Origin: Escherichia phage ekra | DNA: 64,000 nucleotides | Direction: 5' to 3' (one strand) | Sequence record: MN850644.1 | Shown here: positions 1-64,000 of the stretch, one piece after another | How the letters are laid out: the number at the start of each line of letters is the position of its first letter | Numbering within the stretch: position 1 is the stretch's first letter | The notes under the pieces: model-generated | What the model saw: the letters and a program-made list of their open reading frames with translations, nothing else | What the model was told of the DNA's origin: nothing | Databases searched by the model: none | Made by a program: the position numbers and the translations under genes

Positions 1-1465
1 CTTCTAACAAGCCTTCTAAACACTCTTCTAACAAGCCTTCTTAATAACCTATACAATCACCTTAACCATCCCTCTACACCCTCTTAGAAGCTCCTATACA
101 CCTCTTAATCTCTAGGTTAGCTATGTGACTCTCTATAGGTGTTCACTAGATATTACTAAGCCTCTATATAGACTGTTTTAACAAACTTAACAGGAATATC
201 TTTACAGACCTTATCTCACAAGGTCTAACACGGCACTAACAAGGTATCTTATAAGCCTGTTTCTACCTGTATTTTAGAAAGACTGTATAGGTAATTATTC
301 AGAATCTTAAAATTTTTATAAAATAGGACTATCAAGTCATTTTTTAGGGTCTTTGAAGGAACTGAAAAATATCTGTAGAAGATGTATATCTGCTTGGTAG
401 CCCTTAACAACTCCCTTACAAGTACTTTGCAAAATTTTAAAATATCCTTAACAATCTCTTAACAGTTCTCACATCTTCTTAACATCTCTTCAAAGGTCTT
501 AACAGATTCTTAACAGAACTAACAAGGGTGTAACAAATCTCTAACAAGTGCTACATAGACTTTACAGAATCTTAACAGATTGCTAACAAGAGCTAACAAG
601 TTAATTTTAAAGGATTATTTTGTAGGGATTGGTAACAATACCAATTAAGATAATTAACAAGTCTCTAACAAGTGTTTAATCTTTTTAACAAGCTGTTAAC
701 ATGGTCACTACTCTTTTCTTATCGTTCCCTTTCCTTTCTTAGTGATTCCTTAAACATACCTCTTAAAAGCTCTCTATAGCTCTTTATAAGCTCTTTTAAG
801 TCTCTTCCTAGTAGTTACACCCCAACTGTACAGATACCTCTTTATAGGGCTTTACAGGAGCTTTTAAGGCTATGTCAAAGACTCTTACAAGGCTTTTACG
901 TGGTCTTAACAAAGATTTAACAAGGGGCTAACAAGTTGCTAACAAGTGCCTTAAAAGCATAACTATGTAGGGATTGTTAAGAAATTGTTAAGAAAATGTT
1001 AAGGGGGCTAGCATTTACGTAACTTTTAAGCTACTTCAAAGTAACTTTAAAGCCCCTATAACATACTTTTCAGTTACTATCAAGGGGGTTGTTTAGTAGT
1101 TCACAAGATAGCTAACGAGATAATAAAGCTTACACCCTTATAAGATTCTTTTAAGGCTCTGTGAAGCTTTATAAAGGGCTTTTAAGGGTGAGGTAATGCA
1201 ATCCCTTAAGTTAGGTTAAAAAGGCCGTTATAGGGCTTTATATGGCGTTTAAATGGGTTGCCCCCTTTCTGGGGTTATTGGCTTATGTTTAAGGGCTTAT
1301 TAATAAGGCCAATTAATTGACTTAGTAAAAGGCTGTAAAGTTATTGCTTTTAAGGTCTGATAAGATTCTAGAAAGGAAAGGGAAAGGGATTGTATAAGGA
1401 TTCGATAGGATGCAAAAAGCCCCATTTAAGGGGCTGTATAAAGGTATCTGGGCTATTTAGCCCCG
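1..1465. repeat. Non-coding field of about 30 dispersed short repeats, consensus (C/T)TAACA(A/G), in both orientations, plus degenerate copies of the CTTTATAAG/AAGCTCTTTATA motif
   Basis: Read directly: cttctaacaagcc twice in first 40 nt, runs such as cttaacagattcttaacagaactaacaagg (about 497-530), ttaacaaggggctaacaagttgctaacaagtg (about 915-950), inverted copies tgttaag x3 near 975-1005; no ORF of 60 aa or more. Confidence 0.7.
1417..1437 (-). terminator. Hairpin (agcccc / aggggct) followed by T-run on minus strand, downstream of early gene cluster
   Basis: Inverted repeat aagccccatttaaggggct; minus-strand reading gives stem-loop then tttttgc. Confidence 0.45.
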
Positions 1466-1474
1466 TTGCGGCGT

Positions 1475-1723
1475 TTAGTTAGTGCCTTCTTTGTCGTAGT
1501 ACAGGGAGACAATTTTTTCGCCCCAATAGTGATAAGTGTAACCATCTTTAAGGGCTTCTTGTTTTGTTTCTTTCCAGAATTCATCAGAGGGGTTGTAGTC
1601 ACTGATGGTCTGGCTGATAAGGCCTTTCACCATTTCAAAGGCGTTATCAGTACCTACAAGGTCAAATTTAACGTCCAGAGAGTAGAAGCCAAATTCGTTA
1701 ACAGTTGCGCGGATAGTAGCCAT
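1475..1723 (-). CDS. hypothetical early protein (82 aa)
   Basis: ORF; start preceded by conserved leader/RBS cassette (type A hairpin at about 1745-1790). Confidence 0.5.
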   Translation of the reverse strand: MATIRATVNEFGFYSLDVKFDLVGTDNAFEMVKGLISQTISDYNPSDEFWKETKQEALKDGYTYHYWGEKIVSLYYDKEGTN

Positions 1724-1943
1724 TTTTGAATCTCCAGTTTAGGATTTTATTTAGTGGGGATGTTATTGCCTCCCCGTTGATTAGTAATTTACTTGTTTTG
1801 ATAGCTGATTGCAAGCAATTTTTTAAGCTTATCTATAAAGAATCTTTTAAGTGAATCCCTTTTAGATAAACCCCCTCGAACAAATTTACCAATGTCAAGG
1901 GGTATTGTCAATACTTTTTAAAAAGTTTTTTGTAAGTTATTGA

Positions 1944-2285
1944 TTAACTGATGAATATTTTTTCAGGTTTTACGTAGCTGATACGTTGGTTTTTTAGCAG
2001 GTCATCCCAGATTAGCGCGGCAATATGAGAATAACCGGATTCACGTAGAAGCTTCATTGTTTTACTTCTCGTTTCGAAGCGGCTCGCATAGTACTCACTG
2101 TTCAGAGTCGTTTTCTTCCCTTCATTGTCTACATGAATAATCTGCATCACTTGAAAGGGGCTGACATCCTCGCCTTTGTTCCACTGCTCAAAGTATTTTA
2201 GGCACTGCATAGGTGACATCTTATCACTTACTTGAGTTGACCAAGATGAATCTTCTTTATCGGTAATTACAGTTACATAAGCCAT
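1944..2285 (-). CDS. hypothetical early protein (113 aa)
   Basis: ORF; conserved cassette immediately upstream (2286-2365). Confidence 0.5.
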   Translation of the reverse strand: MAYVTVITDKEDSSWSTQVSDKMSPMQCLKYFEQWNKGEDVSPFQVMQIIHVDNEGKKTTLNSEYYASRFETRSKTMKLLRESGYSHIAALIWDDLLKNQRISYVKPEKIFIS

Positions 2286-2376
2286 TTTAGAATCTCCTAG
2301 TTTAAGGACTTTATTTAGTGGGGAAGGTCATTCCCTCCCCGTTGATTGACAATTTACAGACTTTTATCAGGCTTGT

Positions 2377-2610
2377 CTAGTCTTTTTCAATGATAATTTC
2401 ATATTGACCATCGACACTGTCAAAATAGACGCCGTCTTCATCTTCTGTCTTAAAGTAGCATTGAATATCATCACTGGCGGGATAGTCTTGTCTTGCTATC
2501 TGGCAAACTTGAATAGCATTTTCTTTACTCCCTGTAAACTCCTCAAGCCCTTTAAAATCACATGAATGACCATTACATATAGAAAGGATAAGATAAACGG
2601 TTGTAAGCAT
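2377..2610 (-). CDS. hypothetical small protein (77 aa), 4 Cys
   Basis: ORF with RBS-like aagagg upstream and GC hairpin at 2628-2645. Confidence 0.45.
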   Translation of the reverse strand: MLTTVYLILSICNGHSCDFKGLEEFTGSKENAIQVCQIARQDYPASDDIQCYFKTEDEDGVYFDSVDGQYEIIIEKD

Positions 2611-2676
2611 GATTTAAGCCTCTTAAAAGCCCCTACAAGGGGCTAATCAGTGTTTATAAGGTGATTGCATAGGTTT

Positions 2677-3219
2677 TTAGAAAAAGCTCTTTAAATCCTC
2701 TTCTGCAATGTTTCCTGTTAGTGTATCCATGATGTCACAAAAAACCTGAATACTGTCTGACTGTTGAACACTTTTAGCAAGAAGCTCCAGAGACTCATCA
2801 AGATAGTTTAAATTTGGGTTATCCAATGAAGGAAGACAAAAAGGTGAATACATAGCGTTAAACTCTGTTGTATAGACCTTTTTAATCCAATTTACATCAA
2901 AGTACTCTGTAAAACTTGCTACACTCGACATATTATCACAAGAATAATCATCATTTAGCTCATCCTCTGGAATATCGAGTTCTAAGATAACAATATTTTG
3001 AGTCTTCATCTGAAAAGCTGCGGTGATAGTGGCATTGCCTAGAGCTTGCTGAATGCCCTCTGATGCTATTTCTTCCTCATCGTCGCCATAGATTTTATTT
3101 TCTGGATACACGTAAAAATTGCCGTCCATATCCGAACAATTCCATGCGCCTGATGGTTTATCACCGTTATTAATCAGGTTGATAAAGTTTTCTTGAGTAG
3201 TACCGTGAAAGCATTTCAT
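2677..3219 (-). CDS. hypothetical highly acidic protein (180 aa)
   Basis: ORF; D/E-rich (DDEEEIASEG, DIPEDELNDDY); conserved type B cassette upstream (3220-3304). Confidence 0.55.
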   Translation of the reverse strand: MKCFHGTTQENFINLINNGDKPSGAWNCSDMDGNFYVYPENKIYGDDEEEIASEGIQQALGNATITAAFQMKTQNIVILELDIPEDELNDDYSCDNMSSVASFTEYFDVNWIKKVYTTEFNAMYSPFCLPSLDNPNLNYLDESLELLAKSVQQSDSIQVFCDIMDTLTGNIAEEDLKSFF

Positions 3220-3304
3220 TTTTGAATCTCCAGTTTAGGATTTAGTGGTAAAGCTCTTTATCTGGGGCTTAAGATATCAACTTTTAAGCCCCCTGTAAAG
3301 TACT

Positions 3305-3508
3305 TTATCCGTTAATTTTGACAACCTTTAAAACCGCGCGATAACCTAAGCAATAGGAATCACCGAAAAGCGTCCGACCCATGAAAGAATCCTCTTTGAT
3401 ATCCTTTGCAGTGACAGTTTTTTCTACGCCGTGGGAGAGGACTACATCACCGACTTTAATATCTTTGATGTGTGCAGTCTCGATAGATACACCGTTAATA
3501 ATAGCCAT
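3305..3508 (-). CDS. hypothetical small protein (67 aa)
   Basis: ORF; type A cassette upstream. Confidence 0.5.
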   Translation of the reverse strand: MAIINGVSIETAHIKDIKVGDVVLSHGVEKTVTAKDIKEDSFMGRTLFGDSYCLGYRAVLKVVKING

Positions 3509-3611
3509 TTTAGAATCTCCTAGTTTAAGGGTTTTATGTAGTGGGGATGGTCATTCCCTCCCCGTTGATGTGTAATTTAATATATATAAAAACCAGTGTC
3601 AACAAAAATTT

Positions 3612-4016
3612 TTAAAGTTCTGCATAAATTGCATCACAGATATTACGGAAGTCGTGATTTGACAAATTACGCTGCAACCAAGTGGCGAAAAAGTCAGCGA
3701 TTGCATAATTAGCATCATACTCGACGGATAGCCATACTTTAACAGCAAAACGAAACATTTTCAAATCAAGCTCCCTATTCATTACCTTAGATTTGCCTAA
3801 CATGTCGGCCATTTCATATTGTGCACCATCTAGCGTGATACCTGCTGCAACGTCAGTTAATGAGTTTTTTACGTTTTCAACGTCTAAGATAACACTTTGA
3901 ATCTTCCCGATAATGTTGTGCAATGTTTCATCGGGTGCTGATGATGTCAGAACATTAATCCGGTTAACGGTCAAACGTGCTTTTAAGATTGATAACTCAC
4001 GGTTATTAATAGCCAT
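3612..4016 (-). CDS. hypothetical protein (134 aa)
   Basis: ORF; type B cassette upstream (4017-4101). Confidence 0.5.
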   Translation of the reverse strand: MAINNRELSILKARLTVNRINVLTSSAPDETLHNIIGKIQSVILDVENVKNSLTDVAAGITLDGAQYEMADMLGKSKVMNRELDLKMFRFAVKVWLSVEYDANYAIADFFATWLQRNLSNHDFRNICDAIYAEL

Positions 4017-4101
4017 TTTAGAATCTCCAATTTAGGATTGAGTGATAAAGCTCTTTATCTGGGGCTTACTTTATCGAACTATAAGCCCCTTGTAAAGTAC
4101 T

Positions 4102-4374
4102 TTATACTAAATGCAGCTTTTTACCTTTTACCATGATGTAACTTGTTGCGCTATTGCTGTGCACATCTTGATAAATTCTGCGCAAACGTCCTTTGTAGTA
4201 TACTTTCCAACTAGTTGGAATCTTTTTACCGTATCCTGTAGCAGTTTTTTGCAGCCCTGCAAGTTGCCAATTCAGAATATGTTGTTCGGCTTGTAAATCC
4301 TCGAAGTGCATTACACCGTTCACATAGTGGCGCAGGGTTACGTTTAAGGTGCGACCGTTGTTAGTAGTATACAT
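4102..4374 (-). CDS. hypothetical protein (90 aa)
   Basis: ORF; type A cassette upstream. Confidence 0.5.
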   Translation of the reverse strand: MYTTNNGRTLNVTLRHYVNGVMHFEDLQAEQHILNWQLAGLQKTATGYGKKIPTSWKVYYKGRLRRIYQDVHSNSATSYIMVKGKKLHLV

Positions 4375-4462
4375 TTTGAATCTCCTAGTTTAAGGGTTTT
4401 ATGTAGTGGGGAGGTCATTTCCTCCCCGTTGATTAGTAATTTACTTGCTTTAAAAACCAAAA

Positions 4463-4795
4463 TCAAGAGGAATTTTTTCGTTTGCTCAATTCTTGAACAA
4501 TTACAGCGTGATAGTCTTTCAAGTCACTGATGTTTAAAGCATTTATCAGAGAATTATAATCATCAACTAACTGAAAATCATCTTTGAAGATGTCACTTAT
4601 CTGATAGGTTTTCGCTTTATATCTGAAGCTCATTTCTAACCGTTTTAATTGTTCATCACTCAAACGCCCTAGAAAGCTCTCTACAAGGCTATTTCTAACC
4701 TGCTGCGTGATTGCCTTACTTGCCAGATTATAGGCTTTATATGCCTTATAAAGTGCTATAATGGCAATGATTGCAGTGATACCAGTCATTAACAT
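4463..4795 (-). CDS. hypothetical protein with N-terminal transmembrane helix (110 aa)
   Basis: ORF; hydrophobic N-terminus ITAIIAIIALY; 7-nt overlap with upstream ORF. Confidence 0.5.
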   Translation of the reverse strand: MLMTGITAIIAIIALYKAYKAYNLASKAITQQVRNSLVESFLGRLSDEQLKRLEMSFRYKAKTYQISDIFKDDFQLVDDYNSLINALNISDLKDYHAVIVQELSKRKNSS

Positions 4796-5085
4796 GGTAT
4801 TTCCTCTTTACGTGATACTTTACCATTTACAGTTATCTCATAGGATTCTAATAAATCGCTTTTAGACTTTACAGGACTTTTAAAAGTATCATCATAAATA
4901 TTAACTTGCAATACAGGTTTTTTATATTCCCTGCAACTATTCCATAAGCAAATCACTACACGACGGCCTTTTATTTTGCCGTGTAACCATTCCATAACAT
5001 CATGACTATTTCTTGATGTCTCGATAAAATCAATTTTGTTGAGTAACTTGCTTAGATTTTCACGAACTTTATTCGATAATTTCAT
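4789..5085 (-). CDS. hypothetical protein (98 aa)
   Basis: ORF; type B cassette upstream (5086-5170). Confidence 0.5.
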   Translation of the reverse strand: MKLSNKVRENLSKLLNKIDFIETSRNSHDVMEWLHGKIKGRRVVICLWNSCREYKKPVLQVNIYDDTFKSPVKSKSDLLESYEITVNGKVSRKEEIPC

Positions 5086-5277
5086 TTTAGAATCTCCAGT
5101 TTAGGATTTAGTGGTAAAGCTCTTTATCTGGGGCTATCTTACCAGCTTGATAACCCCGTGTAAAGAAATCTATTTAGTCCTTAAAGATATTCATCACTGA
5201 GTCTTTTAATGATTCCAAACGTTCTAATACTTCAGATTCTGCGTCTGAGTTGTTCACTTCTTCTTTTAGCCTGTCAT

Positions 5278-5685
5278 CTAAATCATCGCCGTCACTATAG
5301 CACCAATCAAAAGCGTAACCGATATAAAACTGTCTAAAATTGTTTGACCATTTGCATCGACAACTTTCGCGGCAAGGTTGTATTCTGAAGCCTCTAAATC
5401 TCTTTCTAGTTCTTTCTGTAAGCTTGTGTAAGCCTCTTTTGATGGATTTTCCCGGCCTTGTTTTGCATAGTCACTTGAAAGCTGTTTAAGGCTGTAATGC
5501 AAAGGGATTGCATATTTAAAATCATTACGCTGACAGTTGGGATTTTTAACAGTCACACCGCCTTGATGGTCGTTTGTAAACTCCCAATTATCGAGATTAT
5601 GGCTTGCTTCGTAGCAATTTACCGCTTCGTAAATGATGGAAAATTTTTCTTTTACAACTTCAAAGGTAGCGTCTACAGTTTTCAT
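5278..5685 (-). CDS. hypothetical protein (135 aa)
   Basis: ORF; type B cassette upstream (5686-5780). Confidence 0.5.
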   Translation of the reverse strand: MKTVDATFEVVKEKFSIIYEAVNCYEASHNLDNWEFTNDHQGGVTVKNPNCQRNDFKYAIPLHYSLKQLSSDYAKQGRENPSKEAYTSLQKELERDLEASEYNLAAKVVDANGQTILDSFISVTLLIGAIVTAMI

Positions 5686-5780
5686 TTTTGAATCTCCTAG
5701 TTTAAGGACTTGATTTAGTGGTAAAGCTCTTTATCTGGGGCTTAAGATACCAACTTTTAAGCCCCTTGTAAAGTACTTTA

Positions 5781-6038
5781 TCAGATTAAATTGCCAGTTA
5801 ATGATAAGTGCATTTTATAGCCTTTTTTGGTAAACACGTTCACTTTACCGAGTGATTTTACACCTTTAAAAAGGTTGTTTGAATTACGTTTTAAGGTTAA
5901 TTGCTTATCCGACTTCACGTTCCACCTTACAGCGGATTGTTTTCCGTTGTCAACCACTTTCCCGCCTAACTTTTTCGCCATGATGCGAGCGTCATCACGA
6001 GTTTTTGCAGGAATTACAACGTTTTTGATAATAGCCAT
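5781..6038 (-). CDS. hypothetical basic protein (85 aa)
   Basis: ORF; K/R-rich; type B cassette upstream. Confidence 0.5.
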   Translation of the reverse strand: MAIIKNVVIPAKTRDDARIMAKKLGGKVVDNGKQSAVRWNVKSDKQLTLKRNSNNLFKGVKSLGKVNVFTKKGYKMHLSLTGNLI

Positions 6039-6123
6039 TTTTGAATCTCCAATTTAGGATTTAGTGGTAAAGCTCTTTATCTGGGGCTTACTTTATCGAA
6101 CTATAAGCCCCTTGTAAAGTACT

Positions 6124-6507
6124 TTATTTGTTAATTTTGAAGATAGTTACATAACCATCGCTGCCGATGATTTGTGATGCTCCAGCTTTTTCTACTTGAT
6201 AGCCCATATTTTCAAGATGGTAAACAGCATCATCATAACCATATGCGCCGCCCTGATAACGTCTCTTATCACATCTTACTAATACCTTTCCACGTCCTGC
6301 CAGTGCATTTAGTACGGCTTTTTCACTTGAAAGTGTACCATCTAACATGGTTGCCGTGTAATGGTTGATTCTATTCCCGTTTACATCATACTTAAAATTG
6401 AATGCGTGAACAACGATAATGTTACCTTTAAAATTTTCATCAAGTGACTTCTCCAGTGCGTTGCGAAAGTTGTCTTTGTTGATGAATTTAGGTGCACGAT
6501 ATGCCAT
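6124..6507 (-). CDS. hypothetical protein (127 aa)
   Basis: ORF; type B cassette upstream (6508-6597). Confidence 0.5.
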   Translation of the reverse strand: MAYRAPKFINKDNFRNALEKSLDENFKGNIIVVHAFNFKYDVNGNRINHYTATMLDGTLSSEKAVLNALAGRGKVLVRCDKRRYQGGAYGYDDAVYHLENMGYQVEKAGASQIIGSDGYVTIFKINK

Positions 6508-6597
6508 TTTTGAATCTCCTAGTTTAAGGGTTAATTTGGTAAAGCTCTTTATCTGGGGCTTACTTTATCGAACTATAAGCCCCTTGTAAAGTACTTT

Positions 6598-6819
6598 TTA
6601 TTTATCGTAGTAGTAAATTGCTGTCTGTCTCGTAAATTTTTTAGTATTTCTTGTAAGGTAGCAATTAGAGTTTATAGCTGTTTCTACATAGTTGCAATAG
6701 TCAGCTTCTGATATTCTGGACCATACGCCACAGATTTGCATGTAAAAACGTTTTGCCTTTGTGTTAACGTTAGTTGTAACCATCAATTCGCGACTGTAAA
6801 GCATTATTTCGCGCTCCAT
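6598..6819 (-). CDS. hypothetical protein (73 aa)
   Basis: ORF; 16-nt overlap with upstream ORF. Confidence 0.45.
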   Translation of the reverse strand: MEREIMLYSRELMVTTNVNTKAKRFYMQICGVWSRISEADYCNYVETAINSNCYLTRNTKKFTRQTAIYYYDK

Positions 6820-6992
6820 TTCTCAAAGAGTTCAGCAGGGAAACGTTCGCTATACCCTTTTAAGGAAAAAGTATTATCTTTGTGGATAGCTTCCACCTGA
6901 TAAACCTTATAAGAGCGTATAGTTAGCATTTTGTAAGAGTATTCGTGCTTAATGTTAACCTCATCGCCAACTTTAATTTTTCTTGATGCCAT
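6804..6992 (-). CDS. hypothetical protein (62 aa), first gene of the early cluster
   Basis: ORF; type A cassette upstream (6993-7060). Confidence 0.45.
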   Translation of the reverse strand: MASRKIKVGDEVNIKHEYSYKMLTIRSYKVYQVEAIHKDNTFSLKGYSERFPAELFEKWSAK

Positions 6993-7205
6993 TTTTGAAT
7001 CTCCAGTTTAGGATTTTATTTAGTGGGGAAGGTCATTCCCTCCCCGTTGATGTAAATATTAGATAACCACGTTCAAAGAGTCAATAAAAATTTTAAAAAT
7101 ATTTTTGGCAAAACTGTAATGAAACGGGTGCGCAAGACTACCACAAAACAGAACGCAAATCAAGAATTATTTTTCAATCCGCTACAAATTTTTCTCTTGA
7201 CTTTT

Positions 7206-7240
7206 GGGGAGAGGGGGAGTAAGAGGGGGAGAGGGGTTGG
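7206..7240 (+). other. Canonical G-quadruplex-forming purine tract (C-rich on the transcribed minus strand)
   Basis: ggggagagggggagtaagagggggagaggggttggg: five G3-5 runs with short loops, in an otherwise AT-rich genome. Confidence 0.5.
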
Positions 7241-7249
7241 GCTGGCTGT

Positions 7250-7450
7250 CTATAAAAACCTACCTGCACAATTCTAAAATGATTTTTCTTGCCCGACCTG
7301 AGCGGGGTCTGCACGTTTTGAAAATGAAAAAGCTCTTTGGAGATTACCTGCACAGTTTGAAAATGAATTTTCTCTTTGGAGTTCAAAATTCTCTCTACAG
7401 ATTTCTCTACAGAACTCTACCTGCACAATTCTAAAATGAAAAAGCCCTCC
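7250..7450. repeat. Four copies of a roughly 20-bp repeat, acctgcaca(a/g)tt(c/t)t(a/g)aaaatga, in the non-coding region upstream of the early cluster
   Basis: Copies read at about 7261, 7301, 7347 and 7420; associated motif ctctttggag twice. Confidence 0.5.
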
Positions 7451-7512
7451 TTACCTGAAAAATTTACCAGATAAGAAAGGCTTAGGCTATTGTGAATATA
7501 CTACAGAGTTTC

Positions 7513-8298
7513 TTAGTTCTTTGCGTCTAAGAAGGTAACTTCTGGTGAAGAGAAGATTGCCTCGATATCCTCATCAGTTCTTGCATAGATATAAGCTTCT
7601 GCATCACTACCAAATGTTACAGCAATTCTGTGATTGCTCTTTGACAGGTGGGTAACTAGAGCGTTACTTAGAGACATCTTTTCAACCGGAGGGTTACTTT
7701 GATGTATCTTACCTTTTCTTCGTCTGAAGAGGGTAACTGCGTTATCTGTGAACACTGCTACACCTGCAAAGTATTCTGGTTCACAGTAGTTCTTCCAACC
7801 TGAGCGTAACTTGTGGTACATCTCGCCTTCATAGACATACAGATAAACATCTACACTCTTCATCACCTGATTGATGATAACTGTGACAGCTTGAGGGTCA
7901 AGTCCACCGATACCTGCACCAATCATAGGTAAACCAACTTTCTTCAACTGATTAACTTCACAGTATCTGTTAAGCTGTTTCAAAGATGACTCTAAAGCAC
8001 TGTATCGGGCATCTTTACCAGTCTTAAGCTGAGTGTAAAGGTTAGCTATACGACCTTGTTTTAAGCGTGCTACAGAGAAATTACCTAGTAAATTCTCACA
8101 GGGTTTGTGACCTATACCACCTGCATAGAGATAAACTTCTGTATCGGTCTCATATGCTTTTGGGTAAAGTTTAGAAATCTTGTCAGCGATACCTGCGCCC
8201 ATTAGGTTCATGCAGTTACAACCATGACCAATGATGTCAAACTTACCTTTATCAAATGCAGCAAAGATATCACCATTGATGATTTTTACAATACCCAT
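7513..8298 (-). CDS. Macrodomain protein, TARG1/DarG-like ADP-ribose-processing fold, with about 110-aa C-terminal extension
   Basis: N-terminal NGDIF...IIGHGCNCMNLMGAGIA matches the HCxS/N...MGxGIA signature of TARG1-type macrodomains; second glycine-rich stretch MIGAGIGGLD. Confidence 0.6.
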   Translation of the reverse strand: MGIVKIINGDIFAAFDKGKFDIIGHGCNCMNLMGAGIADKISKLYPKAYETDTEVYLYAGGIGHKPCENLLGNFSVARLKQGRIANLYTQLKTGKDARYSALESSLKQLNRYCEVNQLKKVGLPMIGAGIGGLDPQAVTVIINQVMKSVDVYLYVYEGEMYHKLRSGWKNYCEPEYFAGVAVFTDNAVTLFRRRKGKIHQSNPPVEKMSLSNALVTHLSKSNHRIAVTFGSDAEAYIYARTDEDIEAIFSSPEVTFLDAKN

Positions 8299-8499
8299 TT
8301 AGCATCTCTCCCAAGATTCTTTATCTTCTGAAGGTTTTACACGTTGCCCCTCATGGTCTACCCAGATGCACCCACAACCTTCACAGATTACTGGCATTGC
8401 ATAACCAGCTTTAAAATCATCTTCAGTGATAAGACCTTTTAAGTCACCTGTATCACGTCCGAACATTTCGATAGAACAGTCTTTACAGAAGTCAGCCAT
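8299..8499 (-). CDS. hypothetical small Cys-rich (zinc-ribbon-like) protein; likely start at internal Met (MADFCKDCS)
   Basis: CKDC ... CEGCGC pairs; ATGgcTGA start/stop overlap with upstream ORF. Confidence 0.4.
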   Translation of the reverse strand: MADFCKDCSIEMFGRDTGDLKGLITEDDFKAGYAMPVICEGCGCIWVDHEGQRVKPSEDKESWERC

Positions 8500-8719
8500 G
8501 AATAATTGCCTCTTGAATGATGATACCTTTACCACAACGACTTTTAAAGTCTTCCAATGGTTCAGAGATGAAGCCACGTAAGCAGTCAGTGAATACTAAG
8601 TTCTTCCTGTAAGCTATCACATCATTTGCTGTAAATGGGATGACCTCATTTCGTCCAATGAATACTGCTGACCTTATAAGTTTTCGTGTCTTTTTATCTC
8701 TGGCTAGTATTACTTTCAT
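8492..8719 (-). CDS. hypothetical protein (75 aa)
   Basis: ORF in operon context. Confidence 0.4.
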   Translation of the reverse strand: MKVILARDKKTRKLIRSAVFIGRNEVIPFTANDVIAYRKNLVFTDCLRGFISEPLEDFKSRCGKGIIIQEAIIHG

Positions 8720-9020
8720 AGTTTACCTTCTCAGTTAGTTCATATAAATCAACATGCTCAATACTGTCAATGTTGATATCAATCTTTTTGAAACGCTCCA
8801 TCACTTCGTTATCAGTCATCCATATCAGACACCAATGATTCTGGATGGATTCTTCAAGAAGGTCAACACAATCTTTAAAGGTTTTTGTATCACTTCTTGT
8901 TCCTACTACTGCGATTGTTCCATATATCCACTTACCATTGCCATAAGATACTTGTGCTACGCCAACTTCTTTACCTTTCTCATAGTAAACGGCTACAAAA
9001 TCTCTTCCATTAATCTGCAT
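8694..9020 (-). CDS. hypothetical protein (108 aa)
   Basis: ORF. Confidence 0.45.
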   Translation of the reverse strand: MQINGRDFVAVYYEKGKEVGVAQVSYGNGKWIYGTIAVVGTRSDTKTFKDCVDLLEESIQNHWCLIWMTDNEVMERFKKIDINIDSIEHVDLYELTEKVNYESNTSQR

Positions 9021-9022
9021 AG

Positions 9023-9292
9023 TTACTTCCTCGTTTTAAGAACTGCTAAGATTTCTTTAGAATCTGGTAAGAACCATGTGTAGTGATTCTCTTTGATTTC
9101 TGGATGAGTGTCAACCTTTATTTTGCACTCTTTACCAACATGTTTAAGCTGTGCTGTGACACCTTGCATAAAGATATGGCACATCACATTATCCATAATG
9201 GTTGGTGAGAAATCAATTCGCATATAAGTCTCTTTTGGTCGTGGTAACAGTAAGTACCCTTCTACGTAAAAAGTATCTTGATTCTCTGTCAT
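9023..9292 (-). CDS. hypothetical protein (89 aa)
   Basis: ORF. Confidence 0.45.
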   Translation of the reverse strand: MTENQDTFYVEGYLLLPRPKETYMRIDFSPTIMDNVMCHIFMQGVTAQLKHVGKECKIKVDTHPEIKENHYTWFLPDSKEILAVLKTRK

Positions 9293-9558
9293 TGCTGCTT
9301 ATTCCCTAATAAAATCATGTCAATAAGGTTGTTAGCTTTGATTGTGCACTGGTAAAAGCCGTCACGATAGAACTCAAGGGCTGCTGCTACATCGCTGCCT
9401 GTGTTGCCTTTGATGATATACCGTGATTCTTCTTGGGTGTACTTATCACCCTCACTTACTTGGGAGTTTTTGAATGTACTGCTCACTTTGTTCGTTGAAC
9501 ACCCTGACATAGTTATCAGTAACACAAACATTATAAAACTCTGGCTTAGTTTTTTCAT
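9289..9558 (-). CDS. putative o-spanin (outer-membrane lipoprotein), start embedded in the i-spanin gene in another frame
   Basis: MKKLSQSFIMFVLLITMSGC: signal peptide plus lipobox-like SGC; overlaps 9452-9799 by about 107 nt. Confidence 0.45.
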   Translation of the reverse strand: MKKLSQSFIMFVLLITMSGCSTNKVSSTFKNSQVSEGDKYTQEESRYIIKGNTGSDVAAALEFYRDGFYQCTIKANNLIDMILLGNKQQ

Positions 9559-9799
9559 ATGTTAGTACCTCTTTTGTATGCTTATTCTTAGCAAGCACAT
9601 CTTTCAAATCATTTTTGTAATTGGTGCTGAGTGTGGCTAAACCTTCCTGATAAGCATCTTTAGCAACACTTATTAGTTTCTCATTATTTAGCTCAGTTTC
9701 AGCAACTTGATAGTCTCTGTAAGAGTATCCTCCCCAGACACCTGCACCAACTAAGAAAACAATTATGAAAGTAGCTTGACAGAACTCTTTAAATGTCAT
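9452..9799 (-). CDS. putative i-spanin (N-terminal TM helix plus periplasmic domain)
   Basis: ATFIIVFLVGAGVWGGY hydrophobic helix near N-terminus; charged helical remainder; overlapping lipoprotein ORF. Confidence 0.45.
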   Translation of the reverse strand: MTFKEFCQATFIIVFLVGAGVWGGYSYRDYQVAETELNNEKLISVAKDAYQEGLATLSTNYKNDLKDVLAKNKHTKEVLTYEKTKPEFYNVCVTDNYVRVFNEQSEQYIQKLPSK

Positions 9800-9820
9800 T
9801 TAACAATCTCCTAAAATGAA

Positions 9821-9842
9821 AAAGGCTCCCGAAGGAGCCTGT
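9821..9842 (-). terminator. Intrinsic terminator hairpin (aggctcc cgaa ggagcct) with T-run on minus strand
   Basis: Read directly; downstream of 9852-10316. Confidence 0.55.
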
Positions 9843-9851
9843 ATCTTAACC

Positions 9852-10316
9852 TTAACCGAGGACTTTAGCAAGGATATTCGCAGCCATCGAAGAAGCTTTT
9901 GCAGCAGCAACTACGCCAGCTTTGACAGTGCTATCCTTAATAGCAGATACCGTTGCAGCATCAGTAAAGAGATAAGTGATTGTTTTAGAACCACTTGTAA
10001 AGGAAAGCATAAGAGTAGTTTCCAGATTGAAAGAGCGATACGGAGCACCTTCTTTAACGATACCTTCAGCACCTAACTCTGAAGCCTTACCCATATCATA
10101 GATAGTCATCAGGTTTTCTTTGTGTGCAGTCGTTGAACCAGCACCTTTTACGTGTTTTTTAACATTCAATAATGCACGATATTCACGAATGCTGCCATCA
10201 GCTTTTACATTAACAGCACGAAAAATTTTACCTTCAAAGTTACCTTGAATCATTTTACGAACTATTGCAGATTTGTTTACCGTATCGTCCAGTGCTACCG
10301 TAATGATATTGTTCAT
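9852..10316 (-). CDS. hypothetical protein (154 aa)
   Basis: ORF followed by terminator. Confidence 0.5.
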   Translation of the reverse strand: MNNIITVALDDTVNKSAIVRKMIQGNFEGKIFRAVNVKADGSIREYRALLNVKKHVKGAGSTTAHKENLMTIYDMGKASELGAEGIVKEGAPYRSFNLETTLMLSFTSGSKTITYLFTDAATVSAIKDSTVKAGVVAAAKASSMAANILAKVLG

Positions 10317-10326
10317 AAGTTTTCTC

Positions 10327-11022
10327 TCAATGTTTAACTAACATGGTTTTAATGTGTGGAAGGATTCTGTTCACCTTCTGCACATTCTTCTCTGTGTCTT
10401 CTATAAAACATACTATATTAAAGTAAGGCAGGATGCAAGACTGAATCATCCTCACTTTCAAACTTTCTGCACTTATAGAGTTAGTTCCAAAACCACGCAT
10501 AAAAAGCATGTAGTCATGCTCTATGTTGTGCCTTAAAAACATCTCAGTAGGTATTCTCTGAGATTCACCTCTCGCTGTCAAGAGTCCAATGGCAGCATGA
10601 TTAGCAATTGCATCAATAATACTAAAGACATACGTTGGTTTTGCTCTTACAGAGTCAAGAAGATTAGTGTACTGTGAGAATGACCCATCAGTCAATTCCG
10701 TTGAGCAATCTTCGTGATTAAAATTTGTAAGAACACCATCAATATCTGCTAAGATGAGGTTACCTTTTTCTACAAGGTCTTTATTGACTATGACTAAGCT
10801 ATCACGACTTACACCTATAGTTTGTCCAGTCTCTTTATCTACAACATTCACAATTGGCTCTGATGTGTGGAACTCTTCGAGTGAACATACAACTTCTCTT
10901 GCAGTGTCTTCAAAATCCCTACACTGTTCTGGAGTCCATACACAGGAATCAAGACCTAACTCATGAGGATGTAAGTCGTAAGCATGACACAGTACTTCAT
11001 CAGACTTTTTTAATTTTTTCAT
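10327..11022 (-). CDS. HAD-superfamily-like hydrolase/phosphatase candidate
   Basis: Motif ILADIDGVL resembles HAD motif I (DxDGT/V); otherwise unassigned. Confidence 0.35.
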   Translation of the reverse strand: MKKLKKSDEVLCHAYDLHPHELGLDSCVWTPEQCRDFEDTAREVVCSLEEFHTSEPIVNVVDKETGQTIGVSRDSLVIVNKDLVEKGNLILADIDGVLTNFNHEDCSTELTDGSFSQYTNLLDSVRAKPTYVFSIIDAIANHAAIGLLTARGESQRIPTEMFLRHNIEHDYMLFMRGFGTNSISAESLKVRMIQSCILPYFNIVCFIEDTEKNVQKVNRILPHIKTMLVKH

Positions 11023-11548
11023 GGTTTACCTTAGAAATGTTTGTTGCAAATTCACATTGAGCAATGACTTTCATGTTGTTATAGACATCTTGAGAATATT
11101 TCTTAGCTTTAGGGATTTTGTACGAATACCCAGCATTATATGATGCTAAAACTTTTTGTAAAGTCTTCTTTGACTTTGGCTGACCATGCACCTTTGTCCA
11201 AAACTCAAGCTCTTTGTGAGTTTCCTTCGCAGCATAGTTAAAGTCTTTTAAGAGTTTCTTTTTAGCCACATTAGGACTAATTTTGTTACGCTTTACAACA
11301 GTCTTCAAGTGATTCTGGAAAATACCATAATCATGTGTCTTTTTATTCTCTACCTTCAGACCTAACTCTGACTCTTGTAAGGCTATAGCAGCTAGAGTGA
11401 TACCCCAACCTTTACCCATGTTGTTCTCACCATACTGGTAAGCTTTTAACATGTTTACTTTTTGGCTAATTGATAGCTCTGGGCAGTCAACTGCATAAGA
11501 TAAGTGTGCTGTAAACATTAAGCACAAACCTAGAATCAATTTCTTCAT
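11000..11548 (-). CDS. Lytic transglycosylase (SLT domain) with N-terminal signal peptide; endolysin candidate
   Basis: MKKLILGLCLMFTAHLSYA signal; SLT motifs AIALQESELG (catalytic Glu-Ser), GIFQ, SYNAGYSY. Confidence 0.65.
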   Translation of the reverse strand: MKKLILGLCLMFTAHLSYAVDCPELSISQKVNMLKAYQYGENNMGKGWGITLAAIALQESELGLKVENKKTHDYGIFQNHLKTVVKRNKISPNVAKKKLLKDFNYAAKETHKELEFWTKVHGQPKSKKTLQKVLASYNAGYSYKIPKAKKYSQDVYNNMKVIAQCEFATNISKVNHEKIKKV

Positions 11549-11612
11549 TGGTTCTCCTGTTTAGTTTATCGTGACAACAATTATACAGTACTCTGCACAA
11601 AATACAAATAAA

Positions 11613-11638
11613 AAAGGCCGCCGAAGCAGCCTTTTAAG
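11613..11638 (-). terminator. Intrinsic terminator hairpin with T-run on minus strand
   Basis: ggccgccgaagcagcc stem-loop flanked by aaaaaa (plus) = tttttt on minus. Confidence 0.5.
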
Positions 11639-11648
11639 AAATTACTTA

Positions 11649-12758
11649 TTAGATTTCACGTTTACGCTGAGAGATGAGTTCCCCAGCAGTGCCAACGATG
11701 ACATGCAAAGCTTCAGTCTTGCCATCCCATGCTTTCAGTACTTTACGTTGATTATCAACGATTGCTGCAACTTCATAACGTGATGAACGCATCTTCATAT
11801 CGTTGTAATCAGTTGGTACGGACACAACATCTCGTGGATGGACACGAACCTTCAGAATTGTATCACCTGAGAAGCAACGAACATAATCCCAAGCACCAAC
11901 ATGAAGACCTTGAGAGCAAGTCATGTTACGGTTATTATCAACCATCCAACGTGGCATTTCTACAATGTTACCCAAATCATTAGGTACTCTGTAGGTGTGG
12001 TAGTCAACCAGCTTGCCTTCACGAGTAGATACTTTCTTCCAACCAATGATGTAGCCTTCTTCATCAATTTCAACATCAAGGTGAGATACGAAGCCCCAAA
12101 GTTGTTCTACGGAATCTTTAGATGGGTTTTCCATCAGTTTTTCGAAGAACATCACAAGGCGTTCGAAACCTTTATCTCCAGTCTTCATCATGTGAAGAAT
12201 ACGGTCAACCAGAGTAGAACGCATCTCAACAGCACCGTAGAATAACTTGTCACCTTTGATGGTGATAGCACCCTGAGTGAAGTTTTCGATAGACTTACGA
12301 ATGTTCATCAGTTCGAAAGCTTTCTTATACTCACCGGATACAACAGCCATCACGATTTCTTTATAGTTCGGATGGGTAGATTCAACGATTTCAGAATCTG
12401 CACCGAAAGTCATGATAACAGAGTCACCAGTAATCATATACTCAATCTGGTTGCCATTCTGCATAGCTTCATGCAGTTTATTTACTGGAGCTTTCTGTAC
12501 AGCGTCTTTAACAACTTTTTCAACTGGCTTGTCAGCTTTCTTTTTAAAAGTCTTAGCAACTTGTTTCAAAGTCTTCGTAGCTGGTGTAGAAGTCGCCTTC
12601 TTATTCCCTTTTAAGGTTGCTTCATGACGCTCTACAGCACGACCGACTGAACGGGTTGAAGTATTAAATTTCTGTGCAATAGCTGTTTTAGTCAGCTTAC
12701 CTTCTTTAACCAGTTTGTAAATTTCTGCGTCAATCTGTGCTTTAGTTTTAGTAGTCAT
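11649..12758 (-). CDS. rIIB-like protein candidate (369 aa) with N-terminal HTH-like segment
   Basis: Positional partner immediately downstream of the rIIA-like gene; similar size class; N-terminus TAIAQKFNTSTRSVGRAV looks helix-turn-helix; no diagnostic motif. Confidence 0.35.
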   Translation of the reverse strand: MTTKTKAQIDAEIYKLVKEGKLTKTAIAQKFNTSTRSVGRAVERHEATLKGNKKATSTPATKTLKQVAKTFKKKADKPVEKVVKDAVQKAPVNKLHEAMQNGNQIEYMITGDSVIMTFGADSEIVESTHPNYKEIVMAVVSGEYKKAFELMNIRKSIENFTQGAITIKGDKLFYGAVEMRSTLVDRILHMMKTGDKGFERLVMFFEKLMENPSKDSVEQLWGFVSHLDVEIDEEGYIIGWKKVSTREGKLVDYHTYRVPNDLGNIVEMPRWMVDNNRNMTCSQGLHVGAWDYVRCFSGDTILKVRVHPRDVVSVPTDYNDMKMRSSRYEVAAIVDNQRKVLKAWDGKTEALHVIVGTAGELISQRKREI

Positions 12759-12839
12759 CTTATTACTCTCTCTCTTGTTAGTTAATAAATCATTTTGTGA
12801 TGCTATTTTAAGGGGTTTTGAAGCCCCTTGTCAAACACT

Positions 12840-15206
12840 TTAATCGTAAATTGTAGTTCCTTCTGGAACACATTTTACATCAAAACCTAAGAACTTACTC
12901 ACTTCGATGGGTGACACTTTATTCCAATCTAAATGAGAAAGCAAGAAGTTTTCTTGTTTTCTTTTTGAAAGATAGTTTGTCACCTTAATAACCATACGGT
13001 CACCAGCTTTCTTAATTTTCTTGTAAAGCTTTGTATCGTTGTCAAGACAGTCTTTCAAAGTTTTCAATACACTAATAGTATAAGTGTATGCAAATGGTGC
13101 AGCAACGTATTGGATTTTACCGAACATTGCCTCTACAGCCTCTTCATTACCTTCTAGGAAGATAGTTTTGTTTGTATCCCGTGAATAGCAATAACCACGA
13201 GAAATCTTCCTATTATTGAATGTAAAGTTTCTGGCAATAATCCAGCTACTTGTAAGGTCAAGAACACCATTCATGTAGATGCGTGTCATATACCTGTTGT
13301 GATTAATCCAATGAACATCAGTTAAGCTGTCGTTCAAGAGCTTCTCATCTACTTCAATCCAGTCTTCTGGTATCTTTTTCCAATTTGCTTTTCGGAAAAC
13401 ATAGACTGTCTTTCCAATAACATTAGTAACTGACTTAGCTACATCTTCTGGGGATGAGCAAAAACATTCACCATCAACTGTGTCACCAATTGCCTTAATG
13501 TAAAGCTGAGGTTCTTCAATTGTGTCTAAGTCCTCTGACACCTCTTTGTAGGAGGCTACACCTTCTGCTGGAACAGCTTTCCAGAGTTTTACAACACCTC
13601 TTACAGCTTCTTTACGCTGGTAATGGTGTTCCTTATCAGACATTTTCACAATCTTTAACAAGCTTTTATCAAGTTTGTGTAGATTGATTAAATCATCTAA
13701 CTCTTTTTCAGTCGAGAATACAAACACAATACCATTATATCTGTGAAACAGACTGGACTCACTGGCGTAGTCTCGACATGCACCACGCAGAATCTGATTG
13801 CGGCCTACAGTCTTCTCAGTACCGTTTTTATTGCGACGGTCATTAATAACAAACAAAAACTGTTCAATTTGACTTTTACGCATTGCACCAAAGATATTGA
13901 ACATACTTGCCTCTTGAGTGTAGGAAAGTGCTGTTGCACGAATCTTACTCTCTAAAGAGTTGAACTTGACATAAGCAACTGGATTGTATAGGTAGTCAAC
14001 TTTAGGGATATTGTTTCCTTTGCTGTCAACCTTAATATTGCCTTTGCCGTCACGTTCATAGACGACTGAGCCGTCTTCTGCGTAGATAATTCCACGACGA
14101 ATGTTTAACAATTCTTCTTCCAGAGAGTCAAGCTTAACACCTCCCCACTCTAACTTTGGACACACAGCATTAAACATCTCTCGTGAGTTCAAACGTAACT
14201 CAGCATAAGCCTGTGCAGCATCCATGAGTGTAGGTTGACTGTTAACTTTCTTGATAACATCCTTTGTAATTGCTTCAGTTATCTTTTTAGTAGCCTCAAT
14301 GATAACATTTTTTGTCGTGTCATTCATCTGCAATGCTTCACGAGAAGCTGCAATAGCGACTGAACCAATAGGCATGTAGATGTTTACAAGGTCTACGCTC
14401 CTACGGAAAAATTCTGGCAAGACTTTGAAGAAATCATCGCCAAGTAATGCTTCCATATTAACTGGGTAGGCAATATTACCCATTACCACATTAAAATCTG
14501 TCCTGTTGCCACTAGAACGCCAGCTTTGCTTATGAATCATAGCATCATAAACACCTTCTTCACGGGCAATGACGTTCATATCTGCTAACACGTCATCATA
14601 CACAATGTTACTTTCTGGTTTTACAGCAAAGTATGAGTATACGTGACCAGCCTCTTCAAAGAACTTTGAGATGCGGTGGTCAGCAACTGCCACACGTACA
14701 GCTAAACCATTAGGTTCTTTTGTTGGGTTAGTTGTCAGCTTAGTTACTTGAGGGATACCATTCTCAAGGTAAACAGAGTACTTATTAACAACACCATCAA
14801 CATAGCTAGATACTGTGAATGACTGAGCAATTGCAAATGGTGACTTTGAGCCGATACCCATTGCACCAATGTAGTCATTGGAGTCATTCTTTGTAGAAGC
14901 CCCGTAGTTTAGGTACAAGCTCATAACTTTGTCATGAGTTAATCCAGTTCCAAAATCACGAACTTCAAAGTAAGGCTCAAAACGAGTAGGTAAATGCACA
15001 TGGAATGGGATGTTCTCTTTTCCAGCTTCTTTCTGAGCATCTACTGCGTTACATGACAGTTCACGAATAACTGCCCTTTCTTTAAATGTGTATACACCAG
15101 AACTCAAAAGGCTGAACATTTCAGGTGTCATTGTAATCTGTGCTTGAGACGTCTCTAAAGAAGTTGAACTCTTAATCACTTCTGCGTGGTCGTTTACCAT
15201 GCGCAT
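12840..15206 (-). CDS. rIIA: rIIA-like protein with N-terminal GHKL/HATPase-type ATPase fold
   Basis: N-box-like ELSCNAVDA and G1-box-like DFGTGLT near N-terminus; 788 aa; adjacent putative rIIB. Confidence 0.5.
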   Translation of the reverse strand: MRMVNDHAEVIKSSTSLETSQAQITMTPEMFSLLSSGVYTFKERAVIRELSCNAVDAQKEAGKENIPFHVHLPTRFEPYFEVRDFGTGLTHDKVMSLYLNYGASTKNDSNDYIGAMGIGSKSPFAIAQSFTVSSYVDGVVNKYSVYLENGIPQVTKLTTNPTKEPNGLAVRVAVADHRISKFFEEAGHVYSYFAVKPESNIVYDDVLADMNVIAREEGVYDAMIHKQSWRSSGNRTDFNVVMGNIAYPVNMEALLGDDFFKVLPEFFRRSVDLVNIYMPIGSVAIAASREALQMNDTTKNVIIEATKKITEAITKDVIKKVNSQPTLMDAAQAYAELRLNSREMFNAVCPKLEWGGVKLDSLEEELLNIRRGIIYAEDGSVVYERDGKGNIKVDSKGNNIPKVDYLYNPVAYVKFNSLESKIRATALSYTQEASMFNIFGAMRKSQIEQFLFVINDRRNKNGTEKTVGRNQILRGACRDYASESSLFHRYNGIVFVFSTEKELDDLINLHKLDKSLLKIVKMSDKEHHYQRKEAVRGVVKLWKAVPAEGVASYKEVSEDLDTIEEPQLYIKAIGDTVDGECFCSSPEDVAKSVTNVIGKTVYVFRKANWKKIPEDWIEVDEKLLNDSLTDVHWINHNRYMTRIYMNGVLDLTSSWIIARNFTFNNRKISRGYCYSRDTNKTIFLEGNEEAVEAMFGKIQYVAAPFAYTYTISVLKTLKDCLDNDTKLYKKIKKAGDRMVIKVTNYLSKRKQENFLLSHLDWNKVSPIEVSKFLGFDVKCVPEGTTIYD

Positions 15207-15392
15207 AATACTTTCCTCTCAGTTTACTGTTAAATTACTTATTAAACATTTTACCAGAACCACCACACATAGGGCAACATCCTGCCCTTATGTACCCCTC
15301 TCCATTACAGTAGTCACATTTTTTGTGCTCTGCAAAGTACTTGCAAAGGAGGTAGACAAATACTGCTACACTACCAAGTGACAGTAAAATTT

Positions 15393-15728
15393 CTATCCAA
15401 TATGCTTGCATGACTCACCTCTCATATTCTTGTAAAGGATAAAGCTTCTGTCATGGACGATACTTGTAGACACTGCAAAGTTACTTTCAAGCATCTGTTT
15501 GTTTGGATTGTAGAAGCTTCCTTTAAACTCGTCAAGTGCAAATTGGTGATTATCTGGAAGACCTTTTACACAGACCTTTATTGTAATTGCTGCTGCGACC
15601 TTGCCAGTCAGTTCTTCTTTAGCTGCTACTAAAATTTTGTTAAGAAACTTATGGCCATCTTCAGGCTTCTTGATGTTCTCCCAACGTTCTTCTAAGACAA
15701 TGTTGATGTTCATCTCTTTGATTTTCAT
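15393..15728 (-). CDS. hypothetical protein (111 aa)
   Basis: ORF. Confidence 0.5.
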   Translation of the reverse strand: MKIKEMNINIVLEERWENIKKPEDGHKFLNKILVAAKEELTGKVAAAITIKVCVKGLPDNHQFALDEFKGSFYNPNKQMLESNFAVSTSIVHDRSFILYKNMRGESCKHIG

Positions 15729-15750
15729 AGTTTTCTCCAGAAATTAAAAA

Positions 15751-15770
15751 GGCTCCCGTAGGAGCCTCTT
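15751..15770 (-). terminator. Intrinsic terminator hairpin (ggctcc cgta ggagcc) with T-run on minus strand
   Basis: Read directly; downstream of the NAMPT-like gene. Confidence 0.55.
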
Positions 15771-15781
15771 ATCATATACTT

Positions 15782-17467
15782 TTAAAGCTGCTTGTCAATA
15801 TTATTTCGAATATCACCAAGAGTTGTGTAACCAAACTGCTCAGAGTCACTAAAGACTAAACGTAAAGCACAAGCTGGGTGGTCAAGTACATCTGCAAAAC
15901 TCTGGAATCCATAGCCATCTACAGCTTTCAGCTTACCACCATCCCACATAGGTGCTACACCACCAAAGGCAGATTTCTTAACACCACTATCTGTTTTAGG
16001 GTCTTTTGCAAGCATAATCTCTTTACCACCAATGCTTGCAAGAGTTGCTTTGACAGCAAATGCAAAGGTGTCACGAGTCATGTACTGGTAAGTGTAAGAA
16101 CCTACGCCAAACACTACGTTAGAGCTTGCAAAACCCATTTCATACAGACGCTTCAGGATTTCGTTTGCACGTTCCAGCGTGATAGAGTCACCATAGATAA
16201 GTCCGATATGCTCATCCAGTACCTTAAACCCTTTAGAGTTAATAGTTCCCCCAAAGATGTTGTACAGTGTCTTAATAGCTCCATCAATCTCAGCTACAGG
16301 ACGTGTTACAACGTTTGCAGAACCAACCATATAAGCATTTTTCAACATCACTGTATCAGCAACTTCAAAGTCTTCTCTGTCAACAACCATTTCGTAGCCT
16401 TCTGACAGTAGCCATCCAGCAATACCATAGTTGATATTTTCAAGCTTCATGTTCAGAACAGCATTCAACATTGTGTCACTGGCTTCCAGCTTGCTTAGGT
16501 GCTCGTAATAAGCCTTTTTAGCACATTCTAAGTGGATTGCTTTATAACCTGTGACAATATGTACAGGGTCTCCAGAGTCAGGACGAATTACCAGTTTGCC
16601 ATCACGTTCCATAATTTCTTTACGAAGTGCTGGTAAAATTTCTGACACAGTTCTCCAGAAGTTATAAGTGTCTGAAACAACACTTGCAATACCAGTTGGG
16701 TAAGTTTCTGTTAAGAAACGACGGAAGGTTTGTAACTCACCTTTAAAGCGTCTTTCTTCTTCAATCAACTCATTACCACCTTCCCAAGCAATGTTTGCAC
16801 ACATTACAGAGTGCTCAGTGGCTGGTACAGAACCACCAATATCAGAGATTGGGTAAGACTGCCCGTAGATGCGTTTAGCTGTATATACAGCAGGGAAGCT
16901 ATCAGTTCCTTTAAAGCTGGTTAAGTGGCCTACAGCATTAAATGCGTCATCAGTAAAGCCGGACATACCACGCATAGCAAAGTCATGGCACTGATAAGGC
17001 AAATGTAAGTCGTTGTCACAAGTAAGGTCAGCCCACTTCTTACAGATACGTTTGTAGTGTAATGCAATAGTTGCAATGGTACAAGCCTTCCAAATCTCAG
17101 CAGAAAAAGCATCTTCCAGATACCCCGCTACCCAATGGAAACCTGAAACAGTGTTCTGGAAGACAATCATTGGCACACGCATAGGGACAACTGTGCCTTC
17201 TTCTACAGCGTATACTTCAACTGGCAGATAACCCAAGTCGTGAAGTGCTTCCCAATGCTCTCGACCGATAGCATCTTTACCCAGAACACCATTCATGACT
17301 TCTAAGATTTCGTCAATTGCTTCTTTTTTATCACGTTCAAAGAAGGTGGCATTCCAATGGTCTATCAAGTAATCTTTAACAAAACGTTGAATACCAAAAG
17401 CCACTACACCGTCAATTGCCAAAGGGCTGTTAAACCATTTGTCGCTACGTGGTGTCAGGTTCAACAT
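15782..17467 (-). CDS. Nicotinamide phosphoribosyltransferase (NAMPT/NadV) family protein; may be a nicotinamide ADP-ribose transferase of a phage NAD+ reconstitution pathway
   Basis: Matches recalled NAMPT motifs: IRPDSGDP, GDS...GVGSY, KDPKTDSGVKKSAFGG; 561 aa. Confidence 0.8.
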   Translation of the reverse strand: MLNLTPRSDKWFNSPLAIDGVVAFGIQRFVKDYLIDHWNATFFERDKKEAIDEILEVMNGVLGKDAIGREHWEALHDLGYLPVEVYAVEEGTVVPMRVPMIVFQNTVSGFHWVAGYLEDAFSAEIWKACTIATIALHYKRICKKWADLTCDNDLHLPYQCHDFAMRGMSGFTDDAFNAVGHLTSFKGTDSFPAVYTAKRIYGQSYPISDIGGSVPATEHSVMCANIAWEGGNELIEEERRFKGELQTFRRFLTETYPTGIASVVSDTYNFWRTVSEILPALRKEIMERDGKLVIRPDSGDPVHIVTGYKAIHLECAKKAYYEHLSKLEASDTMLNAVLNMKLENINYGIAGWLLSEGYEMVVDREDFEVADTVMLKNAYMVGSANVVTRPVAEIDGAIKTLYNIFGGTINSKGFKVLDEHIGLIYGDSITLERANEILKRLYEMGFASSNVVFGVGSYTYQYMTRDTFAFAVKATLASIGGKEIMLAKDPKTDSGVKKSAFGGVAPMWDGGKLKAVDGYGFQSFADVLDHPACALRLVFSDSEQFGYTTLGDIRNNIDKQL

Positions 17468-17579
17468 AAGATATTGCGTAGCATCTGGATACTGATATAT
17501 ATATGTGATGCCTTGTAAGCATCTGCATTAAGACCTGCTGGTACTGCGTAAAGTGACTTACTCATATTTTATCTCTCTC

Positions 17580-18071
17580 TTAGTTATGTCTTGCAAACTC
17601 ACCATGAAGTTCTATTCGCTTTTTAATTACAGCTTCTTTTGCTTCTTCTACCGTTTTAAATCTTCCACAAAAGTATTCTTTATGGTAAAGCATGACTCTT
17701 GCTTTGTAAAGACCTGTTTGTTTACAAAAACTTACACCCTTCACACCAGTTTTATTATTCTTGTATATACCTCTATTCCTCTGATTTTGTGACTTTGTGC
17801 TAAGTCTTAAATTCTCCAACTTATTATTAGATTTATCAAGGTCTATGTGGTCTATCTCATATCCACTTGGTATCTCACCTCCAGACATAATCCATGCAAT
17901 ATTATGTGCATAGTACCTCTTCTTATTTATCTGGACTTGGATATAACCCTTCTTAGACCTTGTGCCAGCCACATTACCAGCAATAGCGGTACTGCAAAGG
18001 GTTACTCTCCAAATTAATAAACCTGTATCTGGTTCATATATTAGGTATCTTTCAAAATAACCCTTATTCAT
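17580..18071 (-). CDS. Free-standing HNH homing endonuclease with AP2-type DNA-binding domain
   Basis: YAHNIAWIM...EIDHIDLDKSNNKLENLRL (HNH) and NKTGVKGVSF...YKARV (AP2); paralogous to 30369-30869 and 40472-40984. Confidence 0.75.
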   Translation of the reverse strand: MNKGYFERYLIYEPDTGLLIWRVTLCSTAIAGNVAGTRSKKGYIQVQINKKRYYAHNIAWIMSGGEIPSGYEIDHIDLDKSNNKLENLRLSTKSQNQRNRGIYKNNKTGVKGVSFCKQTGLYKARVMLYHKEYFCGRFKTVEEAKEAVIKKRIELHGEFARHN

Positions 18072-18079
18072 ACTGTTAC

Positions 18080-18976
18080 CTAATCAATGTTTGCTACAGT
18101 AACTTGACCATAATGTGTTAAGCCACGGTCTTTAGCTTCTCCTAAAGAGTTTGTAGTGTAGATATGGTCAATACCATTGCCAAGTAAGTTTTCAACCCCT
18201 TTAGAGAAAATGCCATGAGTTACATAGAGTTCCACACGTTTTGCACCTGCTTCACGTAGGTGTTTAGCTGCCTCTACGAAGGTTCGACCACCATCACAGA
18301 TATCATCAAGAATCATGACAGTTTTATCGGTCAAATCAACATCGTCAAGGATTCGCATACCAGTGATTTCTCCAGTCTTAAGATTGCGCACCTTAGACAT
18401 TGTGATATATGGTTTATCCACCTCTTTAGCGGCATCTTCAGTCTTCTTAGCTGCACCTGCATCTGGGGCTACCAAGAAATCAATGCGTGGGTCACTTGCA
18501 AAGTGTACTGCCACATCTTTTTGCTTCATGCTCTGAAAACACTTAAATAAGTTTTCTGCAACATTACTGTGAGGGTCAAGAGCACATACTGCATCAAAAC
18601 CCATTGCATTAACGAGGTTGGCAAAAACTTTCAGTGCTGCTGCATCACCTTTGAACATATGGCGGTCATATCGAGCATTTGGTAAGAACCCGAAAACAAC
18701 GGTTTTCATCGCTGATTTATAGGGAACAAGACTATCAACGGCATCCTTAGCCAAAGCTAATGCAAACAGTGTATCTTTGTCATATCCCTGTACAGTAATT
18801 ATAACATTATCAATCTTACCAGCATTACGCTCAGTAAACTTAACAAAATCTTCAGAGAAGTTTCCACCAATTTCTCCAGATGGGAATTGAATGATATTAA
18901 ATTTTTCTGTGTGGAAGAATTTCTCTTGTGCGGTGACGACGGCTTCAATAACAGTTTTCATAGTTTTCTCTCTCAA
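18080..18976 (-). CDS. Ribose-phosphate pyrophosphokinase (PRPP synthetase, Prs)-like protein; may be an ADP-ribose pyrophosphokinase
   Basis: PRPP-binding-type motif MILDDICDGGRT (DDIxDxGxT); 298 aa; beside NAMPT-like gene. Confidence 0.75.
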   Translation of the reverse strand: MREKTMKTVIEAVVTAQEKFFHTEKFNIIQFPSGEIGGNFSEDFVKFTERNAGKIDNVIITVQGYDKDTLFALALAKDAVDSLVPYKSAMKTVVFGFLPNARYDRHMFKGDAAALKVFANLVNAMGFDAVCALDPHSNVAENLFKCFQSMKQKDVAVHFASDPRIDFLVAPDAGAAKKTEDAAKEVDKPYITMSKVRNLKTGEITGMRILDDVDLTDKTVMILDDICDGGRTFVEAAKHLREAGAKRVELYVTHGIFSKGVENLLGNGIDHIYTTNSLGEAKDRGLTHYGQVTVANID

Positions 18977-19251
18977 TCAAAAGTTACGTTTGTTACTGCC
19001 ATTGCAGATTTGCATTTTGCAGGGTCTACAACGTGATAAAGTACACTACAGTTACCTGTGCTATCTGGTACAGGCTTTACCCATTGCTGCTTTATAGTTG
19101 GCTCCCCTAAGTCTTTGTAAGAGCCATCTGTAAAGTTGTTTACCATCTCAAGTGCAATTGGTTCTGGAACATGACCACGTATCATGTACATTTCACAACC
19201 ATTACCGCCTTCACTGACTAATGGTAAAATCTCCCACTTCTCTTTAGCCAT
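18973..19251 (-). CDS. hypothetical protein (92 aa)
   Basis: ORF. Confidence 0.45.
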   Translation of the reverse strand: MAKEKWEILPLVSEGGNGCEMYMIRGHVPEPIALEMVNNFTDGSYKDLGEPTIKQQWVKPVPDSTGNCSVLYHVVDPAKCKSAMAVTNVTFD

Positions 19252-19759
19252 TGTAAGTTGCCCTATAAACTGTCTCGAACTTCAACAGGAGAGATATTGC
19301 CAAATCTGTATAGTTGTTGTCAAGCACATCTGGCATATTATTTTTGATATATTTCTCTTGCTCTTCATAGGTCATCTTAGGGATGCTTAGGAGTCTATCT
19401 CCTTGCTTCTGGTTATCAGCTTTAGTTTGGATAAACCAGTTCGCACAGTGATGCTCACCACCCTTTGTAACAGGTTTGTGGTGGCCTAATGTGAAGGATT
19501 GACTACCTGTGTATCTGCAAAGTCTATTAAGTACTGTAATGGTGTTCTTCACAACAAAACATTCATACAGGTTATCTATGGTGTAATGCGGGTAGTAACG
19601 GAATAGTGCTCTTTCACGAGTACTGCCACGATTCCAGAGAATCATGTGATTGGAGTTAGAAGGGTCGTATTGGTGGGAGTCAATGAACTCTTGACGTTCC
19701 TCAAAGCTGAGTCTTAGCACTGACATTGCAGCAGAACGTTTTAGGTTTGACAGATACAT
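19244..19759 (-). CDS. hypothetical protein (171 aa)
   Basis: ORF; His-rich segment GHHKPVTKGGEHHCANW of unknown meaning. Confidence 0.45.
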   Translation of the reverse strand: MYLSNLKRSAAMSVLRLSFEERQEFIDSHQYDPSNSNHMILWNRGSTRERALFRYYPHYTIDNLYECFVVKNTITVLNRLCRYTGSQSFTLGHHKPVTKGGEHHCANWFIQTKADNQKQGDRLLSIPKMTYEEQEKYIKNNMPDVLDNNYTDLAISLLLKFETVYRATYNG

Positions 19760-19810
19760 ATCATCTCCAAAATAAAAAGGGAACCTTTACAGTTCCCTTA
19801 TAGTATCTGT

Positions 19811-20131
19811 TTACTGAGCTACTTTCAAGATGCTTGTGAATGAAATCTCACTCTCATCCATAAACTCTTTTGCTTCTCCAGTAACTTTTACAAAGTTATC
19901 TAGGCAGATAATCTTCTTATCTTTCTTACTGTAAGTTAGCTTAACCTTTTCAATATCTTTCTTAGAGCTTTTCTCTTCATTAAAGAGTTTTACAGCTTCT
20001 TTGAATGGTAGGTATGAACCATCATCGTCGCTAATAAAACCTGTGCCGCAATAGTAGAAGTTGTATTCTTTAGCCATAAACTGGCACAGTACGAAAATCT
20101 GTAATTTGCGAGTGTTATAAACTTTGCTCAT
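19811..20131 (-). CDS. hypothetical protein (106 aa)
   Basis: ORF. Confidence 0.45.
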   Translation of the reverse strand: MSKVYNTRKLQIFVLCQFMAKEYNFYYCGTGFISDDDGSYLPFKEAVKLFNEEKSSKKDIEKVKLTYSKKDKKIICLDNFVKVTGEAKEFMDESEISFTSILKVAQ

Positions 20132-20133
20132 GA

Positions 20134-20415
20134 TTATTTAGCCTTCTTATTACGTTTACGGTTACGAGCTTTTTTAGCTGCACGTTTAATTGCTGCTGCA
20201 CCAGTTGGTCGATGTGCTTGTTTTTTACCACCTTTGCCACGGCCTACGTAGATGTAAGGTTGCTGTTCAATTTGGCTTGTAAGAACTTGTGCAACTGCTG
20301 AAGCATCTACACCAACCTGCTTTCCAGTCATAGAAATGATTGCTGCTGCTTTTGCCAGTGCCTTCAAGAAGCCAGCTTTCATATTACCTAAAATTCCCAT
20401 TTTAGTCTCTCTCAT
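20134..20415 (-). CDS. hypothetical protein with strongly basic C-terminal tail (93 aa)
   Basis: C-terminus AAIKRAAKKARNRKRNKKAK. Confidence 0.45.
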   Translation of the reverse strand: MRETKMGILGNMKAGFLKALAKAAAIISMTGKQVGVDASAVAQVLTSQIEQQPYIYVGRGKGGKKQAHRPTGAAAIKRAAKKARNRKRNKKAK

Positions 20416-20771
20416 TAAAGTTTAATACAGAACTTATGAAGTTCTTCTTCAGTGATACCAATTGGAGTCATGCCTTCTCTGATGTTTTGAATCCTGTAGA
20501 AGTCTCCAAACTTATCTGAGTCATGAATGTCAAAGGTAACGTTCTTCACCATCGTTGCAAGAGCACATAATGAACTTGCACCAAATTTTTCTCTCGTATA
20601 AATCATCCAAGCATCTAACTTGTTGATGTCGTAAGTCCATTTGCCAGAATAATCACTCTGCTCGCCATTGACAATCGCCTTGCCATCCATACTCTTTTCT
20701 CCAGAGGTTTTGGTTATCAGAACCACGATATGGTTTAACTGTTGGTTTAGATGAATCATACTTACCATCAA
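20415..20771 (-). CDS. hypothetical protein; likely uses an internal start (about 20690) so that it overlaps nrdG less
   Basis: ORF overlaps 3-prime end of nrdG in another frame. Confidence 0.4.
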   Translation of the reverse strand: MMVSMIHLNQQLNHIVVLITKTSGEKSMDGKAIVNGEQSDYSGKWTYDINKLDAWMIYTREKFGASSLCALATMVKNVTFDIHDSDKFGDFYRIQNIREGMTPIGITEEELHKFCIKL

Positions 20772-21138
20772 TCACCACGTCAACATATTTCATCACATCT
20801 AGGTGAATTTTTTCGTGTAACTGAAAACCTGTCCAGAGCCAGATAGATTTTTCTGGGTAAACGGTTTTAATACGTTTGCATATGTTGGTAACCTCTTGAA
20901 TATTTCTATCATCCAGAGGTTCTCCACCAAGTATTGACAGCCCACTGACAGCATCATCATCCATTAACTTAATGATGCCGTAGAGGTTTGCATAAGTGAA
21001 CACTTTACCAGCATTAAACTTCCAAGACTCCCTGTTAAAGCAGCCTTCACAGTGATGCTTACAACCAGCTACGAAGAGGCTTACACGAACCCCTTCCCCA
21101 TTAGCTGTGTCAAATGGTCTAATCTCCATGTAATTCAT
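20653..21138 (-). CDS. nrdG: Anaerobic ribonucleotide reductase activating protein (radical SAM)
   Basis: VAGCKHHCEGCFN cysteine cluster; overall collinear with remembered T4 NrdG N-terminus. Confidence 0.8.
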   Translation of the reverse strand: MNYMEIRPFDTANGEGVRVSLFVAGCKHHCEGCFNRESWKFNAGKVFTYANLYGIIKLMDDDAVSGLSILGGEPLDDRNIQEVTNICKRIKTVYPEKSIWLWTGFQLHEKIHLDVMKYVDVVIDGKYDSSKPTVKPYRGSDNQNLWRKEYGWQGDCQWRAE

Positions 21139-21197
21139 CTAGTTACCTCACCAATAAATATAAATGTTCTTTAAACCTTTTCTTCGAATTGTTTTAC

Positions 21198-21593
21198 TCA
21201 TTCAAACACTACCTGACAAGGAACCTGTTTAGTAATAAATTCTTCACAGTGTTCTTTAATGAAGTTTTGTAATGGAACACAGTCTTGTGCACAAGTCATT
21301 AGCATAATGTACTCTGGATTCATAATATTTTCAAGACTGTAGAAGACAACATCGTCAGATAATTCATGACCGTCTTCTTCAGACCAAGTTCCAGTGACTA
21401 CAGCTAATTTGTCAAGCAATTCATTAGGCAACGCTACACCATCTTCTACGGAATCACTTAGAACGTTGTCGCCAACATACAATGTGAAGGTTGTATGGAA
21501 TGTTGAGTATCTTACGTGATTCTTCTCACAAGAGCCACACTCTGAGGTATAATCTTTAATCCACTCTAACTGTTTCTGGTTGAGCTTAATCAT
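21198..21593 (-). CDS. hypothetical protein (131 aa)
   Basis: ORF. Confidence 0.45.
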   Translation of the reverse strand: MIKLNQKQLEWIKDYTSECGSCEKNHVRYSTFHTTFTLYVGDNVLSDSVEDGVALPNELLDKLAVVTGTWSEEDGHELSDDVVFYSLENIMNPEYIMLMTCAQDCVPLQNFIKEHCEEFITKQVPCQVVFE

Positions 21594-21790
21594 AATTTCA
21601 CCTTAGTTGGTAATGCACTGAATGCTATAGCTAACCCTAAAAATGGTTTGAAGCATGACCATAAATCCATCTGACCATGATATGAGAAACTCCATTGTGG
21701 GTCTGAAAAACCCCATACCATGACACTAACTCCAAAGAAGAAGATTAGTATGTGGAATATAGGTATCAACGTTTTTGATATTTTAAACAT
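21590..21790 (-). CDS. small membrane protein (66 aa)
   Basis: Two hydrophobic segments. Confidence 0.4.
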   Translation of the reverse strand: MFKISKTLIPIFHILIFFFGVSVMVWGFSDPQWSFSYHGQMDLWSCFKPFLGLAIAFSALPTKVKL

Positions 21791-21943
21791 TTTAACTTGC
21801 CTCTTAATTCACAATAAGAGAGTCCTAAAAAGAACCCCAGTAAGACAGAACCTATGAATAGGCCAATGATGTTCTCTGCCATATCTAACATCCAATAAAA
21901 AAGGTGATGTAAGCCTATCAAGACTCACACCACCTTGTCAAGT

Positions 21944-24088
21944 TTACATAGAAACCCTGTCACGAATCTCAGCAATTTTTGCATCATTCATTCGGGATTC
22001 ACCTTTAATCTTAGTCCATCCCAGATATCCGCACACCCTGTTAATCACAGAGATGTCATGTGAATGGCAAACCTCACATTCTTCAACATCAGCCTTTGGT
22101 CTGTTACCACAATGTTCACAGATTGCTAAGTCAAAGTTAAGTCCCTGATAAAAACCCTTCAACATCCCTCTGGTAATACAACTTTTAAGTGCTGTTAAGT
22201 TTTCTGGGTTAGCTACCCTTACATACTGGATTCTACCACCTCTACAGATATGGAAGAAGGGTTCTTCTAAGTCCTGCTTCTCAAATGGTGTAATGTCTGC
22301 TGCAACATTCATATGGAAACTGTTTGTAAAGTATTCCTTGTCAGAAACGCCTTTGATAACGCCAAACATATCTCTGAACTGTTTTAGCTGAGTTCCACAA
22401 AGTGATTCTGCTGGAGTGCCATAGACTGCATATAAGAAGCCATCTTCATTTTTAAACTCTTCAGTCTTCATGTTGATATATTCCAGAACATCATATGCAA
22501 AACTACAGCTTCCAACTTCATGAAGTCGTTTACCTTCAGCAAGAACAGATAGCTCATCAAGCGCAGTAACCCCAAAAGAAGCTGTGAAGGACTTCACGAT
22601 ATCCCAGCCAACCTTGTCAGTAGGTTTCTTATTCCCTTTGTACAGGCCACCTTGTGTGAATGCAAGAGGGTTAGAACTTGCTGGCATATTAGCAATCATT
22701 TCGTAACGTTTCTTGTGGAAGCTGCGAATCATTTCTAGGTACTTATCAAGCTCTTTCCAGAAATCTAAGTCATTCTCTTTAGAATACTGGTAAATCATTG
22801 GTAAGTTCAAAGATACAGCACCAATGTTAGCACGACCAACGTAGAACTCTTCCCCATTCTCGTTAAAATATGGAGATAAGAAGGCTCTGCAACCCATCGG
22901 TGAAATTACCTTACCAGAACGCTCAAAAGCCTCTGCTACAGCACCATGTCCAGATACACTTAAGAAATCTGGATACATAGCTTTAGAGCAACACTCAATA
23001 GCTTTACTGTACAGGTGGCCTTGACAGATATTCTCATTATGTCTCTTCTGGTCATAAATATAAACCAGTTTAGGGAATACAACAGGCTTCTTGCTCTTAC
23101 CTTGTCCATTCATACGAACATCTAGGAGAGTGCTTGCAATCATGTATTGCAGTCGGTTATCTTCATTAGACATATCTGAGTCAAGTAACCCGAATGTCAA
23201 AGTTGTGAATGCAAAATCACCACGGCTACAAGGCACAGTATTGAGCTTCATTTCAAGAGACTGAAAACCTTGAGTTAATTCAATCTGTAGCTGCTCCATG
23301 ACATAGTTGTGGTAATGTTCTTTAGGAATACCATAAGCTGTTGCTTTTTCAGCATGGTAACGTAGAGACTTCTTAGCATACGGTACAAGTACCTTATCAA
23401 TCTCTGCTAAAGTAAAGCCACCAAATTGCTGTGCAGTTGCTGAAAGAACTACATCACCAATAACCTGTAAGGCTGACAGTACAGACTTCGGTTCACAGTA
23501 TTCAATGCCAGACATTTCAAAGCCACCTTTCAGCACTTTACCAATGTCAAACAAGCAACAGTTGATACCACCAAAAATCAGGTCTCTTAAATCATGGATA
23601 TAGATAAACCCTTTTTCAATGGCTTCAAGTTCCTCTGGTGTTAGGTGGTACTGTTTAAAGATTTCTTTAGTCAGGTAACCACGAATAATTGAGCCTTTTG
23701 TAGAAATTAAACTGCTGTCAAAATTAGCGTTTTCTCGGTCACCTAAGAAGAGTGTATCTTTGGTCTTCTGGTAGAGTTCATCCCAATTTTGAGCAACCTC
23801 TTTACGGTAATTTCTATATGTTGAGTAAGACTCATAAATCTCGTGATTGACTTCTGCCAAAGCACCTTCAACAATACTGTGAATATCATTTACTGAAATG
23901 AGTAAATTATTCTGCTTAGTAGATTTTACCAGAATCCTCATAAATGCTGACTCAAGAGCTTGGGTAACATCTGGTGGAAGTTCTTTATACCCAACCCTAT
24001 TAGCTGACTTTGAGACTGCTGCTAAAACTTTTTTGATATCAGGTTCTTCGAGTGAGCCATTCTTTTTAATAATCTGTACTTTGTTCAT
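21944..24088 (-). CDS. nrdD: Anaerobic ribonucleoside-triphosphate reductase (class III)
   Basis: C-terminal glycyl-radical motif RVCGYLG and zinc ribbon CEHCGN...CEVCHS; 714 aa. Confidence 0.85.
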   Translation of the reverse strand: MNKVQIIKKNGSLEEPDIKKVLAAVSKSANRVGYKELPPDVTQALESAFMRILVKSTKQNNLLISVNDIHSIVEGALAEVNHEIYESYSTYRNYRKEVAQNWDELYQKTKDTLFLGDRENANFDSSLISTKGSIIRGYLTKEIFKQYHLTPEELEAIEKGFIYIHDLRDLIFGGINCCLFDIGKVLKGGFEMSGIEYCEPKSVLSALQVIGDVVLSATAQQFGGFTLAEIDKVLVPYAKKSLRYHAEKATAYGIPKEHYHNYVMEQLQIELTQGFQSLEMKLNTVPCSRGDFAFTTLTFGLLDSDMSNEDNRLQYMIASTLLDVRMNGQGKSKKPVVFPKLVYIYDQKRHNENICQGHLYSKAIECCSKAMYPDFLSVSGHGAVAEAFERSGKVISPMGCRAFLSPYFNENGEEFYVGRANIGAVSLNLPMIYQYSKENDLDFWKELDKYLEMIRSFHKKRYEMIANMPASSNPLAFTQGGLYKGNKKPTDKVGWDIVKSFTASFGVTALDELSVLAEGKRLHEVGSCSFAYDVLEYINMKTEEFKNEDGFLYAVYGTPAESLCGTQLKQFRDMFGVIKGVSDKEYFTNSFHMNVAADITPFEKQDLEEPFFHICRGGRIQYVRVANPENLTALKSCITRGMLKGFYQGLNFDLAICEHCGNRPKADVEECEVCHSHDISVINRVCGYLGWTKIKGESRMNDAKIAEIRDRVSM

Positions 24089-24110
24089 TATTGCCCCTTT
24101 ACATGCTAAA

Positions 24111-24128
24111 AAGGTCTCCGAAGAGACC
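24111..24128 (-). terminator. Hairpin (ggtctc cgaa gagacc) with T-run on minus strand
   Basis: Read directly, between small membrane ORF and nrdD. Confidence 0.5.
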
Positions 24129-24136
24129 CTTTCATT

Positions 24137-24343
24137 TTAAATCTTTTTAGAAAACTTCGCAAAGAGTTCTCTTAGTTTTTCAGTGATACCTAACTGTATC
24201 TCTAATATTTCAAAGATAACCCATAGTAACATGGCTCCAAACAATGAACCTTGTTCAAAGTCAGTAAATAGGTTAACAATAAGCATACCAATCACAATAG
24301 CTGGTGCATCAACAACCAAACCTTCCCAAATGCGTTTAAGCAT
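24137..24343 (-). CDS. small membrane protein (68 aa)
   Basis: Hydrophobic core PAIVIGMLIVNLF, LFGAMLLWVIF. Confidence 0.4.
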   Translation of the reverse strand: MLKRIWEGLVVDAPAIVIGMLIVNLFTDFEQGSLFGAMLLWVIFEILEIQLGITEKLRELFAKFSKKI

Positions 24344-24578
24344 TATTCACCTCTGCCATAAAATTCTGTAGCGTCCCAACAGGTTTTAGGTTTTGTCCAT
24401 CAGTTTTCATGATGAATGGCATCTGACGAACTGGCATCTGTGCAATATCCATCAGGTCTGATAGCTCATAGTCCTGCCCTAACATTCTCACAACATGGTC
24501 AATACCACGAGCTTTTGCAAAATTCTTTGCAGTCTCACACTGAGGGCATCCAGTTTTGGAGTAAATTATATAAGTCAT
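24336..24578 (-). CDS. Glutaredoxin/NrdH-like redoxin
   Basis: CPQC active-site motif near N-terminus, 80 aa, placed between nrdB and nrdD. Confidence 0.6.
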   Translation of the reverse strand: MTYIIYSKTGCPQCETAKNFAKARGIDHVVRMLGQDYELSDLMDIAQMPVRQMPFIMKTDGQNLKPVGTLQNFMAEVNNA

Positions 24579-25711
24579 TAAGGAACCTCTAAAAATCCAC
24601 TATTCAAATCATCTACAACAGTATTCAACAGGTACGCACCGTTCTGTTGCTCCTGATTAGCATTCTGCTCTTTATCAATTTCCATCTTCTTAATCATGTA
24701 CTTCAAAGGTGGTTCTTTGGGAGCTACAAAATCTCTTGGAATGCCAAACATATCATACAGTGGGGCAGCATTATAGTAAACCCACTCATGAAGAAGCTTT
24801 GTATTTAAGCCAACTACAGCACGTCCTTCGGAGAAGATATAATACGACCATTTCTCTTCACTTTCAACTACTTCATCTAAGATTACTTTAATCTCTGGAA
24901 GAATCTGTTGAAAAGCTTTCTGCCACTCATCATCTCTTAAAGTTTCTTTTAAAACTTCAATATCAATTTTAGTGTGAAGGATTTCATCAAGCATAATTTT
25001 CTGGACAGCTTGAGCAATACCCTGAAATTTATCTTGAGCATCAAGTGCAAAAGTACATGCAAAGGATGCCATAAAAGAAATACCTTCCAGTGCAGTCACT
25101 GCAAATAGACCTTTTAGAATCACTTTATGGAAGTGTAAAGGGTCTTTGTCCAGAAGTGAGTCACGGACATAACTCAGTCGATAGTTTATACCCTCATCCA
25201 GCAATTCTTCGAGAACACGATTCACAGTTTTTAATCGGTCTTGCACAGCAACATTCTGGTTAATCTCATCTAAGATTGTTTCAGGGTTTTTAATACATTG
25301 TCTTACAATCTCTGAGTAAGTAAGAGCATGTAGGTTTTCAATCTCAGACTGCTTCATAATTGCAGTTGCATAGATGTCGTCAGAGATAAAGGGTGCAAAG
25401 GCAAATGCCAAGCTCTTAGCAACTTGAGTGTCTGCTTCCCATTGCCACTTAAGAATCTCAAGCATTACACCTGACATTGATGCTGGGACACTCTCAAAAT
25501 CAAGACGTGATTGTTCAAAAGGGAACTCATCTTCTGACCAATCTTGTGCTTTTTGTTGTTTATAAAGTTCAAAGATTTTTGGGTAGTGCTTATTGAGTGA
25601 GTCAAAAGTTTTTCTCTCACCACCTAAAAAGATTGGGTGCTGGTTAATCATAGTGTGATTTCTCCTTTCTTTATCATTTCTGAGGCTTGTTTTCTGTCTA
25701 AAACTTCCCAA
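24578..25711 (-). CDS. nrdB: Ribonucleotide reductase small subunit (class I beta); true start probably internal Met (MINQHPIF, about 25651)
   Basis: Ferritin-like motifs (EILHTKID; ALEGISFMASFACTFAL resembling the R2 EGxxF segment). Confidence 0.75.
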   Translation of the reverse strand: MGSFRQKTSLRNDKERRNHTMINQHPIFLGGERKTFDSLNKHYPKIFELYKQQKAQDWSEDEFPFEQSRLDFESVPASMSGVMLEILKWQWEADTQVAKSLAFAFAPFISDDIYATAIMKQSEIENLHALTYSEIVRQCIKNPETILDEINQNVAVQDRLKTVNRVLEELLDEGINYRLSYVRDSLLDKDPLHFHKVILKGLFAVTALEGISFMASFACTFALDAQDKFQGIAQAVQKIMLDEILHTKIDIEVLKETLRDDEWQKAFQQILPEIKVILDEVVESEEKWSYYIFSEGRAVVGLNTKLLHEWVYYNAAPLYDMFGIPRDFVAPKEPPLKYMIKKMEIDKEQNANQEQQNGAYLLNTVVDDLNSGFLEVP

Positions 25712-25989
25712 TTTTCTTTGTTAAACATCTCATAAGGTCTTGCATAGATTTTACCATCTACTGTGGAGATGTAAGAGATACCAGCAACCCATGAGTCATC
25801 CTTTTGTTTTATCATCATATCTGTGCTACTCACATAGTACATCGTTTTCCGAGGCTTGTGGAGCAAGTATATAGGTCGCTCATGTTTTTCTATTAAATCT
25901 TTCATGGTCTCTCCAAAGTTATTTTTAGAGGGTCTTTTACGACCCTCATAGTTATTAAAACTAAACACCACAACCCTCGCAATAAGCAT
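25648..25989 (-). CDS. hypothetical small protein between nrdA and nrdB; start uncertain
   Basis: ORF overlapping both neighbours; internal Met MKDLIEKHE likely start. Confidence 0.35.
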   Translation of the reverse strand: MLIARVVVFSFNNYEGRKRPSKNNFGETMKDLIEKHERPIYLLHKPRKTMYYVSSTDMMIKQKDDSWVAGISYISTVDGKIYARPYEMFNKENWEVLDRKQASEMIKKGEITL

Positions 25990-28195
25990 CTTGCAGTGCA
26001 GATTTACCTACACCAATGCGACTGTTAAGGTAGTACATGGTTTTCATACCAACTGAGTTGGCATAAATCATGTACTTCAAAGCTTGAGCCAATGATACCT
26101 TCTTAGACTTTGCATAGTCAACATAGAAGTCTGAAGAAATAGCTTGACCAGTGAACTTTTGAACAATTGCATAACAATCAATCATATCAAAGGTGTCAAT
26201 ATCCCAAGCAATTTCATAAACATACTTCAACTCTTCATAATCTGGAACAATAAACAGTACGTTACCAGTTGCAGATTTTTTAGTTAAAATAAAGTCACGA
26301 ATTGGGTACAAGCCATTTGTCGTATTAGTTGCTAGTGAAGAACTCTCATTAGGCATGTAAGCTTCTAATACAGAGTTTCGGATTCCACCATTCTCTTTGA
26401 TACGTTGTGCTAAGTCATCCCAATCATATCTTAGTTTTGCATCATGCTTTTCATCAATCTTCTTGTTAGCTGTCTTTGGAGGAACCCAGCCTTCAGGATA
26501 CTTAGTGAACTTCATGTACTCTGGAACACCACGCTCTTTAGCAAGTCTCAGAGAGGCTTCATGCAGATAGTAAGAGTGCATTTCAGCAAGCTCATGAAGC
26601 TTCGTTTTACCTGCTCGTGAAGAGTAGTTCACGTAGTTCTTCGCAAGGTAATGAGCCACATTTGTAAGGCCAATCCCAACAGAACGACGCTTCTGAACAT
26701 GGTTACGCATCGACGGATACGGATAATCCATAAGGTCAATAACGGAGTCAACCATTGCAAGAGCATAATAAGCAACGTCAGCGTATTCATCTTCTGAAAT
26801 TCTCCCTGCAACCAAACTAGCTAGGAAGCAAAGAGCCACCTCACCATCCTCTTTCACAGCATCATCTCTGTAAAGGTCTGTCTCTTTCTCAAAACCATAC
26901 ACTGGCAACACAATTTCCATACAAAGATTTGACATCTTCAATGACTCTTTAAATGGTGTATGCGTGTTTGCATTGTTAGTGAAGAATGGATACACACGAC
27001 CTGTAGCATAACGCTGTTGAATAAACAGCTTAGCAATTTCACGAGCCTTTACTCGTCTGTGCTTAACTCCTGAATGTACTGCGTGACCAACTGCCATAGC
27101 AAACTCATCAGCAGATGCTGTGTAGAACATGTCATAGAGTTTTGGTGCATCTTTGTAAGAGAATAGCAACCAGTCTGTATCATACTGAACACACTGCCAG
27201 AAATAATCGTTTGTGCCGAATGAGTAGTCCATCTCATTAATACGTTTAGAAGGAACCGTTGTAGGATGCTTCAAACGCAGTAAATCTTCAATCTGCGGGT
27301 CTAGAGCAGTGTAGAAGTTATTAGCTGAACCACCACGACTCTTCTGTTTGTTTGCCTCTACAGATGAACGTACAAGCTTATAATAAGGCAGCTTACCCAT
27401 GTGTTCAATAGTATTTTGACGGATGCCATCACCAATAGTGCGAGTCTCCATCAGCATCCCAATACCAGCTTGCTTTGTGGTCATGTCATAGGCAACCTTT
27501 GCAGCAATACCTAGAGATTCAGCAGTATCATTCGCCTTAATCAAACAGCATGACGCATAACCTGATTTAGTAGCTCTTAAACCGTTTAAATAAGGTGTGG
27601 GAGCATTAATCTTCAGGTCAGATAGATAAGTGTACAGCTTGATAACATCTTGCAGTCTACGGTGCTTTGGTTGCTTCTCAAAAGCTTTCATAGCCATACC
27701 CATAAACATAAATTGTGGTGACTCAAAAAGTCTTCCCGTTTTAATATCACGGATACCATACTTGTCTCTGAACTGTTTCAAGACTGCATAACCGTAAGAG
27801 ATATCTTTTGAGTGTACGATGTAACCTTGCAGGTATTCAAGCTCTTCCTGTGAATAATCCATCTTCTCCCAAAGTCCTGCTCTCTCCATATTTTTAACGA
27901 AGGTAACCAGCGTAGGAACCTTAGTAAAGCCTCCAAAGGCTTCTTTGTAGATAATACCCAAAAGCAGTCGTCCAGCCATATCTGAGTACTCTTGAGTTTG
28001 TTTATCAACACAAACATCAATCATGGCTTGGTGCATCTCTTTTGTAGTGCAACCCTCATAAACACGTTTCATGGCTTCCATAGTGACTTCTGACCAGATA
28101 ATCCCACGTTTATCTGCCCATGATGCCCACTTATTCAGTCTTTCTGGGTCAAAGCTTACTACTGTACCGTTTGATTTTTTAATTGTCTTAATCAT
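25961..28195 (-). CDS. nrdA: Ribonucleotide reductase large subunit (class I alpha)
   Basis: Active-site NLCMEIVLP, C-terminal CEGCGV cysteine pair, 744 aa. Confidence 0.85.
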   Translation of the reverse strand: MIKTIKKSNGTVVSFDPERLNKWASWADKRGIIWSEVTMEAMKRVYEGCTTKEMHQAMIDVCVDKQTQEYSDMAGRLLLGIIYKEAFGGFTKVPTLVTFVKNMERAGLWEKMDYSQEELEYLQGYIVHSKDISYGYAVLKQFRDKYGIRDIKTGRLFESPQFMFMGMAMKAFEKQPKHRRLQDVIKLYTYLSDLKINAPTPYLNGLRATKSGYASCCLIKANDTAESLGIAAKVAYDMTTKQAGIGMLMETRTIGDGIRQNTIEHMGKLPYYKLVRSSVEANKQKSRGGSANNFYTALDPQIEDLLRLKHPTTVPSKRINEMDYSFGTNDYFWQCVQYDTDWLLFSYKDAPKLYDMFYTASADEFAMAVGHAVHSGVKHRRVKAREIAKLFIQQRYATGRVYPFFTNNANTHTPFKESLKMSNLCMEIVLPVYGFEKETDLYRDDAVKEDGEVALCFLASLVAGRISEDEYADVAYYALAMVDSVIDLMDYPYPSMRNHVQKRRSVGIGLTNVAHYLAKNYVNYSSRAGKTKLHELAEMHSYYLHEASLRLAKERGVPEYMKFTKYPEGWVPPKTANKKIDEKHDAKLRYDWDDLAQRIKENGGIRNSVLEAYMPNESSSLATNTTNGLYPIRDFILTKKSATGNVLFIVPDYEELKYVYEIAWDIDTFDMIDCYAIVQKFTGQAISSDFYVDYAKSKKVSLAQALKYMIYANSVGMKTMYYLNSRIGVGKSALQDAYCEGCGV

Positions 28196-28216
28196 TTTTG
28201 AATCCTACAGATGAAA

Positions 28217-28234
28217 AGAGCCTCCGAAGAGGCT
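28217..28234 (-). terminator. Hairpin (gagcctc cgaa gaggctc) with T-run on minus strand
   Basis: Read directly. Confidence 0.5.
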
Positions 28235-28241
28235 CCATAGT

Positions 28242-28577
28242 TTAAATCTTGAAAATTTGCTCATTCTGCCACATATCGTAAAACTTATCACTTACTTTTG
28301 TGACTGACGAGGTGTGCATACAATTTAGGAACCATGATGGTGCGCTAGCATCCATAATTGTTTCAAGTTTTTGTGTAACGTTCACATCCATGTCTGCAAC
28401 AACGTAATTACCTCTCATCTTGCAAACAATTCTTCCAAACAAGATTGCACTTCTACCTCTTCGGTCATCACAGTACATGACTGTGTCTCCGTGCTTAACA
28501 TCTTGTCCGATACTATCAACACCTAACTTAGCACCTGAGATAATGTCATCATAAGATAGCTTTTTTGCTTTAGACAC
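28242..28577 (-). CDS. hypothetical protein (111 aa)
   Basis: ORF. Confidence 0.45.
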   Translation of the reverse strand: MSKAKKLSYDDIISGAKLGVDSIGQDVKHGDTVMYCDDRRGRSAILFGRIVCKMRGNYVVADMDVNVTQKLETIMDASAPSWFLNCMHTSSVTKVSDKFYDMWQNEQIFKI

Positions 28578-28902
28578 GGTATTTCTCCAAGTTTCTTTTC
28601 AGATACAACCAACCATAGTCAGTCCTTTCTACACCCATAAAGAGTGGAGCCATCACAACTTTACCGAAAGTATTTCTGTGTTGGCAGATTTCAAAGGAAT
28701 ACTCTTTCTCAATATCAATCCCATATTTGTACAGGACTGCTTTTAAAACTTGTTCATTGTCCAGAAGTGTATCTGGAGTCTCACCATATTTTTCTAGTAA
28801 CGGGTCATTCATAAACACCGTCATAGAAATATTGTAGTTTGAGAAGTGGCTCTTCTGAGCCACACCCTCTTTATTAATGTTCTGTGAATCCATTATAACC
28901 AA
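28570..28902 (-). CDS. hypothetical protein (110 aa)
   Basis: ORF. Confidence 0.45.
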   Translation of the reverse strand: MVIMDSQNINKEGVAQKSHFSNYNISMTVFMNDPLLEKYGETPDTLLDNEQVLKAVLYKYGIDIEKEYSFEICQHRNTFGKVVMAPLFMGVERTDYGWLYLKRNLEKYRV

Positions 28903-29629
28903 CCCCTTTTAACCAGCACTTCAGGTTATTAGCATCATAATTCAGTTTCGGGTATGAGGTTACATGGAACTGCTCACCATCATAATAGACAATATCTGCA
29001 ATCCATAGTCCATTCTCTTTACAGAAGTCTTTATCTGCTTTAGAGGTAATTGGATTAACTTCTACAAAACCATCTACACCCAAATCCTTTAAGCTACCTA
29101 CAATACCTTTGCAGATAACGCATGTCTCAGATACTACCACAAAAAGTTCTTGGCTTTCAAGTTCTACAATGTATTCACCAAGCTGTACTTTAGGGAGATT
29201 TGATTGCTTCATAATCTTCCCATCGGCTGCACGAACAATAGCATACCACTCTTTACCATCAACTACTGACATTCTGATAATACACTCTTGACCAGTACGC
29301 TTTTCAATGTCTGCAAGACGTTTTAAAGCTTCTTCATAGTCATCTGTGTATTTCAGGTCATTATTATGGCAAACAGCTTTCATAGCACCGTTATGGTCAT
29401 GTTGTGACAGGTAAATCAAACCGTCAAGAACATATTGCAAATCTGCCTGAGCATCCAGTGTCTCAATGGGGTCTTTCTCTTCAATTGCTTTTACAAGCTC
29501 TTTTGCTTCTTCAAGCATACACAGAGATTGAGATTTTAAAGATTCCCAATACTCATCACTGTAAGGTTGCTTTTTAGTGTTTCCACAACGAAGGTTCCAG
29601 TTTTTTACTGATTCTCTTGAGTTAAACAT
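28874..29629 (-). CDS. hypothetical protein (251 aa)
   Basis: ORF. Confidence 0.5.
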   Translation of the reverse strand: MFNSRESVKNWNLRCGNTKKQPYSDEYWESLKSQSLCMLEEAKELVKAIEEKDPIETLDAQADLQYVLDGLIYLSQHDHNGAMKAVCHNNDLKYTDDYEEALKRLADIEKRTGQECIIRMSVVDGKEWYAIVRAADGKIMKQSNLPKVQLGEYIVELESQELFVVVSETCVICKGIVGSLKDLGVDGFVEVNPITSKADKDFCKENGLWIADIVYYDGEQFHVTSYPKLNYDANNLKCWLKGVGYNGFTEH

Positions 29630-29868
29630 TCGGATTCCTTAAAATATTTGTTAACCTTTAGCTCTCGTGTTTCAATATATTCTAGATGTTCACGTAGCTC
29701 TTGACGTTTAAGCATTAGGTGCTGCATTTGAGACTCAACAGCTTCAACTTCTTTAATTATTGACTCTCTAGCATTTGCAAGGATGCGCTCAAGTTCTTCA
29801 ATCTTACTGTCAACTTTTGCTACATGACTCACAGCTTTACTTTTGTTAAACATTTTATTCTCTCTCAA
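29605..29868 (-). CDS. hypothetical coiled-coil protein (87 aa)
   Basis: Heptad-like E/L/K/R-rich sequence. Confidence 0.4.
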   Translation of the reverse strand: MRENKMFNKSKAVSHVAKVDSKIEELERILANARESIIKEVEAVESQMQHLMLKRQELREHLEYIETRELKVNKYFKESECLTQENQ

Positions 29869-29874
29869 TAGTTA

Positions 29875-30372
29875 TCAAGCACAATTTGCTTTCATTACCT
29901 TATGGATTCTTTTTTCAGCATCTTCATAAGTTTCTTTAGTAATAAACTTAATTGCTGCAATATTGGCATTGTAGAAGAGTCTGAGCTTCGAGTCAATCCT
30001 TTTTGTCATTACATCGAATTTATGTTGAAGGTTTGCTTCACCATAGACTAGGCCACCTTTTGTGTAGTAGGTCTGAATAATGTAAAAGTCAAAAAATTCT
30101 TTTCCAAAGCTCTCAATATCTTTTTTAATATACTCAGAAGAAGTCTCGTAAGTCATCCAATCACTCTCCTTAGTGACTACCTTCTTCCGAGTCTTCCCAG
30201 CAACTTTTCTTTTTGTCACACTGTTAAGCTGTTTCTTTCCGATATAATATTGTCCAGTCTTCTTACAGTGCACTAAATAGACAAAGCCAAAATGTTTAGT
30301 GGGGTCAACTTCCCCACATAAAGATACCCAATGACCGTAGGTAGGGCAATTGCCAAATCCTTTAATCTTCAT
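29875..30372 (-). CDS. Possible GIY-YIG-type homing endonuclease
   Basis: FVYLVHCKKTGQYYIGKK resembles the GIY...YIG motif; adjacent to HNH endonuclease. Confidence 0.35.
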   Translation of the reverse strand: MKIKGFGNCPTYGHWVSLCGEVDPTKHFGFVYLVHCKKTGQYYIGKKQLNSVTKRKVAGKTRKKVVTKESDWMTYETSSEYIKKDIESFGKEFFDFYIIQTYYTKGGLVYGEANLQHKFDVMTKRIDSKLRLFYNANIAAIKFITKETYEDAEKRIHKVMKANCA

Positions 30373-30869
30373 TCATAAGCTTCTCCGTGATTTGAAAACT
30401 CTTTATGTAGTTCTTCTCTTTTCTTTGTGACTGCATCTTTGGCATCTTCAATACTGTCAAAATACCCCAGAAAGTGAGATACTCCGTGTGTCATAACTCT
30501 GGCCTTCCATTTTTGGTTAGCCTTATAGAAAGATACACCCTTAACTCCAGATGTGTTGTTGGAGTGTGTTCTTCTATTCCAAGAGTTTTCAGCTTGTGTG
30601 CAAACCCTTAGATTTAATCTCCGATTATCATTAGTAATACCGTTTCGATGGTCTACTCTGTTAGGTAGGAAACCGTCTGTGTACAGGATTGCTAAATCAT
30701 GAGCCATATAGGGTTTTCTTTTAATTTTTATCCTAATATAACCTCGCTTATGTGGTGTACCTGCAATGGAACCTATAACTGTTCTTTTAGCTGATTTCTT
30801 TATCCACGTAAAGACCCCTGTTTCGGGGTCATAGTGTAGATATTCTTTAAGTATCTGCTGAGTCAACAT
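30369..30869 (-). CDS. HNH homing endonuclease with AP2 domain (paralog 2)
   Basis: HYDPETGVFTW, GYIRIKIKRKPYMAHDLAILY, VDHRNGITNDNRRLNLRV, SGVKGVSFYKANQKWKARV; probable start at MLTQQILKEY. Confidence 0.75.
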   Translation of the reverse strand: MLTQQILKEYLHYDPETGVFTWIKKSAKRTVIGSIAGTPHKRGYIRIKIKRKPYMAHDLAILYTDGFLPNRVDHRNGITNDNRRLNLRVCTQAENSWNRRTHSNNTSGVKGVSFYKANQKWKARVMTHGVSHFLGYFDSIEDAKDAVTKKREELHKEFSNHGEAYE

Positions 30870-31893
30870 TTGGAGTCCAACCATACTTTTCAAATGAAAA
30901 AATATCTGATTTATTTCGCTCTTGATAAGCTAGGAAGAAATGCTGTTCCATTAACTCTAACGGCGTCTTTGTAACGGTCTGTCCATCCCATGACACATAG
31001 GTATAAGAGTCTTTTTTAGCATAAAGTTCATAGATAGCGTCAAGACACTCTTTGTAGGTCTCTTTACCCTCTAAAGCATTCATCACAGCTACTTTACCAG
31101 CACCTTTTAGGCCGAAGTAGTTGTCTGCATTATCTCCAGCAACAGCCTGATAACACAAGAATTTAAAACCTACACCAACTGTTTTTGCAGCTTTTGGTTT
31201 TGATTTGATAGGGCAATCCCAGATATTACCAACATTATTATCAGCGATAAAAATTAGTGGTGATTTTTCATAAGTCATATCAATACAATAAGTCCCTTCA
31301 GCTTGTCGAAGGTCTTTGTCAATACTCATAAGAGCAGCTTTCTTACCCATCTTTTCAGCTTTAGCAATTACGATTGAATCGGCTTCGAAGCCCCCCTTTA
31401 AGAGTTTGAACTCTGGTCTTGACAGGAGATACTCACGACAAGCAACTAAGTGTGTTGGTGTGACAGCATCTTTGCGGTTACCTTGATATTGGTGCTCGAG
31501 ACCTTTAATGTCTTTATGTTTATGCACACCTTTCTCTGTTAAATAACCTACCCAAGTTCTCTCTTTACCAACAACCTTAAGCCATTCCTGAAGCACCTGT
31601 TGAGTAGCCATGATAGCTTCTTTTTCACTCTTAGCTTCTTTCCAAGTCTGTCTTTCCCATTCATCTTCATCAAATGTCAGGCCAAGTTCTTCCACAAGGA
31701 TTCTCTGGTCTGCTAACCATCTTGCAGCATCTTTCGCATTATCAAATGGTTCAGATTCTTCTGCTGTGAGTTTATTGACATATTTATATTTTGCTTTCTC
31801 AACTACACAAGCACCTTTATAGGCAATACTGTCAGAGTCAATAAAAACATGTGTAACTGAATCGGGAAGTTTTGTTAATGTGTACTTCTCCAT
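30847..31893 (-). CDS. Putative 5-prime-3-prime exonuclease / flap endonuclease
   Basis: N-terminal VFIDSDSIAYKGA resembles FEN-family N-terminal motif; location in replication module; tentative. Confidence 0.4.
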   Translation of the reverse strand: MEKYTLTKLPDSVTHVFIDSDSIAYKGACVVEKAKYKYVNKLTAEESEPFDNAKDAARWLADQRILVEELGLTFDEDEWERQTWKEAKSEKEAIMATQQVLQEWLKVVGKERTWVGYLTEKGVHKHKDIKGLEHQYQGNRKDAVTPTHLVACREYLLSRPEFKLLKGGFEADSIVIAKAEKMGKKAALMSIDKDLRQAEGTYCIDMTYEKSPLIFIADNNVGNIWDCPIKSKPKAAKTVGVGFKFLCYQAVAGDNADNYFGLKGAGKVAVMNALEGKETYKECLDAIYELYAKKDSYTYVSWDGQTVTKTPLELMEQHFFLAYQERNKSDIFSFEKYGWTPNVDSADT

Positions 31894-31955
31894 TATGGCT
31901 CTCCATATGAAAAAGCCCCATACTAAGTACAGGGCTTTAAAGTAACTTTTAGAGA

Positions 31956-32813
31956 TTAGTCTTCTGTATCGAAGTCTTCATCTTCTTCGTCATCTGGGTC
32001 TGGCAAATCTTCATCATCACCATCATCAGAAGCATTCGAAGGTTTATGGTCTGTTGCGTCTTCTTCAGTGATTTCACCGTTATCTTCAACACCATCAAGA
32101 CCAAGCATAGCCAGTTCATCTTCATCAAGTTCAGGTTCACCATTAGCACCGTTACCACCAGTGTAAGGTACAAGAGTATCAATGATAAACTGTTCCTGAA
32201 TAGGTTTTGTCAGAACATTGTTCTCAAAAGTGTAGAAGTGAGTAGAAAGAATCACACTACCAAAAGAACCGTTACCAACTGCGATATCTGGATGAATTAC
32301 ATCATAGTTCTTGTCATCTTCATGTTTATCAGATGCTTGAGCTTTGATTTTCTTCATCGGCTGCTTAACAGCTACACGCTTACCATTTACTTCTTCAATC
32401 AGCATTACAGGGAATGACTGTTTAGCTGTCCATACAGCACCATCTTTATAAGCTGCTGCACGACTTACTTTCAAGATGTAGTAAGTGTCTGCTTCAAAAG
32501 GTGGCTTACAACCAAACTTCTCTTCAAAGTCATCTGCGTCAACTGCTTCAGTAGTAACTTTATCCCAGCCTTCTGGATTTTTCTTAGACTTAGTAAACTC
32601 TTTAAAGAGCTTGTTACCGTCTTCTGCCAGAATTGATACGCTGTAGTTACAATCTTTTCCTGGGAATTTTTTATCAATAGACTTACCTTTTCCCGGACGT
32701 GGTGAAGTGTTCAGGTAATAAAACCAGACATCTTTCAGCAGGTAACGCAGAGTTTGACGTTCAGTACCGTTGTACTTCTCTACCGGAGCTTTCATTTTAA
32801 CAACTTTAGACAT
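31956..32813 (-). CDS. Single-stranded DNA-binding protein candidate
   Basis: Extremely acidic C-terminal tail DDGDDEDLPDPDDEEDEDFDTED; position next to primase-helicase. Confidence 0.45.
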   Translation of the reverse strand: MSKVVKMKAPVEKYNGTERQTLRYLLKDVWFYYLNTSPRPGKGKSIDKKFPGKDCNYSVSILAEDGNKLFKEFTKSKKNPEGWDKVTTEAVDADDFEEKFGCKPPFEADTYYILKVSRAAAYKDGAVWTAKQSFPVMLIEEVNGKRVAVKQPMKKIKAQASDKHEDDKNYDVIHPDIAVGNGSFGSVILSTHFYTFENNVLTKPIQEQFIIDTLVPYTGGNGANGEPELDEDELAMLGLDGVEDNGEITEEDATDHKPSNASDDGDDEDLPDPDDEEDEDFDTED

Positions 32814-33287
32814 TATTTAAACCTCTATCTCAATTTATGAAGAGTACCAATTCTAATTTGTTGATACTCTATTGTCAAATACTAATTACTGGAAGTTGTG
32901 CTTATCTTTAGAAGCTGCTTTACGTGCAGTTTTTCCAGTTCTTACACGTTTTTCTTCATAGTATTTTGCTGGTTTTCCAGCAGTGGCTTTTAAGGAATCC
33001 CCAAAAACTTTTTCAAATGCTTTAGAGTGTTTCATGATATTCTCCGATATACTTGATATTCAAACACATTTTCTTTAATTATAAACAGCCAACTAATATT
33101 ATGCTGAGGCAGTGCAATGATGACTGTAATCGTGCTTTGGCAGAAATCTTCTTTTATCTCAACTCCCCCATTGCATTTCATGAGGAGCATTCTATAGAAC
33201 CTATCAACCTTTGTCAAACACTCTTCCTGAAATTTATTTAAACTCTTTTCTTCAAAGAAGGGTATGAACCCCTCTCTTTTATAACTA

Positions 33288-35279
33288 TCACTCAGTTTCG
33301 AACGGGCAGTCATCTGCATCCTCACTTAATACAGGTGGAATCGTTGAACTTTGACGCTGTTCTTCAGTATAGACTTCACCAGTCTCACGGTCAAACACTT
33401 CATCCTCATAATGAGGTAAAGAGTCATCATAATGGTCTTCAGCTTCACCAATACCAAACTGCTGGCGAATATTTTCTGCTGCACCATCAATATCAACACC
33501 ACATCCAGAAGCTTTGATAAGACGTCCTGTATCTGGATTGTACCAAGTATGACCAGCAATACCTGTTGACTTACCATGACGACGACACTTAGTTAACTTG
33601 ATTTTTGTCAAGTTTTTCTTAACAGGGTCTGGGTCAACCTTGTTACGCATTAACAGGATGTTATTCATAGAAATCTGGAAATACGCACCAGAACCTTTGA
33701 TATCCTCTTCAGAGATGTCTCCACCTTCAGAGTTGGCTTTCTGACCACCTGCACTCTTACGAACGTGACATACGTTTACCTGTGCATACTGGTAGCGTTT
33801 GCAACGACGCAATAGCTCAGACAAGACTTCCTCTTCATCCGTATCAGAACGTGACAGAGCCAACGTAATAGGGTCAAGAATAATAATCTTACAGTCTAAA
33901 CTGTTAACAAGGTAGTCAACAAACTCTAGCAGGTTATCTTGGTCAATTGCCCCTTGATGGTCAACGATATGGATACGACGACCTTTAGACAGTTCTGCGT
34001 GTGCTCCTTTTAATTCATCCCAATCCCGTTCATCATAAGGAATCTCAGAAATCTGTTTGCTCAGGTGGATTGCACAGAGCATCTCCATCAACTCTTCATA
34101 GGTATCTTCTACAGGAATTACACCGATATTATAGTCAGTTTCTTTCCAAGCGGAATAAATCATCTCACGAGTGTAAGCTGACTTACCTACTGAGGATGGT
34201 GCTGCCAGAGTTGTAATCTCACCTAAACCATAACCACCATAAGTCAGTCTGTTCAAATCTCCGAAAGATTCTGGGAAAGGAATCAATGGAATCTGACCAC
34301 GATTCTTCATTGCCTCAAAACCATCTGCGAAGTTCTTGATACCAGCAGGACAGTAACGAGGTGCATTGTAGATACGCTGCTTAAATCCTTCCAGAACTGT
34401 ATCTTTCTCTTTATAGAACTTTGTCCACCACTCGTTAAGGTCTTTTACACCTTCTGGATACTGGAATAAACGAACCTTCTCAATAGGGAGAATACCAGCA
34501 GCCTCTTTGGTAGCTTTAGCACCTGCTTCATCGTTATCAAAGCACAAGTAAATCTCATTAAATGATGTAATGTACTGATAGTTGTCTTTGATAGACTTGA
34601 TGTTTGCACCTGATGGAACAGATACGTGACAGTAATTCTTACGACGAGACTTGTCCTTAATCGCAAGAGAAGTCATATAGATTGCTGTTGCACATTCCAT
34701 CTCACCTTCCCAGATGAATAGACGGTTACCACCTTCTGGAGCAATCCATGAACCAAACATTGCCAGTTCACCTTTAATGTCTCCAACACCACCTGAAAAG
34801 TCTTTTAGTTTACCTCGTAGGTGTTCTTTTGGATGGTCTTCTGGGTAACGGTGACGAACACGGTAGCCAACATGTTCTAGCTTACCATCTTCATTACGTT
34901 TGTAAGTTGGATAGAAGTGCGCATCAATTTCACCGTCACTGTCAATGTCAATCTTAATACCCAAACGCTCAAGAACTTTTGCAGGAATCTTCCTGTCTTT
35001 CAAGTCCATTGCTTCTAGGTTTTCTTTTACATCGTCTAAATCCATTCCACGGAAAGTACGGTTTTTATTGTCTGAACCAGTAGAATAAGTGCTCACGATT
35101 TGTCCTTTATCAAAATCCCACTCTGGGAAACCTTTGTTACAACTAAAGCAAGTCATCGAATAAGAATCATCGTCATGATGATAGATTGAACCAGCATCTG
35201 ATGAACCACAACGTGGACATGCACAATGACCAATAAACTGACCAGCCTCTTTCAATTTACGACCTTTAGACATTAGCAC
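33288..35279 (-). CDS. Bifunctional DNA primase-helicase (T7 gp4-like)
   Basis: N-terminal zinc finger CACPRCGSSD...CFSCNKGF; Walker A APSSVGKSAY in C-terminal DnaB-like half; 663 aa. Confidence 0.8.
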   Translation of the reverse strand: MLMSKGRKLKEAGQFIGHCACPRCGSSDAGSIYHHDDDSYSMTCFSCNKGFPEWDFDKGQIVSTYSTGSDNKNRTFRGMDLDDVKENLEAMDLKDRKIPAKVLERLGIKIDIDSDGEIDAHFYPTYKRNEDGKLEHVGYRVRHRYPEDHPKEHLRGKLKDFSGGVGDIKGELAMFGSWIAPEGGNRLFIWEGEMECATAIYMTSLAIKDKSRRKNYCHVSVPSGANIKSIKDNYQYITSFNEIYLCFDNDEAGAKATKEAAGILPIEKVRLFQYPEGVKDLNEWWTKFYKEKDTVLEGFKQRIYNAPRYCPAGIKNFADGFEAMKNRGQIPLIPFPESFGDLNRLTYGGYGLGEITTLAAPSSVGKSAYTREMIYSAWKETDYNIGVIPVEDTYEELMEMLCAIHLSKQISEIPYDERDWDELKGAHAELSKGRRIHIVDHQGAIDQDNLLEFVDYLVNSLDCKIIILDPITLALSRSDTDEEEVLSELLRRCKRYQYAQVNVCHVRKSAGGQKANSEGGDISEEDIKGSGAYFQISMNNILLMRNKVDPDPVKKNLTKIKLTKCRRHGKSTGIAGHTWYNPDTGRLIKASGCGVDIDGAAENIRQQFGIGEAEDHYDDSLPHYEDEVFDRETGEVYTEEQRQSSTIPPVLSEDADDCPFETE

Positions 35280-35466
35280 CTCTTCGTTGTAGTTCTGCCT
35301 TCAATCCATTTTCAATCTTGTCCAGTTCATGAATTTCATCTGCAATCTCTTTCCTTCGTGATTCAACTCTCTTAAGACGTTCAATCATTACCTCATTGGA
35401 AAGAGATGAGAGTTCCACTAAACGGTGGTCAATAACTTTAAAATTGTCTTTTACTCTCATCTTCAT
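35266..35466 (-). CDS. hypothetical coiled-coil protein (66 aa)
   Basis: ORF. Confidence 0.4.
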   Translation of the reverse strand: MKMRVKDNFKVIDHRLVELSSLSNEVMIERLKRVESRRKEIADEIHELDKIENGLKAELQRRGANV

Positions 35467-35474
35467 TCTCTCTT

Positions 35475-36218
35475 TTAAATCTTCAGGATAGCTCTTAGTT
35501 TGCTCTCAAGGTCTGCAAGAGTACCATTATTATGAATAATGTCACGCTCATATTTTGTAGAAATGCCATTTTCTGAAACATGTGATGAAACTTTGTCCAC
35601 ATTGTCTCTTTTTACTTCAATAGTTTGGTGTGCAAATCTACTCAGCCACTCAGCTTCAGAGTCAAACCTTAAATCACTGATTAAAACAACGCCTTCTTGA
35701 TTTCTAAGTGAACAAACATCAAAGAAATTTACCATTCGTTTTTCAAGGTCTTTAGCCCAGAACTTGTCACCCATAACTTTTCGGATAACTTCAGTGCCCC
35801 AAATCTGTTGAATTTGTCTTGATGAAAATTTATACTTCTTGCTAAATCCCAGACGTGTTAATAGAGTCGGTTTAGCAACCTTCTTAAGCTCCATGATTAA
35901 TCGTCCGGTTAACTCTGACATAAGCTTAAAATCCATATGGTAACGTTCGCCTTTGAAGGTGAACTCCATAGCTTCGGTAACTTTGAACATTAGTTCAGGA
36001 TATGATAAGTCAAAAACCTGTGGAGTCTCTTTAGTTTCACCATACAGGTCATTCCAAGTCAGGTCAAATATCCTTGATGCAGATAGCTTAAGGTTGTCTG
36101 CATAGGCCATTACTGCAACATTGTAGCCGTACTCATCCTCTAAGATGTTCTTCACAATCGAACATGAGGTGTCTTTTCCAGAACGTGCCTTTCCAGTAAA
36201 TGCAATAATATTACTCAT
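35475..36218 (-). CDS. P-loop kinase, T4 gp1-like deoxynucleoside monophosphate kinase candidate
   Basis: N-terminus MSNIIAFTGKARSGKDT resembles T4 dNMP kinase N-terminus. Confidence 0.55.
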   Translation of the reverse strand: MSNIIAFTGKARSGKDTSCSIVKNILEDEYGYNVAVMAYADNLKLSASRIFDLTWNDLYGETKETPQVFDLSYPELMFKVTEAMEFTFKGERYHMDFKLMSELTGRLIMELKKVAKPTLLTRLGFSKKYKFSSRQIQQIWGTEVIRKVMGDKFWAKDLEKRMVNFFDVCSLRNQEGVVLISDLRFDSEAEWLSRFAHQTIEVKRDNVDKVSSHVSENGISTKYERDIIHNNGTLADLESKLRAILKI

Positions 36219-36279
36219 TTTATCTCCCTTAATTACTAAAAAGCCCCCAACTAAGGAGGCTTGTAAGATTTATAAAGAC

Positions 36280-37080
36280 TTAGTGCAGTTGCTCAGCAGA
36301 CTCTTTTTCAGCCATAGCTGAGATTTGCTTCACAAAATCATCACCGAAGTTAATGCGTAGTTTTTCTTCAATGATTGAAGCACCAATGTTCACCAAAACA
36401 TCATTGATGGCTTGCATACTAACGCCACCAGTCATCTCCTCAATGAACTCAATACTTACACCCATCATCTGTGAAAGTTGGATTAGTGCAACGATATTCA
36501 TCATCGTAGAGATAGCTGGAATCATCAGTGCAACTTTCACCTGAAGTGGTTCTATATCAGCTACAGAGTCATTTTCAACAGCTTCTTCCAAAGAATCTTT
36601 GGTTTGCTGGATAATTTCTTGGATTCGTGGGTTTAGTTCTTCTACCCCCCAATCAAGTTTTTCATATCGTGACAGCTTCTCTTCCATTCGCTTCTCAAGA
36701 GCAGCCATAACAGCACTTGTTGATGAAATTATCATGGAAATTAACTCATTATTACCTAATGACAGTAATAAGTCCTTTTCTTCAGAGTTAAGGGAGATAT
36801 AGTCATTTTTCTGCATCTCCTTAAAAATGAACTCTGCAAGAGCATCAACACCTACGACTATAGATGCTAAAGCAAGTGTAGTGTCTGTCAACATCATGTT
36901 AACCTGTTCTGCAAAAGCACCGTTATCAGACTTGTCTTCAGGCAAGTTATAGCTTGAAGGCATAAACTGTTCTGTGTAGTTGTTCCCACGAAGAATCATA
37001 GCCATGCTTTCTACGGCATTGATTAAAAATGCTTCGTCAATACCTTTTTCTTCAAGCATCTTTTCTACATCGATATTCAT
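36280..37080 (-). CDS. hypothetical acidic protein (266 aa)
   Basis: ORF. Confidence 0.5.
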   Translation of the reverse strand: MNIDVEKMLEEKGIDEAFLINAVESMAMILRGNNYTEQFMPSSYNLPEDKSDNGAFAEQVNMMLTDTTLALASIVVGVDALAEFIFKEMQKNDYISLNSEEKDLLLSLGNNELISMIISSTSAVMAALEKRMEEKLSRYEKLDWGVEELNPRIQEIIQQTKDSLEEAVENDSVADIEPLQVKVALMIPAISTMMNIVALIQLSQMMGVSIEFIEEMTGGVSMQAINDVLVNIGASIIEEKLRINFGDDFVKQISAMAEKESAEQLH

Positions 37081-37081
37081 A

Positions 37082-37504
37082 TTATTTCTCTCTCAGTTGG
37101 TTAAGTTTCTTTCTAGAACATTTTAAGTTTTCGGATGAAGAAAAGTCAAGTGTCTTTTCAGAACGTGGATAATAGTGCCTATCCCAAGAAGTTTCAACAT
37201 CGTTAATCAGTGACGCTAGATTACACAGGTCTGTACCACTTTGCAACCTCTTTTTAAGAGAATCTAGTAAAGCAACTGTGTCTTTAGCTTTACGTCTCGC
37301 TGTAGCAACATCTTTCATATGCTCAAACACAGAGCATTTTAAGTCATCTTCATAGTTTTCAGATAACTCTATTTCGTGTTGTATATCAACCATTCTCCTG
37401 TGATGGTGAGCATATTCCCGTTGAGCAGCAATGTCAAGTTCTTCCAACTTCTGCAAAGCTCTAACAAAGTCAGCTATGTCTGGGTGAACAAACATTTTCT
37501 GCAT
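37082..37504 (-). CDS. hypothetical protein (140 aa)
   Basis: ORF; first gene of the minus-strand block. Confidence 0.5.
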   Translation of the reverse strand: MQKMFVHPDIADFVRALQKLEELDIAAQREYAHHHRRMVDIQHEIELSENYEDDLKCSVFEHMKDVATARRKAKDTVALLDSLKKRLQSGTDLCNLASLINDVETSWDRHYYPRSEKTLDFSSSENLKCSRKKLNQLREK

Positions 37505-37761
37505 GTAAGCCTCTTTTAAGTAACTATTTAGTTTTAATCTTTTATCTTAACGTATTCTATACGTTATACTTTAAAGCTTTTTAAAAGCTATTAAATAATC
37601 TTTTAAGAGTTTTAAAGTATCTGTATAGTTAAACTGTTAAGTAACCTTTTAAGTAAAAACCCACTTCGCAAAGATTAACACCTTGTCAAGTGCATTGTCA
37701 ACTTGCTTTTTATAATTTTTTGCAGTAATGTATGAGGTTAATGATTTTAGAGGGAGTAAAA
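37505..37761. promoter_or_regulatory. Divergent intergenic region at the strand switch; AT-rich, contains duplicated TTGTCAA and TATAAT-like hexamers
   Basis: No ORF; ccttgtcaagtgcattgtcaacttgctttttataatt; genes diverge from here on both strands. Confidence 0.45.
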
Positions 37762-40461
37762 ATGGAAAACGTAGATTTTAAAAACTTACATTTAGTTGGT
37801 GATACAGAAACTGATGGTTTACTCCTTGAGTTCACTAAAGTGCACGTAATGGCTTTCGCAGACTATAAATCTGACGATGAAGAGCCACCTGTATGGGTCT
37901 TTACAGATGAGCCTATCCTCGGTCACAAGTACACTAAGTACATCAAGGGCGGCTTACGTGAAGGTGTTGAATTTGCGTTAAAGGCAAAACGTCTTTGCAT
38001 CCATAATGGTCTCGGCTATGACTGGTGGGTTTTCAATCACATTGCGCCTGATTTATGGAACTTTGATAATCCAAAATGTAAGCCGTGGAGTAATTTCTTT
38101 CAGGATTCTCTTATCCAGTCTCGTGTTCAGTGGATGGATAGGCCAACCCCAAAGGGTTATAAAGGTGCTCATGGTTTGGCTGCATGGGGTGCTCGTGTTG
38201 GTGTCCGTAAACCAGAGATTGAACATTGGGGTGTGTGGAATGCAGAAATCTTCACTCGTGTTGTAGAAGATATCCGTATTAACGCCAAAACTAAACGGGC
38301 ACTTGATAATGAGTATCTCAAGCTTAAGAAGTGTGGCATAGATACTTATGAAACCTATATGCGAGCTAAAGAAACATCTTTCTGGATGAGTCAACAAGCT
38401 ATCAATGGTTGGAAAGCTGATAAGGAGCTTATGGAGTTCCATGTAAAGGAACTTGACAAGTTGACTAATGAGCTTGCTTCAGAGGTTGAACCACATCTTC
38501 CTCCAACTATTAAGACCAAAGGTAAAGTGACTGGAGAAGAGTTTGCAAAAGCTTGGAATGAGTATGTTGAAACATTTGGTCATGCAGATGGACTGAAGAG
38601 GATTACCAAGTACCCTAAGACAAAGTATCGTCAGCAGGTACGTAATGGTGAGATGCAGACATATGAAATCAAGCCATTTGGTAAGCCAACTACAAAGATT
38701 TTTAACATTGAAAAGAGAAATTGCTATACACCAACCAACTCTGTAACTGGTGAAGAGTACAAGGAGGGTTTTGTAGCAATGAAGGATGCTCGTGAAATTT
38801 GCAATGAGTTGAATGCAAAGATTGGTAAGAAATGCAAAGACTGGAAGCCAGTAAAAACAGTCAAAACTGTGAAGTACTATAACAGTCACGTTGTTAACCA
38901 CTTTGAACTTGAGTCAAGTCGCTACACAGGTTTGATTGATGCACCGTATACACCAATTGAGTTTGAAGTTTCTCGTATGACTCAGGTAGCAGTTGTTAAA
39001 GACTACTTGAAATCAGTTGGTTGGATTCCAGATGACTGGAACTACAAGAAAGACTCAGATGGTCGCCCTGTCAAAGTTTGTCGTTTCAAAGACAATAAAA
39101 AGATGATTACAAAACATCCTAAGTGGCAGGAAATGGTTGAGCGGTGTGGTTTGAGCTATGTTGAGCACGAAGGTGTACAGTATATTGAGCATAACTGGTC
39201 TGTGAAGAAGTACACAGATTTGCTTGAGCCTTGCTTAATCCGTACTTCACCAAAACTTACTGAATCATCTTATGATACGATTGAAGGTGAGCTTGGACAG
39301 AAGATTGCGAAATACTACACTTTGATGCACAGACGCAGAACTATTGAGAACTCAAAGGATGATGAAAAAGGTTGGTTGAACCAGATTCGTCCTGATGGTC
39401 GCCTTAGTGCTGGTGCAATGGTGTTTGGTACTTCAACTGGACGTATGACACAATATGGTATTGTAAACGTACCGTCTGGTGCTGCTGTCTATGGGGAACC
39501 AATGAGGGCAGTGTGGATTTGTGAGGAAGGGACTAACGTTGTCTCTGTAGACATGAACTCAGCCCAGCTAGTTCTTCTTTGTAACTTTATGGGTGACAAA
39601 GACTTCACCAAAGCGGTAACGCAAGGTAAAGAAGAGATTGAGTTCATTCGTCAAGAAGATGGACGCTATTACTGCAAACATTTTGATGAGTATCTCAACC
39701 CAGAAATTGATAAGTACCTTCGCTATGACTCTGAGAATGACCTGTACGTTGTCTATTCAGGGACTGATGCACATACACTGAACAGTATTTACTTTAGCTT
39801 GAATGATGAGCAGGATATCTTGACTTGTCGAGCTACTCAGGATGAGAATCTTCTTCATGAGATTAGCAAAGGTCGTAAGAAAGCTAAGAATGGTATCTAT
39901 GCACTGCTGTTCGGTGCAGGTGATGAGAAGTTTGCTAAGACGATTAAAGCTGCAACTACTCAGGAAGGAGCACTGACTAAACAGACTTACTTTATTCGTT
40001 TGCCTAAAATTAAGAAGCTGCTAGATGACTTGGAAGCTGACTACAAAGCAACTAAAAAGGCACTTGAAGAGGTGTTTGGTAAGACTGCTGCAATCTCTAA
40101 AGGGGGTTTTGTAAAGGTTGCTGGAGCTTGGTTGTGGTGTAAATCTCCACATAAGTTATTGAATTATTTGCTCATGGGTTCAGAGGCTCAGATTCAAAAT
40201 GAGGCGATTAACCTTGCTTGTAGAAGAGCATGTGAAGAAGGGTTGACAAAATTAAATGGACGAAAACCAGCAATTGGTGCTAGGCTTTTGCTGGCATACC
40301 ACGATGAAAACAGTTGGGAGTGCCCAGAAAGTATGACTCAAGAAGTTAAAGCCATAACTGACTGGATGTATGGTCAGGCATCTAAGAATTTAGGTTTGAA
40401 GAGTGAGACGCTTGTAACTGGCACAGGTAAGGTTGGTAAGAGCTGGTTGGAAGTGCATTGA
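37762..40461 (+). CDS. DNA polymerase, family A (T7/Pol I-like)
   Basis: Motif A-like SVDMNSAQL, motif B-like KAKNGIYALLFGAG, motif C LLAYHDE; start placed at ATG with GGGAG RBS (MENVDF). Confidence 0.85.
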   Translation: MENVDFKNLHLVGDTETDGLLLEFTKVHVMAFADYKSDDEEPPVWVFTDEPILGHKYTKYIKGGLREGVEFALKAKRLCIHNGLGYDWWVFNHIAPDLWNFDNPKCKPWSNFFQDSLIQSRVQWMDRPTPKGYKGAHGLAAWGARVGVRKPEIEHWGVWNAEIFTRVVEDIRINAKTKRALDNEYLKLKKCGIDTYETYMRAKETSFWMSQQAINGWKADKELMEFHVKELDKLTNELASEVEPHLPPTIKTKGKVTGEEFAKAWNEYVETFGHADGLKRITKYPKTKYRQQVRNGEMQTYEIKPFGKPTTKIFNIEKRNCYTPTNSVTGEEYKEGFVAMKDAREICNELNAKIGKKCKDWKPVKTVKTVKYYNSHVVNHFELESSRYTGLIDAPYTPIEFEVSRMTQVAVVKDYLKSVGWIPDDWNYKKDSDGRPVKVCRFKDNKKMITKHPKWQEMVERCGLSYVEHEGVQYIEHNWSVKKYTDLLEPCLIRTSPKLTESSYDTIEGELGQKIAKYYTLMHRRRTIENSKDDEKGWLNQIRPDGRLSAGAMVFGTSTGRMTQYGIVNVPSGAAVYGEPMRAVWICEEGTNVVSVDMNSAQLVLLCNFMGDKDFTKAVTQGKEEIEFIRQEDGRYYCKHFDEYLNPEIDKYLRYDSENDLYVVYSGTDAHTLNSIYFSLNDEQDILTCRATQDENLLHEISKGRKKAKNGIYALLFGAGDEKFAKTIKAATTQEGALTKQTYFIRLPKIKKLLDDLEADYKATKKALEEVFGKTAAISKGGFVKVAGAWLWCKSPHKLLNYLLMGSEAQIQNEAINLACRRACEEGLTKLNGRKPAIGARLLLAYHDENSWECPESMTQEVKAITDWMYGQASKNLGLKSETLVTGTGKVGKSWLEVH

Positions 40462-40471
40462 TGGTGTTGAA

Positions 40472-40984
40472 ATGATTACAGAAATTCGTCTTAAGGAGCT
40501 ATTGGACTACGACCCCGAAACAGGGGTCTTTACTTGGAAGTTTAGAGAAGGTAATGCAAACTTTAACTCTAGATTTGGAGGTAAGAGGGCTGGAAACTAC
40601 AGAACAAATACTGATGGACACAAGTCAGTTCAGTTGCTGATTGATGGAAGGGGTTACCAAGCAAATCGTTTAGTTATCTTGTATATGGATGGATATCTAC
40701 CTGATAAAACCTTACAGGTTGACCATAAGAATGGGGACGGTTGGGACAATAGGTACTTGAATTTAAGGGTTTGTACAGCTTCACAAAACTCTTGCAATCG
40801 GTCAAGAGAGTCCCCATCTGGGTTGCCAAAAGGTGTACAGAAGATAAGTAAAAGGTTTCGAGCAATGATACGTTTACAAGGTAAAAACTATCATCTTGGT
40901 ATGTTTGACACACCAGAAGAAGCCCATAAAGCTTACTGTGAAGCTGCTATTAAACTCCACGGAGAGTTTGCAAAACTATCTTGA
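40472..40984 (+). CDS. HNH homing endonuclease with AP2 domain (paralog 3), abutting the polymerase gene
   Basis: DYDPETGVFTW, HKSVQLLIDGRGYQANRLV, VDHKNGDGWDNRYLNLRV; probable start at MITEIRLKE. Confidence 0.75.
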   Translation: MITEIRLKELLDYDPETGVFTWKFREGNANFNSRFGGKRAGNYRTNTDGHKSVQLLIDGRGYQANRLVILYMDGYLPDKTLQVDHKNGDGWDNRYLNLRVCTASQNSCNRSRESPSGLPKGVQKISKRFRAMIRLQGKNYHLGMFDTPEEAHKAYCEAAIKLHGEFAKLS

Positions 40985-41035
40985 CAAGGTGCTCAGGGAA
41001 GAGTACCTTATACAATATCTTGTATAGGAGGACTT

Positions 41036-41245
41036 ATGAGCCATCGTGGAAGAACCCATGCAGCGATGATGAAAGGCGCTTCAAAGGAAACTATCAAGAA
41101 CCGTAAGCAGAAGTTGTTTGAGAGAATGAACAGGTTAATTGACAATTCATCTCTTTCAGGTTCTGAGAAGGTTTTCTTGAAAGGTAATCTGAAAAGCATT
41201 GCACAAGAACTTATTGACATTGAGTATTGGAGACATCAAAAATGA
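41036..41245 (+). CDS. hypothetical protein (69 aa)
   Basis: ORF. Confidence 0.4.
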   Translation: MSHRGRTHAAMMKGASKETIKNRKQKLFERMNRLIDNSSLSGSEKVFLKGNLKSIAQELIDIEYWRHQK

Positions 41246-41454
41246 CACTTGCAGACGTTATCCAACAACTTCATGATAACTGCTATACTCCAGAGTTGAT
41301 TCAGGAGATGCTTATTGTAGTGATGCCTAGTAAGTTCGTAAAAGGTTTTAATAATGACTCTTTAAGGTCTGCGCATATCCTTATTGTTGATGGTAAGATT
41401 GCAAGGGACCGTACTGGAGTCCTTAAGGGCGAACGTATTAATATTAACCTCTGA
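41227..41454 (+). CDS. hypothetical protein (75 aa)
   Basis: ORF. Confidence 0.4.
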   Translation: METSKMTLADVIQQLHDNCYTPELIQEMLIVVMPSKFVKGFNNDSLRSAHILIVDGKIARDRTGVLKGERININL

Positions 41455-41641
41455 ATATTGGAGATACCGAAAATGAAACGCAAAGTTAAGTTTTTTAATT
41501 TATATGGAAGAGTTGGTAAAGGTTTTGACTGGCAACTGTTACGCTCAAATGTTAAAAGCAATGAATTAGCACCACTTATCATTCATTATCGACGTACATA
41601 CAGAGAAGTAGAGCATCGTGAACAGTAAACAGGGGTGTATT

Positions 41642-41878
41642 ATGTGGAAATCAGTAATTGCGCTTGGTGTTATTTTTCTATCTGGCTGCAACCCTTCTTA
41701 TGAAGATAAAAATGCTTCTTACAGCCTCCCACCAGAGATGCAAGATTGCAGAGTATACAAGTTACATGGTGATGCTATAAGCAGAGATATTGTTGTTGTC
41801 AGATGTCCAAACTCCCAAACAACAACATCTTATAGCTATGGCAAAAATGGTCAATCACACACTACGGTTATTGAGTGA
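41642..41878 (+). CDS. Small lipoprotein candidate
   Basis: MWKSVIALGVIFLSGC: signal peptide with lipobox LSGC. Confidence 0.45.
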   Translation: MWKSVIALGVIFLSGCNPSYEDKNASYSLPPEMQDCRVYKLHGDAISRDIVVVRCPNSQTTTSYSYGKNGQSHTTVIE

Positions 41879-41888
41879 GGGTTTCACG

Positions 41889-42095
41889 ATGGAAGTCCTA
41901 GTAAACTATATCTATTGTTATGATGTTGTTCACTCTACTACAACGGTAGCTCAACGTAACCCAATCGTCCCACGAGAAGGTGAGTTGGTTCGCATTGATG
42001 GTTGGACTTACACTGTGGAAAGCATCATTCATAAGTTTGATGTTGCTGGTGATGTTCAAGTTATTGACGTAGAAATTGGTGGCAAGAGGAAATGA
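41889..42095 (+). CDS. hypothetical protein (about 69 aa)
   Basis: ORF starting MEVLVNYIY. Confidence 0.35.
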   Translation: MEVLVNYIYCYDVVHSTTTVAQRNPIVPREGELVRIDGWTYTVESIIHKFDVAGDVQVIDVEIGGKRK

Positions 42096-42283
42096 ACAAA
42101 GAAGATAAGCATAAAAATGCTGTACGGACTCCTGATGGAAAGATTCAGTCCTTCGTCCTGACAGTTGGTGGAAAGCCATTTCGTTGCCACTGCGGAGCAA
42201 ACTGTTTTCATAAACCAGATAAAAATGACTTAGAGCTTTACGCATGTAATGCTTGCAATACTTGGTATCACTCAGAGGAATAA
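42092..42283 (+). CDS. Small zinc-ribbon protein
   Basis: CHCGANC ... CNACN cysteine pairs. Confidence 0.4.
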   Translation: MNKEDKHKNAVRTPDGKIQSFVLTVGGKPFRCHCGANCFHKPDKNDLELYACNACNTWYHSEE

Positions 42284-42285
42284 AA

Positions 42286-43389
42286 ATGACAATCCTATAC
42301 AAACAAAATAAAGATGGCTCTTTCAACGTCTGGTCATGCGTTGCTGTAGGTGACAAAGTTATTACAACCTATGGTAAAGAAAATGGCAAGATGATGTTTG
42401 AAGAGTACACAGCAGAACCGAAAAACATCGGTAAAAAGAATGAGCGTAACGCTGAACAGCAAGCTCTCTTTGAAGTTGCTGCTAAGTATAAAAAGCAAGT
42501 TGACCGTAAAGGCTACGCTTACACAAAAGAGTCTGCAAAGAATACTGAGAAAGTAGGTGTACAACTTGCTCATGATGCTGCAAAGGTTAGTCATGCAAAG
42601 TATCTGAAGTTCCCTGCTGATGCTCAACCAAAACTTGATGGTGTACGTTGTAGAATTTCAAGACACTTAAGTATTGGCAGTGTATTTACAGCATATTCTC
42701 GTGAGAATACTGTTTACAAAATCCCTACTGAACTAATACCTGACATTATGGCAATGTTAAGGCTCCACAAAGATGTTGATGAATTTGATGGAGAGATTTA
42801 TGCTCATGGGTGGGACTTAGAAGATATTGTCTCCATGATTAAAAATGAAGACAATCCTGACAGACACTTACTTAAGTTCTACTGGTATGATATCTGTGAC
42901 AGTACTAAAACGTGGCCTGAGCGTAGAGATATTATTGAGACTTCACCATTGAATGACTTTAGAGACGGCTGTAAAGTTGTCCCTGTTAAATCTCGTCGTG
43001 TAAATTCTTGGGAAGAGTTTGATGAAGCTCATGATAAGTGGGTTGAAGCTAAGTTTGAAGGTGCAATGTACCGTTCAATCTCTGAAGAATCTTTCTACGA
43101 GTGTTGTCACCGTTCATACTTCTTGATTAAGCACAAGAAGATGCACACTGAAGAGTTTAAAGTGACTGGTGTAAAGACCGATAAACGTGGTCATGGTAAG
43201 TTCGTTGTAGAGACTCTTCCTAACGTCTTTGTAGATGTTTCATGGAAGACTACTCACGAGAAGAAACAGTATCTTGCTGAACACCCTGAAGAGTTTATCG
43301 GGAAACCTTTAACGGTTCAGTTCCAGAAGATGACTCGTAAGGGGTCTTTACAGTTCCCTGTAGGGCTAGTTATTAGGGATTATGAATAA
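42286..43389 (+). CDS. ATP-dependent DNA ligase
   Basis: Adenylation motif I KLDGVRC; size about 367 aa as in T7-type ligases. Confidence 0.7.
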   Translation: MTILYKQNKDGSFNVWSCVAVGDKVITTYGKENGKMMFEEYTAEPKNIGKKNERNAEQQALFEVAAKYKKQVDRKGYAYTKESAKNTEKVGVQLAHDAAKVSHAKYLKFPADAQPKLDGVRCRISRHLSIGSVFTAYSRENTVYKIPTELIPDIMAMLRLHKDVDEFDGEIYAHGWDLEDIVSMIKNEDNPDRHLLKFYWYDICDSTKTWPERRDIIETSPLNDFRDGCKVVPVKSRRVNSWEEFDEAHDKWVEAKFEGAMYRSISEESFYECCHRSYFLIKHKKMHTEEFKVTGVKTDKRGHGKFVVETLPNVFVDVSWKTTHEKKQYLAEHPEEFIGKPLTVQFQKMTRKGSLQFPVGLVIRDYE

Positions 43390-43642
43390 ACTATGTTCAG
43401 TACAGTCATTCTGTTTATACTGGTTGTCTTTGTATTGTCATACGTTGCAAGTAAGCTTTTGGACACATCTTTTGCAATGGGTGTCTTGTTTACAATCTTT
43501 TGTTTCGTGACACATATAGCTATCAGAACTTTTTTATAAAAAGTTGTTGACATAGAAAATTTGGTGAGTATACTGAGCAGCATAAACCAACGGGTACTCA
43601 CCAACATCACTTAAGAGTCTTTGAAAAGGGTTTTTTAAGTGA

Positions 43643-43704
43643 TGTGGGGCGAGGCTCGGTGAGGTGGGGTAAGGCATAGTGCGGTGCTGTTTGGTATGGG
43701 TAGT
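43643..43704 (+). repeat. Tandem GGTNN pentamer array A1 (about 12 units) ending in GGTATGGGTAG
   Basis: 5-bp periodicity of GG read directly. Confidence 0.7.
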
Positions 43705-43773
43705 TAGTCTCAGCTACATTAAAATGAGACTTACCTTTTTAAAAGGTCTTTAAACAGGGTCTTTTAATAAGGT

Positions 43774-43866
43774 TGTGTGATGTGATGTATGGTGCTGTGG
43801 AGTTTGGTTAGGTCCGGTCAGGTATGGTATGGTGATGTGAGGTATGGGTGGATGGTAGTAGCCACG
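43774..43866 (+). repeat. Tandem GGTNN-type pentamer array A2
   Basis: 5-bp periodicity read directly. Confidence 0.6.
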
Positions 43867-43937
43867 TTAAAAATCTACCAAGTTTCTAAAGAGTCTTCTG
43901 TTGAGGGTTCTTTACAAACAACTTAACAATCAACTAA

Positions 43938-44543
<606 letters not shown>

Positions 44544-44545
44544 TT

Positions 44546-44986
44546 ATGAATACGAAAGCATTAGCAGCAAAGTTTAGTTACGGTGACACTGTATCACATT
44601 CTGAGATGGACACCTTCTTAGGTATTGTGAAGCCAACTTATCAAGGTGACATTGTTAAGTACGAAGATGAAATGAAGGCTTATGCGCTTACACGTCTAAA
44701 CCGACTTGAGAAGTTTATTGAGAAGCTTCTTAAAGAAGAGAAGATTTATCTGGTTGCTTCAATGGGTGTTGGTTATCGTGTGGTTGAACCTAAGCATCAA
44801 GCAACTATTGCAAAACGAAAAATGTCTGGTAAAATTGGTCGTGCTTTAAAGCAAGCCACTCAAGCGATTGAGAATGTGAACACTATGGCACTTAGCCATC
44901 AAGAACGCTCACGACTAATTGAACAGCAAAACCATTTAGCTGCTATGAAAGCTAACATTAACAAGCAACGTAGAAAACCTTTCTAA
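44546..44986 (+). CDS. hypothetical protein (146 aa), second gene of the repeat-flanked cassette
   Basis: ORF followed by terminator. Confidence 0.55.
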   Translation: MNTKALAAKFSYGDTVSHSEMDTFLGIVKPTYQGDIVKYEDEMKAYALTRLNRLEKFIEKLLKEEKIYLVASMGVGYRVVEPKHQATIAKRKMSGKIGRALKQATQAIENVNTMALSHQERSRLIEQQNHLAAMKANINKQRRKPF

Positions 44987-44996
44987 GTTAACTAGG

Positions 44997-45020
44997 TAGC
45001 CTCTTCGGAGGCTCCTTTTT
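44997..45020 (+). terminator. Intrinsic terminator (gcctc ttcg gaggc + TCCTTTTT)
   Basis: Read directly after the stop of 44546-44986. Confidence 0.6.
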
Positions 45021-45049
45021 AAAAGGTCTTTAAGAGGGTCTTTTAACAA

Positions 45050-45120
45050 GGTGCTGCGAGGTGGGGTCGGGTCAGGTACGGTCTTGTAAGGTCAGGTTAG
45101 GTAAAGTGAGGTATGGGTAG
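45050..45120 (+). repeat. Tandem GGTNN pentamer array B1
   Basis: ggtcg ggtca ggtac ggtct ... ggtat gggtag. Confidence 0.65.
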
Positions 45121-45186
45121 TTAATCGGAGCTACATAAAAATTCGATTACATCACTTAAGAGTCTTTTAAAAGGGTTTTTAAGTGA

Positions 45187-45251
45187 AGTATGGTATGGCA
45201 TGGCGCGGTGAGGTCGGGTGCGGTCAGGTCAGGTGAGGTTCGGTATGGGTA
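45187..45251 (+). repeat. Tandem GGTNN pentamer array B2 (12 near-perfect units)
   Basis: ggtat ggtat ggcat ggcgc ggtga ggtcg ggtgc ggtca ggtca ggtga ggttc ggtat gggtag. Confidence 0.75.
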
Positions 45252-45319
45252 GTTAGTCTCAGCTACATTAAAATGAGACTTACCTTTTTAAAAGGTCTTT
45301 AAGAGGGTCTTTTAATAAG

Positions 45320-45390
45320 GTATTGTATGGTGTAGTTTGGTTAGGTATGGTTGGGTGTGGTAAGGTAGGGTATGGAAGGATGGCAGTAGC
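45320..45390 (+). repeat. Tandem GGTNN-type pentamer array B3
   Basis: 5-bp periodicity read directly. Confidence 0.6.
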
Positions 45391-45499
45391 CTTATAAAAA
45401 ATCTGCCAAATAAGCTATAAAATCTGTTGACAAGTCAGGTGTTATAGCTTATTTTTATACTCAATGTAATACAAAATTTAATATAACTTTGAGGTCATT

Positions 45500-45883
45500 A
45501 TGAAAAAGGTTTTATTAGCTGCTGCAATGGTTATGGCAATGAATTTACCAGTTAATGCAACAGAACTTCCAAATGTGGACTTATCAGGTGTTCCAGAAGA
45601 CACTTGCCAGATTGTTAAAGGTGTTGCTCTAGCTAATGGTGAGCTACTTAAACCAATCTCTGAAGAGTCTTTGACAGAGATGACTGATAAAGTAACTGAC
45701 TATCAGTATCGTGTTCTTGCAGAGTATTTCCTGCAATCTGCAAACATTAAAGAGAAGCACCATGAAGATATTGATGTACAGGCTATGCTAAATCATCGTA
45801 TCCAGTTTAAAGAAGATTTGATGCAAAAAGCTATGTATGGTGTTGAATATTTCTTAGAAAACAGAAGCTGCACAGGTATTTGA
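45500..45883 (+). CDS. Secreted/periplasmic protein with signal peptide (127 aa)
   Basis: MKKVLLAAAMVMAMNLPVNATE; TTGACA-containing promoter-like sequence about 60 nt upstream. Confidence 0.5.
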   Translation: MKKVLLAAAMVMAMNLPVNATELPNVDLSGVPEDTCQIVKGVALANGELLKPISEESLTEMTDKVTDYQYRVLAEYFLQSANIKEKHHEDIDVQAMLNHRIQFKEDLMQKAMYGVEYFLENRSCTGI

Positions 45884-45884
45884 T

Positions 45885-46097
45885 ATGGCTCTTAAAAAGT
45901 TACATCCCAGAAGCGGTTATGGTAAGATAATTGACGATACAGACGGCTTTACAGTCTTTACAGTCATCTGTCAAGATGATTCACAGATTGAAAAGGCTCT
46001 TGACGATTATCTTAATGATGAACGTGAAAAGGTTAGGGCTACAAACATAGATTCATTAATTGACACTTCACGTAAACGGAAGAAGAAAGATGAATGA
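45885..46097 (+). CDS. hypothetical protein (70 aa)
   Basis: ORF. Confidence 0.4.
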   Translation: MALKKLHPRSGYGKIIDDTDGFTVFTVICQDDSQIEKALDDYLNDEREKVRATNIDSLIDTSRKRKKKDE

Positions 46098-46389
46098 AGT
46101 TTTTGACCCTTATGCTCCACAAGATGATTGGGAGGCTGACAGAGAGGCTGAAATGGAGAGTTATGTTTGTCCAATGGATGTAGACGAAATGAGAGACTTC
46201 GTTGCACATCGTTTTAAGAGAGAGATTAAATCCAGAGGTCTTTCTCAAGAGCAAGTTGCTAAAATTTGTGGTATCTCTCAGGCTCGTGTATCCAACATAA
46301 TCCACCTCACTGGGAATGTTTCCCTTGAGTATATGTTGGAAGTATGTGAAAAATTTGGTGTTAATTTTAATTTAAGGTTGGCAGATTAA
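46090..46389 (+). CDS. Helix-turn-helix (XRE/Cro-like) DNA-binding protein
   Basis: LSQEQVAKICGISQARVSNI; ATGAATGA start/stop overlap with upstream gene. Confidence 0.5.
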   Translation: MNEVFDPYAPQDDWEADREAEMESYVCPMDVDEMRDFVAHRFKREIKSRGLSQEQVAKICGISQARVSNIIHLTGNVSLEYMLEVCEKFGVNFNLRLAD

Positions 46390-46390
46390 T

Positions 46391-46750
46391 ATGAAACGTG
46401 AAAACATTATCCACTCTGAAAACTTCGCATTAGGCTTTTATGGCGTACCCACTCACCTTGAAAAGTATTATGGTGTGAAGATTCTCTCCAATCTCATTAT
46501 GGCTTACAAAGATGGTAAGATTAAGCATACTGAGAAGAAACGTGTCATGGGCTATATGGCTGTAGGCTCAGCAATCTCGAACATTAAGCTGGAGACAACT
46601 AGCAGTCAGATTGTGAAAGACCACTTCATCAAAGAGCTTTACCAGAATCTTGATGGTGTGGATGTTCAGGCTGTTTGGCTGGATGTTGATGGTCATAACT
46701 ACACGAGTTTTGTTTTCAAAAACGATGACATTAAGTGTCTGTTCCCATAA
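46391..46750 (+). CDS. hypothetical protein (119 aa)
   Basis: ORF. Confidence 0.45.
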   Translation: MKRENIIHSENFALGFYGVPTHLEKYYGVKILSNLIMAYKDGKIKHTEKKRVMGYMAVGSAISNIKLETTSSQIVKDHFIKELYQNLDGVDVQAVWLDVDGHNYTSFVFKNDDIKCLFP

Positions 46751-46763
46751 TAGGTGATTAACT

Positions 46764-47279
46764 ATGATTGATGTCTACTTACAAGATGCTCATGCAGATT
46801 TCCTTAAAGAGATGCTTAAAAAGTTTATGGCTTCACAGTATGAGAATGAAGCATCTTTTAAAATAGTTACATGTGGCGACGAAGCTGGTTTTGTTGAGAT
46901 TGAACATGAAGGTACTGGAAAGATTGTTTGTAAGCTACCTGATAGTATGTTCTCTAAAACGTTCTTAACAAAGACTAGTATAAATGTTAAACTTGTACCA
47001 CAGATTGAAACATACTCTGGTACAGATTACCCTAAAGGTTTCAAGTCACTGATGAAACACTTCTTAGATGACTTTGTGAGTAATCTTCTAAGTGAGGTAA
47101 CAGAAAGCCGTACAATATTAACTGTAGAGAATCTAGGGAACACTATCAGGGTTACTTCTGACCGATATTCTATGAGTCTCTTCGACTTTGTACCTAAGAA
47201 CTTTGATGGTATTCTGGATGAAGAAGATGACTGTGTAGACTTTATATTGGTTCTTGAACCAGTTTTTGAGGTTAAATAG
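46764..47279 (+). CDS. hypothetical protein (171 aa)
   Basis: ORF. Confidence 0.45.
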   Translation: MIDVYLQDAHADFLKEMLKKFMASQYENEASFKIVTCGDEAGFVEIEHEGTGKIVCKLPDSMFSKTFLTKTSINVKLVPQIETYSGTDYPKGFKSLMKHFLDDFVSNLLSEVTESRTILTVENLGNTIRVTSDRYSMSLFDFVPKNFDGILDEEDDCVDFILVLEPVFEVK

Positions 47280-47540
47280 ATGAAAATTGAACACTGCTAT
47301 GAGTCTGATGGAACACCTATCCGTTGTCCACATTGTGGGTGTACAGACTTACAAGGTGAGGTAAGTGAAATAGTCAACGGTCATATTGCTGAAGAAAGTA
47401 CCCGATGCACAGTGTGTAATGAAATTATCGCTTTCTGGGCTTATGGTTCATACCAACCCTCTCCACATTTTATCTACCATCGTAGTAAAGTTGTGAAGAG
47501 TGTCATCAACTGGTTCATTAAGAAAGGGTTTACAAAATGA
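47280..47540 (+). CDS. Small zinc-ribbon protein (86 aa)
   Basis: CPHCGC ... CTVCNE. Confidence 0.4.
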   Translation: MKIEHCYESDGTPIRCPHCGCTDLQGEVSEIVNGHIAEESTRCTVCNEIIAFWAYGSYQPSPHFIYHRSKVVKSVINWFIKKGFTK

Positions 47541-48082
47541 TTAAACTAATATTTGCAAGTGGTGAAAACGGTGAATTTGGTACTCCAACTGGTATGCCGT
47601 GGCCTCGACATAAACAGGACATGCAAGAGTTTAAGAGACTCACTAAAAATAACTTAGTAGTTATGGGTAATGAGACTTTTAAGACTCTGGGTAGTAAACC
47701 TTTACCAGAACGTGCAAACCTCGTCTTAACAAATTCTGTACCATACTTAGGCATAGACTTTGGCAAAGATGATGTAATGTATGCTAAAGCCAGTAAAGAG
47801 TCATTTGGAGCATTTTTGAAGTATCTTGATAGCTCTATTGGTGAAGATGTCTTTGTAATTGGTGGTGCAGGTATCCTTGTCAATGCTTTACCGTATGCTA
47901 GTGTGGTGTTCCATACTGTTTTCCATAAAGTAACTGAAGAGGCCACTGTGCATTTACCTTTTGAAAACTTCTTCGATAAGTTGTATGATAGCCGTGTATT
48001 TGCAAAGGTGCAGTCAAGACCCTCAGATGATGGTAAAGCAACCTTTGAAATTTATGTTCCACAAGTAAAAGGACACTTTTGA
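47537..48082 (+). CDS. frd: Dihydrofolate reductase
   Basis: N-terminus MIKLIFASGENGEFGTPTGMPWP typical of DHFR; directly upstream of thymidylate synthase. Confidence 0.8.
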   Translation: MIKLIFASGENGEFGTPTGMPWPRHKQDMQEFKRLTKNNLVVMGNETFKTLGSKPLPERANLVLTNSVPYLGIDFGKDDVMYAKASKESFGAFLKYLDSSIGEDVFVIGGAGILVNALPYASVVFHTVFHKVTEEATVHLPFENFFDKLYDSRVFAKVQSRPSDDGKATFEIYVPQVKGHF

Positions 48083-48083
48083 T

Positions 48084-48983
48084 ATGTCACAAGCAGATTC
48101 AAGTTACAAAAATATCCTGAACCATGTTTTATCCGTTGGTGAACTGCGTACTACACGAACTGGAGATGTTATCTCTGCTTTTGCTCCACCTAAGTTTCGT
48201 TTTGATATGCGTACTGGTTTCCCACTCTTAACATCTAAACAGGTGTTTACACGGCAAGTTATTGGGGAAGCTTTATGGTTCCTGAATGGTGAGAATAAAC
48301 TTGGTGAACTCCGTTATCGTACTTGGGGTGAAAATGATGGGGAGCGTTGGACTATCTGGTCAGATGATTTTAAACGCTGGTTAAGCTCTAATTATTCTTC
48401 TGAACAAGATTGGTTAGAAGATGCAGGTGGGAGAATCTACGGGGTTCAGTGGAGAAACTTTGAAGGTCATAATGGTTGTGTTGTAGACCAGTTAGAGACC
48501 TTAGTAACAAAGATGAAAGGTGATATCACAGACCGCTACATGCTTGTTAATGCTTGGAATGCAGCAGATATTGCAGCAAACTCGATGGCTTTAGCACCTT
48601 GTCATGTTCTGTTTCAGATTTATATCACCAACGAAGGTGAAGTTGACTTACAATGGTATCAACGTTCTGTAGACACCTTTTTAGGACTTCCATTTAATAT
48701 TGCGTCTTATGGTTTTATTCTGGAAGTTCTTTGTAAGATGACTGGATACACTCCACGATACTTGATAGGTGTCTTTGGAGATACTCAGATTTATCAGAAC
48801 CATATGAAGCAGGTTTATGAACTGATGAACAATGAAGAGTTCCATGCACCTACTTTTGAGATTGGTGTGCAGCTTAACACTCTAAGTGATTTAAAACACC
48901 TTACTGCAAGTGATTTTATTGGTGGCATTAACAACTACCAACATGCAGGGAAGATTGAAGCACCTCTGTCAGTAGGTAAGTAA
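48084..48983 (+). CDS. td: Thymidylate synthase
   Basis: Active-site ALAPCHVLFQ; 299 aa. Confidence 0.85.
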   Translation: MSQADSSYKNILNHVLSVGELRTTRTGDVISAFAPPKFRFDMRTGFPLLTSKQVFTRQVIGEALWFLNGENKLGELRYRTWGENDGERWTIWSDDFKRWLSSNYSSEQDWLEDAGGRIYGVQWRNFEGHNGCVVDQLETLVTKMKGDITDRYMLVNAWNAADIAANSMALAPCHVLFQIYITNEGEVDLQWYQRSVDTFLGLPFNIASYGFILEVLCKMTGYTPRYLIGVFGDTQIYQNHMKQVYELMNNEEFHAPTFEIGVQLNTLSDLKHLTASDFIGGINNYQHAGKIEAPLSVGK

Positions 48984-48990
48984 AACAAAA

Positions 48991-49014
48991 AAGGCTCCCG
49001 TAAAAAGGAGCCTT
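48991..49014. terminator. Bidirectional terminator hairpin between convergent gene blocks
   Basis: aaaaaaggctcc cgtaaaa aggagcctt flanked by A-run and T-containing run. Confidence 0.55.
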
Positions 49015-49019
49015 AAACT

Positions 49020-49391
49020 TTATTTTTCAGTATTCTTTGTGTTCTTTTCAGTAATAGCTTGGAGGGCTGATACTGATTGAGCCAGATTGTTCACACTGTC
49101 AGAGAATTTATCAAGAGTTTTGGTAAGTTTTGCGTTTTCACCCTTAACATTCTCTAACTGAACTTTCTGGTTCTCCATCCCTAGCTGAACCAATCTCATG
49201 TCAGACTGTAAATCACGAATAGCTGAATAGTTACTTTTGGAATAATTATCTAGCTGCTGTAACTTTGTTGTGACAGACACTTCTTGTTTACCACTTGAAA
49301 CTTGCATCGTGGTATACATCCCAATAACACTAAAAATACCAACTACAATTGCACCAATATTATTTTTAAAAGCTTCCTCTAGCCACTTCAT
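49020..49391 (-). CDS. Membrane-anchored coiled-coil protein (123 aa)
   Basis: N-terminal TM helix IGAIVVGIFSVIGMY, remainder heptad-like. Confidence 0.45.
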   Translation of the reverse strand: MKWLEEAFKNNIGAIVVGIFSVIGMYTTMQVSSGKQEVSVTTKLQQLDNYSKSNYSAIRDLQSDMRLVQLGMENQKVQLENVKGENAKLTKTLDKFSDSVNNLAQSVSALQAITEKNTKNTEK

Positions 49392-49586
49392 TTATTTCTC
49401 CCCCTTAAAAGCTTTTTCTAAGTTATCTACGAACTCATCATCAATAGGTGTGTCTGTTTTACTCGCAAGGTATCTTGCAAGCTTAAAGAACACTTTCTCA
49501 ATCATGTATTCACTTAGAAGGGATAAAATGAGTTTCCAGAAGAAGCTACCTAGATTTTTTAGAAGAATTGCTAGGATTGTAGGCAT
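49392..49586 (-). CDS. small membrane protein (64 aa)
   Basis: Hydrophobic N-terminus. Confidence 0.4.
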   Translation of the reverse strand: MPTILAILLKNLGSFFWKLILSLLSEYMIEKVFFKLARYLASKTDTPIDDEFVDNLEKAFKGEK

Positions 49587-49665
49587 TTAATCACCTCATC
49601 AGCCAAGATGGTGAGAATACCCATAAAGAATATTAACACCATCTTAACAATCAGTCAACAAGGGA

Positions 49666-52017
49666 TTAAGCAGTTCTCACCCAAGCCATTAACTTGTAGA
49701 ACTGGTTAGTAACACTAAATGCTGAACCAGAACCTGTACCACCAGTGTTACCACTTACTGTATGTCTGTGAGCACCAATACCAACACTGTGAGCATGGTT
49801 ACCAGCAGAAGCGGCAGTACCACTTACGGAGTGGGTGTGAGCACCGTTAGCATCGGTGTAACCCGGTCCTACACCAATACTACCACCACCACCACCAGAG
49901 TAGTGTGTAGAGTTCTGACCAATCCACGAAATGGAATGGTTGTGGTTACCAGCAGATGAAGTAGAGCCACTTACAGAGTGAGTGTGAGCACCAGTCGTGT
50001 TAGTGTTTTTTGTTCCGTAGTCAAACGATGAGGTAGTCGCAGAAAAACTGTGCGTGTGCGAAGGTAAGTTACCAACAGCTAACGTTACAGAATCTGAACC
50101 ACCAGTTGTAGCAACATCTGAACCATTTGCTGCTGCAATTCTAATAGTCCTACCAACACCATTCTTCAGATACGTCCAAGTTAGGCCAGGCAGTGCTGTA
50201 TTAGGGTTAACATTACTGTTAAACCACGTCACAATACCCACTGGATAGATTTTGTTAAGGTCTGTAGAGTCACTTACTGCCTGTGCAATCTTCTGGTCAG
50301 TTTCAGCTTTAGTGTATGCACCAAGCTCTGAAGGGGTTGGTTTCTGAGCCTCTGTGTAAACCTTAGACCACTTAGCCTCAAAACCTTTACTGTCTACAGA
50401 TGTTCTGTACCACATCCCACCATTTTTATACTGGAACTTTAGTTGCGCACAGGCAGTAGAAGAGGACACTCCCTGATACATTTGAAATACAAGTGATGTG
50501 TAATCACCATTTGGTGATGTTACATTATATAAGCCTGTTTTAGCGTTCCATGCCACACCATCTGCATTCTGCTCTGTAGCTTCTCCTGTAGAACCTGCAA
50601 CCATGAATCTCTGATTAGCTGCTGACTGAGTGAAGTATCTAGCATCTAAGTTAGACCAATCAGAAGGTTTTACCTGTCCAGTAATCTGTAGAGATTTAGA
50701 CAGAAGAATTTCGTCAGCTAAATCGAGTCTTGCACCAGTCAAGTAGTTATGGAAAGATGCAATACCAGAACCATTTGTCCCACAACCGATAAACCACTTA
50801 TTTGTGTTATCAGTATTCTTACCAACAATGTAAGAAGAATTATTCTGAGCCTTGTTGTAGATTCTTAATGCTTCACCATCAGATTGAATATTCTGCTGTA
50901 AAGTGAATGTGTTAGCTTCATTCTTCTTAGCAAGATTTGCGTATGAACCGATAAGAACATAACGAGAGTCAATGTTAGTCCAGTCAGAAGGTTGAACTTG
51001 ACCAGTTACAGTTAGTGTTTTATTGATATTAACACTTGTCCCTACAGTAATCTTGCCACTAGTTTTGTAGTTTCCTAGAGCTACGTTATCACCTTTGTTA
51101 CTATTACCAATGTACCATCTGTTGACACCTGTGCTATCAATCGCCTTAATGTACAATGGTTGTGCAGCATTGGCATTCTGTAGCCTAATTGCTTCACCAT
51201 CTTTTTTGAAAACACTTAGTTGGTTGAATGTGTTTAAACCACTGAATGTGTTATTACCAACTAGCTGCGCAAATCTCTGATTAGCAACTGTCTGAGTAAA
51301 ATATCTAGCATCTAAGTTAGAGAAGTCAGAAGGTTGTACTTGACCAGTGATTTGAATTGATTTATTCACAGAGATTAGGTTAGCTAAAATCGCTACGTAT
51401 GCACCAGATTTAACGTTTTTTAAAACAAGGTTGTCTGTGCCTTTATTATCATTGCCTAGATACCATCTGTTAGTGCCATCTGCATCTTGACCACGAATAT
51501 AGAGTGGCATCCCTTGTGTCAAATTCTTAAGAATTAACCCTTCATTGTTAGCAACAATAGTCTGAGTGGCTCTAAAGGTGTTATTTACAGCCAGTCTTGC
51601 ATATCTTGCATCATTCTCTTCATTAGTTCTCATCCCAAGTTCATTAGGGCTTGGCTTATTAAGAGTATGATAAACAGTTGCCGACCTTGAAGCATCTGCA
51701 ATAGTTAGTTTAAGGTCATTTGCGTTGATTTTAAAAGTCTTTAAAACATCCCCAATAGTAATCTCAGAAGAGCCTGTTGGGTCAAAGATTGCCTTACCAC
51801 CATAAAGTAACTTAACAATCCCTAAGTCACCCGTCATATTGCTACCAGCAATCTGAACAAATCTTTCGAGTTTGAAAGATGCTAAGAAGTCTTGATAAGT
51901 CATTCGACGGTCTTCATCACCAAGCATTTCAGGTCTCTTTTTAACCCTAACATGAAGAAGGTCATCTGAACGGATTGTATCGATTGAGTTTAATTCACTC
52001 AACTTGTAATCTGCCAT
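49666..52017 (-). CDS. Tail fibre protein with C-terminal His-x-His repeat region
   Basis: Repeated GAHTHSVSG...AGNHNHS units, C-terminal ...AFSVTNQFYKLMAWVRTA shared with paralog; 783 aa. Confidence 0.65.
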   Translation of the reverse strand: MADYKLSELNSIDTIRSDDLLHVRVKKRPEMLGDEDRRMTYQDFLASFKLERFVQIAGSNMTGDLGIVKLLYGGKAIFDPTGSSEITIGDVLKTFKINANDLKLTIADASRSATVYHTLNKPSPNELGMRTNEENDARYARLAVNNTFRATQTIVANNEGLILKNLTQGMPLYIRGQDADGTNRWYLGNDNKGTDNLVLKNVKSGAYVAILANLISVNKSIQITGQVQPSDFSNLDARYFTQTVANQRFAQLVGNNTFSGLNTFNQLSVFKKDGEAIRLQNANAAQPLYIKAIDSTGVNRWYIGNSNKGDNVALGNYKTSGKITVGTSVNINKTLTVTGQVQPSDWTNIDSRYVLIGSYANLAKKNEANTFTLQQNIQSDGEALRIYNKAQNNSSYIVGKNTDNTNKWFIGCGTNGSGIASFHNYLTGARLDLADEILLSKSLQITGQVKPSDWSNLDARYFTQSAANQRFMVAGSTGEATEQNADGVAWNAKTGLYNVTSPNGDYTSLVFQMYQGVSSSTACAQLKFQYKNGGMWYRTSVDSKGFEAKWSKVYTEAQKPTPSELGAYTKAETDQKIAQAVSDSTDLNKIYPVGIVTWFNSNVNPNTALPGLTWTYLKNGVGRTIRIAAANGSDVATTGGSDSVTLAVGNLPSHTHSFSATTSSFDYGTKNTNTTGAHTHSVSGSTSSAGNHNHSISWIGQNSTHYSGGGGGSIGVGPGYTDANGAHTHSVSGTAASAGNHAHSVGIGAHRHTVSGNTGGTGSGSAFSVTNQFYKLMAWVRTA

Positions 52018-52036
52018 TATAAATTTTCCTCTTAAA

Positions 52037-52056
52037 AGGGGCTATACAGCCCCTGT
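52037..52056 (-). terminator. Hairpin (ggggct atac agcccc) between tail-fibre genes
   Basis: Read directly; T-run on minus strand. Confidence 0.45.
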
Positions 52057-52063
52057 AAAGAAA

Positions 52064-53212
52064 TTAAGCTGTTCTCTGCCATACATACAATACGAAGGAT
52101 GGCTGTTCAACACTAAATGCTTGACCAGAACCAGTTGGACCAGTTGTGCCAGAGTGTGAATGCTCACCTGCTCCGGTTACTGTTACTGTTGCTGAGTGGT
52201 TGTGGGAACCAATTGCAACAGAATGGTTGTGAGCACCAATCCCAACTGTGTGATTATGCGCGCCAATTGCTACAGAGTGAGTGTGGTTGTTAGCTGTTGT
52301 CAGCGTAGCTCTTGGGTCATAGCTTGCCCCCTCAACTGATAAACCTCTCCAACCACCATCAGCATAACCACGATTAATGAATGTTGTTTGTGTTAAACCA
52401 GCAGCACTGGTTGTTCTGTTACCATAGTCATAAGTAGATACAGTCTTTGTTCCATAGTCAAACGTTGTAGTCCCTTTAGTACCGTAGTCAAAAGCACTGA
52501 TAGAGGCCGTTGCACCGTGTGTGTGACCACCACCAGTGACGTATACTGAGTGAGTGTGTGCAGGAATATTGTTAACTGTCAGTGCAGTAGTCTGCGAACC
52601 AAACGTTGAACCAACTGGCCTAGAAGCACTATCATAACCTACAAGTGCTCTTCCTTTTGAAACTAACTCCCAAGTACCCCCACAAATTAAATATGTAGAA
52701 GGGTTTGCAGGATTCATAGAGAGATGGATAGTACCTACTGGATAAGAAGCCTGAACAGCCTTGTACAAGTTATTTACTGCTCTTGCTGTAGCATACTTAT
52801 CTGCATCCTCATTATAAAGGTTAGATGTCACCCAGTTCTGAACATTGCTTAACCCAACCTGTGCCTTAGTAGTATTGTGTGGGTTGCTCTTATCATCAAT
52901 ATGTTGTTGAATAAGATTATTAACCTCTTCTGAAGACATAATCTGTAGATTTGCTCTTGCCTCAGCTACATTAACAATGTCTGATAAGTTATTTTCAGCA
53001 ACTAACTGGAGAGCATTAATAACGTTATCTAAACCAATTTGTGTCTTAGTAACACCATGAGGGTTATTTCTTAGGCTTGAGTGTGGAGCAAGTAATTGCT
53101 CAAGAGTACATCTCTTATCCTCGATACCCTGTTTAAGATGGAAGATATCACTAAGGTCAATTGGTAAGGCTGCTTGAGGCAAGGCACTAATTTGAATTTC
53201 ACCTACTGCCAT
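52064..53212 (-). CDS. Tail fibre protein (paralog) with HxH repeats
   Basis: HTHSV, AIGAHNHTVGIGAHNHSVAIGSHNHS; C-terminal SVEQPSFVLYVWQRTA. Confidence 0.65.
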   Translation of the reverse strand: MAVGEIQISALPQAALPIDLSDIFHLKQGIEDKRCTLEQLLAPHSSLRNNPHGVTKTQIGLDNVINALQLVAENNLSDIVNVAEARANLQIMSSEEVNNLIQQHIDDKSNPHNTTKAQVGLSNVQNWVTSNLYNEDADKYATARAVNNLYKAVQASYPVGTIHLSMNPANPSTYLICGGTWELVSKGRALVGYDSASRPVGSTFGSQTTALTVNNIPAHTHSVYVTGGGHTHGATASISAFDYGTKGTTTFDYGTKTVSTYDYGNRTTSAAGLTQTTFINRGYADGGWRGLSVEGASYDPRATLTTANNHTHSVAIGAHNHTVGIGAHNHSVAIGSHNHSATVTVTGAGEHSHSGTTGPTGSGQAFSVEQPSFVLYVWQRTA

Positions 53213-53214
53213 TA

Positions 53215-61212
<7,998 letters not shown>

Positions 61213-61213
<1 letters not shown>

Positions 61214-61452
61214 TACATTTTTCCTGCTCTTCTAAGTTCGTTGTAAGCAATTTCCTCTTTATACGACCTCTGAATTTCAAGAAATTGTCTCAATGATAAT
61301 AAATCAGAGAATGTCATAGCAAAGAGTTGGTCAAGTGTTTCTTTACACCCTTCCATACCATAAATAGCAAGCACAAATTTCATCTCGTCTGCTTCTTCAT
61401 AGGTTGCCTCTACAGCAGCATCAGTTAGTGGTGTCTGTAGAGTGTTACCCAT
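61213..61452 (-). CDS. Tail assembly chaperone (distal ORF of chaperone pair)
   Basis: Position between tube candidate and tape measure; abuts upstream ORF within 2 nt in another frame. Confidence 0.4.
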
Positions 61453-61454
61453 GT

Positions 61455-61853
61455 TTACTGAGAAGTTAGGCTTTTGAAAATGCTTGCTTCGAAAAAACTT
61501 CCGAAGTTTGCCTCCAGCGCAAATGCTAAGTAATCAATAAATTCACCATAGTTTGCTTGGAAGTATGTATCAATATTAAGTGGGAAGTCATCAACAGTTG
61601 CCCCTTGAAATAACAGGGTAGCCATTTCTTCAAGGTTGATTTCTTCAATTCTGTCAAAACAAGCTTCAACAAGTTCTTTAAATGGAACCATTGGAGCTTC
61701 TTTCTTATCTTTATCAGTCAGACTTGATAGCATCTGTGCAAAAGTTGGAACAACAATTTTACCCAACTTCATAGACATCTTAATACCATCTCTTGCCCCA
61801 AGCAGAACGATATTTACTTTCTTACCATTAATTACTCTAGATTCTGTTTTCAT
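61455..61853 (-). CDS. Tail assembly chaperone (proximal ORF)
   Basis: Position; 132 aa. Confidence 0.4.
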   Translation of the reverse strand: MKTESRVINGKKVNIVLLGARDGIKMSMKLGKIVVPTFAQMLSSLTDKDKKEAPMVPFKELVEACFDRIEEINLEEMATLLFQGATVDDFPLNIDTYFQANYGEFIDYLAFALEANFGSFFEASIFKSLTSQ

Positions 61854-61886
61854 TGTGATTCCTTAATACTTTTAAAAGAAACAAAA

Positions 61887-61916
61887 AAGGGGAAGACCTT
61901 TTAAAGTCTCCCCCTT
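61887..61916 (-). terminator. Strong hairpin (gggggagac tttaaaa ggtcttcccc) plus TTTTTT on minus strand after tube gene
   Basis: Read directly. Confidence 0.55.
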
Positions 61917-61926
61917 ATAGGATTTA

Positions 61927-62373
61927 TTAAACACTTGACGCTGGAATTGTTGAAGTGTAGTCTAGCTTCTCACAACCAAAAATCCAAGTTTTAGAGTTCT
62001 GGTCACGACCAAGTTCAATCTGTGGTAATTCCTGCAACCAAGCATTAATACCAGTTGCCAGAACAGAGCCTGATGGGTCGTAGATTACGAAGTTAGAAGA
62101 GATATCTTCTTCAAGTTCCATATTGTCTTGTTTAGCTTGAATTGCAGAAAGCATCTGGTTAGAGAGAGAAGTCTGCATTAGCTCAATCTCAATAGTACCT
62201 GTCTTGTCTGCATTTCGTGTCAGAGCAACCTGACCACCTGCACCAACAACTGGTGTCACAAGTGGTGATGTTCTCTGTAGACGCAAGAATGAGTCTGGAG
62301 CAAAGCCTTCAATAGCAATGCCGTTCCAGCTACATACAACGTCTTTAGGGGAATATTGCTGATACATAGCCAT
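61927..62373 (-). CDS. Tail tube protein candidate
   Basis: 148 aa, placed between sheath candidate and chaperones, followed by terminator. Confidence 0.4.
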   Translation of the reverse strand: MAMYQQYSPKDVVCSWNGIAIEGFAPDSFLRLQRTSPLVTPVVGAGGQVALTRNADKTGTIEIELMQTSLSNQMLSAIQAKQDNMELEEDISSNFVIYDPSGSVLATGINAWLQELPQIELGRDQNSKTWIFGCEKLDYTSTIPASSV

Positions 62374-62388
62374 TCCAATTTACCTCTA

Positions 62389-63741
62389 TTATTCGTAAGC
62401 CACTGTACCTTTCAAGTCAACATCCAAGATAGCCCCTGCTAAGATACCTGCGAAGGTAACATCTTTCAGGATACGTGCTTTCTTGTCTGCTAAAGCAACT
62501 TGAGAGGCTTTAGGAACATTAACTGTGTAAGATGACAGGAAGTTTCTGTTGACTGCTCTTTGCAGAGAGGTTTCAATGACTTGACGAATACGGGTAATAC
62601 CAGTATCATCATAAGTAATCTTACCACCCTTCTGGTTAATTAGCAAGTCTCTCAGAGAAGTTTTCAGGTCTGATTCTAACCAGTCAACACCACGGACGAT
62701 ATCAATCCATTCCCCACCAGAAGTAATCCCTCTACGAACCACTGGAACACCACCATCAAGGTCAATAAAGTTACAGTGACGTACATCTAAAGCAGACTTC
62801 TGAATACTTGTCAGAGGTCTCTGATTAGATGGTTGTAGAGAAGCTGCTACGCCAGTTAGCTGAGCATTACCCCAAGCAATTGAGCCTGCATCATATGGAG
62901 CACCATAAGCAATGTATGCCATCTCTGGATAATCTTCTGCTGCTGCGTGATGCCACAAGCAAACTGTACGAGTGTACATATTCTTAGCAAGCTGTGCTGG
63001 AACATCATTTGCACTGGCTAATTCTGTACCTTGTAGGGCTGTTACATCGGAGTTAGCCGTAAAGAAGATTTTCTTACGAGCCTGAATCTCAGAAGCCATT
63101 GCTAAGACAAACTGTTGAGTTCTGTCTTCTGCTGCAATGAAATACCAGTCAGTAGAGTAAGCTTCGATAGCTGCCAGAGCAGTTGCTGCTGTATCAGCAG
63201 TTGTACTTGCAATATATACAGTCTGTGCTGTGGTTGTTACTTTCACAAAGTCATTATCACCAGCTTTGGTAATAATCATTGTGGCAGAGCCATTGCTACC
63301 AGTTACATTCACAGAAACCTTATCTTTGATTGTTGGGTCAGCTTCAATCTGTGTTTTAAACTGTTGCAACACTACCTCAGCAGTGTCTGAATCTTGTGCT
63401 GTGTACTGGTATGGTTGAGAAATTCCACCGCCAACAGCTACAGTAATTGAGTAGTCTGTACTTTCGGTAACGGCATCAGGAATTGATACAGTGTACTGCA
63501 TAGCGCGTCTACCGATATAAAGCTGAGTTACTTTAGGAGTCTGACTCCAAAGTTGTTTAGCAGCCTTATATGCAGCAGTATTCTCATCGAAATCTTCAGC
63601 AACTTCAGTTAAGGAAGTGTAACCACGCACTCTTTCTTCAAAGTTATCTGTTGAAGCTAAGAATAGTGGCAAACCAAAACCTTCTCTTGTAGTTCCTGCG
63701 GTGTTCAATGTAATATCTACATTAACAATTGGATTCCACAT
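62389..63741 (-). CDS. Tail sheath protein candidate
   Basis: 450 aa, immediately upstream of tube candidate; by synteny only. Confidence 0.4.
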   Translation of the reverse strand: MWNPIVNVDITLNTAGTTREGFGLPLFLASTDNFEERVRGYTSLTEVAEDFDENTAAYKAAKQLWSQTPKVTQLYIGRRAMQYTVSIPDAVTESTDYSITVAVGGGISQPYQYTAQDSDTAEVVLQQFKTQIEADPTIKDKVSVNVTGSNGSATMIITKAGDNDFVKVTTTAQTVYIASTTADTAATALAAIEAYSTDWYFIAAEDRTQQFVLAMASEIQARKKIFFTANSDVTALQGTELASANDVPAQLAKNMYTRTVCLWHHAAAEDYPEMAYIAYGAPYDAGSIAWGNAQLTGVAASLQPSNQRPLTSIQKSALDVRHCNFIDLDGGVPVVRRGITSGGEWIDIVRGVDWLESDLKTSLRDLLINQKGGKITYDDTGITRIRQVIETSLQRAVNRNFLSSYTVNVPKASQVALADKKARILKDVTFAGILAGAILDVDLKGTVAYE

Positions 63742-63744
63742 TTA

Positions 63745-64000
63745 TTTTACCCCTTTGGAGTCTACATCTAGATGGATAGTATATTCTGGTGGCTCTTGTC
63801 CTTCTTCATAAACCAACTCACCATCAACAATGACACGCTCAATAATACTTCCACGTTCATCCTTCAGGACTGAGTTTTTTACAAGAGTTACAACAAGAGG
63901 CGCAGAATTTTCGAAATCTGTATTGAGATAAGTGTAGTCATTCGGGATAGCTCCAGTGTCTAGTACTGTAGCTCCTGTTTCTTCAAGGATTAAATCTCTG
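63745..64000 (-). CDS. 3-prime end of an upstream structural gene that runs off the window
   Basis: Open minus-strand frame from window edge to stop near 63745. Confidence 0.4.

Follow-up and report, generated by a model that had tools for sequence, protein, structure and literature searches.

A predicted overlapped spanin pair beside a gene for a Vs.1-like transglycosylase-fold protein in a Felix O1-like phage genome

Results

Gene content and arrangement

The DNA analysed here (the window) is a stretch of 64,000 nucleotides from Escherichia phage ekra (MN850644.1). It represents a Felixounavirus genome with about 99% identity to sequenced isolates, and the genome of phage dune is collinear with it. 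The locus lies in the early/middle-gene arm of this Felix O1-like myophage, and all ORFs named in a preliminary description of the sequence were found on the minus strand exactly where that description had placed them (Table 1). The gene for the SLT-domain protein is indeed located two genes upstream of the i-spanin gene, with genes for a polynucleotide kinase/phosphatase-family protein (PNK) and for the conserved protein ORF154 between them.

Table 1. Features of the spanin and SLT regions and the putative holin region, in window coordinates.
Feature	Position	Strand	Evidence
o-spanin, 89 aa, outer-membrane lipoprotein precursor (predicted)	9289..9558	-	lipobox rule, RBS, Moogle match, codon pattern
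i-spanin (Felix O1 gp6 equivalent), 115 aa	9452..9799	-	phrog_1152, hydrophobicity, RBS, relatives' annotation
Dual-coding overlap, i-spanin 3' end / o-spanin 5' end, 107 nt	9452..9558	-	coordinates, Mijalis comparison
Intrinsic terminator hairpin, Felix O1 't5', between ORF154 and i-spanin gene; T-run to about 9813	9823..9840	-	sequence identical in Felix O1 Table 2; ASO1A, Mijalis annotation
ORF154, conserved protein, last gene of SLT-PNK unit	9852..10316	-	phrog_2267; weak WYL_2/Sm-like match
PseT-like polynucleotide kinase/phosphatase-family protein (PNK), 231 aa	10327..11022	-	phrog_3970 1.2e-134; relatives' PseT/polynucleotide kinase annotation
Vs.1-like periplasmic lytic-transglycosylase-fold protein (GH23/SLT; predicted), 182 aa	11000..11548	-	motifs, profile match, AF2, Vs.1 homology, signal features
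Intrinsic terminator hairpin, Felix O1 't2', between rIIB and SLT gene	11612..11635	-	Felix O1 Table 2; ASO1A, Mijalis annotation
Putative holin (Felix O1 gp79 equivalent), 123 aa	49020..49391	-	annotation in Moogle, Michonne, Sf14, dune, others; hydrophobicity
Small hydrophobic/amphipathic 64-aa ORF, directly upstream of putative holin	49392..49586	-	phrog_402; sequence

The start of the PNK gene overlaps the end of the SLT gene by 23 nt (20 nt in the distant relative L006), and the adjacency of the two genes is retained in both phiEa21-4 and L006. Homologues of ORF154, for which Pfam and NCBIfam returned nothing significant, lie 3' of the PNK gene in the same two phages, not always directly adjacent to it. 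Since the terminators t2 and t5 bracket the SLT, PNK and ORF154 genes, these form a unit that is transcriptionally separate from the spanin genes. In phiEa21-4 three extra genes and two terminators are located between this unit and the spanins, and the ORFs listed for L006 on the downstream side of the unit include no spanin-like pair. A sigma-70-like promoter was not found between t5 and the start of the i-spanin gene, where only about 20 nt are available; the spanin genes are therefore transcribed either by read-through of t5 or from a promoter that precedes this terminator. The published RT-PCR table of Felix O1 assigns orf3, orf4, orf6 and the lysin gene orf35 all to the 25-min class, and the capsid and tail genes to the 5-min class. 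Because capsid genes appear at 5 min, this timing is a weak guide either way, and we set it aside for questions of co-regulation.

The spanin pair

The most hydrophobic 19-residue window of the i-spanin comprises residues 6-24 (Kyte-Doolittle 1.75) and the remainder is polar, which fits a small type II protein (N-in/C-out) whose only transmembrane helix is N-terminal; an N-terminal transmembrane segment had been suggested at the outset. Its gene is preceded by a ribosome binding site (GGAGA, 7 nt 5' of the ATG). The protein matches phrog_1152, 'Rz-like spanin', at E 8e-42, and the i-spanin label is carried by the GenBank records of dune, Mijalis and others, while Pfam and NCBIfam gave no significant match for either the i-spanin or the o-spanin. 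Its periplasmic Cys92 is invariant among homologues. The AF2 model has helices at residues 39-60, 65-79 and 85-111, from a shallow alignment and with a mean pLDDT of only 54; given this low confidence we use it as weak support only for a largely helical periplasmic part.

The N-terminus of the o-spanin, MKKLSQSFIMFVLLITMSGC, satisfies the PROSITE-type lipobox rule, with MKKLSQSFIMFVLLITMSG preceding C-S-T at the predicted cleavage site (..TMSG before Cys20). The residue at +2 is Ser, and the Asp inner-membrane retention signal is thus missing. The S-G-C-S-T motif and a second cysteine, C71, are each at least 90% conserved among homologues, so that the lipobox, whose prediction had been proposed as a check, is positive by rule and conserved at its cysteine. 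The protein contains no proline. An AAGAGG motif 9 nt 5' of the ATG provides a ribosome binding site, whereas the internal starts at Met10 or Met17 that are used in some GenBank records lack a comparable one; ribosome binding site and lipobox together point to Met1 as the correct start of the gene. The predicted product has 80% identity to, and the same length (89 aa) as, the curated 'o-spanin' of phage Moogle.

The o-spanin ORF, which uses another frame, begins within the i-spanin ORF and continues for 163 nt beyond the i-spanin stop codon. The preliminary description had reported this extension and called the arrangement embedded/overlapped; with 107 shared nucleotides and a 163-nt extension it is overlapped, not embedded. 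An identical 107-nt overlap is annotated in Mijalis, and DNA identity to that phage is 88.8% within the overlap compared to 75.5% and 69.3% in the single-coding flanks. In the part that codes for the o-spanin only, mismatches to Mijalis fall at own-frame codon positions 1/2/3 in numbers of 11/5/34, a third-position bias that indicates purifying selection. By these substitutions the overlap is more than a product of chance, and both frames are under selection. In Erwinia and phiEco32-like phages the o-spanin is still conserved, at identities as low as 30-34%, and its gene generally lies beside or overlaps that of the i-spanin. That the 89-aa ORF is only a chance reading frame in the alternative frame of the i-spanin 3' end, as its omission or downstream start in several GenBank records might suggest, is extremely improbable and, judged by the substitution pattern, already effectively refuted: the ORF has its own ribosome binding site and a lipobox, both of them conserved, a third-position bias in its own frame past the overlap and suppressed substitutions within it, and is conserved as far as the Erwinia and phiEco32-like phages.

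Under the overlapped class, Kongari et al. (2018, PMC6139136) catalogue the JH2 families of i- and o-spanins, with Felix O1, wV8 and relatives as members. By family membership and anatomy, on which the assignment of function rests here, the present pair is likewise predicted to be a genuine two-component spanin of this catalogued JH2/Felix O1 family, as the match to phrog_1152, the identity to the Moogle o-spanin and the published listing agree. Within the family the proteins are the same (77-100% identity), as are the gene lengths (348 nt and 270 nt) and the 107-nt overlap. Nothing of substance differs, apart from an inconsistent GenBank annotation of the closest relatives, in which the o-spanin gene is absent or has a truncated start. 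The pair is also annotated in Moogle and Mijalis, and the two families co-occur in 402 and 436 phage records, phiEco32-like and Erwinia phages included.

The SLT protein

The SLT protein contains the motifs ES (E59-S60), G..Q78, S-Y-N-A-G (136-140) and Y151. In 15 homologues E59, G63, Q78, Y137, N138, G140 and Y151 are invariant, and S60 and S136 are conserved to at least 90%; the catalytic ES and the AYNAG-like motif had thus been recognised correctly. The Pfam SLT family (PF01464) scores 18.9 bits, below its gathering score of 21.3, and is matched by more distant homologues (P0015-P0020). A phmmer search of the PDB with the single sequence gave no match. With a profile of the 15 sequences the best PDB match was EtgA (E 3e-4), and goose lysozyme scored nearly as well. 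The AF2 model (pLDDT 85) has g-type lysozymes, a GH23 chitinase, EtgA, Cj0843 and MltF as top Foldseek matches, the best-ranked at a probability of 0.98-1.0 and a TM of about 0.5; viral SLT proteins match at a TM of about 0.7, and tape-measure and tail-lysozyme proteins as well as PRD1 P7 are among the structural neighbours. The modelled structure is consequently of the goose-lysozyme (GH23) type.

The N-terminus has 17 uncharged residues, of which Gly, Ala and Ser make up a fraction of 0.24, and a -3/-1 cleavage site (..SYA before VD, positions 19-22), which is kept in most of 13 sequences. By these simple rules it resembles a cleavable Sec signal and not a SAR domain. Of the two export routes considered in the preliminary description, a signal peptide of its own is accordingly retained as a prediction, and the SAR option is disfavoured. 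A lipoprotein reading (LGLC9) was rejected, since the -1 position is occupied by Leu and the Cys comes as early as residue 9. A cysteine pair, Cys22/Cys165, is conserved.

In BLASTP the protein has 33% identity to Vs.1 of phage JSE (E 2e-16), T4-like phages are matched by tblastn at 1e-9 to 1e-12, and the phiEa21-4 orthologue is annotated as Vs.1, all of which identifies it, at the sequence level, as a homologue of T4 Vs.1. The secreted Vs.1-like transglycosylase is very widespread: its homologues occupy about 2,100 phage records, T-even phages included, and the family is kept in Ounavirinae, T-even phages, Ackermannviridae and others. The protein resembles T4 Vs.1 in size, signal peptide, E-S/FQN/SYNAG motifs and an early non-structural neighbourhood, although vs.1 is located between regB and vs in T4-like phages and between rIIB and the pseT-like gene in Ounavirinae. 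The similarity of vs.1 to SLT has been noted before and 'some role in cell lysis' speculated (Nolan 2006, PMC1524935); beyond this domain note of 2006 we found no literature on a characterised Vs.1 function. Some GenBank records label the protein 'putative lysin', a label for which we found no experimental basis.

Endolysin and holin

In dune the lysin is encoded at 83281-83745 and the holin at 49751-50122 (dune coordinates). No homologue of the lysin of the genus was found within the window. Felix O1 gp35 carries a Phage_lysozyme domain, and the Moogle paper describes an 'endolysin (soluble lysozyme)... scattered around the genome'. The recognised endolysin of the genus is hence a soluble GH24 lysozyme encoded outside the window. 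The putative holin has a single transmembrane helix at its N-terminus and a C-terminal domain that is long and polar. Its gene adjoins tail-fibre genes, and the protein belongs to a PHROG of unknown function; no significant Pfam or NCBIfam match was obtained for the holin candidates. The preliminary description was right that no holin adjoins the spanin or SLT genes, the putative one being 39 kb away. Its list of three candidate holins included the 64-aa ORF that abuts the putative holin gene and missed that gene itself.

Discussion

The earlier reading of the locus as a lysis module is not supported: the putative holin is remote (39 kb), the GH24 lysin lies outside the window and a terminator separates the SLT unit from the spanins, so that there is no lysis cassette here. 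The best explanation of the whole, and one that we consider highly probable, is that two unrelated items stand side by side, a spanin pair and a Vs.1-like SLT unit, and that the lysis genes, namely the GH24 lysozyme, the putative holin and the spanin pair, are scattered as in T4. The part of the earlier reading that concerns the spanins thus survives, and the part that makes the SLT protein a holin-independent endolysin is not supported.

The comparison with T4 extends to the spanins. PseT.3/PseT.2 of T4 likewise form a two-component system, remote from holin and endolysin and adjoining a pseT-type gene, and the T4 o-spanin, compared here by description, resembles the present one in being relatively long, with a C-terminal part prone to form helices and a periplasmic Cys of functional importance. 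On the other hand, the T4 spanin genes are separated whereas the present pair overlaps, and PseT.3 has no periplasmic Cys, in contrast to the invariant Cys92 of the present i-spanin. In tblastn searches with the i- and o-spanin no T4-like PseT.3/PseT.2 occurred among the matches listed, for the o-spanin even at E up to 1, which suggests that the resemblance to T4 is one of layout and not of sequence. With lambda Rz/Rz1 the pair shares its logic: a type II inner-membrane protein and, read from the same DNA in another frame, an outer-membrane lipoprotein, with periplasmic Cys residues in both partners; yet Rz1 is fully embedded and proline-rich, whereas the present o-spanin gene is overlapped over 40% of its length and its protein is free of proline.

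The i-spanin is predicted to sit in the inner membrane, with its N-terminal helix as the anchor, and the o-spanin to receive its lipid at Cys20 and reach the outer membrane. By analogy with lambda Rz/Rz1 and T4 PseT.3/PseT.2, their C-termini would bind to each other across the periplasm, possibly with covalent dimers formed via Cys92 of the i-spanin and Cys71 of the o-spanin, and the pair would fuse the inner and outer membranes as the last step of lysis, after the endolysin has removed the peptidoglycan. After export by Sec and cleavage of its signal, the SLT protein would be active in the periplasm as a soluble lytic transglycosylase of the GH23 type. We take its role to be that of an accessory enzyme that remodels peptidoglycan, a role presumably shared with T4 Vs.1, rather than that of the phage endolysin. 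A contribution of such a Vs.1-type protein to lysis may nevertheless exist.

The role of the SLT protein can be seen in several other ways. One, which we regard as speculative and rather unlikely, is that this secreted transglycosylase of the Vs.1 type has no part in lysis and is instead a periplasmic effector acting early or in the middle of infection. In this reading its gene is accompanied by genes of counter-defence or host takeover: rIIA/B, PseT and Macro/Tk.4 in the present genome and, in one relative from metagenomic data, Gad2 and Mom. If the effector reading is true, the protein could remodel the sacculus for cell enlargement or for the assembly of a trans-envelope complex, or blunt an envelope-based host response.

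The endolysin possibility raised in the preliminary description, taken here to include a second endolysin, export by Sec or in SAR form, and a pathway with the nearby spanins that is holin-free or pinholin-only, appears improbable. It would account for the catalytic motifs and the export signal, for a gene distance of at most 1.2 kb from the spanins, for the 'putative lysin' label in some records and for the early speculation about vs.1 (Nolan 2006, PMC1524935). A terminator, however, separates the gene from the spanins, the distance is larger in phiEa21-4, and in L006 no spanin-like pair is found among the ORFs listed downstream of the SLT-PNK genes. Furthermore, phages of the genus encode a canonical soluble endolysin of the GH24 type along with a putative holin, and homologues of the SLT protein occur in T-even phages, which have an endolysin and a holin of their own. 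Gene e mutants of T-even phages fail to lyse although vs.1 is present. The SAR endolysins (P1 Lyz, phage 21 R) and Sec-signal endolysins (fOg44 Lys44) do share a muralytic fold and an N-terminal export signal with the SLT protein, but its N-terminus, with 17 uncharged residues, few Gly/Ala/Ser and a cleavage site, is not SAR-like, no lysis cassette surrounds its gene, and a separate soluble endolysin exists.

A 'space-making' transglycosylase of the EtgA, IagB or IpgF type, which opens the peptidoglycan locally for a trans-envelope structure, e.g. the spanin bridge, is quite improbable as well. Like these small, Sec-exported, single-domain family-1 enzymes the SLT protein is short and has a signal peptide, the T3SS-associated EtgA is its best sequence match of solved structure, and the protein is found in phages whose genomes encode two-component spanins as well. 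As a match, however, EtgA is weak (Foldseek TM about 0.45), with goose lysozyme nearly equal, and EtgA-type enzymes belong to secretion systems, whereas the SLT protein has no known secretion-system context or activating partner. In lambda and many other phages spanins assemble with no enzyme of this kind, and L006 has no spanin-like pair among the ORFs listed after its SLT-PNK unit.

It is very improbable that the SLT protein is part of the virion and digests peptidoglycan at DNA entry, as PRD1 P7, T7 gp16 and phiKZ gp144 do, even though many phage SLT domains belong to virion proteins and its structural neighbours include such proteins: a Sec signal would take it out of the cytoplasm, where virions assemble, its gene sits amid rII, pseT and other non-structural genes, and Gp3 is not in the Felix O1 virion proteome, which speaks against the virion association that the preliminary description had named as a test of its endolysin reading.

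As the spanin pair belongs to a catalogued family and the layout of lysis genes in Felix O1-like phages has already been published, the practical weight of the present analysis is small. A useful point is the o-spanin gene model with its start at Met1, which corrects many GenBank records. Many records of the genus start the o-spanin gene at a wrong position or omit it, and one comparative paper credited a phage with 'only the i-spanin'.

Genomic context

A 3-kb query around the spanin/SLT region of Escherichia phage ekra returned matches in 259 phage records, mainly Felix O1-like myophages (Felixounavirus) of Escherichia, Salmonella, Shigella and Citrobacter, with a top match of 99.3% identity. 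Escherichia phage dune is collinear with the entire window (113-64751 of 88,511). The genes from rIIA to the spanins lie on the minus strand throughout and are transcribed in the order in which they are tabulated.

Features of the spanin/SLT region and the putative holin gene
Feature	Position	Strand	Remark
rIIA	12840-15206	-	
rIIB	11649-12758	-	
SLT-like ORF	11000-11548	-	
PseT-like polynucleotide kinase family protein (PNK)	10327-11022	-	
ORF154	9852-10316	-	
115-aa ORF (i-spanin)	9452-9799	-	
89-aa ORF (o-spanin)	9289-9558	-	
Putative holin	49020-49391	-	called holin or putative holin in the annotation of Moogle, Michonne, Sf14, dune and others

The arm with Macro/Tk.4-like, Vs.1, PseT and rIIA/B genes resembles a patchwork of early accessory genes of the T4 type. 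Its Macro-domain protein (261 aa, 7513-8298, minus strand; Pfam Macro, 1e-7) falls into phrog_335 'phosphatase', Tk.4-like being the annotation of its counterpart in Erwinia phage phiEa21-4. About 450 nt at 7050-7500 hold no convincing gene, matching a gap in phage dune without annotated CDS, and at least five copies of a direct repeat of about 23-34 nt (core CTACCTGCACAATTCTAAAATGA) at 7249-7454 may be regulatory sites or promoters. By collinearity with dune_28 and dune_30, 15782-17467 and 18080-18976 (both minus strand) would encode a nicotinamide phosphoribosyltransferase and a ribose-phosphate pyrophosphokinase, putatively a phage NAD+ salvage pair. Such pairs have been proposed to counter NAD-depleting defence systems.

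The spanin pair

The o-spanin ORF begins 241 nt inside the i-spanin ORF in a different frame, shares 107 nt with it and extends 163 nt further, and the pair, which the preliminary description had called embedded or overlapped, is therefore of the 'overlapped' and not the 'embedded' class. The i-spanin possesses a sole strongly hydrophobic stretch (residues 6-24), an RBS (GGAGA) 7 nt upstream of its ATG and an invariant periplasmic Cys92. The lipoprotein prediction for the 89-aa ORF was borne out: its N-terminus, MKKLSQSFIMFVLLITMSGC, satisfies a PROSITE-type lipobox rule, it has its own RBS (AAGAGG, 9 nt upstream of the ATG), and its homologues keep the lipobox Cys20 as well as a second Cys71. 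Ser at +2 implies that the o-spanin would be sorted to the outer membrane. With no proline and a helix-prone C-terminal half, it resembles T4 PseT.2 in style more than lambda Rz1; tblastn with both spanins detected no sequence similarity to T4 PseT.3/PseT.2 among the records listed.

Compared with Citrobacter phage Mijalis, the spanin proteins are 77-80% identical; DNA identity is 88.8% in the overlap, against 75.5% and 69.3% in the two single-coding flanks, and the o-spanin-only part shows 11, 5 and 34 substitutions at codon positions 1, 2 and 3 of the o-spanin frame. Conservation of the overlap and this codon-position pattern rule out a chance ORF.

The spanin pair is already known. The i-spanin matches phrog_1152 'Rz-like spanin' (8e-42), the 89-aa 'o-spanin' of Moogle is 80% identical to ours, and the Center for Phage Technology annotation of Mijalis gives spanin genes of 348 and 270 nt with a 107-nt overlap and an RBS on each, the same as here; the Mijalis paper reports 'an overlapping bimolecular spanin complex'. 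Kongari et al. 2018 (PMC6139136) include Felix O1, FO1a, wV8, Moogle, Mushroom, UAB_Phi87 and FSL_SP phages in their 'JH2' i-/o-spanin families, and place several members under the overlapped architecture. The two families co-occur (402 and 436 phage records, phiEco32-like podophages and Erwinia Ounavirinae among them), and in these records the o-spanin gene generally lies beside or overlaps the i-spanin gene. GenBank annotation of the o-spanin varies: the dune record has it begin at Met10, that of LinBro at about Met24, and that of ASO1A lacks the gene; many o-spanin protein clusters in the metagenome database are also cut to 68-73 aa and so miss the lipoprotein signal, and one comparative paper describes a phage with 'only the i-spanin'. 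Met1 is the start that has an RBS and a complete predicted lipoprotein signal.

Under the established model, inferred from work on lambda and T4 (summarised in Kongari et al. 2018, PMC6139136), the i-spanin would reside in the inner membrane and its partner in the outer membrane, on the inner leaflet. Together they would bridge the periplasm as a complex held by homotypic disulfides, to which Cys92 and Cys71 could contribute. Destruction of the peptidoglycan meshwork by the endolysin would then release membrane fusion by the spanins.

A separate SLT-PNK-ORF154 unit

One strong intrinsic terminator lies past rIIB (11635-11612; identical to t2 of Felix O1) and another past ORF154, about 20 nt ahead of the i-spanin RBS (9840-9823; identical to t5 of Felix O1); the ASO1A and Mijalis annotations include both. 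They mark off SLT-PNK-ORF154 as a separate unit, and the 'lysis module' initially envisaged does not hold together, since its SLT gene is set apart by terminators and the endolysin and putative holin lie elsewhere. SLT stop and PNK start overlap by 23 nt (11000-11022), and by 20 nt (6500-6519) in L006, a distant metagenomic relative whose SLT is 37% identical; in phiEa21-4 the corresponding Vs.1 and PseT genes abut without overlap. The overlap suggests that translation of the two is coupled, although one is a periplasmic enzyme and the other a cytoplasmic enzyme of RNA/DNA-end repair.

In L006, NAPRTase is followed by a 772-aa ORF at the place of rIIA, then by rIIB, SLT, PNK, more genes and an ORF154 homologue, and no spanin-like pair was seen downstream among the ORFs listed. 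In phiEa21-4 the Vs.1-PseT-gp8 unit is three additional genes and two terminators away from the overlapped spanin pair. Judging by these arrangements, the conserved linkage is Vs.1-PseT, not Vs.1-spanin. ORF154 (phrog_2267) has a weak WYL_2/Sm-like match and an Ala-rich amphipathic C-terminal tail, AGVVAAAKASSMAANILAKVLG, with a similar tail in the L006 homologue; in each of the three Ounavirinae-like genomes compared, its gene accompanies that of the PNK.

The SLT-like protein belongs to the Vs.1 family

A tblastn search of the phage collection with the SLT-like protein matched 2,140 records, including T4-like phages, in which the matching gene is vs.1, and Ackermannviridae. In phage JSE the match is the annotated vs.1, flanked by regB and vs; its product is 33% identical (E 2e-16) with E-S, FQN and SYNAG motifs aligned, and likewise carries a signal peptide. 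The orthologue in phiEa21-4 (Ounavirinae) is a GenBank 'Vs.1 conserved hypothetical protein'. The SLT-like protein is thus a member of a long-recognised, uncharacterised family: Nolan et al. 2006 (PMC1524935) remarked that vs.1 of T4-like phages is marginally similar to SLT and offered 'some role in cell lysis' as a guess, and our literature search found no paper testing Vs.1 function.

The protein scores 18.9 bits against Pfam SLT, slightly below the cut-off of 21.3, and phmmer gave no match in the PDB. In an alignment of 15 homologues (identity down to 29%), E59, G63, Q78, Y137, N138, G140 and Y151 show no variation, S60 and S136 hardly any; these residues are the motifs of family-1 lytic transglycosylases. 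The profile from this alignment found EtgA, a type III secretion-associated transglycosylase (3e-4), and then goose lysozymes. The AlphaFold model of the domain is confident (pLDDT 85). It resembles g-type lysozymes, a GH23 chitinase, EtgA, Cj0843 and MltF in structure and, among viral models, small SLT proteins from other large myophages.

The protein begins with a classical signal: MKK, some 11 hydrophobic residues and SYA|VD. Most homologues, though divergent in sequence, share a small-x-small site at positions 19-22, and Gly/Ala/Ser content is low. We read the N-terminus as a cleaved Sec signal rather than a SAR domain, in line with the signal peptide first described and against its SAR interpretation. 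C22, directly past the predicted cleavage site, and C165 are kept by the closer homologues (Felix O1-like proteins and two phage sequences that are more distant), and would fit a periplasmic disulfide. Our data show that the active site of the Vs.1-like protein is conserved, that its predicted fold is of the GH23 type and that it bears an export signal.

Endolysin and holin

The recognised endolysin of the genus is a 154-aa soluble lysozyme without hydrophobic N-terminus (dune 83281-83745), 'endolysin (soluble lysozyme)' in Moogle's paper; the Phage_lysozyme domain is found on Felix O1 gp35. No copy was detected within the window by tblastn, the gene lying past the window end. Among three small ORFs formerly suggested as holins, 49392-49586 lies directly upstream of the putative holin gene; the other two (21590-21790 and 24137-24343) encode small membrane proteins. 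The putative holin (123 aa) consists of a single N-terminal transmembrane helix and, after it, some 90 polar, coiled-coil-like residues, which makes its topology more reminiscent of T4 holin T or an i-spanin than of a class I/II holin. Its gene adjoins tail-fibre genes, and its terminator context matches Felix O1 gp79, which Whichard et al. placed among holin candidates. Its PHROG is labelled 'unknown function', and we found no experimental support for it as a holin. The Felix O1 RT-PCR table lists orf79 in the 5-min class. The scattered layout of the lysis genes is already published.

Role of the Vs.1-like protein

The Vs.1-like protein would be a lytic transglycosylase, soluble in the periplasm, that plays an accessory part in wall remodelling. 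Alternatively, its gene neighbours (rIIA/B, PseT, Macro/Tk.4-like and, in one relative, Gad2 and Mom) make a non-lysis, host-manipulation role of Vs.1-type transglycosylases conceivable. The holin-independent endolysin proposed earlier is unlikely as the main one, because T-even phages carry vs.1 yet need gene e to lyse, and a separate soluble lysozyme exists. Virion association, also considered earlier, is unlikely because of the Sec signal and the absence of its counterpart Gp3 from the 17 proteins of Felix O1 virions.

In a 67-kb metagenomic phage contig (L007, 4989-6579), an SLT homologue comes directly after one of Gad2 (anti-Gabija), with Mom and PNKP-like genes nearby, and so stands amid counter-defence genes. 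Another SLT homologue, the distant P0020, is encoded 1.4 kb away from a PhiKZ-type chimallin-domain gene on a 214,766-bp contig of a Campylobacter coli assembly (L009, GCA_053226485.1), and this 'bacterial' contig is probably a jumbo-phage genome.

Follow-up and report, generated by a model that had tools for sequence, protein, structure and literature searches.

Two neighbouring open reading frames (ORFs) on the minus strand of Escherichia phage ekra raise the question of whether this phage carries an rII system related to that of T4 and, if so, what the two proteins do for it. The window analysed here is the whole 64,000-nucleotide stretch of sequence record MN850644.1, and its ORF list places one frame at 12840..15206 (788 aa) and the other at 11649..12758 (369 aa), exactly where a sequence-only reading of the window had put them. 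That reading called the first protein rIIA-like from its motifs and the second rIIB from synteny only, and proposed a profile search against both families. When this search was performed both proteins matched. The 788-aa protein gave an E-value of 4.2e-189 against phrog_612 'RIIA', with residues 1-770 aligned to positions 1-716 of the 725-column profile (T4 rIIA itself scores 9e-250), and pairwise comparison with T4 rIIA (NP_049616) showed 32% identity over 306 aa (E 2e-37) in the N-terminal module only. The 369-aa protein matched phrog_609 'RIIB' with an E-value of 6.4e-88 and showed 41% identity to T4 rIIB (NP_049889) over 261 aa (E 6e-61), so that its identity as rIIB no longer rests on synteny. 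The two sequences are letter-for-letter those of QHR75224.1 'rIIA protein' and QHR75223.1 'rIIB protein' of Escherichia phage ekra, and they belong to 90%-identity clusters with 1,411 and 1,018 members, respectively; homologues of rIIB carry Pfam domain PF26926. Both T4 rIIA and T4 rIIB match the 1055-column phrog_609 profile because a RIIA-RIIB fusion occurs in nature, as in the 1049-aa protein of RB43. The assignment is thus correct but ordinary: the exact sequences of the locus and the names of its genes are on record already, and these textbook genes, whose orthologues have been genetically tested, bring no new kind of element.

Matches to the 3.56-kb rII locus occur in 277 phage records, and in about 210 of these the match covers at least 80% of the locus. 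With few exceptions, these 210 are Felixounavirus-type (Felix O1-like) phages of Escherichia, Salmonella and Shigella, and the full-length Felixounavirus matches share approximately 91.9-96.5% DNA identity over the whole 3,558 bp. Among the matches listed, nearly every annotated record names the pair rIIA/rIIB, with a few labelled 'hypothetical'. The loci of Felix O1 (AF320576), VpaE1, Alf5, Barry and heid have the same gene order and show no difference of substance. SUSP1, which belongs to another genus of the same subfamily, Ounavirinae, encodes full-length orthologues with 62.8% (rIIA) and 80.9% (rIIB) identity in an identical flanking gene order from NAMPT through the spanins, the C-terminal region of rIIA being the part that has diverged most. 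Phage Bas63 (JohannRWettstein), in which g85 and g84 are rIIA and rIIB, shares with ekra both the genus Felixounavirus and the locus.

The GHKL motifs that the sequence-only reading had recognised in rIIA are genuine, and a third one is present. Translation of the gene was used to check the N-box ELSCNAVDA at residues 49-57 (15036..15062, minus strand), the G1-box DFGTGLT at residues 84-90 (14937..14957, minus strand) and the additional G2-box GAMGIGSKS at residues 114-122 (14841..14867, minus strand). All three lie in the conserved part of the protein, residues 24-325 (14232..15137, minus strand), which comprises a Bergerat-fold ATP-binding domain and a transducer-like second domain. In an alignment of 80 rIIA homologues, the most distant of them at about 22% identity, the residues E49, N53 and D56 of the N-box, D84 and G86 of G1, and G114, G117, G119 and K121 of G2 do not vary, and G88 of G1 is at least 90% conserved. 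With its Bergerat fold and its N-box (ExxxNxxD), G1 (DxGxG) and G2 (GxxGxG) motifs, rIIA falls within the GHKL superfamily. Equally unvarying in these homologues are R289 and E290 of an ASRE motif at residues 287-290 (14337..14348, minus strand), which the secondary structure of the model places in the second domain. By analogy with GHL ATPases, we take this motif to be a candidate gamma-phosphate sensor, comparable with Arg380 of Hsp90 or Lys307 of MutL. Conservation is limited to approximately the first 300 residues, while the C-terminal 460 vary; the C-terminal region (residues 326-788; 12843..14231, minus strand) is confidently folded and poorly conserved, and no solved structural relative was found for it. 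The T4 rIIA family is built in this way, with a GHKL ATPase domain at the N-terminus and a variable region at the C-terminus, and rIIA has been described likewise in the literature (PMC7824862).

The Pfam HATPase_c model alone gave no significant match to rIIA (E 0.21), and the GHKL assignment therefore needs evidence from profiles and structures. NCBIfam models matched residues 30-134 (HSP90 family, E 3e-11; sacsin ATP-binding domain, E 5e-7). A PDB search with the single rIIA sequence found no match; the rIIA family profile matched the solved structures of TRAP1 and HtpG with an E-value of 1.7e-5, over an alignment spanning the Hsp90-like 'LYsnK..IRELisNasD' stretch of the profile, and the rIIA N-box aligned with the Hsp90/TRAP1 motif RELISNGSDA. 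A precomputed PF13589 match is also available for some rIIA homologues. Taken together, these matches identify the conserved module as an ATP-binding plus transducer-like domain of the gyrase/Hsp90/MutL class. rIIA is thus an Hsp90/MutL/MORC-type GHKL ATPase with intact ATP-binding motifs, from which we infer that it would bind and hydrolyse ATP; no demonstration of ATP hydrolysis by any rIIA was found in the literature searched. Identity with Hsp90 proper was considered and rejected: the NCBIfam HSP90 match scores only 42.5 bits where the cut-off is 455 and covers residues 30-134 alone, no Hsp90 match is seen in the C-terminal region and the other Hsp90 domains are absent. rIIA would work like a GHL ATPase and is not an Hsp90. 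Its identity to members of the GHL class (Hsp90/TRAP1/HtpG, MutL, MORC, the ATPase domains of type II topoisomerases, and sacsin) is only 11-17%, and it lacks the C-terminal dimerisation domain of Hsp90, the MutL endonuclease and a Toprim domain. Unlike these enzymes it carries a phage-specific variable C-terminal region, and its ATPase activity is a predicted one. The single match that PADLOC gave, of the GHKL domain to TmtA (E 1.3e-8), was taken to reflect a common domain and not decoy mimicry.

For rIIB, an AlphaFold2 model with a mean pLDDT of 85.2 showed three parts. Residues 6-49 (12612..12743, minus strand) form a three-helix helix-turn-helix (HTH) domain with a pI of about 10; residues 52-91 (12486..12605, minus strand) form a disordered linker rich in Lys, Thr and Ala, with pLDDT values of 40-44 (computed pI of 10.3 for residues 51-92); and residues 92-369 (11652..12485, minus strand) form a well-folded, conserved alpha/beta body that is the family-defining domain. 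In an alignment of 94 homologues, residues F204, G235, C281, G284, Y292, P308, P315, K322 and R324 are invariant across the family, and the CSxGLHV motif of the body (nt 11898-11918) contains both the invariant C281 and H286, a residue conserved to at least 90%. Of the three parts, the HTH is conserved least and is the least constant, with an alignment occupancy of 0.42-0.50, and many homologues start straight at the body domain without it; Pfam gave only weak HTH matches. A Foldseek search of BFVD returned 32 matches at E<=1e-3, with E-values ranging from 1e-40 to 1e-11. Several were labelled 'Uncharacterized protein', and those with names were rIIB/rII proteins except for one 'Transposase' from Sphingobium phage Lacusarx, so the predicted fold is common to other rIIB proteins. 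Neither the single rIIB sequence nor the rIIB family profile found any match in the PDB.

The arrangement of the two genes argues for a partnership. rIIA lies directly upstream of rIIB on the same strand, with an 81-nt spacer between them, and purine-rich Shine-Dalgarno sequences precede both. Sigma-70-like promoters are present in the rII context, and the spacer itself contains a near-consensus candidate of this type, TTGACA-18-TAAAAT (12805..12834, minus strand), called by consensus match; inside the promoter spacer lies the hairpin GGGGCTTCAAAACCCC (minus strand). Beyond rIIB, 13 nt past its stop codon, a hairpin with a 10-bp stem and a T-run (11612..11635, minus strand) resembles an intrinsic terminator and is a candidate for one on the same kind of match; a terminator is annotated at the matching place in the record of phage Barry. 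That such a hairpin is found only 3' of rIIB, together with the adjacency and common orientation of the genes and the natural RIIA-RIIB fusion of RB43, points to rIIA and rIIB being partners, and their joint action is well supported.

What this pair does can be read from its orthologues. The rII genes of T4, MM02, EdH4, SUSP1 and N4 are required against lambda RexAB, the need for SUSP1 rIIA and rIIB having been shown by CRISPRi-ART (PMC11879866). Bas63 lacking g84 or g85 plates 1e4-1e5-fold lower on a host with QatABCD, and complementation restores plating (bioRxiv 10.1101/2024.10.10.617714). Knockdown or deletion of rII in the five phages and in Bas63 caused no defect where no defence system was present (PMC11879866; bioRxiv 10.1101/2024.10.10.617714), and T4 rII mutants likewise fail on hosts with a defence system and grow on naive hosts. 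Going by these orthologues, each rII gene is probably required individually against RexAB or QatABCD. We therefore consider it very probable that the ekra pair are Felixounavirus rIIA/rIIB orthologues forming an early two-protein counter-defence module, dispensable on naive hosts and needed to stop abortive-infection systems of the host or of a prophage from firing, among them lambda RexAB and, in this genus, QatABCD.

Two other roles have to be weighed against this one. PHROGs and RefSeq name the products 'RIIA/RIIB lysis inhibitor', and downstream of rIIB lie an SLT-like 'putative lysin' directly next to the pair and, three to four genes further on, an Rz-like and o-spanin pair, all of which would suit true lysis inhibitors that delay holin-mediated lysis within the phage's own timing circuit. 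A polynucleotide kinase is also encoded downstream. The product name is a historical one, however. T4 needs rI, rIII and the T holin for lysis inhibition, and whether its rII mutants lyse rapidly depends on the host and on the prophages present. When rII was lost from the five phages or from Bas63, no phenotype was seen on defence-free hosts, which contradicts a role in lysis timing, and neither rIIA nor rIIB has a transmembrane (TM) segment or a signal peptide, which leaves this role highly improbable. No hydrophobic segment was found that would account for the description of rII as 'membrane-associated' either, the maximum 19-residue Kyte-Doolittle mean being 1.29 for rIIA and 0.78 for rIIB.

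The second role is prompted by the HTH of rIIB and by Iyer et al.: rIIB would be mainly a DNA-binding transcription factor which, with a MORC- or topoisomerase-like rIIA, reprograms DNA topology or the transcription of phage or host, escape from Rex and Qat being indirect. By sequence, however, rIIA is nearest to the Hsp90/sacsin chaperone branch and not to the DNA enzymes. Frameshifts and deletion are tolerated at the N-terminal end of T4 rIIB, the r1589 fusion being an example. Since classical genetics thus makes the T4 rIIB N-terminus dispensable, and since no other part of rIIB is as inconstant as the HTH, with its low occupancy and the many homologues that begin at the body domain, a transcription-factor role is weakened, and we regard it as distinctly unlikely.

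The surroundings of the pair are consistent with the preferred counter-defence reading. The rII genes lie within a long minus-strand block, in which the genes upstream of rIIA encode NAMPT (15782..17467), an HNH-AP2 homing endonuclease (17580..18071), a ribose-phosphate pyrophosphokinase-like (PRPP-synthetase-like) protein (18080..18976) and, beyond these, anaerobic and aerobic ribonucleotide reductases. NAMPT and the PRPP-synthetase-like gene make up an NAD+ salvage pair; in Bas63, where the NAD+ biosynthesis genes g79/g80 lie a few genes from g84/g85, this pair counters Sir2-HerA. The Bas63 result indicates that the rII neighbourhood holds another counter-defence module beside its nucleotide-metabolism genes. 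A small ORF upstream of rIIA, encoding a TM segment and a zinc finger, was considered as a possible counterpart of T4 rIIA.1, which would have made it a conserved third member of the rII system, and this reading was rejected; T4 rIIA.1, the upstream neighbour in that phage, is a soluble helical protein unrelated to it.

How the module would act can be proposed in outline. rIIA would be an ATP-driven dimerising clamp, after the manner of other GHL ATPases, and rIIB its obligate partner; their complex would act upstream of the effector, be it a membrane protein or a nuclease, by binding and neutralising the defence sensor or else the infection-specific signal to which that sensor responds, and the variable C-terminal region of rIIA may set which defence systems are countered. 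We put this scheme of a clamp and a partner forward as a tentative and, taken as a whole, doubtful one, since none of the papers found gives a molecular mechanism for rII. The T6 rIIB protein alone is toxic on expression and sets off a CARD-gasdermin defence (PMC10312443), and for this reason an independent activity of rIIB may exist. For lambda, DNA binding by RexA, its proposed trigger, does not correlate simply with exclusion (RexA structure, PMC11077077). Separately, the authors of PhageMaP have proposed that rII acts at the level of membrane depolarisation, a proposal that stands against the lack of a TM segment in either protein. A further idea, which concerns the rII family as a whole, is that the structurally orphan rIIB body, which carries the invariant Cys281 and the near-invariant His286, might have enzymatic activity or bind a specific ligand and not be a passive adaptor; rIIA might then be a clamp of the Hsp90 kind, driven by ATP, that serves to load or regulate this body. 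We think this rather unlikely. Were it true, the Felixounavirus rII genes, active against QatABCD and Rex-type exclusion, would open a second, tractable way into the mechanism.

rII is among the oldest genetic systems in biology, and its mechanism is a matter for the whole family and not for this window. The anatomy described above supplies a set of point mutants for any rII system: the Hsp90-like ATP site and R289/E290 of rIIA, and the HTH, linker and Cys-bearing orphan body of rIIB. Both protein families (phrog_612 and phrog_609), the gene order, the orientation and the GHKL motifs are as in T4, the rIIB bodies are 41% identical, and an N-terminal DNA-binding-type domain is found in both rIIB proteins. 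The ekra rIIA and rIIB are longer than their T4 counterparts by 63 and 57 aa, respectively, and pairwise similarity between the rIIA proteins is detectable only at residues 24-317, the C-terminal 460 aa being related at profile level only. The 32-41% identity that we measured between Ounavirinae and T4 clashes with the '>80% homology to T4 RIIA/B' given in the Bas63 paper. Within Felixounavirus, some records place the start of rIIA two codons later than in ekra, giving a protein of 786 aa in Barry.

The 81-nt spacer between rIIA (12840..15206, minus strand) and rIIB (11649..12758, minus strand), which spans 12759..12839, was found to contain a near-consensus sigma-70-like promoter on the minus strand at 12805..12834. 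Its boxes, TTGACA-18-TAAAAT, match the consensus at 11 of 12 positions, and rIIB may therefore be served by a candidate promoter of its own. The 18-nt stretch separating the two boxes forms a GC-rich hairpin, GGGGCTTCAAAACCCC, which may alternatively act as an attenuator or an RNA-stability element.

Directly upstream of rIIA lies a 58-aa ORF (15235..15411, minus strand), too short for the ORF-list cutoff and overlapping the end of a 111-aa ORF. The encoded protein has a hydrophobic helix at its N-terminus (Kyte-Doolittle mean of 2.11 over 19 residues) followed by two CxxCxGxG motifs of the DnaJ zinc-finger type; the match to Pfam DnaJ_CXXCXGXG (E 0.003) was below the cut-off. The related phage SUSP1, from another genus of the Ounavirinae, keeps a counterpart, agp080, labelled "hypothetical", while in the Felixounavirus-type phage heid the ORF is without annotation. 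T4 rIIA.1 occupies the equivalent position, yet is unrelated.

Two genes upstream of rIIA, the minus strand encodes a pair of proteins: NAMPT (15782..17467), which matches phrog_448 at E 1e-190, and a ribose-phosphate pyrophosphokinase-like protein (18080..18976), which matches phrog_619 at E 2e-99. An HNH_3 + AP2 homing endonuclease gene (17580..18071, minus strand) lies between the two. In the Felixounavirus Bas63, the NAD+ biosynthesis genes g79 and g80 counter Sir2-HerA, the Ec86 retron and hhe. By analogy with this activity, the pair is assigned as a second counter-defence module. On the downstream side of the rII genes, two overlapping minus-strand ORFs (9289..9558 and 9452..9799) were considered spanin-like from their position and length, by which they correspond to the "putative o-spanin" and "Rz-like spanin" of SUSP1; the 89-aa member carries a lipoprotein-type signal, LLITMSGC. 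The interval from this pair to rIIB is occupied by a polynucleotide kinase gene (10327..11022) and a gene at 11000..11548 whose SLT-like product has a signal-like sequence at its N-terminus and is named "putative lysin" in heid.

The Bas63 rII proteins are described in the PhageMaP preprint as having "high sequence homology (>80%)" to T4 RIIA/B (bioRxiv 10.1101/2024.10.10.617714), whereas the identities we measured between Ounavirinae and T4 proteins were 32% for rIIA, over the N-terminal part only, and 40-41% for rIIB. From these alignments, the published figure appears to be wrong or to mean something besides identity. A natural RIIA-RIIB fusion of 1049 aa occurs in Escherichia phage RB43 (BFVD Q56C47), and this protein probably explains why the "RIIB" profile phrog_609 has 1055 columns and also matches rIIA N-terminal domains. 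PHROGs-based annotation pipelines could mislabel rIIA fragments as RIIB.

The best DNA match in the phage collection was 96.5%, ekra itself being apparently missing from that collection, although the rII proteins match phage ekra proteins exactly. No tRNA genes were found within the 64-kb window, whereas SUSP1 has a 19-tRNA block elsewhere in its genome. The sign of the GC skew flips at ~38 kb and again at ~48-50 kb, delimiting a plus-strand gene block flanked by minus-strand blocks.

Follow-up and report, generated by a model that had tools for sequence, protein, structure and literature searches.

NAD+ reconstitution pathways of phages

The closest described relatives of the locus considered here are the NARP pathways, the importance of which lies in the finding that viruses can rebuild a metabolite destroyed by host immunity. 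NARP1, consisting of Adps and Namat, was discovered on the genes bas63_0079 and bas63_0080 of Escherichia phage JohannRWettstein (Bas63): deletion of genes 79-80 sensitised the phage to SIR2-HerA, the wild-type phage restored NAD+, ADPR-PP was seen only with operon and defence together, in Bas63-infected cells carrying SIR2-HerA, and the phage overcame this defence even in a host pncC nadR double mutant (Osterman et al., bioRxiv 10.1101/2024.02.11.579819). The in-vitro reactions of the same study used the enzymes of SpbetaL1, not those of Bas63. The NARP1 system of this Bacillus phage has been biochemically characterised, with the Namat structures 9w5w and 9w5x, and its Namat can turn PRPP into NMN as long as no ADPR-PP is available (Lan et al. 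2026, PMC12774641); when both substrates are supplied, the only product is NAD+. NARP2 of Vibrio phage KVP40 combines the Nampt NadV with the Nmnat NatV (bioRxiv 10.1101/2024.02.11.579819); this pathway depends on PRPP, the preferred substrate of its Nampt, and on an NMN adenylyltransferase. Accessory genes are also known from within NARP1 operons, namely a Macro phosphatase in Vibrio phage Gary and a RyR-domain glycosidase in phage DyoEdafos. The arrangement in Gary, Adps-Adpp-Namat, has been termed NARP1-AP (Osterman et al. 2026, bioRxiv 10.64898/2026.01.28.702374), and the published criterion for it is a Macro-domain Adpp gene within two genes of NARP1.

Organization of the locus in phage ekra

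We analysed a stretch of 64,000 nucleotides (the window) from the genome of Escherichia phage ekra (MN850644.1), a Felixounavirus. A preceding sequence-only reading had described an NAMPT-like and a Prs-like ORF separated by an HNH-AP2 endonuclease gene, and all three were recovered on the minus strand at the expected places: the main ORF of namat at 15782-17467 (561 aa), the HNH gene at 17580-18071 (163 aa) and the maximal adps ORF at 18080-18976 (298 aa, with a TTG start at 18976). The motifs quoted for them, IRPDSGDP, KDPKTDSGVKKSAFGG and MILDDICDGGRT, are all present in the translations. The family assignments agree with Pfam and PHROG matches far above chance, which include NAPRTase (9.5e-35) and PHROG 448 (1e-190) for the NAMPT-like protein, Pribosyltran (1.5e-11), Pribosyl_synth (5.6e-9) and PHROG 619 (2e-99) for the Prs-like protein, and HNH_3 (1.7e-19, above the cut-off), AP2 (4.5e-4, below the cut-off) and PHROG 99 (3e-68) for the endonuclease. 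While both enzyme ORFs exist as described, neither gives the correct extent of its gene. The adps gene almost certainly begins with the ATG at 18961, rather than the TTG, yielding a protein of 293 aa (18080-18961); GAGAGAGA lies 5 nt upstream of this ATG, which is also the start annotated in Bas63. The coding sequence of namat runs upstream to an ATG at 17565, and the 561-aa ORF represents codons 33-593 of a full-length nicotinamide ADPR-transferase.

The transcription unit contains, in order, a 171-aa ORF, a 92-aa ORF, adps, the HNH gene and namat. It is bounded upstream by a terminator-like hairpin (19777-19799, minus strand), and a second such hairpin with a T-run (15747-15770, minus strand; a 10-bp stem with 5 GC pairs and a T-rich tail) immediately follows the stop codon of namat. 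From the end of adps to the namat ATG there are 514 nt, occupied by the HNH gene alone. Adps is identical to Bas63_0079 in 287 of 293 positions (98%), and the 561-aa ORF to residues 33-593 of Bas63_0080 in 553 of 561 (99%). The two phages belong to the same genus and share the gene order and the neighbors of the operon, with rIIA downstream and nrdG/nrdD upstream. They differ in the spacer, which in Bas63 is 45 nt long with a GC-rich hairpin and in ekra is filled by the 492-nt HNH gene, in the namat gene, which in Bas63 is in frame and encodes 593 aa, and in an additional 114-aa ORF (gene 81) that follows namat in Bas63 and is lacking in the ekra window. We consider it very probable from these comparisons that the locus is the NARP1 operon of a Felixounavirus, with a homing endonuclease in its spacer and a private +2 (AT) insertion in namat. 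The earlier proposal of an ADPR-pyrophosphokinase plus nicotinamide-ADPR-transferase route, as opposed to PRPP and NMN synthesis, proved right because the near-identical Bas63 genes are those on which NARP1 was discovered. Its novelty is gone for the same reason, as the locus is the published model system itself: NARP1 was established in 2024 in a phage of this genus with essentially the same proteins, and the window offers no new pathway biology.

A frameshift at the 5' end of namat

The full namat gene has 593 codons, the first 32 of which are thrown out of frame in ekra by an extra AT, a feature that the sequence-only reading had missed. The lesion lies in an (AT)5 run (17495-17504, minus strand), which is (AT)4 in relatives. 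The out-of-frame 5' part (17461-17565, minus strand) forms a 34-codon leader ORF, MSKSLYAVPAGLNADAYKASHIYISIQMLRNILC, preceded by a Shine-Dalgarno-like AGAGAGAG (17573-17580, minus strand) that we read from the sequence ahead of the namat ATG and that recurs in front of adps. The leader is homologous to codons 1-21 of Bas63 Namat, after which the frame is lost, and its TGA stop codon falls across codons 2 and 3 of the 561-aa ORF (ATGTTGA). When one AT was removed in silico, a 593-codon ORF resulted that is 97.8% identical to Bas63 Namat (580/593). None of about 140 relatives, comprising 28 IMG/VR loci and 112 GenBank records, carries the (AT)5 frameshift: 25 of the 28 IMG/VR loci were judged to be in frame by a located ATG and three by an in-frame flank, Bas63 is likewise in frame, and in the full-length GenBank matches listed 121 query bases align to 119-120 record bases. 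The residues affected are of consequence for the enzyme. D15 and Y17 of the leader align with D13 and Y15 of SpbetaL1 Namat, of which D13' and Y15' bind nicotinamide and complete the pocket of the partner protomer. All relatives have this Asp and Tyr in frame at the N-terminus, but in the given sequence the leader stands in another frame, so that D15 and Y17 are cut off from the rest of Namat because of the (AT)5 run.

The extra AT is either a wrong base call, or the isolate makes only a truncated, probably inactive Namat, and function in the ekra isolate is uncertain because the sequence as written lacks a full-length Namat. We give an only slightly less than even chance to an artefact of sequencing, assembly or library PCR, in which case namat would be intact in the phage, with all its 593 codons, and NARP1 would work. 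Its uniqueness among the relatives, its position in a low-complexity (AT)n run and the perfect ORF restored by its removal all point in this direction; against it, two-base insertions are not the commonest type of error on current platforms, and the rest of the 64 kb, when compared with Bas63, is nearly free of frame breaks. Indeed, just one other was found in 82 ORFs common to both phages, indicating that the assembly is not generally error-ridden, and this favors instead a real +2 frameshift that has made namat a pseudogene and NARP1 non-functional, which we regard as a serious possibility, albeit one distinctly short of even. The given sequence itself carries (AT)5, replication slippage typically expands dinucleotide runs, and part of strand beta1 would be lost along with D15 and Y17. 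Any such inactivation would have to be very recent, given its absence from all the relatives and the intact, 99% conserved downstream sequence, and re-initiation at the TGA/ATG overlap could still yield a truncated putative Namat. If namat is a pseudogene, it could have been lost through propagation on hosts without NAD+-depleting defence, and Adps alone would convert ADP-ribose to dead-end ADPR-PP. A real frameshift would also provide a natural namat loss-of-function allele, and with it a ready-made control phage.

Adps and Namat compared with Prs and Nampt

In Pfam, PHROGs, NCBIfam and GenBank, the names PRPP synthetase and nicotinate/nicotinamide phosphoribosyltransferase persist for Adps and Namat, and annotation alone would mislead. 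Against the NCBIfam models of Prs, Adps passes only the broad subfamily model TIGR01251 (135.7 versus 113 bits); on the remaining models it scores 48-112 bits, far below the cut-offs of 296-536 set for the equivalog or narrower models. A profile comparison with canonical Prs, which had been proposed as a check, accordingly leaves Adps under every one of these narrower cut-offs. The protein has the Prs-family fold with both a PRPP-type binding loop (DDICDGGRT) and the flexible-loop lysine: Lys190 (K195 in the 298-aa ORF, ...TMSKVRN...) aligns with the EKER Lys in the flexible loop of archaeal Prs 4twb. This catalytic residue is K162 in SpbetaL1 Adps, and we take it to correspond to K197 of B. 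subtilis Prs. As Bas63_0079 is one of the query sequences defining the phage Adps clade, ekra Adps is placed by sequence within that clade, apart from cellular Prs.

The corresponding comparison for Namat returned SpbetaL1 Namat (9w5x and 9w5w, HMMER E 8e-121) as the best match among solved structures, with the adenine-clamp motif conserved. The 561-aa ORF retains the catalytic core, namely F163, R166, D189, H219, R295 and D297 in the alignment to 9w5x, the SpbetaL1 ligands being F189, R192, D215, the catalytic His, R306 and D308 (Lan et al., PMC12774641). The SCH signature of Namat, GSXphiXphiXphiTRD, is without counterpart in Nampt (Lan et al., PMC12774641), and is found in ekra as G456-SYTYQYMTRD-466, compared to GSFTYQYNTRD in SpbetaL1; the Phi3 position, usually Asn or Val, is Met here and in Bas63. 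The SCL loop contributes an adenine-stacking residue, either with Arg as third residue or with Lys/Tyr followed by the stacker, and the Lys-then-stacker arrangement has been noted for Bas63 (Lan et al., PMC12774641). In ekra S-D-K-W aligns with T-S-R40-V of SpbetaL1, with a conserved K-W stacking pair in place of Arg40. The main ORF keeps every residue listed for catalysis and for the adenine clamp, and both systems share the same core and adenine selectivity clamp, despite substantial substitution over the aligned regions and an insertion of about 85 aa in the Felixounavirus Namat (window residues 312-395) that has no SpbetaL1 counterpart. The published rule for association of Namat with Adps is a distance within 10 genes, and ekra namat lies beside a gene of the Adps clade.

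By analogy with the mechanism shown for Bas63 and SpbetaL1, and given the near-identity of the proteins, we infer the following steps. An NAD+-depleting defence (SIR2-HerA, type I Thoeris, DSR1/2 or SEFIR) would split NAD+ into ADP-ribose and nicotinamide. Adps (18080-18961), with its near-identity to Bas63_0079, is predicted to perform the ATP-dependent pyrophosphorylation of ADP-ribose to ADPR-PP. Namat (15782-17565), on the strength of its 99% identity to Bas63_0080, would then use nicotinamide to displace pyrophosphate and form NAD+, with neither an NMN intermediate nor an NMN adenylyltransferase being required. The earlier statement that the window has no NMN adenylyltransferase was borne out as far as Pfam scans and a six-frame motif search go: there was no Pfam match to CTP_transf_like or NUDIX in 19 window ORFs, mostly picked for lacking known function, and no GxFxPxH/TxGH motif was found by regular expression in the six-frame translation of the 64 kb, out of a genome of about 87 kb. 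The annotation of the complete Bas63 genome lists no NMN adenylyltransferase either. Like NARP2, the ekra system has an NAMPT-family enzyme that would restore NAD+ against depleting defences, but it is set apart by having Adps as partner, by the clamp motif of Namat and by the lack of a detectable NMNAT.

An ordinary metabolic role, with a PRPP synthetase and an NAMPT whose NMN is turned into NAD+ by host NadR or PncC, would fit the family names and the GenBank annotations of relatives, as well as the PRPP-dependent NMN synthesis that Namat retains in vitro. We consider such a role very improbable, as it is largely refuted already by the Bas63 data, in which a phage with 98-99% identical proteins beats SIR2-HerA in the pncC nadR mutant and accumulates ADPR-PP. 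The exclusive formation of NAD+ from mixed substrates, the clamp motif absent from Nampt and the low scores of Adps on the Prs equivalogs also speak against it.

A homing endonuclease gene in the spacer

Free-standing homing endonucleases are known from the intergenic spacers of phages, as exemplified by the mob and seg genes of T4, such as mobE between nrdA and nrdB. The ekra gene resembles these in being a small HNH ORF between two conserved genes, patchy in close relatives and linked to a divergent flank; it differs in that its target site and cleavage are putative. Of the GenBank phage records, 61 carry an HNH gene in this position, FelixO1 among them, which is about a quarter of the approximately 257 Felixounavirus-like records with the neighboring genes; the gene is likewise found in 6 of 28 IMG/VR relatives, and is absent from Bas63. 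This presence/absence polymorphism supports the earlier suggestion that the locus is a target of mobile-element traffic. The 5' allele of namat typified by 'ASH/SSH...PDATQYLM' is shared by all seven HNH-carrying sequences, compared to 3 of the 23 without the gene (Fisher 6e-5, ignoring the relatedness of the sequences). In 150-nt sliding windows of identity, an apparent co-conversion or recombination tract (17426-18170, minus strand) surrounds the gene: here the ekra sequence matches L015 and L012, two HNH-carrying loci, at 96-100% identity, while the windows flanking the gene fall to 54% and 78% where they align with Bas63, which has no counterpart of the gene itself. Conversely, the 5' half of adps (18472-18921) is 96-99% identical to Bas63 and only 66-76% to the HNH-carrying loci, with a DNA difference of 24-34% between allele classes. 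The polymorphism and mosaicism together suggest that the gene spreads by cutting HNH-less alleles, into which it would be copied with its flanks.

We accordingly classify the HNH gene by its sequence as a selfish, free-standing homing endonuclease with no part in the chemistry of the pathway. That it might instead be a functional third member, as Adpp or RyDEP are, is hardly conceivable: in-operon accessory genes do extend NARP1 in Vibrio phage Gary and phage DyoEdafos, but the protein is a textbook HNH_3 plus AP2 endonuclease, combining a nuclease domain with an AP2-like DNA-binding module, the window has two paralogous HNH-AP2 ORFs and one GIY-YIG ORF at other places, among unrelated genes, NARP1 of Bas63 works without it, and its distribution is patchy with a signature of co-conversion. 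What the ekra locus does offer is an example of a homing endonuclease residing within an operon for counter-defence, together with evidence that alleles have been exchanged.

An unlinked Macro-domain protein

The sole Macro protein of the window is a conserved, Poa1p-like protein of 261 aa (7513-8298), located 7.5 kb from the NARP1 genes, and there was no Macro match among the ORFs flanking NARP1. The protein shares homology with Adpp, the phosphatase encoded in NARP1-AP operons: its N-terminal 154 aa and the Adpp orthologue from phage Quinn align over the full length at 28% identity, the Quinn operon being 94.8% identical to that of Gary, and about 100 further aa form an additional, beta-rich domain at its C-terminus. 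Both Vibrio and Pseudomonas phages are known to carry Adpp inside their NARP1 operons. As in Gary, the same two core enzymes and a Macro-domain protein are encoded by one phage, but in ekra the Macro gene lies outside the operon, many genes off. One might speculate, though we think it rather unlikely, that FelixO1-like phages have a split NARP1-AP; a secondary and still weaker proposal is that the HNH gene may act as a recombination hotspot that shuffles the divergent adps alleles between phages. Were the system split, the Macro protein would dephosphorylate the ADPR-1''-phosphate made by aRES and supply ADP-ribose to the unlinked Adps and Namat, and the 'within two genes' criterion would have overlooked the FelixO1-like phages. 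The Adpp-like protein is therein a candidate player against aRES defence. Its counterpart in Bas63 is Bas63_0095, annotated as a 'putative phosphatase'.

Assignment of the locus to the NARP1 system

Three consecutive minus-strand ORFs constitute the core of the locus, at the positions and with the motifs that the sequence-only reading had reported, the latter being recovered in our translations. The first (18080-18976, 298 aa) is Prs-like, with phosphoribosyltransferase and PRPP-synthetase-associated domains (PHROG 619, 2e-99); the second (17580-18071, 163 aa) encodes an endonuclease of the HNH_3 type whose AP2 module is weak; and the third (15782-17467, 561 aa) belongs to the NAPRTase/NAMPT family (Pfam 9.5e-35; PHROG 448, 1e-190). 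A 5-kb query around the locus matched 259 phage records, the best with 96.9% identity, and nearly all of these are FelixO1-like phages of Escherichia, Salmonella or Shigella, which by sequence identifies the window as Felixounavirus. The NAD+-rebuilding operon NARP1 was discovered in another member of the genus, Bas63 (BASEL phage JohannRWettstein; record MZ501086), and 82 of the Bas63 ORFs of at least 80 codons recur in the window, nearly all of them 85-100% identical and in collinear order.

The Prs-like protein shares 287 of 293 positions with Bas63_0079 (Adps) and the NAMPT-like protein 553 of 561 with Bas63_0080 (Namat). Deletion of genes 79-80 from Bas63 abolishes both resistance to SIR2-HerA and NAD+ restoration; ADPR-PP is seen solely when the intact operon and the defence system are both present, and the effect is independent of the host genes pncC and nadR (Osterman et al., bioRxiv 10.1101/2024.02.11.579819). 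The homologues from the Bacillus phage SpbetaL1 reconstitute both reactions, namely ADPR + ATP to ADPR-PP, and ADPR-PP + nicotinamide to NAD+ (Osterman et al.). These identities favor the earlier proposal of an ADPR-PP route catalyzed by Adps and Namat over plain PRPP/NMN synthesis.

The profile and structure comparisons which that proposal had suggested as a check point in the same direction. Among solved structures, the NAMPT-like protein is matched best by SpbetaL1 Namat (9w5x, 9w5w; E 8e-121), with bacterial and human NAMPT trailing well behind. The clamp motif is present in the window Namat, in which the GSYTYQYMTRD motif was found, every catalytic-core ligand is conserved in the alignment to the SpbetaL1 structure, and the loop S-D-K-W aligns to T-S-R40-V of SpbetaL1, an arrangement of the type described for Bas63 Namat by Lan et al. 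(PMC12774641). In Adps both the flexible-loop lysine and a loop of the PRPP type are retained. Of the Prs models in NCBIfam, the broad subfamily model TIGR01251 is the only one whose cut-off Adps exceeds (135.7 against 113); with the equivalog and narrower models, which require 296-536 bits, its scores are 48-112 bits. We found no curated model specific to Adps or Namat in NCBIfam, where both proteins match generic Prs and NAPRT models only. The Felixounavirus Namat differs from the solved SpbetaL1 protein in an insertion of ~85 aa (residues 312-395; 16283-16534) without a counterpart in the latter. The insertion is common to Bas63 Namat, and is for that reason compatible with function.

The sequence-only reading had also remarked on the lack of an NMN adenylyltransferase in the window, and this held up: none was detected in Pfam scans of 19 further window ORFs, an HxGH-type motif is absent from the six-frame translation of the window, and the complete Bas63 annotation has no such entry. 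We also sought such an enzyme, as a direct query sequence, among the genes around NadV in Vibrio phage D482, where none is annotated. The observation is hence confirmed and its interpretation supported; by sequence the locus is the published NARP1, in effect the model system itself, and is already known. Beyond the literature there are only a private frameshift in namat, a homing-endonuclease mosaic and an unlinked Adpp-like Macro protein, all of them minor or unproven.

A private frameshift at the 5' end of namat

Full-length Namat, as encoded by Bas63, has 593 residues, and the 561-aa ORF of the window corresponds to residues 33-593 of that protein. A homologue of the missing 96 nt is found upstream of the ATG at 17467, but out of frame, because of one extra AT in a run at 17495-17504 (minus strand), which reads (AT)5 in the window vs (AT)4 in about 140 relatives. 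The upstream segment opens with an ATG at 17565, preceded by the Shine-Dalgarno-like AGAGAGAG, and forms a 34-codon leader ORF (17461-17565, minus strand) that encodes MSKSLYAVPAGLNADAYKASH followed by frameshifted residues, represents the displaced N-terminal 32 codons of namat, and ends in a TGA overlapping codons 2-3 of the 561-aa ORF. With one AT removed, the frame is open over 593 codons and its product matches Bas63 Namat at 580/593 positions; the break is due to the extra AT only. In SpbetaL1 Namat the partner protomer contributes two residues to the nicotinamide pocket, namely Y15, which stacks on the ring of nicotinamide, and D13, which lines the pocket (Lan et al., PMC12774641). Since D15 and Y17 of the displaced segment align with these two residues, the segment is predicted not to be dispensable. 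Judging from the structure description, the truncation point would lie inside beta1, one of the strands of the central sheet.

The frameshift was found in none of 28 related IMG/VR loci; in 25 of them an in-frame ATG is placed precisely 96 nt upstream, and the remaining three share this in-frame flank. It was likewise found in none of the 112 GenBank records matching the region, and records with the otherwise identical allele align 119 bases against 121 of the query. The extra AT could be a sequencing or library artefact, or it could be a genuine and very recent loss-of-function allele of namat, and we consider the two about equally probable. The assembly is not error-prone in general, because only one other frame break was found among the 82 ORFs shared with Bas63, and this affects a variable hypothetical gene. 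That gene, the homologue of Bas63_0101 (170 aa, hypothetical; ~5177-5685, minus strand), is split over two frames with a switch near 5326-5338, and no obvious repeat was seen at this junction.

Two further explanations were rejected. The HNH insertion is not the cause of the truncation, as the 593-codon gene is intact in all six HNH-carrying IMG/VR relatives, and GenBank records listed in both the HNH and the junction searches lack the extra AT; on account of these same six intact genes, the endonuclease is predicted not to disrupt the pathway. Programmed frameshifting or phase variation at the run is out, with (AT)5 in 0 of the ~140 relatives and no slippery-site context.

The HNH gene and the mosaic structure of the locus

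Bas63 has a 45-nt spacer with a GC hairpin between adps and namat, whereas the window has a 492-nt HNH ORF in its place, beginning 8 nt past the adps stop. This gene occurs in 61 GenBank records, including FelixO1 itself, with 90-99.8% identity, as against about 257 Felixounavirus-like records that carry the neighbouring genes, and in 6 of the 28 IMG/VR relatives, always at an identical site. The gene goes together with a particular allele of the namat 5' end (the first ~30 codons; ...K[A/S]SHIYQYPDATQYLM...), which was seen in 7/7 HNH-carrying vs 3/23 HNH-less sequences (Fisher 6e-5, uncorrected for kinship among the sequences). Sliding-identity comparisons revealed the window to be a mosaic: in the 5' half of adps (18472-18921) its identity is 96-99% with Bas63 but only 66-76% with other HNH-carrying phages, while the stretch ~18170-17426, which runs from the 3' end of adps through the HNH gene into the 5' end of namat, is 96-100% identical to L015 and L012, two related loci carrying the HNH gene. 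Such a pattern is that expected of homing with co-conversion of the flanks. We see no plausible catalytic role for the HNH gene in the NAD+ pathway. Two deeply divergent allele classes of adps circulate in the genus, and within the main group of relatives the protein sequence of Namat is 96-99% conserved.

An unlinked Macro-domain protein

The aRES defence cuts NAD+ to ADPR-1''-phosphate, which is unusable by NARP1 (Osterman et al. 2026, bioRxiv 10.64898/2026.01.28.702374, Sorek laboratory). About 15% of the phages with NARP1 encode, within two genes of the operon, a Macro phosphatase resembling Poa1p (Adpp); this arrangement is called NARP1-AP, and the example from Vibrio phage Gary, Adps-Adpp-Namat, overcomes aRES (bioRxiv 10.64898/2026.01.28.702374). 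The window encodes a Macro-domain protein of 261 aa (7513-8298, minus strand; Pfam Macro 1e-7, above cut-off; PHROG 335), which is Poa1p/TARG1/DarG-like by fold and whose Bas63 homologue, Bas63_0095, is annotated as 'putative phosphatase'. Its Macro domain can be aligned with the whole of gp175 of phage Quinn (28% identity, E 4e-14), a protein encoded between Adps and Namat in an operon 94.8% identical to that of Gary, and in Pseudomonas phage PN09 a homologue with 34% identity is encoded two genes away from namat. By these alignments the protein is homologous to the Adpp of NARP1-AP operons, and it is a candidate, though in our estimation an unlikely one, for an Adpp-like partner of NARP1 in Felixounavirus. 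A dedicated role of this kind is countered by the distance of 7.5 kb between the gene and the operon, by the additional C-terminal domain (about 100 aa, beta-rich) of the Felixounavirus protein, and by the presence of homologues in T-even phages, which are not known to carry NARP1.

Operon anatomy and other genes of the window

Terminator-like hairpins at 19777-19799 and 15747-15770 (both minus strand) bracket a unit of five minus-strand genes, namely a 171-aa ORF, a 92-aa ORF, adps, HNH and namat. The 171-aa ORF (19244-19759, minus strand) and the 92-aa ORF (18973-19251, minus strand), both co-oriented with adps and immediately upstream of it, are homologues of Bas63 genes 77 and 78, with 97% and 100% identity respectively; apart from a weak HNH-like match of the former, neither yielded an informative family match in Pfam or PHROG. 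These two upstream ORFs and the downstream ORFs of 111 aa and 58 aa were rejected as Macro/RyR accessories, there being no such Pfam match. The window differs from Bas63 in the absence, at 15729-15781, of gene 81 (L007 10509-10853), a 114-aa ORF of PHROG 20372 lying between namat and the next gene. The four HNH-carrying relatives that were aligned also lack this ORF, whereas Bas63, L010 and L025 (the latter two being related loci), all without the HNH gene, have it.

The genome is rich in elements of the homing-endonuclease type, which further include a GIY-YIG SegE-like ORF (29875-30372, minus strand) and two HNH_3+AP2 ORFs (30369-30893, minus strand; 40433-40984, plus strand). The last of these closely follows the DNA polymerase gene, and a homing endonuclease is annotated at that place in Bas63 too. 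In the window nrdD (21944-24088, minus strand) is one intact 714-aa ORF, whereas the Bas63 annotation joins it from two pieces, between which lies a segment with a homing-endonuclease gene. A MazG-like nucleotide pyrophosphohydrolase (28874-29629, minus strand, 251 aa; Pfam PRA-PH, PHROG 2144) is a further candidate for nucleotide metabolism or possibly for counter-defence.

Follow-up and report, generated by a model that had tools for sequence, protein, structure and literature searches.

Two small genes for putative endonucleases adjoin the exonuclease gene of Escherichia phage ekra (MN850644.1), which raises the question whether both are homing endonucleases arranged in tandem, as an earlier note on this DNA had it, or whether only one of them is mobile. 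We studied the locus within the window, by which we mean the whole stretch of 64,000 nucleotides that was analysed. The window belongs to Felixounavirus (Felix O1-type) and shares 99% identity with E. coli phage heid. Judging from the comparison with related genomes, we consider it quite probable that the locus combines one mobile HNH homing gene, set into the exonuclease gene at its end, with one resident, non-mobile GIY-YIG core nuclease.

Both nuclease genes are real open reading frames on the minus strand, and the positions and nuclease families given for them in the earlier note were borne out. The neighbouring gene (30847..31893, minus strand) encodes a FEN/T7 gene 6-like 5'-3' exonuclease (exo), with a match to the exonuclease family phrog_107 (1.9e-62) and weak matches to the 5_3_exonuc and PolI 5'-3' exo profiles; relatives carry it annotated as exodeoxyribonuclease. 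The HNH-AP2 gene, of the free-standing homing endonuclease type, occupies 30369..30884 (minus strand) and encodes 171 aa from the ATG at 30884, which is also the start in GenBank homologues. Counted from its first TTG the reading frame covers 30369-30893, and a further ATG lies at 30869, so that the HNH start overlaps the final 23-47 nt of exo depending on the start chosen. The HNH stop overlaps by 4 nt (ATGA) with the start of the single-domain GIY-YIG gene (29875..30372, minus strand, 165 aa, SegE_GIY-YIG Pfam family). Because the pair is transcribed leftward it sits downstream of exo, on its 3' side, and the upstream position claimed before is true of window coordinates only.

The HNH protein at the exo site scored 31.1 bits against the Pfam family HNH_3 (cut-off 24.8) and matched phrog_99 at 3.9e-71. 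Two paralogues elsewhere in the window, at 17580-18071 and 40472-40984, reached 69.6 and 45.6 bits against HNH_3, respectively. AP2 was the sole C-terminal Pfam match in all three proteins (E 4.7e-3, 4.5e-4 and 6.5e-6), with each single-sequence score (26.8 bits for the paralogue at 40472-40984) below the AP2 gathering cut-off of 33.3 bits. A family profile built from seven HNH sequences matched I-HmuI (1u3e, 1.5e-5) as well as the AP2 domains of the AP2/ERF protein WRI1 (4.5e-4) and of TEM1 (6e-3); the AP2 domain of this HNH-AP2 class is thus supported at the profile level and not at the single-sequence Pfam threshold. Residues D73, H74, N86, N95 and N98 were invariant in the alignment of the same seven sequences. 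The reading frames were intact and the gene showed dN/dS values of 0.06-0.23. No NCBIfam names for an HNH or GIY-YIG nuclease were found. By these matches the gene product combines an I-HmuI-like HNH nuclease with an AP2-like DNA-binding domain at its C-terminus. It shares with I-HmuI and HNH-AP2 homing endonucleases the N-terminal HNH_3 domain, the DH...N...N...N motif and the AP2-like C-terminus, and the gene is already annotated as an HNH homing endonuclease in heid.

The distribution of the HNH gene among relatives was patchy. Alignments of the window with phages Barry and momo showed a single clean gap of 491 columns, with flanks otherwise ~99.9% identical. This gap defines a presence/absence cassette of 491 bp (30386..30876, minus strand) that holds most of the HNH gene, is missing in HNH-less relatives and is set inside the last ~24 nt of exo. 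The HNH-less junction reads ...CATTTCTGGGTAGCATATCAAGAGAGAAATCCAAAAGATAATTTCTCTTTTAAGAAATATAATTGGGAGCCGTGTATGAATG... Bas63 differed from the window by the same clean 491-bp indel. The gene was present in heid, garuso and bumzen and absent from Barry, momo, tootiki and Bas63, and since such empty-site variants exist, the empty-site comparison favours the claim of the earlier note that the HNH-AP2 gene is of homing type. In two evenly spaced samples of hit lists, drawn from 258-301 genomes, the exo site was occupied in ~22/60 and 13/34 relatives (~37%) and empty in ~38/60 and 21/34 (~63%), and each of the two genera Felixounavirus and Mooglevirus had both states. The HNH genes at this site fall into at least three divergent allele classes, with 53-58% identity between classes and with conserved 5' and 3' ends in common. 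Between the window and phage Moogle the HNH gene showed a dS of 1.45 and the flanking exo gene a dS of 1.26, both of which are saturated inter-genus values. An HNH dS this close to that of the flank fits long residence with repeated loss equally well as recent transfer.

The sequence next to the cassette was recoded. Over positions 29700-33000 the window and Barry differed by 26 mismatches, 17 of which fell within 55 bp at the 3' end of exo directly adjoining the cassette (30881..30935, minus strand) and 4 within 30378-30382. The 17 mismatches of this hyper-divergent patch compare with 3 in the remaining ~3.2 kb, that is, 31% divergence amid surroundings that are ~99.9% identical. At the protein level, HNH-carrying genomes encode an exo C-terminus of the type ...HFFLAYQERNK.D.F.F.KYGWTPNV... 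and HNH-less genomes one of the type ...HFW[VI]AYQERNPKD.F.FKKYNWEP.MNED. The C-terminal type tracked the presence of the HNH gene across three allele classes and two genera (Felixounavirus and Mooglevirus), and this co-segregation also held among the annotated rows of the spread sample. We infer that the 55-bp patch represents a co-conversion tract together with a recoding for self-immunity. The cassette brings a substitute exo C-terminus with its stop codon, and its 3' end restores, for the gene that follows, both the ribosome-binding site GGAG and the stop/start overlap ATGA, so that the operon stays intact. Sigma-70 promoter and terminator scans over 29.8-30.9 kb gave nothing above shuffled expectation that could serve the cassette as its own promoter or terminator, and we assume that it is co-transcribed with exo.

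The 3' end of exo is the insertion site of the HNH gene and likely also its target. When an HNH-less relative co-infects the cell, the HNH enzyme would bind and nick or cut the intact exo 3' end, and repair by recombination from the HNH-carrying genome would copy the cassette across along with ~55 bp or more of adjacent sequence. The recoded, co-converted stretch would then probably shield the carrier from self-cleavage. Our literature search found no published experiment, biochemical or genetic, on cleavage or homing by any Felixounavirus HNH gene, which sets the family apart from the I-HmuI type; homing is deduced here from comparative anatomy. The window gene also differs in its site, because the cassette sits within the last exo codons and supplies a new C-terminus instead of lying within an intron or cleanly between two genes. 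Patchy distribution, empty sites and a recoded flank, on the other hand, are features of HNH-AP2 homing endonucleases that the window gene has in common with them.

A passive HNH gene that is no longer mobile, and whose patchiness stems from ancestral presence followed by repeated deletion or by ordinary recombination, would be in line with the roughly equal divergence of the HNH gene and its flanks between Felixounavirus and Mooglevirus, and the conserved allele ends could support ordinary homologous exchange. Independent deletions would, however, not yield what is seen in the HNH-less genomes of the two genera, all of which have one particular alternative form of the exo C-terminus, intact, along with an identical junction. 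Divergence that is limited to 55 bp within nearly identical surroundings is moreover the pattern of homing-type co-conversion, and the intact reading frames, the invariant catalytic residues and the low dN/dS also speak against a passive insertion, as does the independent assortment of three paralogues at three sites in near-identical genomes. We therefore regard loss of mobility as very unlikely and retain homing into the exo 3' end as the preferred explanation of the cassette.

The two paralogous sites gave a similar picture. The earlier note had placed all three HNH paralogues next to conserved genes, and this held for exo, for prs and nadV, and for the DNA polymerase gene. Its description of them as close paralogues stood as to homology (E 1e-20 to 1e-44 in pairwise alignments) and not as to closeness, since pairwise identity was 31-41%; the protein at the exo site was 41% identical to the one at 17580-18071 and 40% identical to the one at 40472-40984. 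Likewise, each of the sequence blocks that the three were said to share was exact in two of the proteins and not in all three. The paralogue between prs and nadV (17580..18071, minus strand) is also a presence/absence cassette: it was found in 61/242 records, and its 471 bp stand in place of an intergenic hairpin seen in tootiki. The paralogue just 3' of the DNA polymerase gene (40472..40984, plus strand) is polymorphic too, with the allele type of the window in 24/236 records and with other alleles and empty sites also occurring. Among near-identical genomes the three paralogues assort independently. A position beside essential genes of replication or nucleotide metabolism is likewise shared with HNH-AP2 homing endonucleases, a class to be compared with the IPA-HNH genes of phage ICP1.

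The second gene of the pair is of a different kind. Its product matched PF19835 (SegE_GIY-YIG) with an E value of 9.4e-28 and 97.4 bits (cut-off 25), and the catalytic Tyr, Tyr, Glu and Asn residues were intact and invariant. The AlphaFold model (pLDDT 96) resembled most closely the catalytic domain of I-TevI, followed by PD-T4-3, and its best structural matches in the PDB were all GIY-YIG nucleases. Score, catalytic residues and predicted fold make this a strong GIY-YIG assignment, contrary to the earlier note, which had called it weak. No sequence-level relatives were found among solved structures with either the single sequence or a 42-sequence profile, and tblastn revealed no further copy in the window.

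The nuclease domain takes up approximately residues 12-150 of the 165, with no further Pfam match, and the predicted structure comprises a single compact domain and a terminal helix. With the T4 Seg proteins and I-TevI the protein shares the Pfam family and the nuclease domain; those enzymes are modular, whereas the window protein is without linker, zinc finger, NUMOD or HTH module. All ten of the long GIY-YIG homologues that we scanned carried NUMOD3, NUMOD1 or HTH tails, which the window protein lacks, and its nuclease domain is 45-49% identical to that of NUMOD3-bearing homologues. Short and long forms were interspersed by similarity, the nearest neighbour being of the same class in 105/160 cases versus 50% expected by chance. 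We therefore rejected short and long forms as separate clades, and the data do not demonstrate an ancient single domestication. Orthology with T4 SegE was likewise rejected, as the two proteins lack significant similarity (BLASTP E 0.36) and SegE itself scores 36.5 bits on PF19835. We also asked whether the downstream orf87 might encode a DNA-binding domain that had split off from the GIY-YIG protein, and rejected this, as it gave only weak coiled-coil matches and no NUMOD or HTH.

In the genomes of relatives the GIY-YIG gene was a fixture. It was found at the identical position in ~296-300 of 301 exo-bearing Ounavirinae records, comprising 252 at 80% identity or more, 44 at 60-80% and the Wc4-1-like phages at ~51%. 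The position was conserved in Felixounavirus, Mooglevirus, Kolesnikvirus and Pectobacterium phage Wc4-1; in every case the gene follows immediately on the 3' side of exo or, where present, of the HNH gene, and it is translationally coupled to whichever of these lies upstream. No empty site was found among the ~300 records from four Ounavirinae lineages, down to 51% protein identity, and the sole defect seen was a split gene in phage EC6. Divergence ran in step with the neighbours: identity to Erwinia phages was 61% for GIY-YIG, 54% for exo and 39% for MazG. The dN/dS of 0.00-0.06, compared with 0.05-0.18 for exo, indicated strong purifying selection. With empty sites for the HNH gene and a fixed position for the GIY-YIG gene, the locus appears to hold one mobile gene beside a resident nuclease and not a tandem pair; of the tandem homing endonucleases claimed before, the HNH member stands and the GIY-YIG member does not.

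Empty sites would likewise be missing if a homing endonuclease gene had swept to fixation. Both genes might then be active, free-standing homing endonucleases in tandem, the GIY-YIG gene having merely become fixed in the sampled phages. Several observations are compatible with this, namely the Pfam family named for T4 SegE, the 45-49% identity of the domain to that of NUMOD-bearing homologues with classic homing-endonuclease architecture, the interspersed short and long forms, the name "GIY-YIG homing endonuclease" in GenBank records, and the frequent clustering of homing endonuclease classes of different kinds at one locus (PMC10055350). A sweep is disfavoured by the purifying selection and by the missing DNA-binding module. 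Homing would not maintain such low dN/dS values once all genomes carry the gene, the parallel divergence of gene and neighbours and the uniform occupancy across four lineages point the same way, and the protein has no BLASTP-detectable similarity to SegE, which itself reaches only ~36 bits on the Pfam model. We thus consider two active homing genes improbable. Being universal, the GIY-YIG gene is also unlike the sporadic genes of the T4 Seg and I-TevI type, so that of the homing endonuclease proposed earlier the nuclease family remains and the homing does not, in view of the missing empty sites, the purifying selection and the absent DNA-binding module.

Most likely the GIY-YIG protein is a nuclease of HEG origin that has been domesticated and now works for the phage itself. 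The role that we favour, as a guess, is that of an endonuclease working in partnership with exo, in host-DNA breakdown or on replication and recombination intermediates. Neither a Holliday-junction resolvase nor a host-DNA endonuclease is named in the Felix O1 annotation, which is weak evidence because many Felix O1 genes are hypothetical. In phage T4 the breakdown of host DNA, which feeds nucleotide recycling, is begun by endonuclease II (DenA), a small GIY-YIG enzyme of a single domain. DenA is structurally further from the window protein than I-TevI and shows no sequence-level similarity to it. A role like that of DenA would leave the sparing of phage DNA unexplained, as we know of no modification of Felix O1-type DNA.

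The protein might instead be directed against defence systems or competing phages, with retron msDNA or satellite or competitor DNA as its substrate, and not be a partner of exo in DNA metabolism. HEG-derived domesticated nucleases are so employed in phage ICP1 (Odn; PMC8263062, PMC10055350), and PD-T4-3, which ranked second in the structural comparison, is a restriction enzyme of the GIY-YIG type with specificity for 5hmC DNA. A further small nuclease from a Felixounavirus, gp77 of phage Bas63, was described with a GIY-YIG domain and counters retron Ec67 (PMC11482910). It is, however, a different gene: by locus tags the exo-adjacent GIY-YIG gene of Bas63 is bas63_0057, and bas63_0077 is the orthologue of window 19244-19759, so that we rejected gp77 as functional data for the gene studied here. 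Accessory genes for counter-defence are moreover usually variable, and this gene is universal, syntenic and coupled within a replication/nucleotide operon, all of which makes a counter-defence role instead of one beside exo appear unlikely, if somewhat less so than homing.

The HNH part of these findings is largely ordinary and already known, with HNH genes annotated in 99%-identical genomes such as heid. Its low novelty follows from the description in 2010 of six HNH endonuclease gene copies in Felix O1 (Whichard et al. 2010, PMC3185647). Three of the Felix O1 sites are those of the window, namely exo (ORF106), prs-nadV (ORF128) and DNA polymerase (ORF95), although the window allele at exo shares only 53% identity with ORF106. 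That paper lists the HNH genes; empty sites, allele classes and the recoded exo tail lie outside its analysis. The exo-site HNH locus is a clear natural example that could be put to experimental use directly in E. coli K-12: its site exists in an empty form, 55 bp of its flank are recoded, three classes of allele occur there, and phages with and without the HNH gene can be paired whose DNA around it is ~99.9% identical.

The result for the GIY-YIG gene is the more useful of the two. Neither phylogenies nor the engineering of these therapeutic phages should handle the gene as mobile, and as a universally conserved, exo-coupled small nuclease it is a reasonable candidate for an unassigned step in phage DNA metabolism or host takeover. 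Short homologues were also near-core in T4-like cyanophages, with 406 records compared with 462 for NrdB (~88%). We tentatively propose, rating it just short of an even chance, that the protein is a domesticated homing-endonuclease domain with a job for the phage, be it as exo partner in host-chromosome breakdown or branched-DNA processing or in counter-defence, and that the short forms represent a so far overlooked gene that is conserved in two myovirus groups unrelated to each other. Database records label this gene either "homing endonuclease" or "NAD synthetase", and the latter label is wrong across hundreds of Ounavirinae and cyanophage records.

The locus consists of one mobile HNH-AP2 gene, which has inserted between an exonuclease gene and a nuclease gene that is a resident member of the core genome. 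All genes concerned lie on the minus strand: the 5'-3' exonuclease gene (30847-31893), the HNH open reading frame, the GIY-YIG open reading frame (29875-30372), orf87 and a MazG-like gene. The HNH frame spans 30369-30893 when read from its first TTG; homologues in GenBank start at the ATG at 30884, and a further ATG lies at 30869. The HNH start overlaps the 3' end of the exonuclease gene, and the HNH stop overlaps the GIY-YIG start in an ATGA. The earlier note had described two nuclease genes at the exonuclease gene, and both were found there with matching families. The pair is located 3' of the exonuclease gene and not upstream of it, where the note had placed it. In a nucleotide database search Escherichia phage heid was 99.1% identical over the 3.2 kb surrounding the gene pair, and its record already labels one frame 'HNH homing endonuclease' and the other 'GIY-YIG homing endonuclease'. 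This 3.2-kb locus was matched by 258 phage records, nearly all from Felix O1-type myoviruses of the subfamily Ounavirinae. Campylobacter phages A132 and A126 (MG065664, MG065668) and one Staphylococcus phage record also showed ~93% identity to the locus and are probably mislabelled or contaminated entries.

The HNH protein matched Pfam HNH_3 with 31.1 bits (cut-off 24.8) and AP2 below threshold. A profile of seven HNH sequences matched the HNH homing endonuclease I-HmuI with its N-terminal part (1.5e-5) and plant AP2/ERF domains with its C-terminal part (WRI1 4.5e-4, TEM1 6e-3). These profile matches therefore support the proposed HNH-AP2 architecture at the sequence level, the AP2 part by sub-threshold single matches and a small profile. 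PHROGs assignments agreed with Pfam for both nucleases. The alignments confirmed that the HNH genes at 17580-18071 and 40472-40984 are homologous to the one at the exonuclease gene, but with 31-41% identity they are not the close paralogs they had been taken for.

Empty sites were found in relatives. Barry, momo, tootiki and Bas63 have no HNH gene here, and the end of their exonuclease gene directly overlaps the GIY-YIG gene by 11 nt; alignment with HNH-less relatives showed a single clean 491-bp indel (30386-30876). Over 29700-33000 the window differed from Barry at only 26 positions; 17 of these were within the 55 bp of the exonuclease gene adjoining the cassette (30881-30935) and four within 5 bp on its opposite side. 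The cassette brings a new exonuclease C-terminus and stop codon, while its 3' end retains the GGAG site and its spacing before the GIY-YIG start. All six HNH-carrying genomes examined, representing three HNH allele classes and two genera, shared the exonuclease tail ...HFFLAYQERNK.D.F.F.KYGWTPNV..., and all HNH-less Felixounavirus and Mooglevirus genomes examined encoded ...HFW[VI]AYQERNPKD.F.FKKYNWEP.MNED. In an evenly spread sample of exonuclease matches, the 348-aa tail type was always accompanied by an annotated HNH gene, and the 346-aa type by a GIY-YIG gene immediately next to it (13 versus 21). By junction query ~22 of 60 sites were occupied and ~38 empty, such fractions describing evenly spaced samples of match tables and not a full classification.

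There were at least three HNH allele classes at this site (window/Moogle, Felix O1/adrianh and VpaE1) with 53-58% identity between them and conserved ends. The frames were intact, with dN/dS of 0.06-0.23. Alleles compared from the window (30369-30869) and four relatives (loci L004, L014, L015 and L016) were near-identical in the first ~22 and last ~18 residues and ~50% identical in the middle, which suggests either cassette exchange by recombination in the ends or a diversifying DNA-recognition part. In all these features the HNH gene is built as free-standing homing endonuclease genes typically are; from this we infer cleavage and over-inheritance.

The prs/nadV site was occupied by an HNH gene in 61 of 242 records, a 471-bp cassette standing in place of an intergenic hairpin. 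In HNH-less tootiki (locus L020, ~1314-1360) this is a short GC-rich hairpin, GGGGCTTTCAAGCCCC, compared with window 17495-18079; divergence at the prs 3' end was mildly raised (~11 mismatches in 150 bp). At the polymerase site the window-type allele was present in 24 of 236 records, and other alleles and empty sites also occurred. Phage LF110P2 carries the HNH gene at the exonuclease gene and lacks the one at prs/nadV; the HNH sites thus assort independently. The anaerobic ribonucleotide reductase gene nrdD (21944-24088, minus strand) is one unbroken 714-aa frame in the window and is split in Bas63 and UAB_Phi87 by an intervening sequence with another putative homing endonuclease gene, so that nrdD is one more place in the genus where a mobile element is polymorphic. 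The sign of the GC skew switches at ~38 kb (~37700) and reverts at ~49 kb (~49000). The first flip coincides with the point at which minus-strand genes give way to the DNA polymerase gene on the plus strand (start 37732); it is a boundary of divergent transcription and nothing evidently beyond that.

The observation of tandem nuclease genes was confirmed. The homing reading was right for the HNH gene, but mistaken on an important point for the GIY-YIG gene, which is constrained and keeps its position in relatives. Its domain call, considered weak before, was strong (Pfam SegE_GIY-YIG, 97.4 bits, cut-off 25). By tblastn, 252 records carried the gene at ≥80% identity and a further 44 at 60-80%; the exonuclease was present in 301. 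The same position, immediately behind the exonuclease gene and with the stop of one overlapping the start of the other, is kept in Mooglevirus, Kolesnikvirus and Pectobacterium phage Wc4-1. Identities to the window protein in Mooglevirus, Erwinia phages and Wc4-1 were 86%, 61% and 51%, against 90%, 54% and 53% for the exonuclease and 77%, 39% and 39% for MazG, so that its divergence was in step with that of its neighbours or lower. Pairwise dN/dS was 0.00-0.06, equal to or below that of the exonuclease (0.05-0.18), the weight resting on within-genus values because inter-genus dS is saturated. Unlike the HNH gene, this gene does not act like a mobile element. Among ~300 records a single disrupted copy was noticed, in Escherichia phage EC6 (NC_027369, 58566-59058), where it is annotated as two fragments of 87 and 91 aa; a frameshift error in sequencing and a genuine pseudogene are the possible explanations.

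The wider GIY-YIG family comprised 1359 representative clusters, about half short and half of 220-390 aa. GIY-YIG homing enzymes usually bind DNA through NUMOD3, NUMOD1 or HTH tails; all ten long members scanned carried one of these, and the domain scan found none in the window protein. Residues G29, Y32, Y43, G45, K47, W72, Y75, S78, E112 and N135 were unchanged across 42 homologues, and an AlphaFold model from this alignment reached a pLDDT of 96. No sequence-level relative was found among solved structures, and similarity to T4 SegE was not detectable by BLASTP. Short and long forms were interspersed by similarity, the closest NUMOD-bearing proteins showing 45-49% identity within the nuclease domain, which fits an origin of the domain from true homing enzymes or an exchange with them. 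One short homologue per genome was also present near nrdAB in 406 cyanophage records, compared with 462 with NrdB.

The GIY-YIG gene occurs universally, is strongly constrained, is translationally coupled to a T7 gene 6-like exonuclease and lies among MazG, Nrd, Td, Prs and NadV genes; for these reasons our preferred guess is that its product acts in DNA metabolism, in host-DNA breakdown or branched-intermediate processing. From established knowledge, such a role would resemble that of T4 EndoII, or of T7 gp3, which acts with gp6. The Felix O1 annotation, in which many genes are hypothetical, names no other endonuclease of this kind. A counter-defence nuclease is a live alternative: Bas63 gp77, described with a GIY-YIG domain, counters retron Ec67 (PhageMaP preprint, PMC11482910). 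This protein was rejected as the product of the exonuclease-adjacent gene, which is bas63_0057, gp77 being bas63_0077. The orthologue of bas63_0077 in the window is a 171-aa frame (19244-19759, minus strand) for which domain scans gave no GIY-YIG match and no more than a motif resembling HNH (HHKPVTKGGEHHCANW...N) and weak matches to HNH PHROGs (8.6e-5); its best family was phrog_3500, of unknown function. The domain assignment of gp77 in PMC11482910 may need checking.

Felix O1 has six HNH genes and their number varies in relatives (PMC3185647, PMC4837284, PMC8300805); these papers contain no homing experiments on them. Novelty is low because both genes and the HNH family of Felix O1-type phages have already been described. 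The sole part of some new value is that the GIY-YIG gene is now read as a conserved gene with predicted nuclease activity that has probably been domesticated. A full-text search found no papers mentioning 'NAD synthetase' together with GIY-YIG for a phage, and no sequence support was found for this name on the family. The gene is so named in other records, the source of the label being phrog_447, and the name is carried by family members (29875-30372 in the window; homologues e.g. L009 3920-4375 and L010 3944-4378) in hundreds of Ounavirinae, cyanophage and Stenotrophomonas phage records.

Follow-up and report, generated by a model that had tools for sequence, protein, structure and literature searches.

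Felix O1-type phages are widely used in Salmonella typing and biocontrol. Whichard et al. (2010) divided the transcription of Felix O1 into four blocks, assumed that divergent promoters are located between gene 96 (encoding the polymerase) and gene 97, and stated that no sigma-70-like sequence was evident in the 96-97 spacer (PMC3185647). In the same study a transcript of the polymerase gene was detected by RT-PCR within 5 min of infection, identifying it as an early gene, and the read-through of many Felix O1 terminators was left unexplained (PMC3185647). In the searchable literature we found neither transcription-start nor origin data for any phage of the Ounavirinae. The GenBank record of phage ASO1A carries two promoters annotated in the spacer by a consensus scan. 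The locus and its presumed role are already in the literature; the new aspects of our analysis are the delineation of the promoters, a paralogous box, and repeat arrays in the leader. The spacer is probably the region from which a Felix O1-type phage controls its early transcription, read in both directions by the sigma-70 RNA polymerase of the host. Its anatomy and conservation, its paralogy, and the instability of its duplex are established by our analysis; the start sites, the bound factors, and the role of the leader are inferred. The region is an ordinary kind of element, namely a host-polymerase early promoter region.

Our analysis covered a stretch of 64,000 nucleotides of Escherichia phage ekra, referred to as the window. 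A megablast search with positions 36500-39000 yielded 259 phage records; the best match was Escherichia phage heid with 99.0% identity, and Felix O1 was 96.1% identical to the same section. Judged by its sequence, the window belongs to Felixounavirus (Ounavirinae) and is derived from a Felix O1-type phage. Window position 1 corresponds to position ~23120 of the heid genome, which has a size of 87.6 kb. The spacer is the same locus as the 96-97 region of Felix O1, in a phage that is ~96% identical, and promoter P41 of Felix O1 is a paralogue of the 25-bp box ACACCTTGTCAAGTGCATTGTCAAC found here. Unlike these shared features, the predicted promoter TTGACA-N18-TGtTAATCT, the duplication of the box, the arrays of 8-mers, and the instability of the duplex are not described in the Felix O1 paper.

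The original prediction had located a switch of the coding strand at a 257-bp spacer (37505-37761), with all genes from 1475 to 37504 on the minus strand and those from 37762 to 48983 on the plus strand. The ORF map and the heid annotation agree with this gene order, and both show genes on the minus strand again after 49020. The spacer is bounded by an ATG at 37504-37502 (minus) and by the polymerase ATG at 37762. It is AT-rich as had been claimed, with a GC content of 0.261 vs 0.387 for the window. The predicted flanking genes were also recovered: these encode a family A DNA polymerase (Pfam DNA_pol_A, E = 1.2e-15) on one side, and a dNMP kinase and a primase-helicase with Toprim and DnaB domains on the other.

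The right-hand limit of the spacer depends on the polymerase start, for which several positions compete. The longest ORF opens at 37732, and the start annotated in heid is an in-frame ATG at 37741, which is 21 nt too early. Because several relatives carry frame-breaking 1-nt indels between 37741 and 37762, and because the position of the ribosome binding site also fits, the start is placed at 37762 and the spacer thus comprises 257 bp. The ribosome binding site GAGGGAG (37750-37756) and the start codon together occupy 37750-37764 on the plus strand. No credible small ORF was found within the spacer.

On the other side, the first gene of the leftward early operon (37082-37504, minus), supported by its ORF and by the ribosome binding site AAAGAGG (37510-37516, minus) read from the sequence, encodes a 140-aa homologue of Felix O1 gp97. 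The protein corresponds to PHROG 4039 of the category 'unknown function', and its family is restricted to the Ounavirinae. The AlphaFold model consists of a long helical hairpin (pLDDT 71) and contains no DNA-binding fold; Pfam, a PDB sequence search, and Foldseek yielded nothing significant. Three co-oriented sigma-70-like sites inside this gene (minus; 37437-37409, 37197-37169, and 37149-37120) reached scores of 10.1-12.4 with a position weight matrix (PWM), and by their sequence may drive the downstream replication genes as internal promoters. The early replication operon continues with a 266-aa gene (36280-37080, minus), flanked by the gene for the 140-aa protein and that for the dNMP kinase. 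It is listed as 'minor tail protein' in GenBank and PHROG 4251, has no Pfam match, and is missing from Yersinia phage P778. Its tail annotation looks doubtful.

The strand switch between the polymerase gene and the gp97 homologue is kept in Felixounavirus, Suspvirus, Mooglevirus, Kolesnikvirus, Yersinia phage P778, and Pectobacterium phage Arno162. Spacer lengths in these lineages vary from 238 to 300 bp; they were taken to the next annotated gene, and only in P778 was a small annotated ORF disregarded. Across three genera, identity of the spacer to those of SUSP1, Sf13, and Mordin amounts to 81-87%, whereas in the same comparisons the third codon positions of the polymerase gene reached 62-64% and the adjacent gp97 gene 66-77% identity. 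Since the spacer is more similar than the third codon positions, it is under purifying selection. In the alignments, conserved blocks alternate with freely varying linkers. The TTGTCAA duplication that had drawn attention to the spacer is present at 37683-37689 and 37695-37701. The heptamer alone is not unusual, with 28 occurrences in the window vs 21.7 expected. The pair is considered non-random because it is conserved over three genera, with rare single-base variants only, and because it is part of a 25-bp box of which the genome carries a second copy at its other divergent junction.

Divergent promoters had been expected in the spacer on the basis of TTGTCAA and a TATAAT-like hexamer. Our data support divergent promoters, but not as proposed: TTGTCAA provides a -35 hexamer on the minus strand, and TATAAT is not a conserved -10 element. 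By far the best hit of a sigma-70 PWM scan in the spacer, considering either strand, was the leftward candidate promoter P_L (minus; TTGACA-N18-TGtTAATCT, score 10.9). Its predicted -35 hexamer TTGACA (37696-37701, minus) is contained in the right-hand TTGTCAA copy, and its extended -10 element TGtTAATCT covers 37672-37680 (minus), with the hexamer at 37677-37672 and the TG at 37680-37679. The inner TTGACA (37689-37684) was also considered as a separate -35 hexamer and rejected, as there is no usable -10 element downstream of it.

A score of 10.9 is not rare by itself, ranking 32nd in the window with ~0.13 such hits expected per spacer-sized stretch. Therefore, the case for P_L rests on its positional conservation. 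TTGACA-N17/18-TA...T was the top minus-strand PWM hit in 9 out of 10 Ounavirinae lineages (scores 10.9-13.4), and the equivalent in the remaining phage, phiEa104, was the second minus-strand hit (11.6). In all 10 lineages these sites are located 148-168 nt upstream of the gp97 ATG. This position is kept even in four distant lineages whose spacers can barely be aligned, and TA...T hexamers homologous to the P_L -10 hexamer were present in every lineage examined. With respect to the specificity of the PWM, 50 of the 69 window sites scoring at least 9.5 point in the same direction as the genes, and other intergenic regions also contain clean sigma-70 promoters. P_L would be a strong promoter with leftward transcription from near 37665, resulting in a leader of ~160 nt followed by the first leftward gene and, further downstream, the dNMP kinase and primase-helicase genes. 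A second leftward -10 hexamer, TAGAAT (37559-37554), is conserved in several genera, and on this sequence evidence there may be two leftward start sites.

For the rightward direction, conservation of the hexamers points to a candidate promoter P_R at 37703-37731 (plus; TTGCTT-N17-TAATGT, -35 hexamer at 37703-37708, -10 hexamer at 37726-37731). Both hexamers are conserved over three genera, the -10 hexamer as TA[A/G][T/G]GT; the first part of the intervening sequence is freely variable, as is the initial transcribed region. By consensus P_R is weak, with a PWM score of only 4.9-6.3, and the spacer contains no strong rightward consensus, as Whichard et al. had found. Analogous rightward promoters in distant genera are located 29-76 nt from the ATG. 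The -35 hexamer of P_R abuts that of P_L; hence the two promoters are arranged back-to-back, with predicted starts ~73 bp apart. P_R, the weaker of the two, would start near 37738, ~24 nt before the polymerase ATG.

Two other hexamers compete with P_R for the polymerase operon. The TATAAT singled out by the original prediction is indeed present at 37711-37716 (plus), inside the spacer between the P_R hexamers; it is a perfect -10 hexamer and is kept in 22 out of 22 distinct Felixounavirus spacers. However, it is lost in Suspvirus and Mooglevirus, where SUSP1 has TGAAAC, Sf13 TCAAAA, and Mordin TGAAGA in its place, and it lacks a TG as well as a -35 partner, none having been found at a distance of 15-19 bp among the plus-strand PWM hits listed. 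Thus TATAAT remains a rival -10 element within Felixounavirus. The second hexamer, TATAGT (37624-37629), is invariant over three genera and coincides with one of the promoters annotated in the ASO1A record; its PWM score of 5.7 is slightly above that of P_R. It has no counterpart in distant genera, and its invariance is explained by the fact that, read on the minus strand, it forms the third 8-mer of the leader, CTATACAG. A start of the polymerase operon from TATAAT or TATAGT instead of TTGCTT/TAATGT is therefore considered unlikely.

Back-to-back promoters with a shared regulatory region are familiar from phage lambda, in which PR and PRM at OR form a divergent promoter region with shared operators. 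The arrangement found here would be similar in that two predicted sigma-70 promoters point outward from adjacent -35 hexamers and a palindrome is located inside one of them. Unlike lambda, this phage is virulent and has no lysogeny switch. The palindrome CTTGTCAAG (37682-37690) has a length of 9 bp, includes the left TTGTCAA copy, and is positioned between the -35 and -10 elements of P_L. At this typical operator position, it is most likely a putative operator for a regulator. Among the genes of the rightward early operon is one for an XRE/Cro-type HTH protein of 99 aa (46090-46389, plus; Pfam HTH_3, E = 5e-10), which is a candidate regulator for the palindromes in early promoters and could be one of the proteins acting at CTTGTCAAG.

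Both TTGTCAA copies are part of the 25-bp box ACACCTTGTCAAGTGCATTGTCAAC (37678-37702, unstranded). Searching the 87.6-kb heid genome with this box resulted in only two sites at up to 2 mismatches, one at each divergent junction, and the next best match had 7 mismatches. The second copy, at heid 15880, is the published Felix O1 promoter P41. An exact 12-mer, ACTTAAAAGGTT, is likewise confined to the leaders of the two junctions. The conserved early promoter that was missed by the original genome paper is now located, and it is one of three promoters that form a class with a common leader. Both the promoter and its class provide concrete targets for mapping 5' ends, for reporter, footprinting, and origin assays, and for engineering of the phage. 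In an IMG/VR scan the box gave 54 exact matches, of which 45 were in Ounavirinae. The matches outside this subfamily look like chance hits; they include a family of six contigs, in which the box lies inside coding sequence (VDKALDKV), and two singletons. For one non-Ounavirinae contig with the box, megablast identified no known phage.

The other divergent junction, located outside the window at heid 15754-16372, carries the box with 2 mismatches together with ACTTAAAAGGTT. Its leader is AT-rich as well and contains the fourth least stable 100-bp window of the heid genome, and the junction has a hairpin of its own, AGATATC-tttctg-GATATCT. A third promoter with a double TTGACA was observed at 1911-1730 (minus; TTGACA-ATACCCC-TTGACA...TAAATT, PWM score 13.4). 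Its leader of ~150 nt carries CTTAAAAG and CTTTATAG and precedes the last gene of the leftward block.

The leader that would be transcribed from P_L is a separate conserved element, in which phased CTTAAAAG-type 8-mers are combined with an imperfect AT-rich palindrome and with a hairpin. As part of the early promoter region, it would modulate transcription or the fate of the mRNA of the early operon. The predicted leader (37517-37664, minus) has a GC content of 21.6%, and by a stability scan it is a candidate DNA unwinding element (DUE). A nearest-neighbour scan identified 37510-37659 (21% GC) as the least stable duplex of the window as well as of the whole heid genome (z = 4.5-4.7). Downstream of the predicted start, from about +13, the 8-mers CTTAAAAG (37653-37646), CTTAACAG (37641-37634), and CTATACAG (37628-37621) follow each other in tandem on the minus strand (37621-37653) with a spacing of 12-13 nt. 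When 10 orthologous and 2 paralogous promoters were aligned at their -35 hexamers, 2-4 tandem CT[W][W]A[N]AG units at distances of 11-13 nt were found after all 12. The motif family is enriched in the window, with 79 hits vs 18.4 +/- 5.1 expected. Per kb, there are 23 hits in the spacer and 12.9 in the noncoding region 1-1474, compared with 2.6 in the remaining noncoding DNA and 0.75 in coding DNA. Since part of the genome-wide excess of CTTTTAAG results from junctions between terminator T-tracts and ribosome binding sites, this raw enrichment overstates the specificity.

An imperfect palindrome of ~75 bp (37556-37629, unstranded), centered at 37593, was detected by an inverted-repeat search and by folding. 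Its core inverted repeat has 27-nt arms that are 78% complementary, and the folds extend it. The conserved words of the palindrome are CTTTAAAG, GCTTTTTAAAAGC, CTTTTAAG, and TTTAAAG, and the linkers between them vary freely. A single long RNA hairpin over the whole 75 bp was ruled out, as the variation of the linkers in the alignment is uncompensated. A smaller hairpin or inverted repeat, TAACGTAT-tct-ATACGTTA (37548-37566, minus), was identified by the repeat search and by covariation. It is located ~50 nt upstream of the start codon and overlaps the minus-strand TAGAAT (37559-37554). Compensatory changes were found for 2 of its 8 pairs, one from A-U to U-A in 6 sequences and the other from C-G to U-A in 2. 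There was no one-sided change, and 95% of the cells are paired.

These substitutions speak for a leader that works mainly as RNA, i.e. as a nut-like antitermination site, an element of RNA processing or stability, or a translational operator of the early operon. It would be in line with such a function that the 8-mers in noncoding DNA outside the terminal region are mostly in transcript sense (9 sense vs 3 antisense), and that the long early operon must be read through many intrinsic terminators, a read-through that Whichard et al. could not explain. Yet no Rfam family matched: the window gave no match at gathering score, and a permissive scan of the spacer (37400-37850) yielded only chance-level matches (E > 1). 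The folding z-score is only -2.2 and equal on both strands, and distant genera lack the hairpin. The word CUCUUAAAA in the leader matches the boxA region of lambda nutL, and this likeness also speaks for an RNA function. The two bases that would complete a boxA, however, vary freely among relatives (CU, CC, GU, GA, UU). A lambda-type nut site, consisting of boxA (CGCUCUUA or GCUCUUUAACA) and a hairpin, was rejected on this account: CUCUUAAAA is present, and its CU prefix is not conserved. We doubt that the leader acts mainly at the level of RNA.

The position of the spacer between the primase-helicase and dNMP kinase genes and the polymerase gene had also led to its being put forward as a candidate replication origin. 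Transcripts from P_L could form a persistent R-loop in the AT-rich leader, serving as a downstream unwinding element, and prime leading-strand synthesis, with the T7-like polymerase and primase-helicase extending the P_L RNA. Such an activity would be compatible with the promoter role. The primary origin of T7 also consists of a promoter followed by an easily melted element, and the spacer resembles T7 in adjoining genes for a T7-like polymerase and a primase-helicase. Minimal origins of T4 comprise ~100 bp with a promoter and a DUE rich in A+T, and T4 has some origins at sites where transcription diverges (PMC3016281). By analogy, the layout of the spacer would match that of these minimal origins and in particular resemble oriF and oriG, as a conserved promoter at a transcriptional divergence is directly followed by the least stable, and thus most meltable, duplex of the genome. 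Moreover, the phage encodes no recognizable initiator protein.

Other observations speak against an origin primed in this way. The promoters of T4 and T7 origins depend on MotA or T7 RNA polymerase, whereas the promoter found here is of a plain sigma-70 type. The T4 DUE requires no specific sequence (PMC3016281). In the spacer, by contrast, the leader is conserved word by word, which would be unnecessary for a DUE and therefore points to sequence-specific recognition. Again unlike the T4 and T7 origins, the module of promoter and leader is present in three copies, two of them at other sites of the genome; the phage would have several origins, or else the module serves transcription only. GC skew, which had been suggested as a check, proved uninformative: its minimum at 37-38 kb follows the coding strand and reverses at the convergent junction at 49 kb. 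The third-position skew of the plus strand was 0.00 left of the spacer, +0.09 right of it, and +0.02 beyond 49 kb; it is not mirrored around the spacer and hence does not show the pattern expected of a bidirectional origin. As the sign of the skew follows the coding strand in all three blocks, compositional skew was discarded as origin evidence. Altogether, we regard a transcription-primed origin as possible but rather improbable.

An origin of the iteron/initiator type, or one dependent on host DnaA, in which the 8-mers serve as initiator sites beside an AT-rich melting region, is very improbable. The 8-mers are direct repeats in a single orientation with roughly helical spacing (10-13 bp) within an AT-rich segment, and this class of motifs is conserved across genera, which would suit such a system. 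Against it, the units are 8-mers and not iterons of 17-22 bp, and the repeat search revealed no long multi-copy repeat family. The spacer contains no DnaA, IHF, or CRP box at 1-2 mismatches; it includes one near-match to the Fis consensus and one to that of LexA with a wrong half-site. Rep or initiator signatures are missing from the adjacent proteins, and both the terminal-repeat region and terminator/ribosome binding site junctions elsewhere in the genome are rich in the same words.

The 8-mers resemble -35 hexamers (TTAACA, TTTACA, TTAAAA), begin ~13 nt past the start of each of the three paralogous early promoters, and occur in every Ounavirinae genus examined; around the terminal repeat they form arrays with a period of 11 bp. 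It is conceivable, with a low probability in our view, that they mark a new phage control system. They could serve a factor, or sigma region 4, in engaging early elongation complexes for pausing or antitermination, or act as sites that nucleate R-loop origins at several loci.

Arrays of related words were observed at the terminal repeat. The terminal repeat of T7 is flanked by the short-repeat arrays SRL and SRR. Similar to these, related 8-mers (CTTAACAG, TAACAR) with a period of 10-12 bp are found here in a noncoding region with a terminal repeat; the SRL/SRR-like arrays are located in this terminal region and not in the spacer. The region 1-1474 is a noncoding stretch of 1.47 kb between two convergent gene blocks and is filled with arrays of 10-12-bp period, among them CTTAACAATCT (6.6 copies), TAACAAGTGGC (2.8 copies), ATTGTTAAGAA (2.8 copies), and CTTCTAACAAGC (3.4 copies). 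The array words belong to the same family as the 8-mers of the spacer leader. TAACAR occurs 24 times on the plus strand in 1-940, out of 69 occurrences on this strand in the whole window, and the orientation of the motifs changes from mainly plus to mainly minus between ~760 and 1020. This region overlaps the direct terminal repeat (DTR) of the genome, as the 570-bp repeat of Citrobacter phage HP1 maps to ~430-1000, and several GenBank records begin or end within it. For phage UAB_Phi87 a DTR of 608 bp has been described (PMC4837284).

Two further noncoding regions with repeats, 43540-43788 and 44987-45499, are part of the rightward block. They contain GGT-periodic arrays with a period of 5/10, e.g. 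GGTCAGGTAA and GGTGAGGTCA, and a 132-bp unit in 1.8 copies. Palindromic words found there, such as CTTTTTAAAAGG and TCTTTAAGAGGGTCTTTTAA, resemble those of the spacer. In the early small-gene region (2286-7173), near-identical intergenic cassettes are repeated at least 6 times. One type consists of CTTTACAAGGGGCTTA...TAAGCCCCAGATAAAGAGCTTTACCACTAAATCC, the other of TTGACA-N17-TAAATT followed by a GGGGAGGGAATGACC(A/T)TCCCC hairpin, so that each cassette combines a -35-like TTTACA or TTGACA with a GC-rich hairpin. These cassettes match repeats of 57 bp and 39 bp that Whichard et al. had noted in Felix O1 (PMC3185647).
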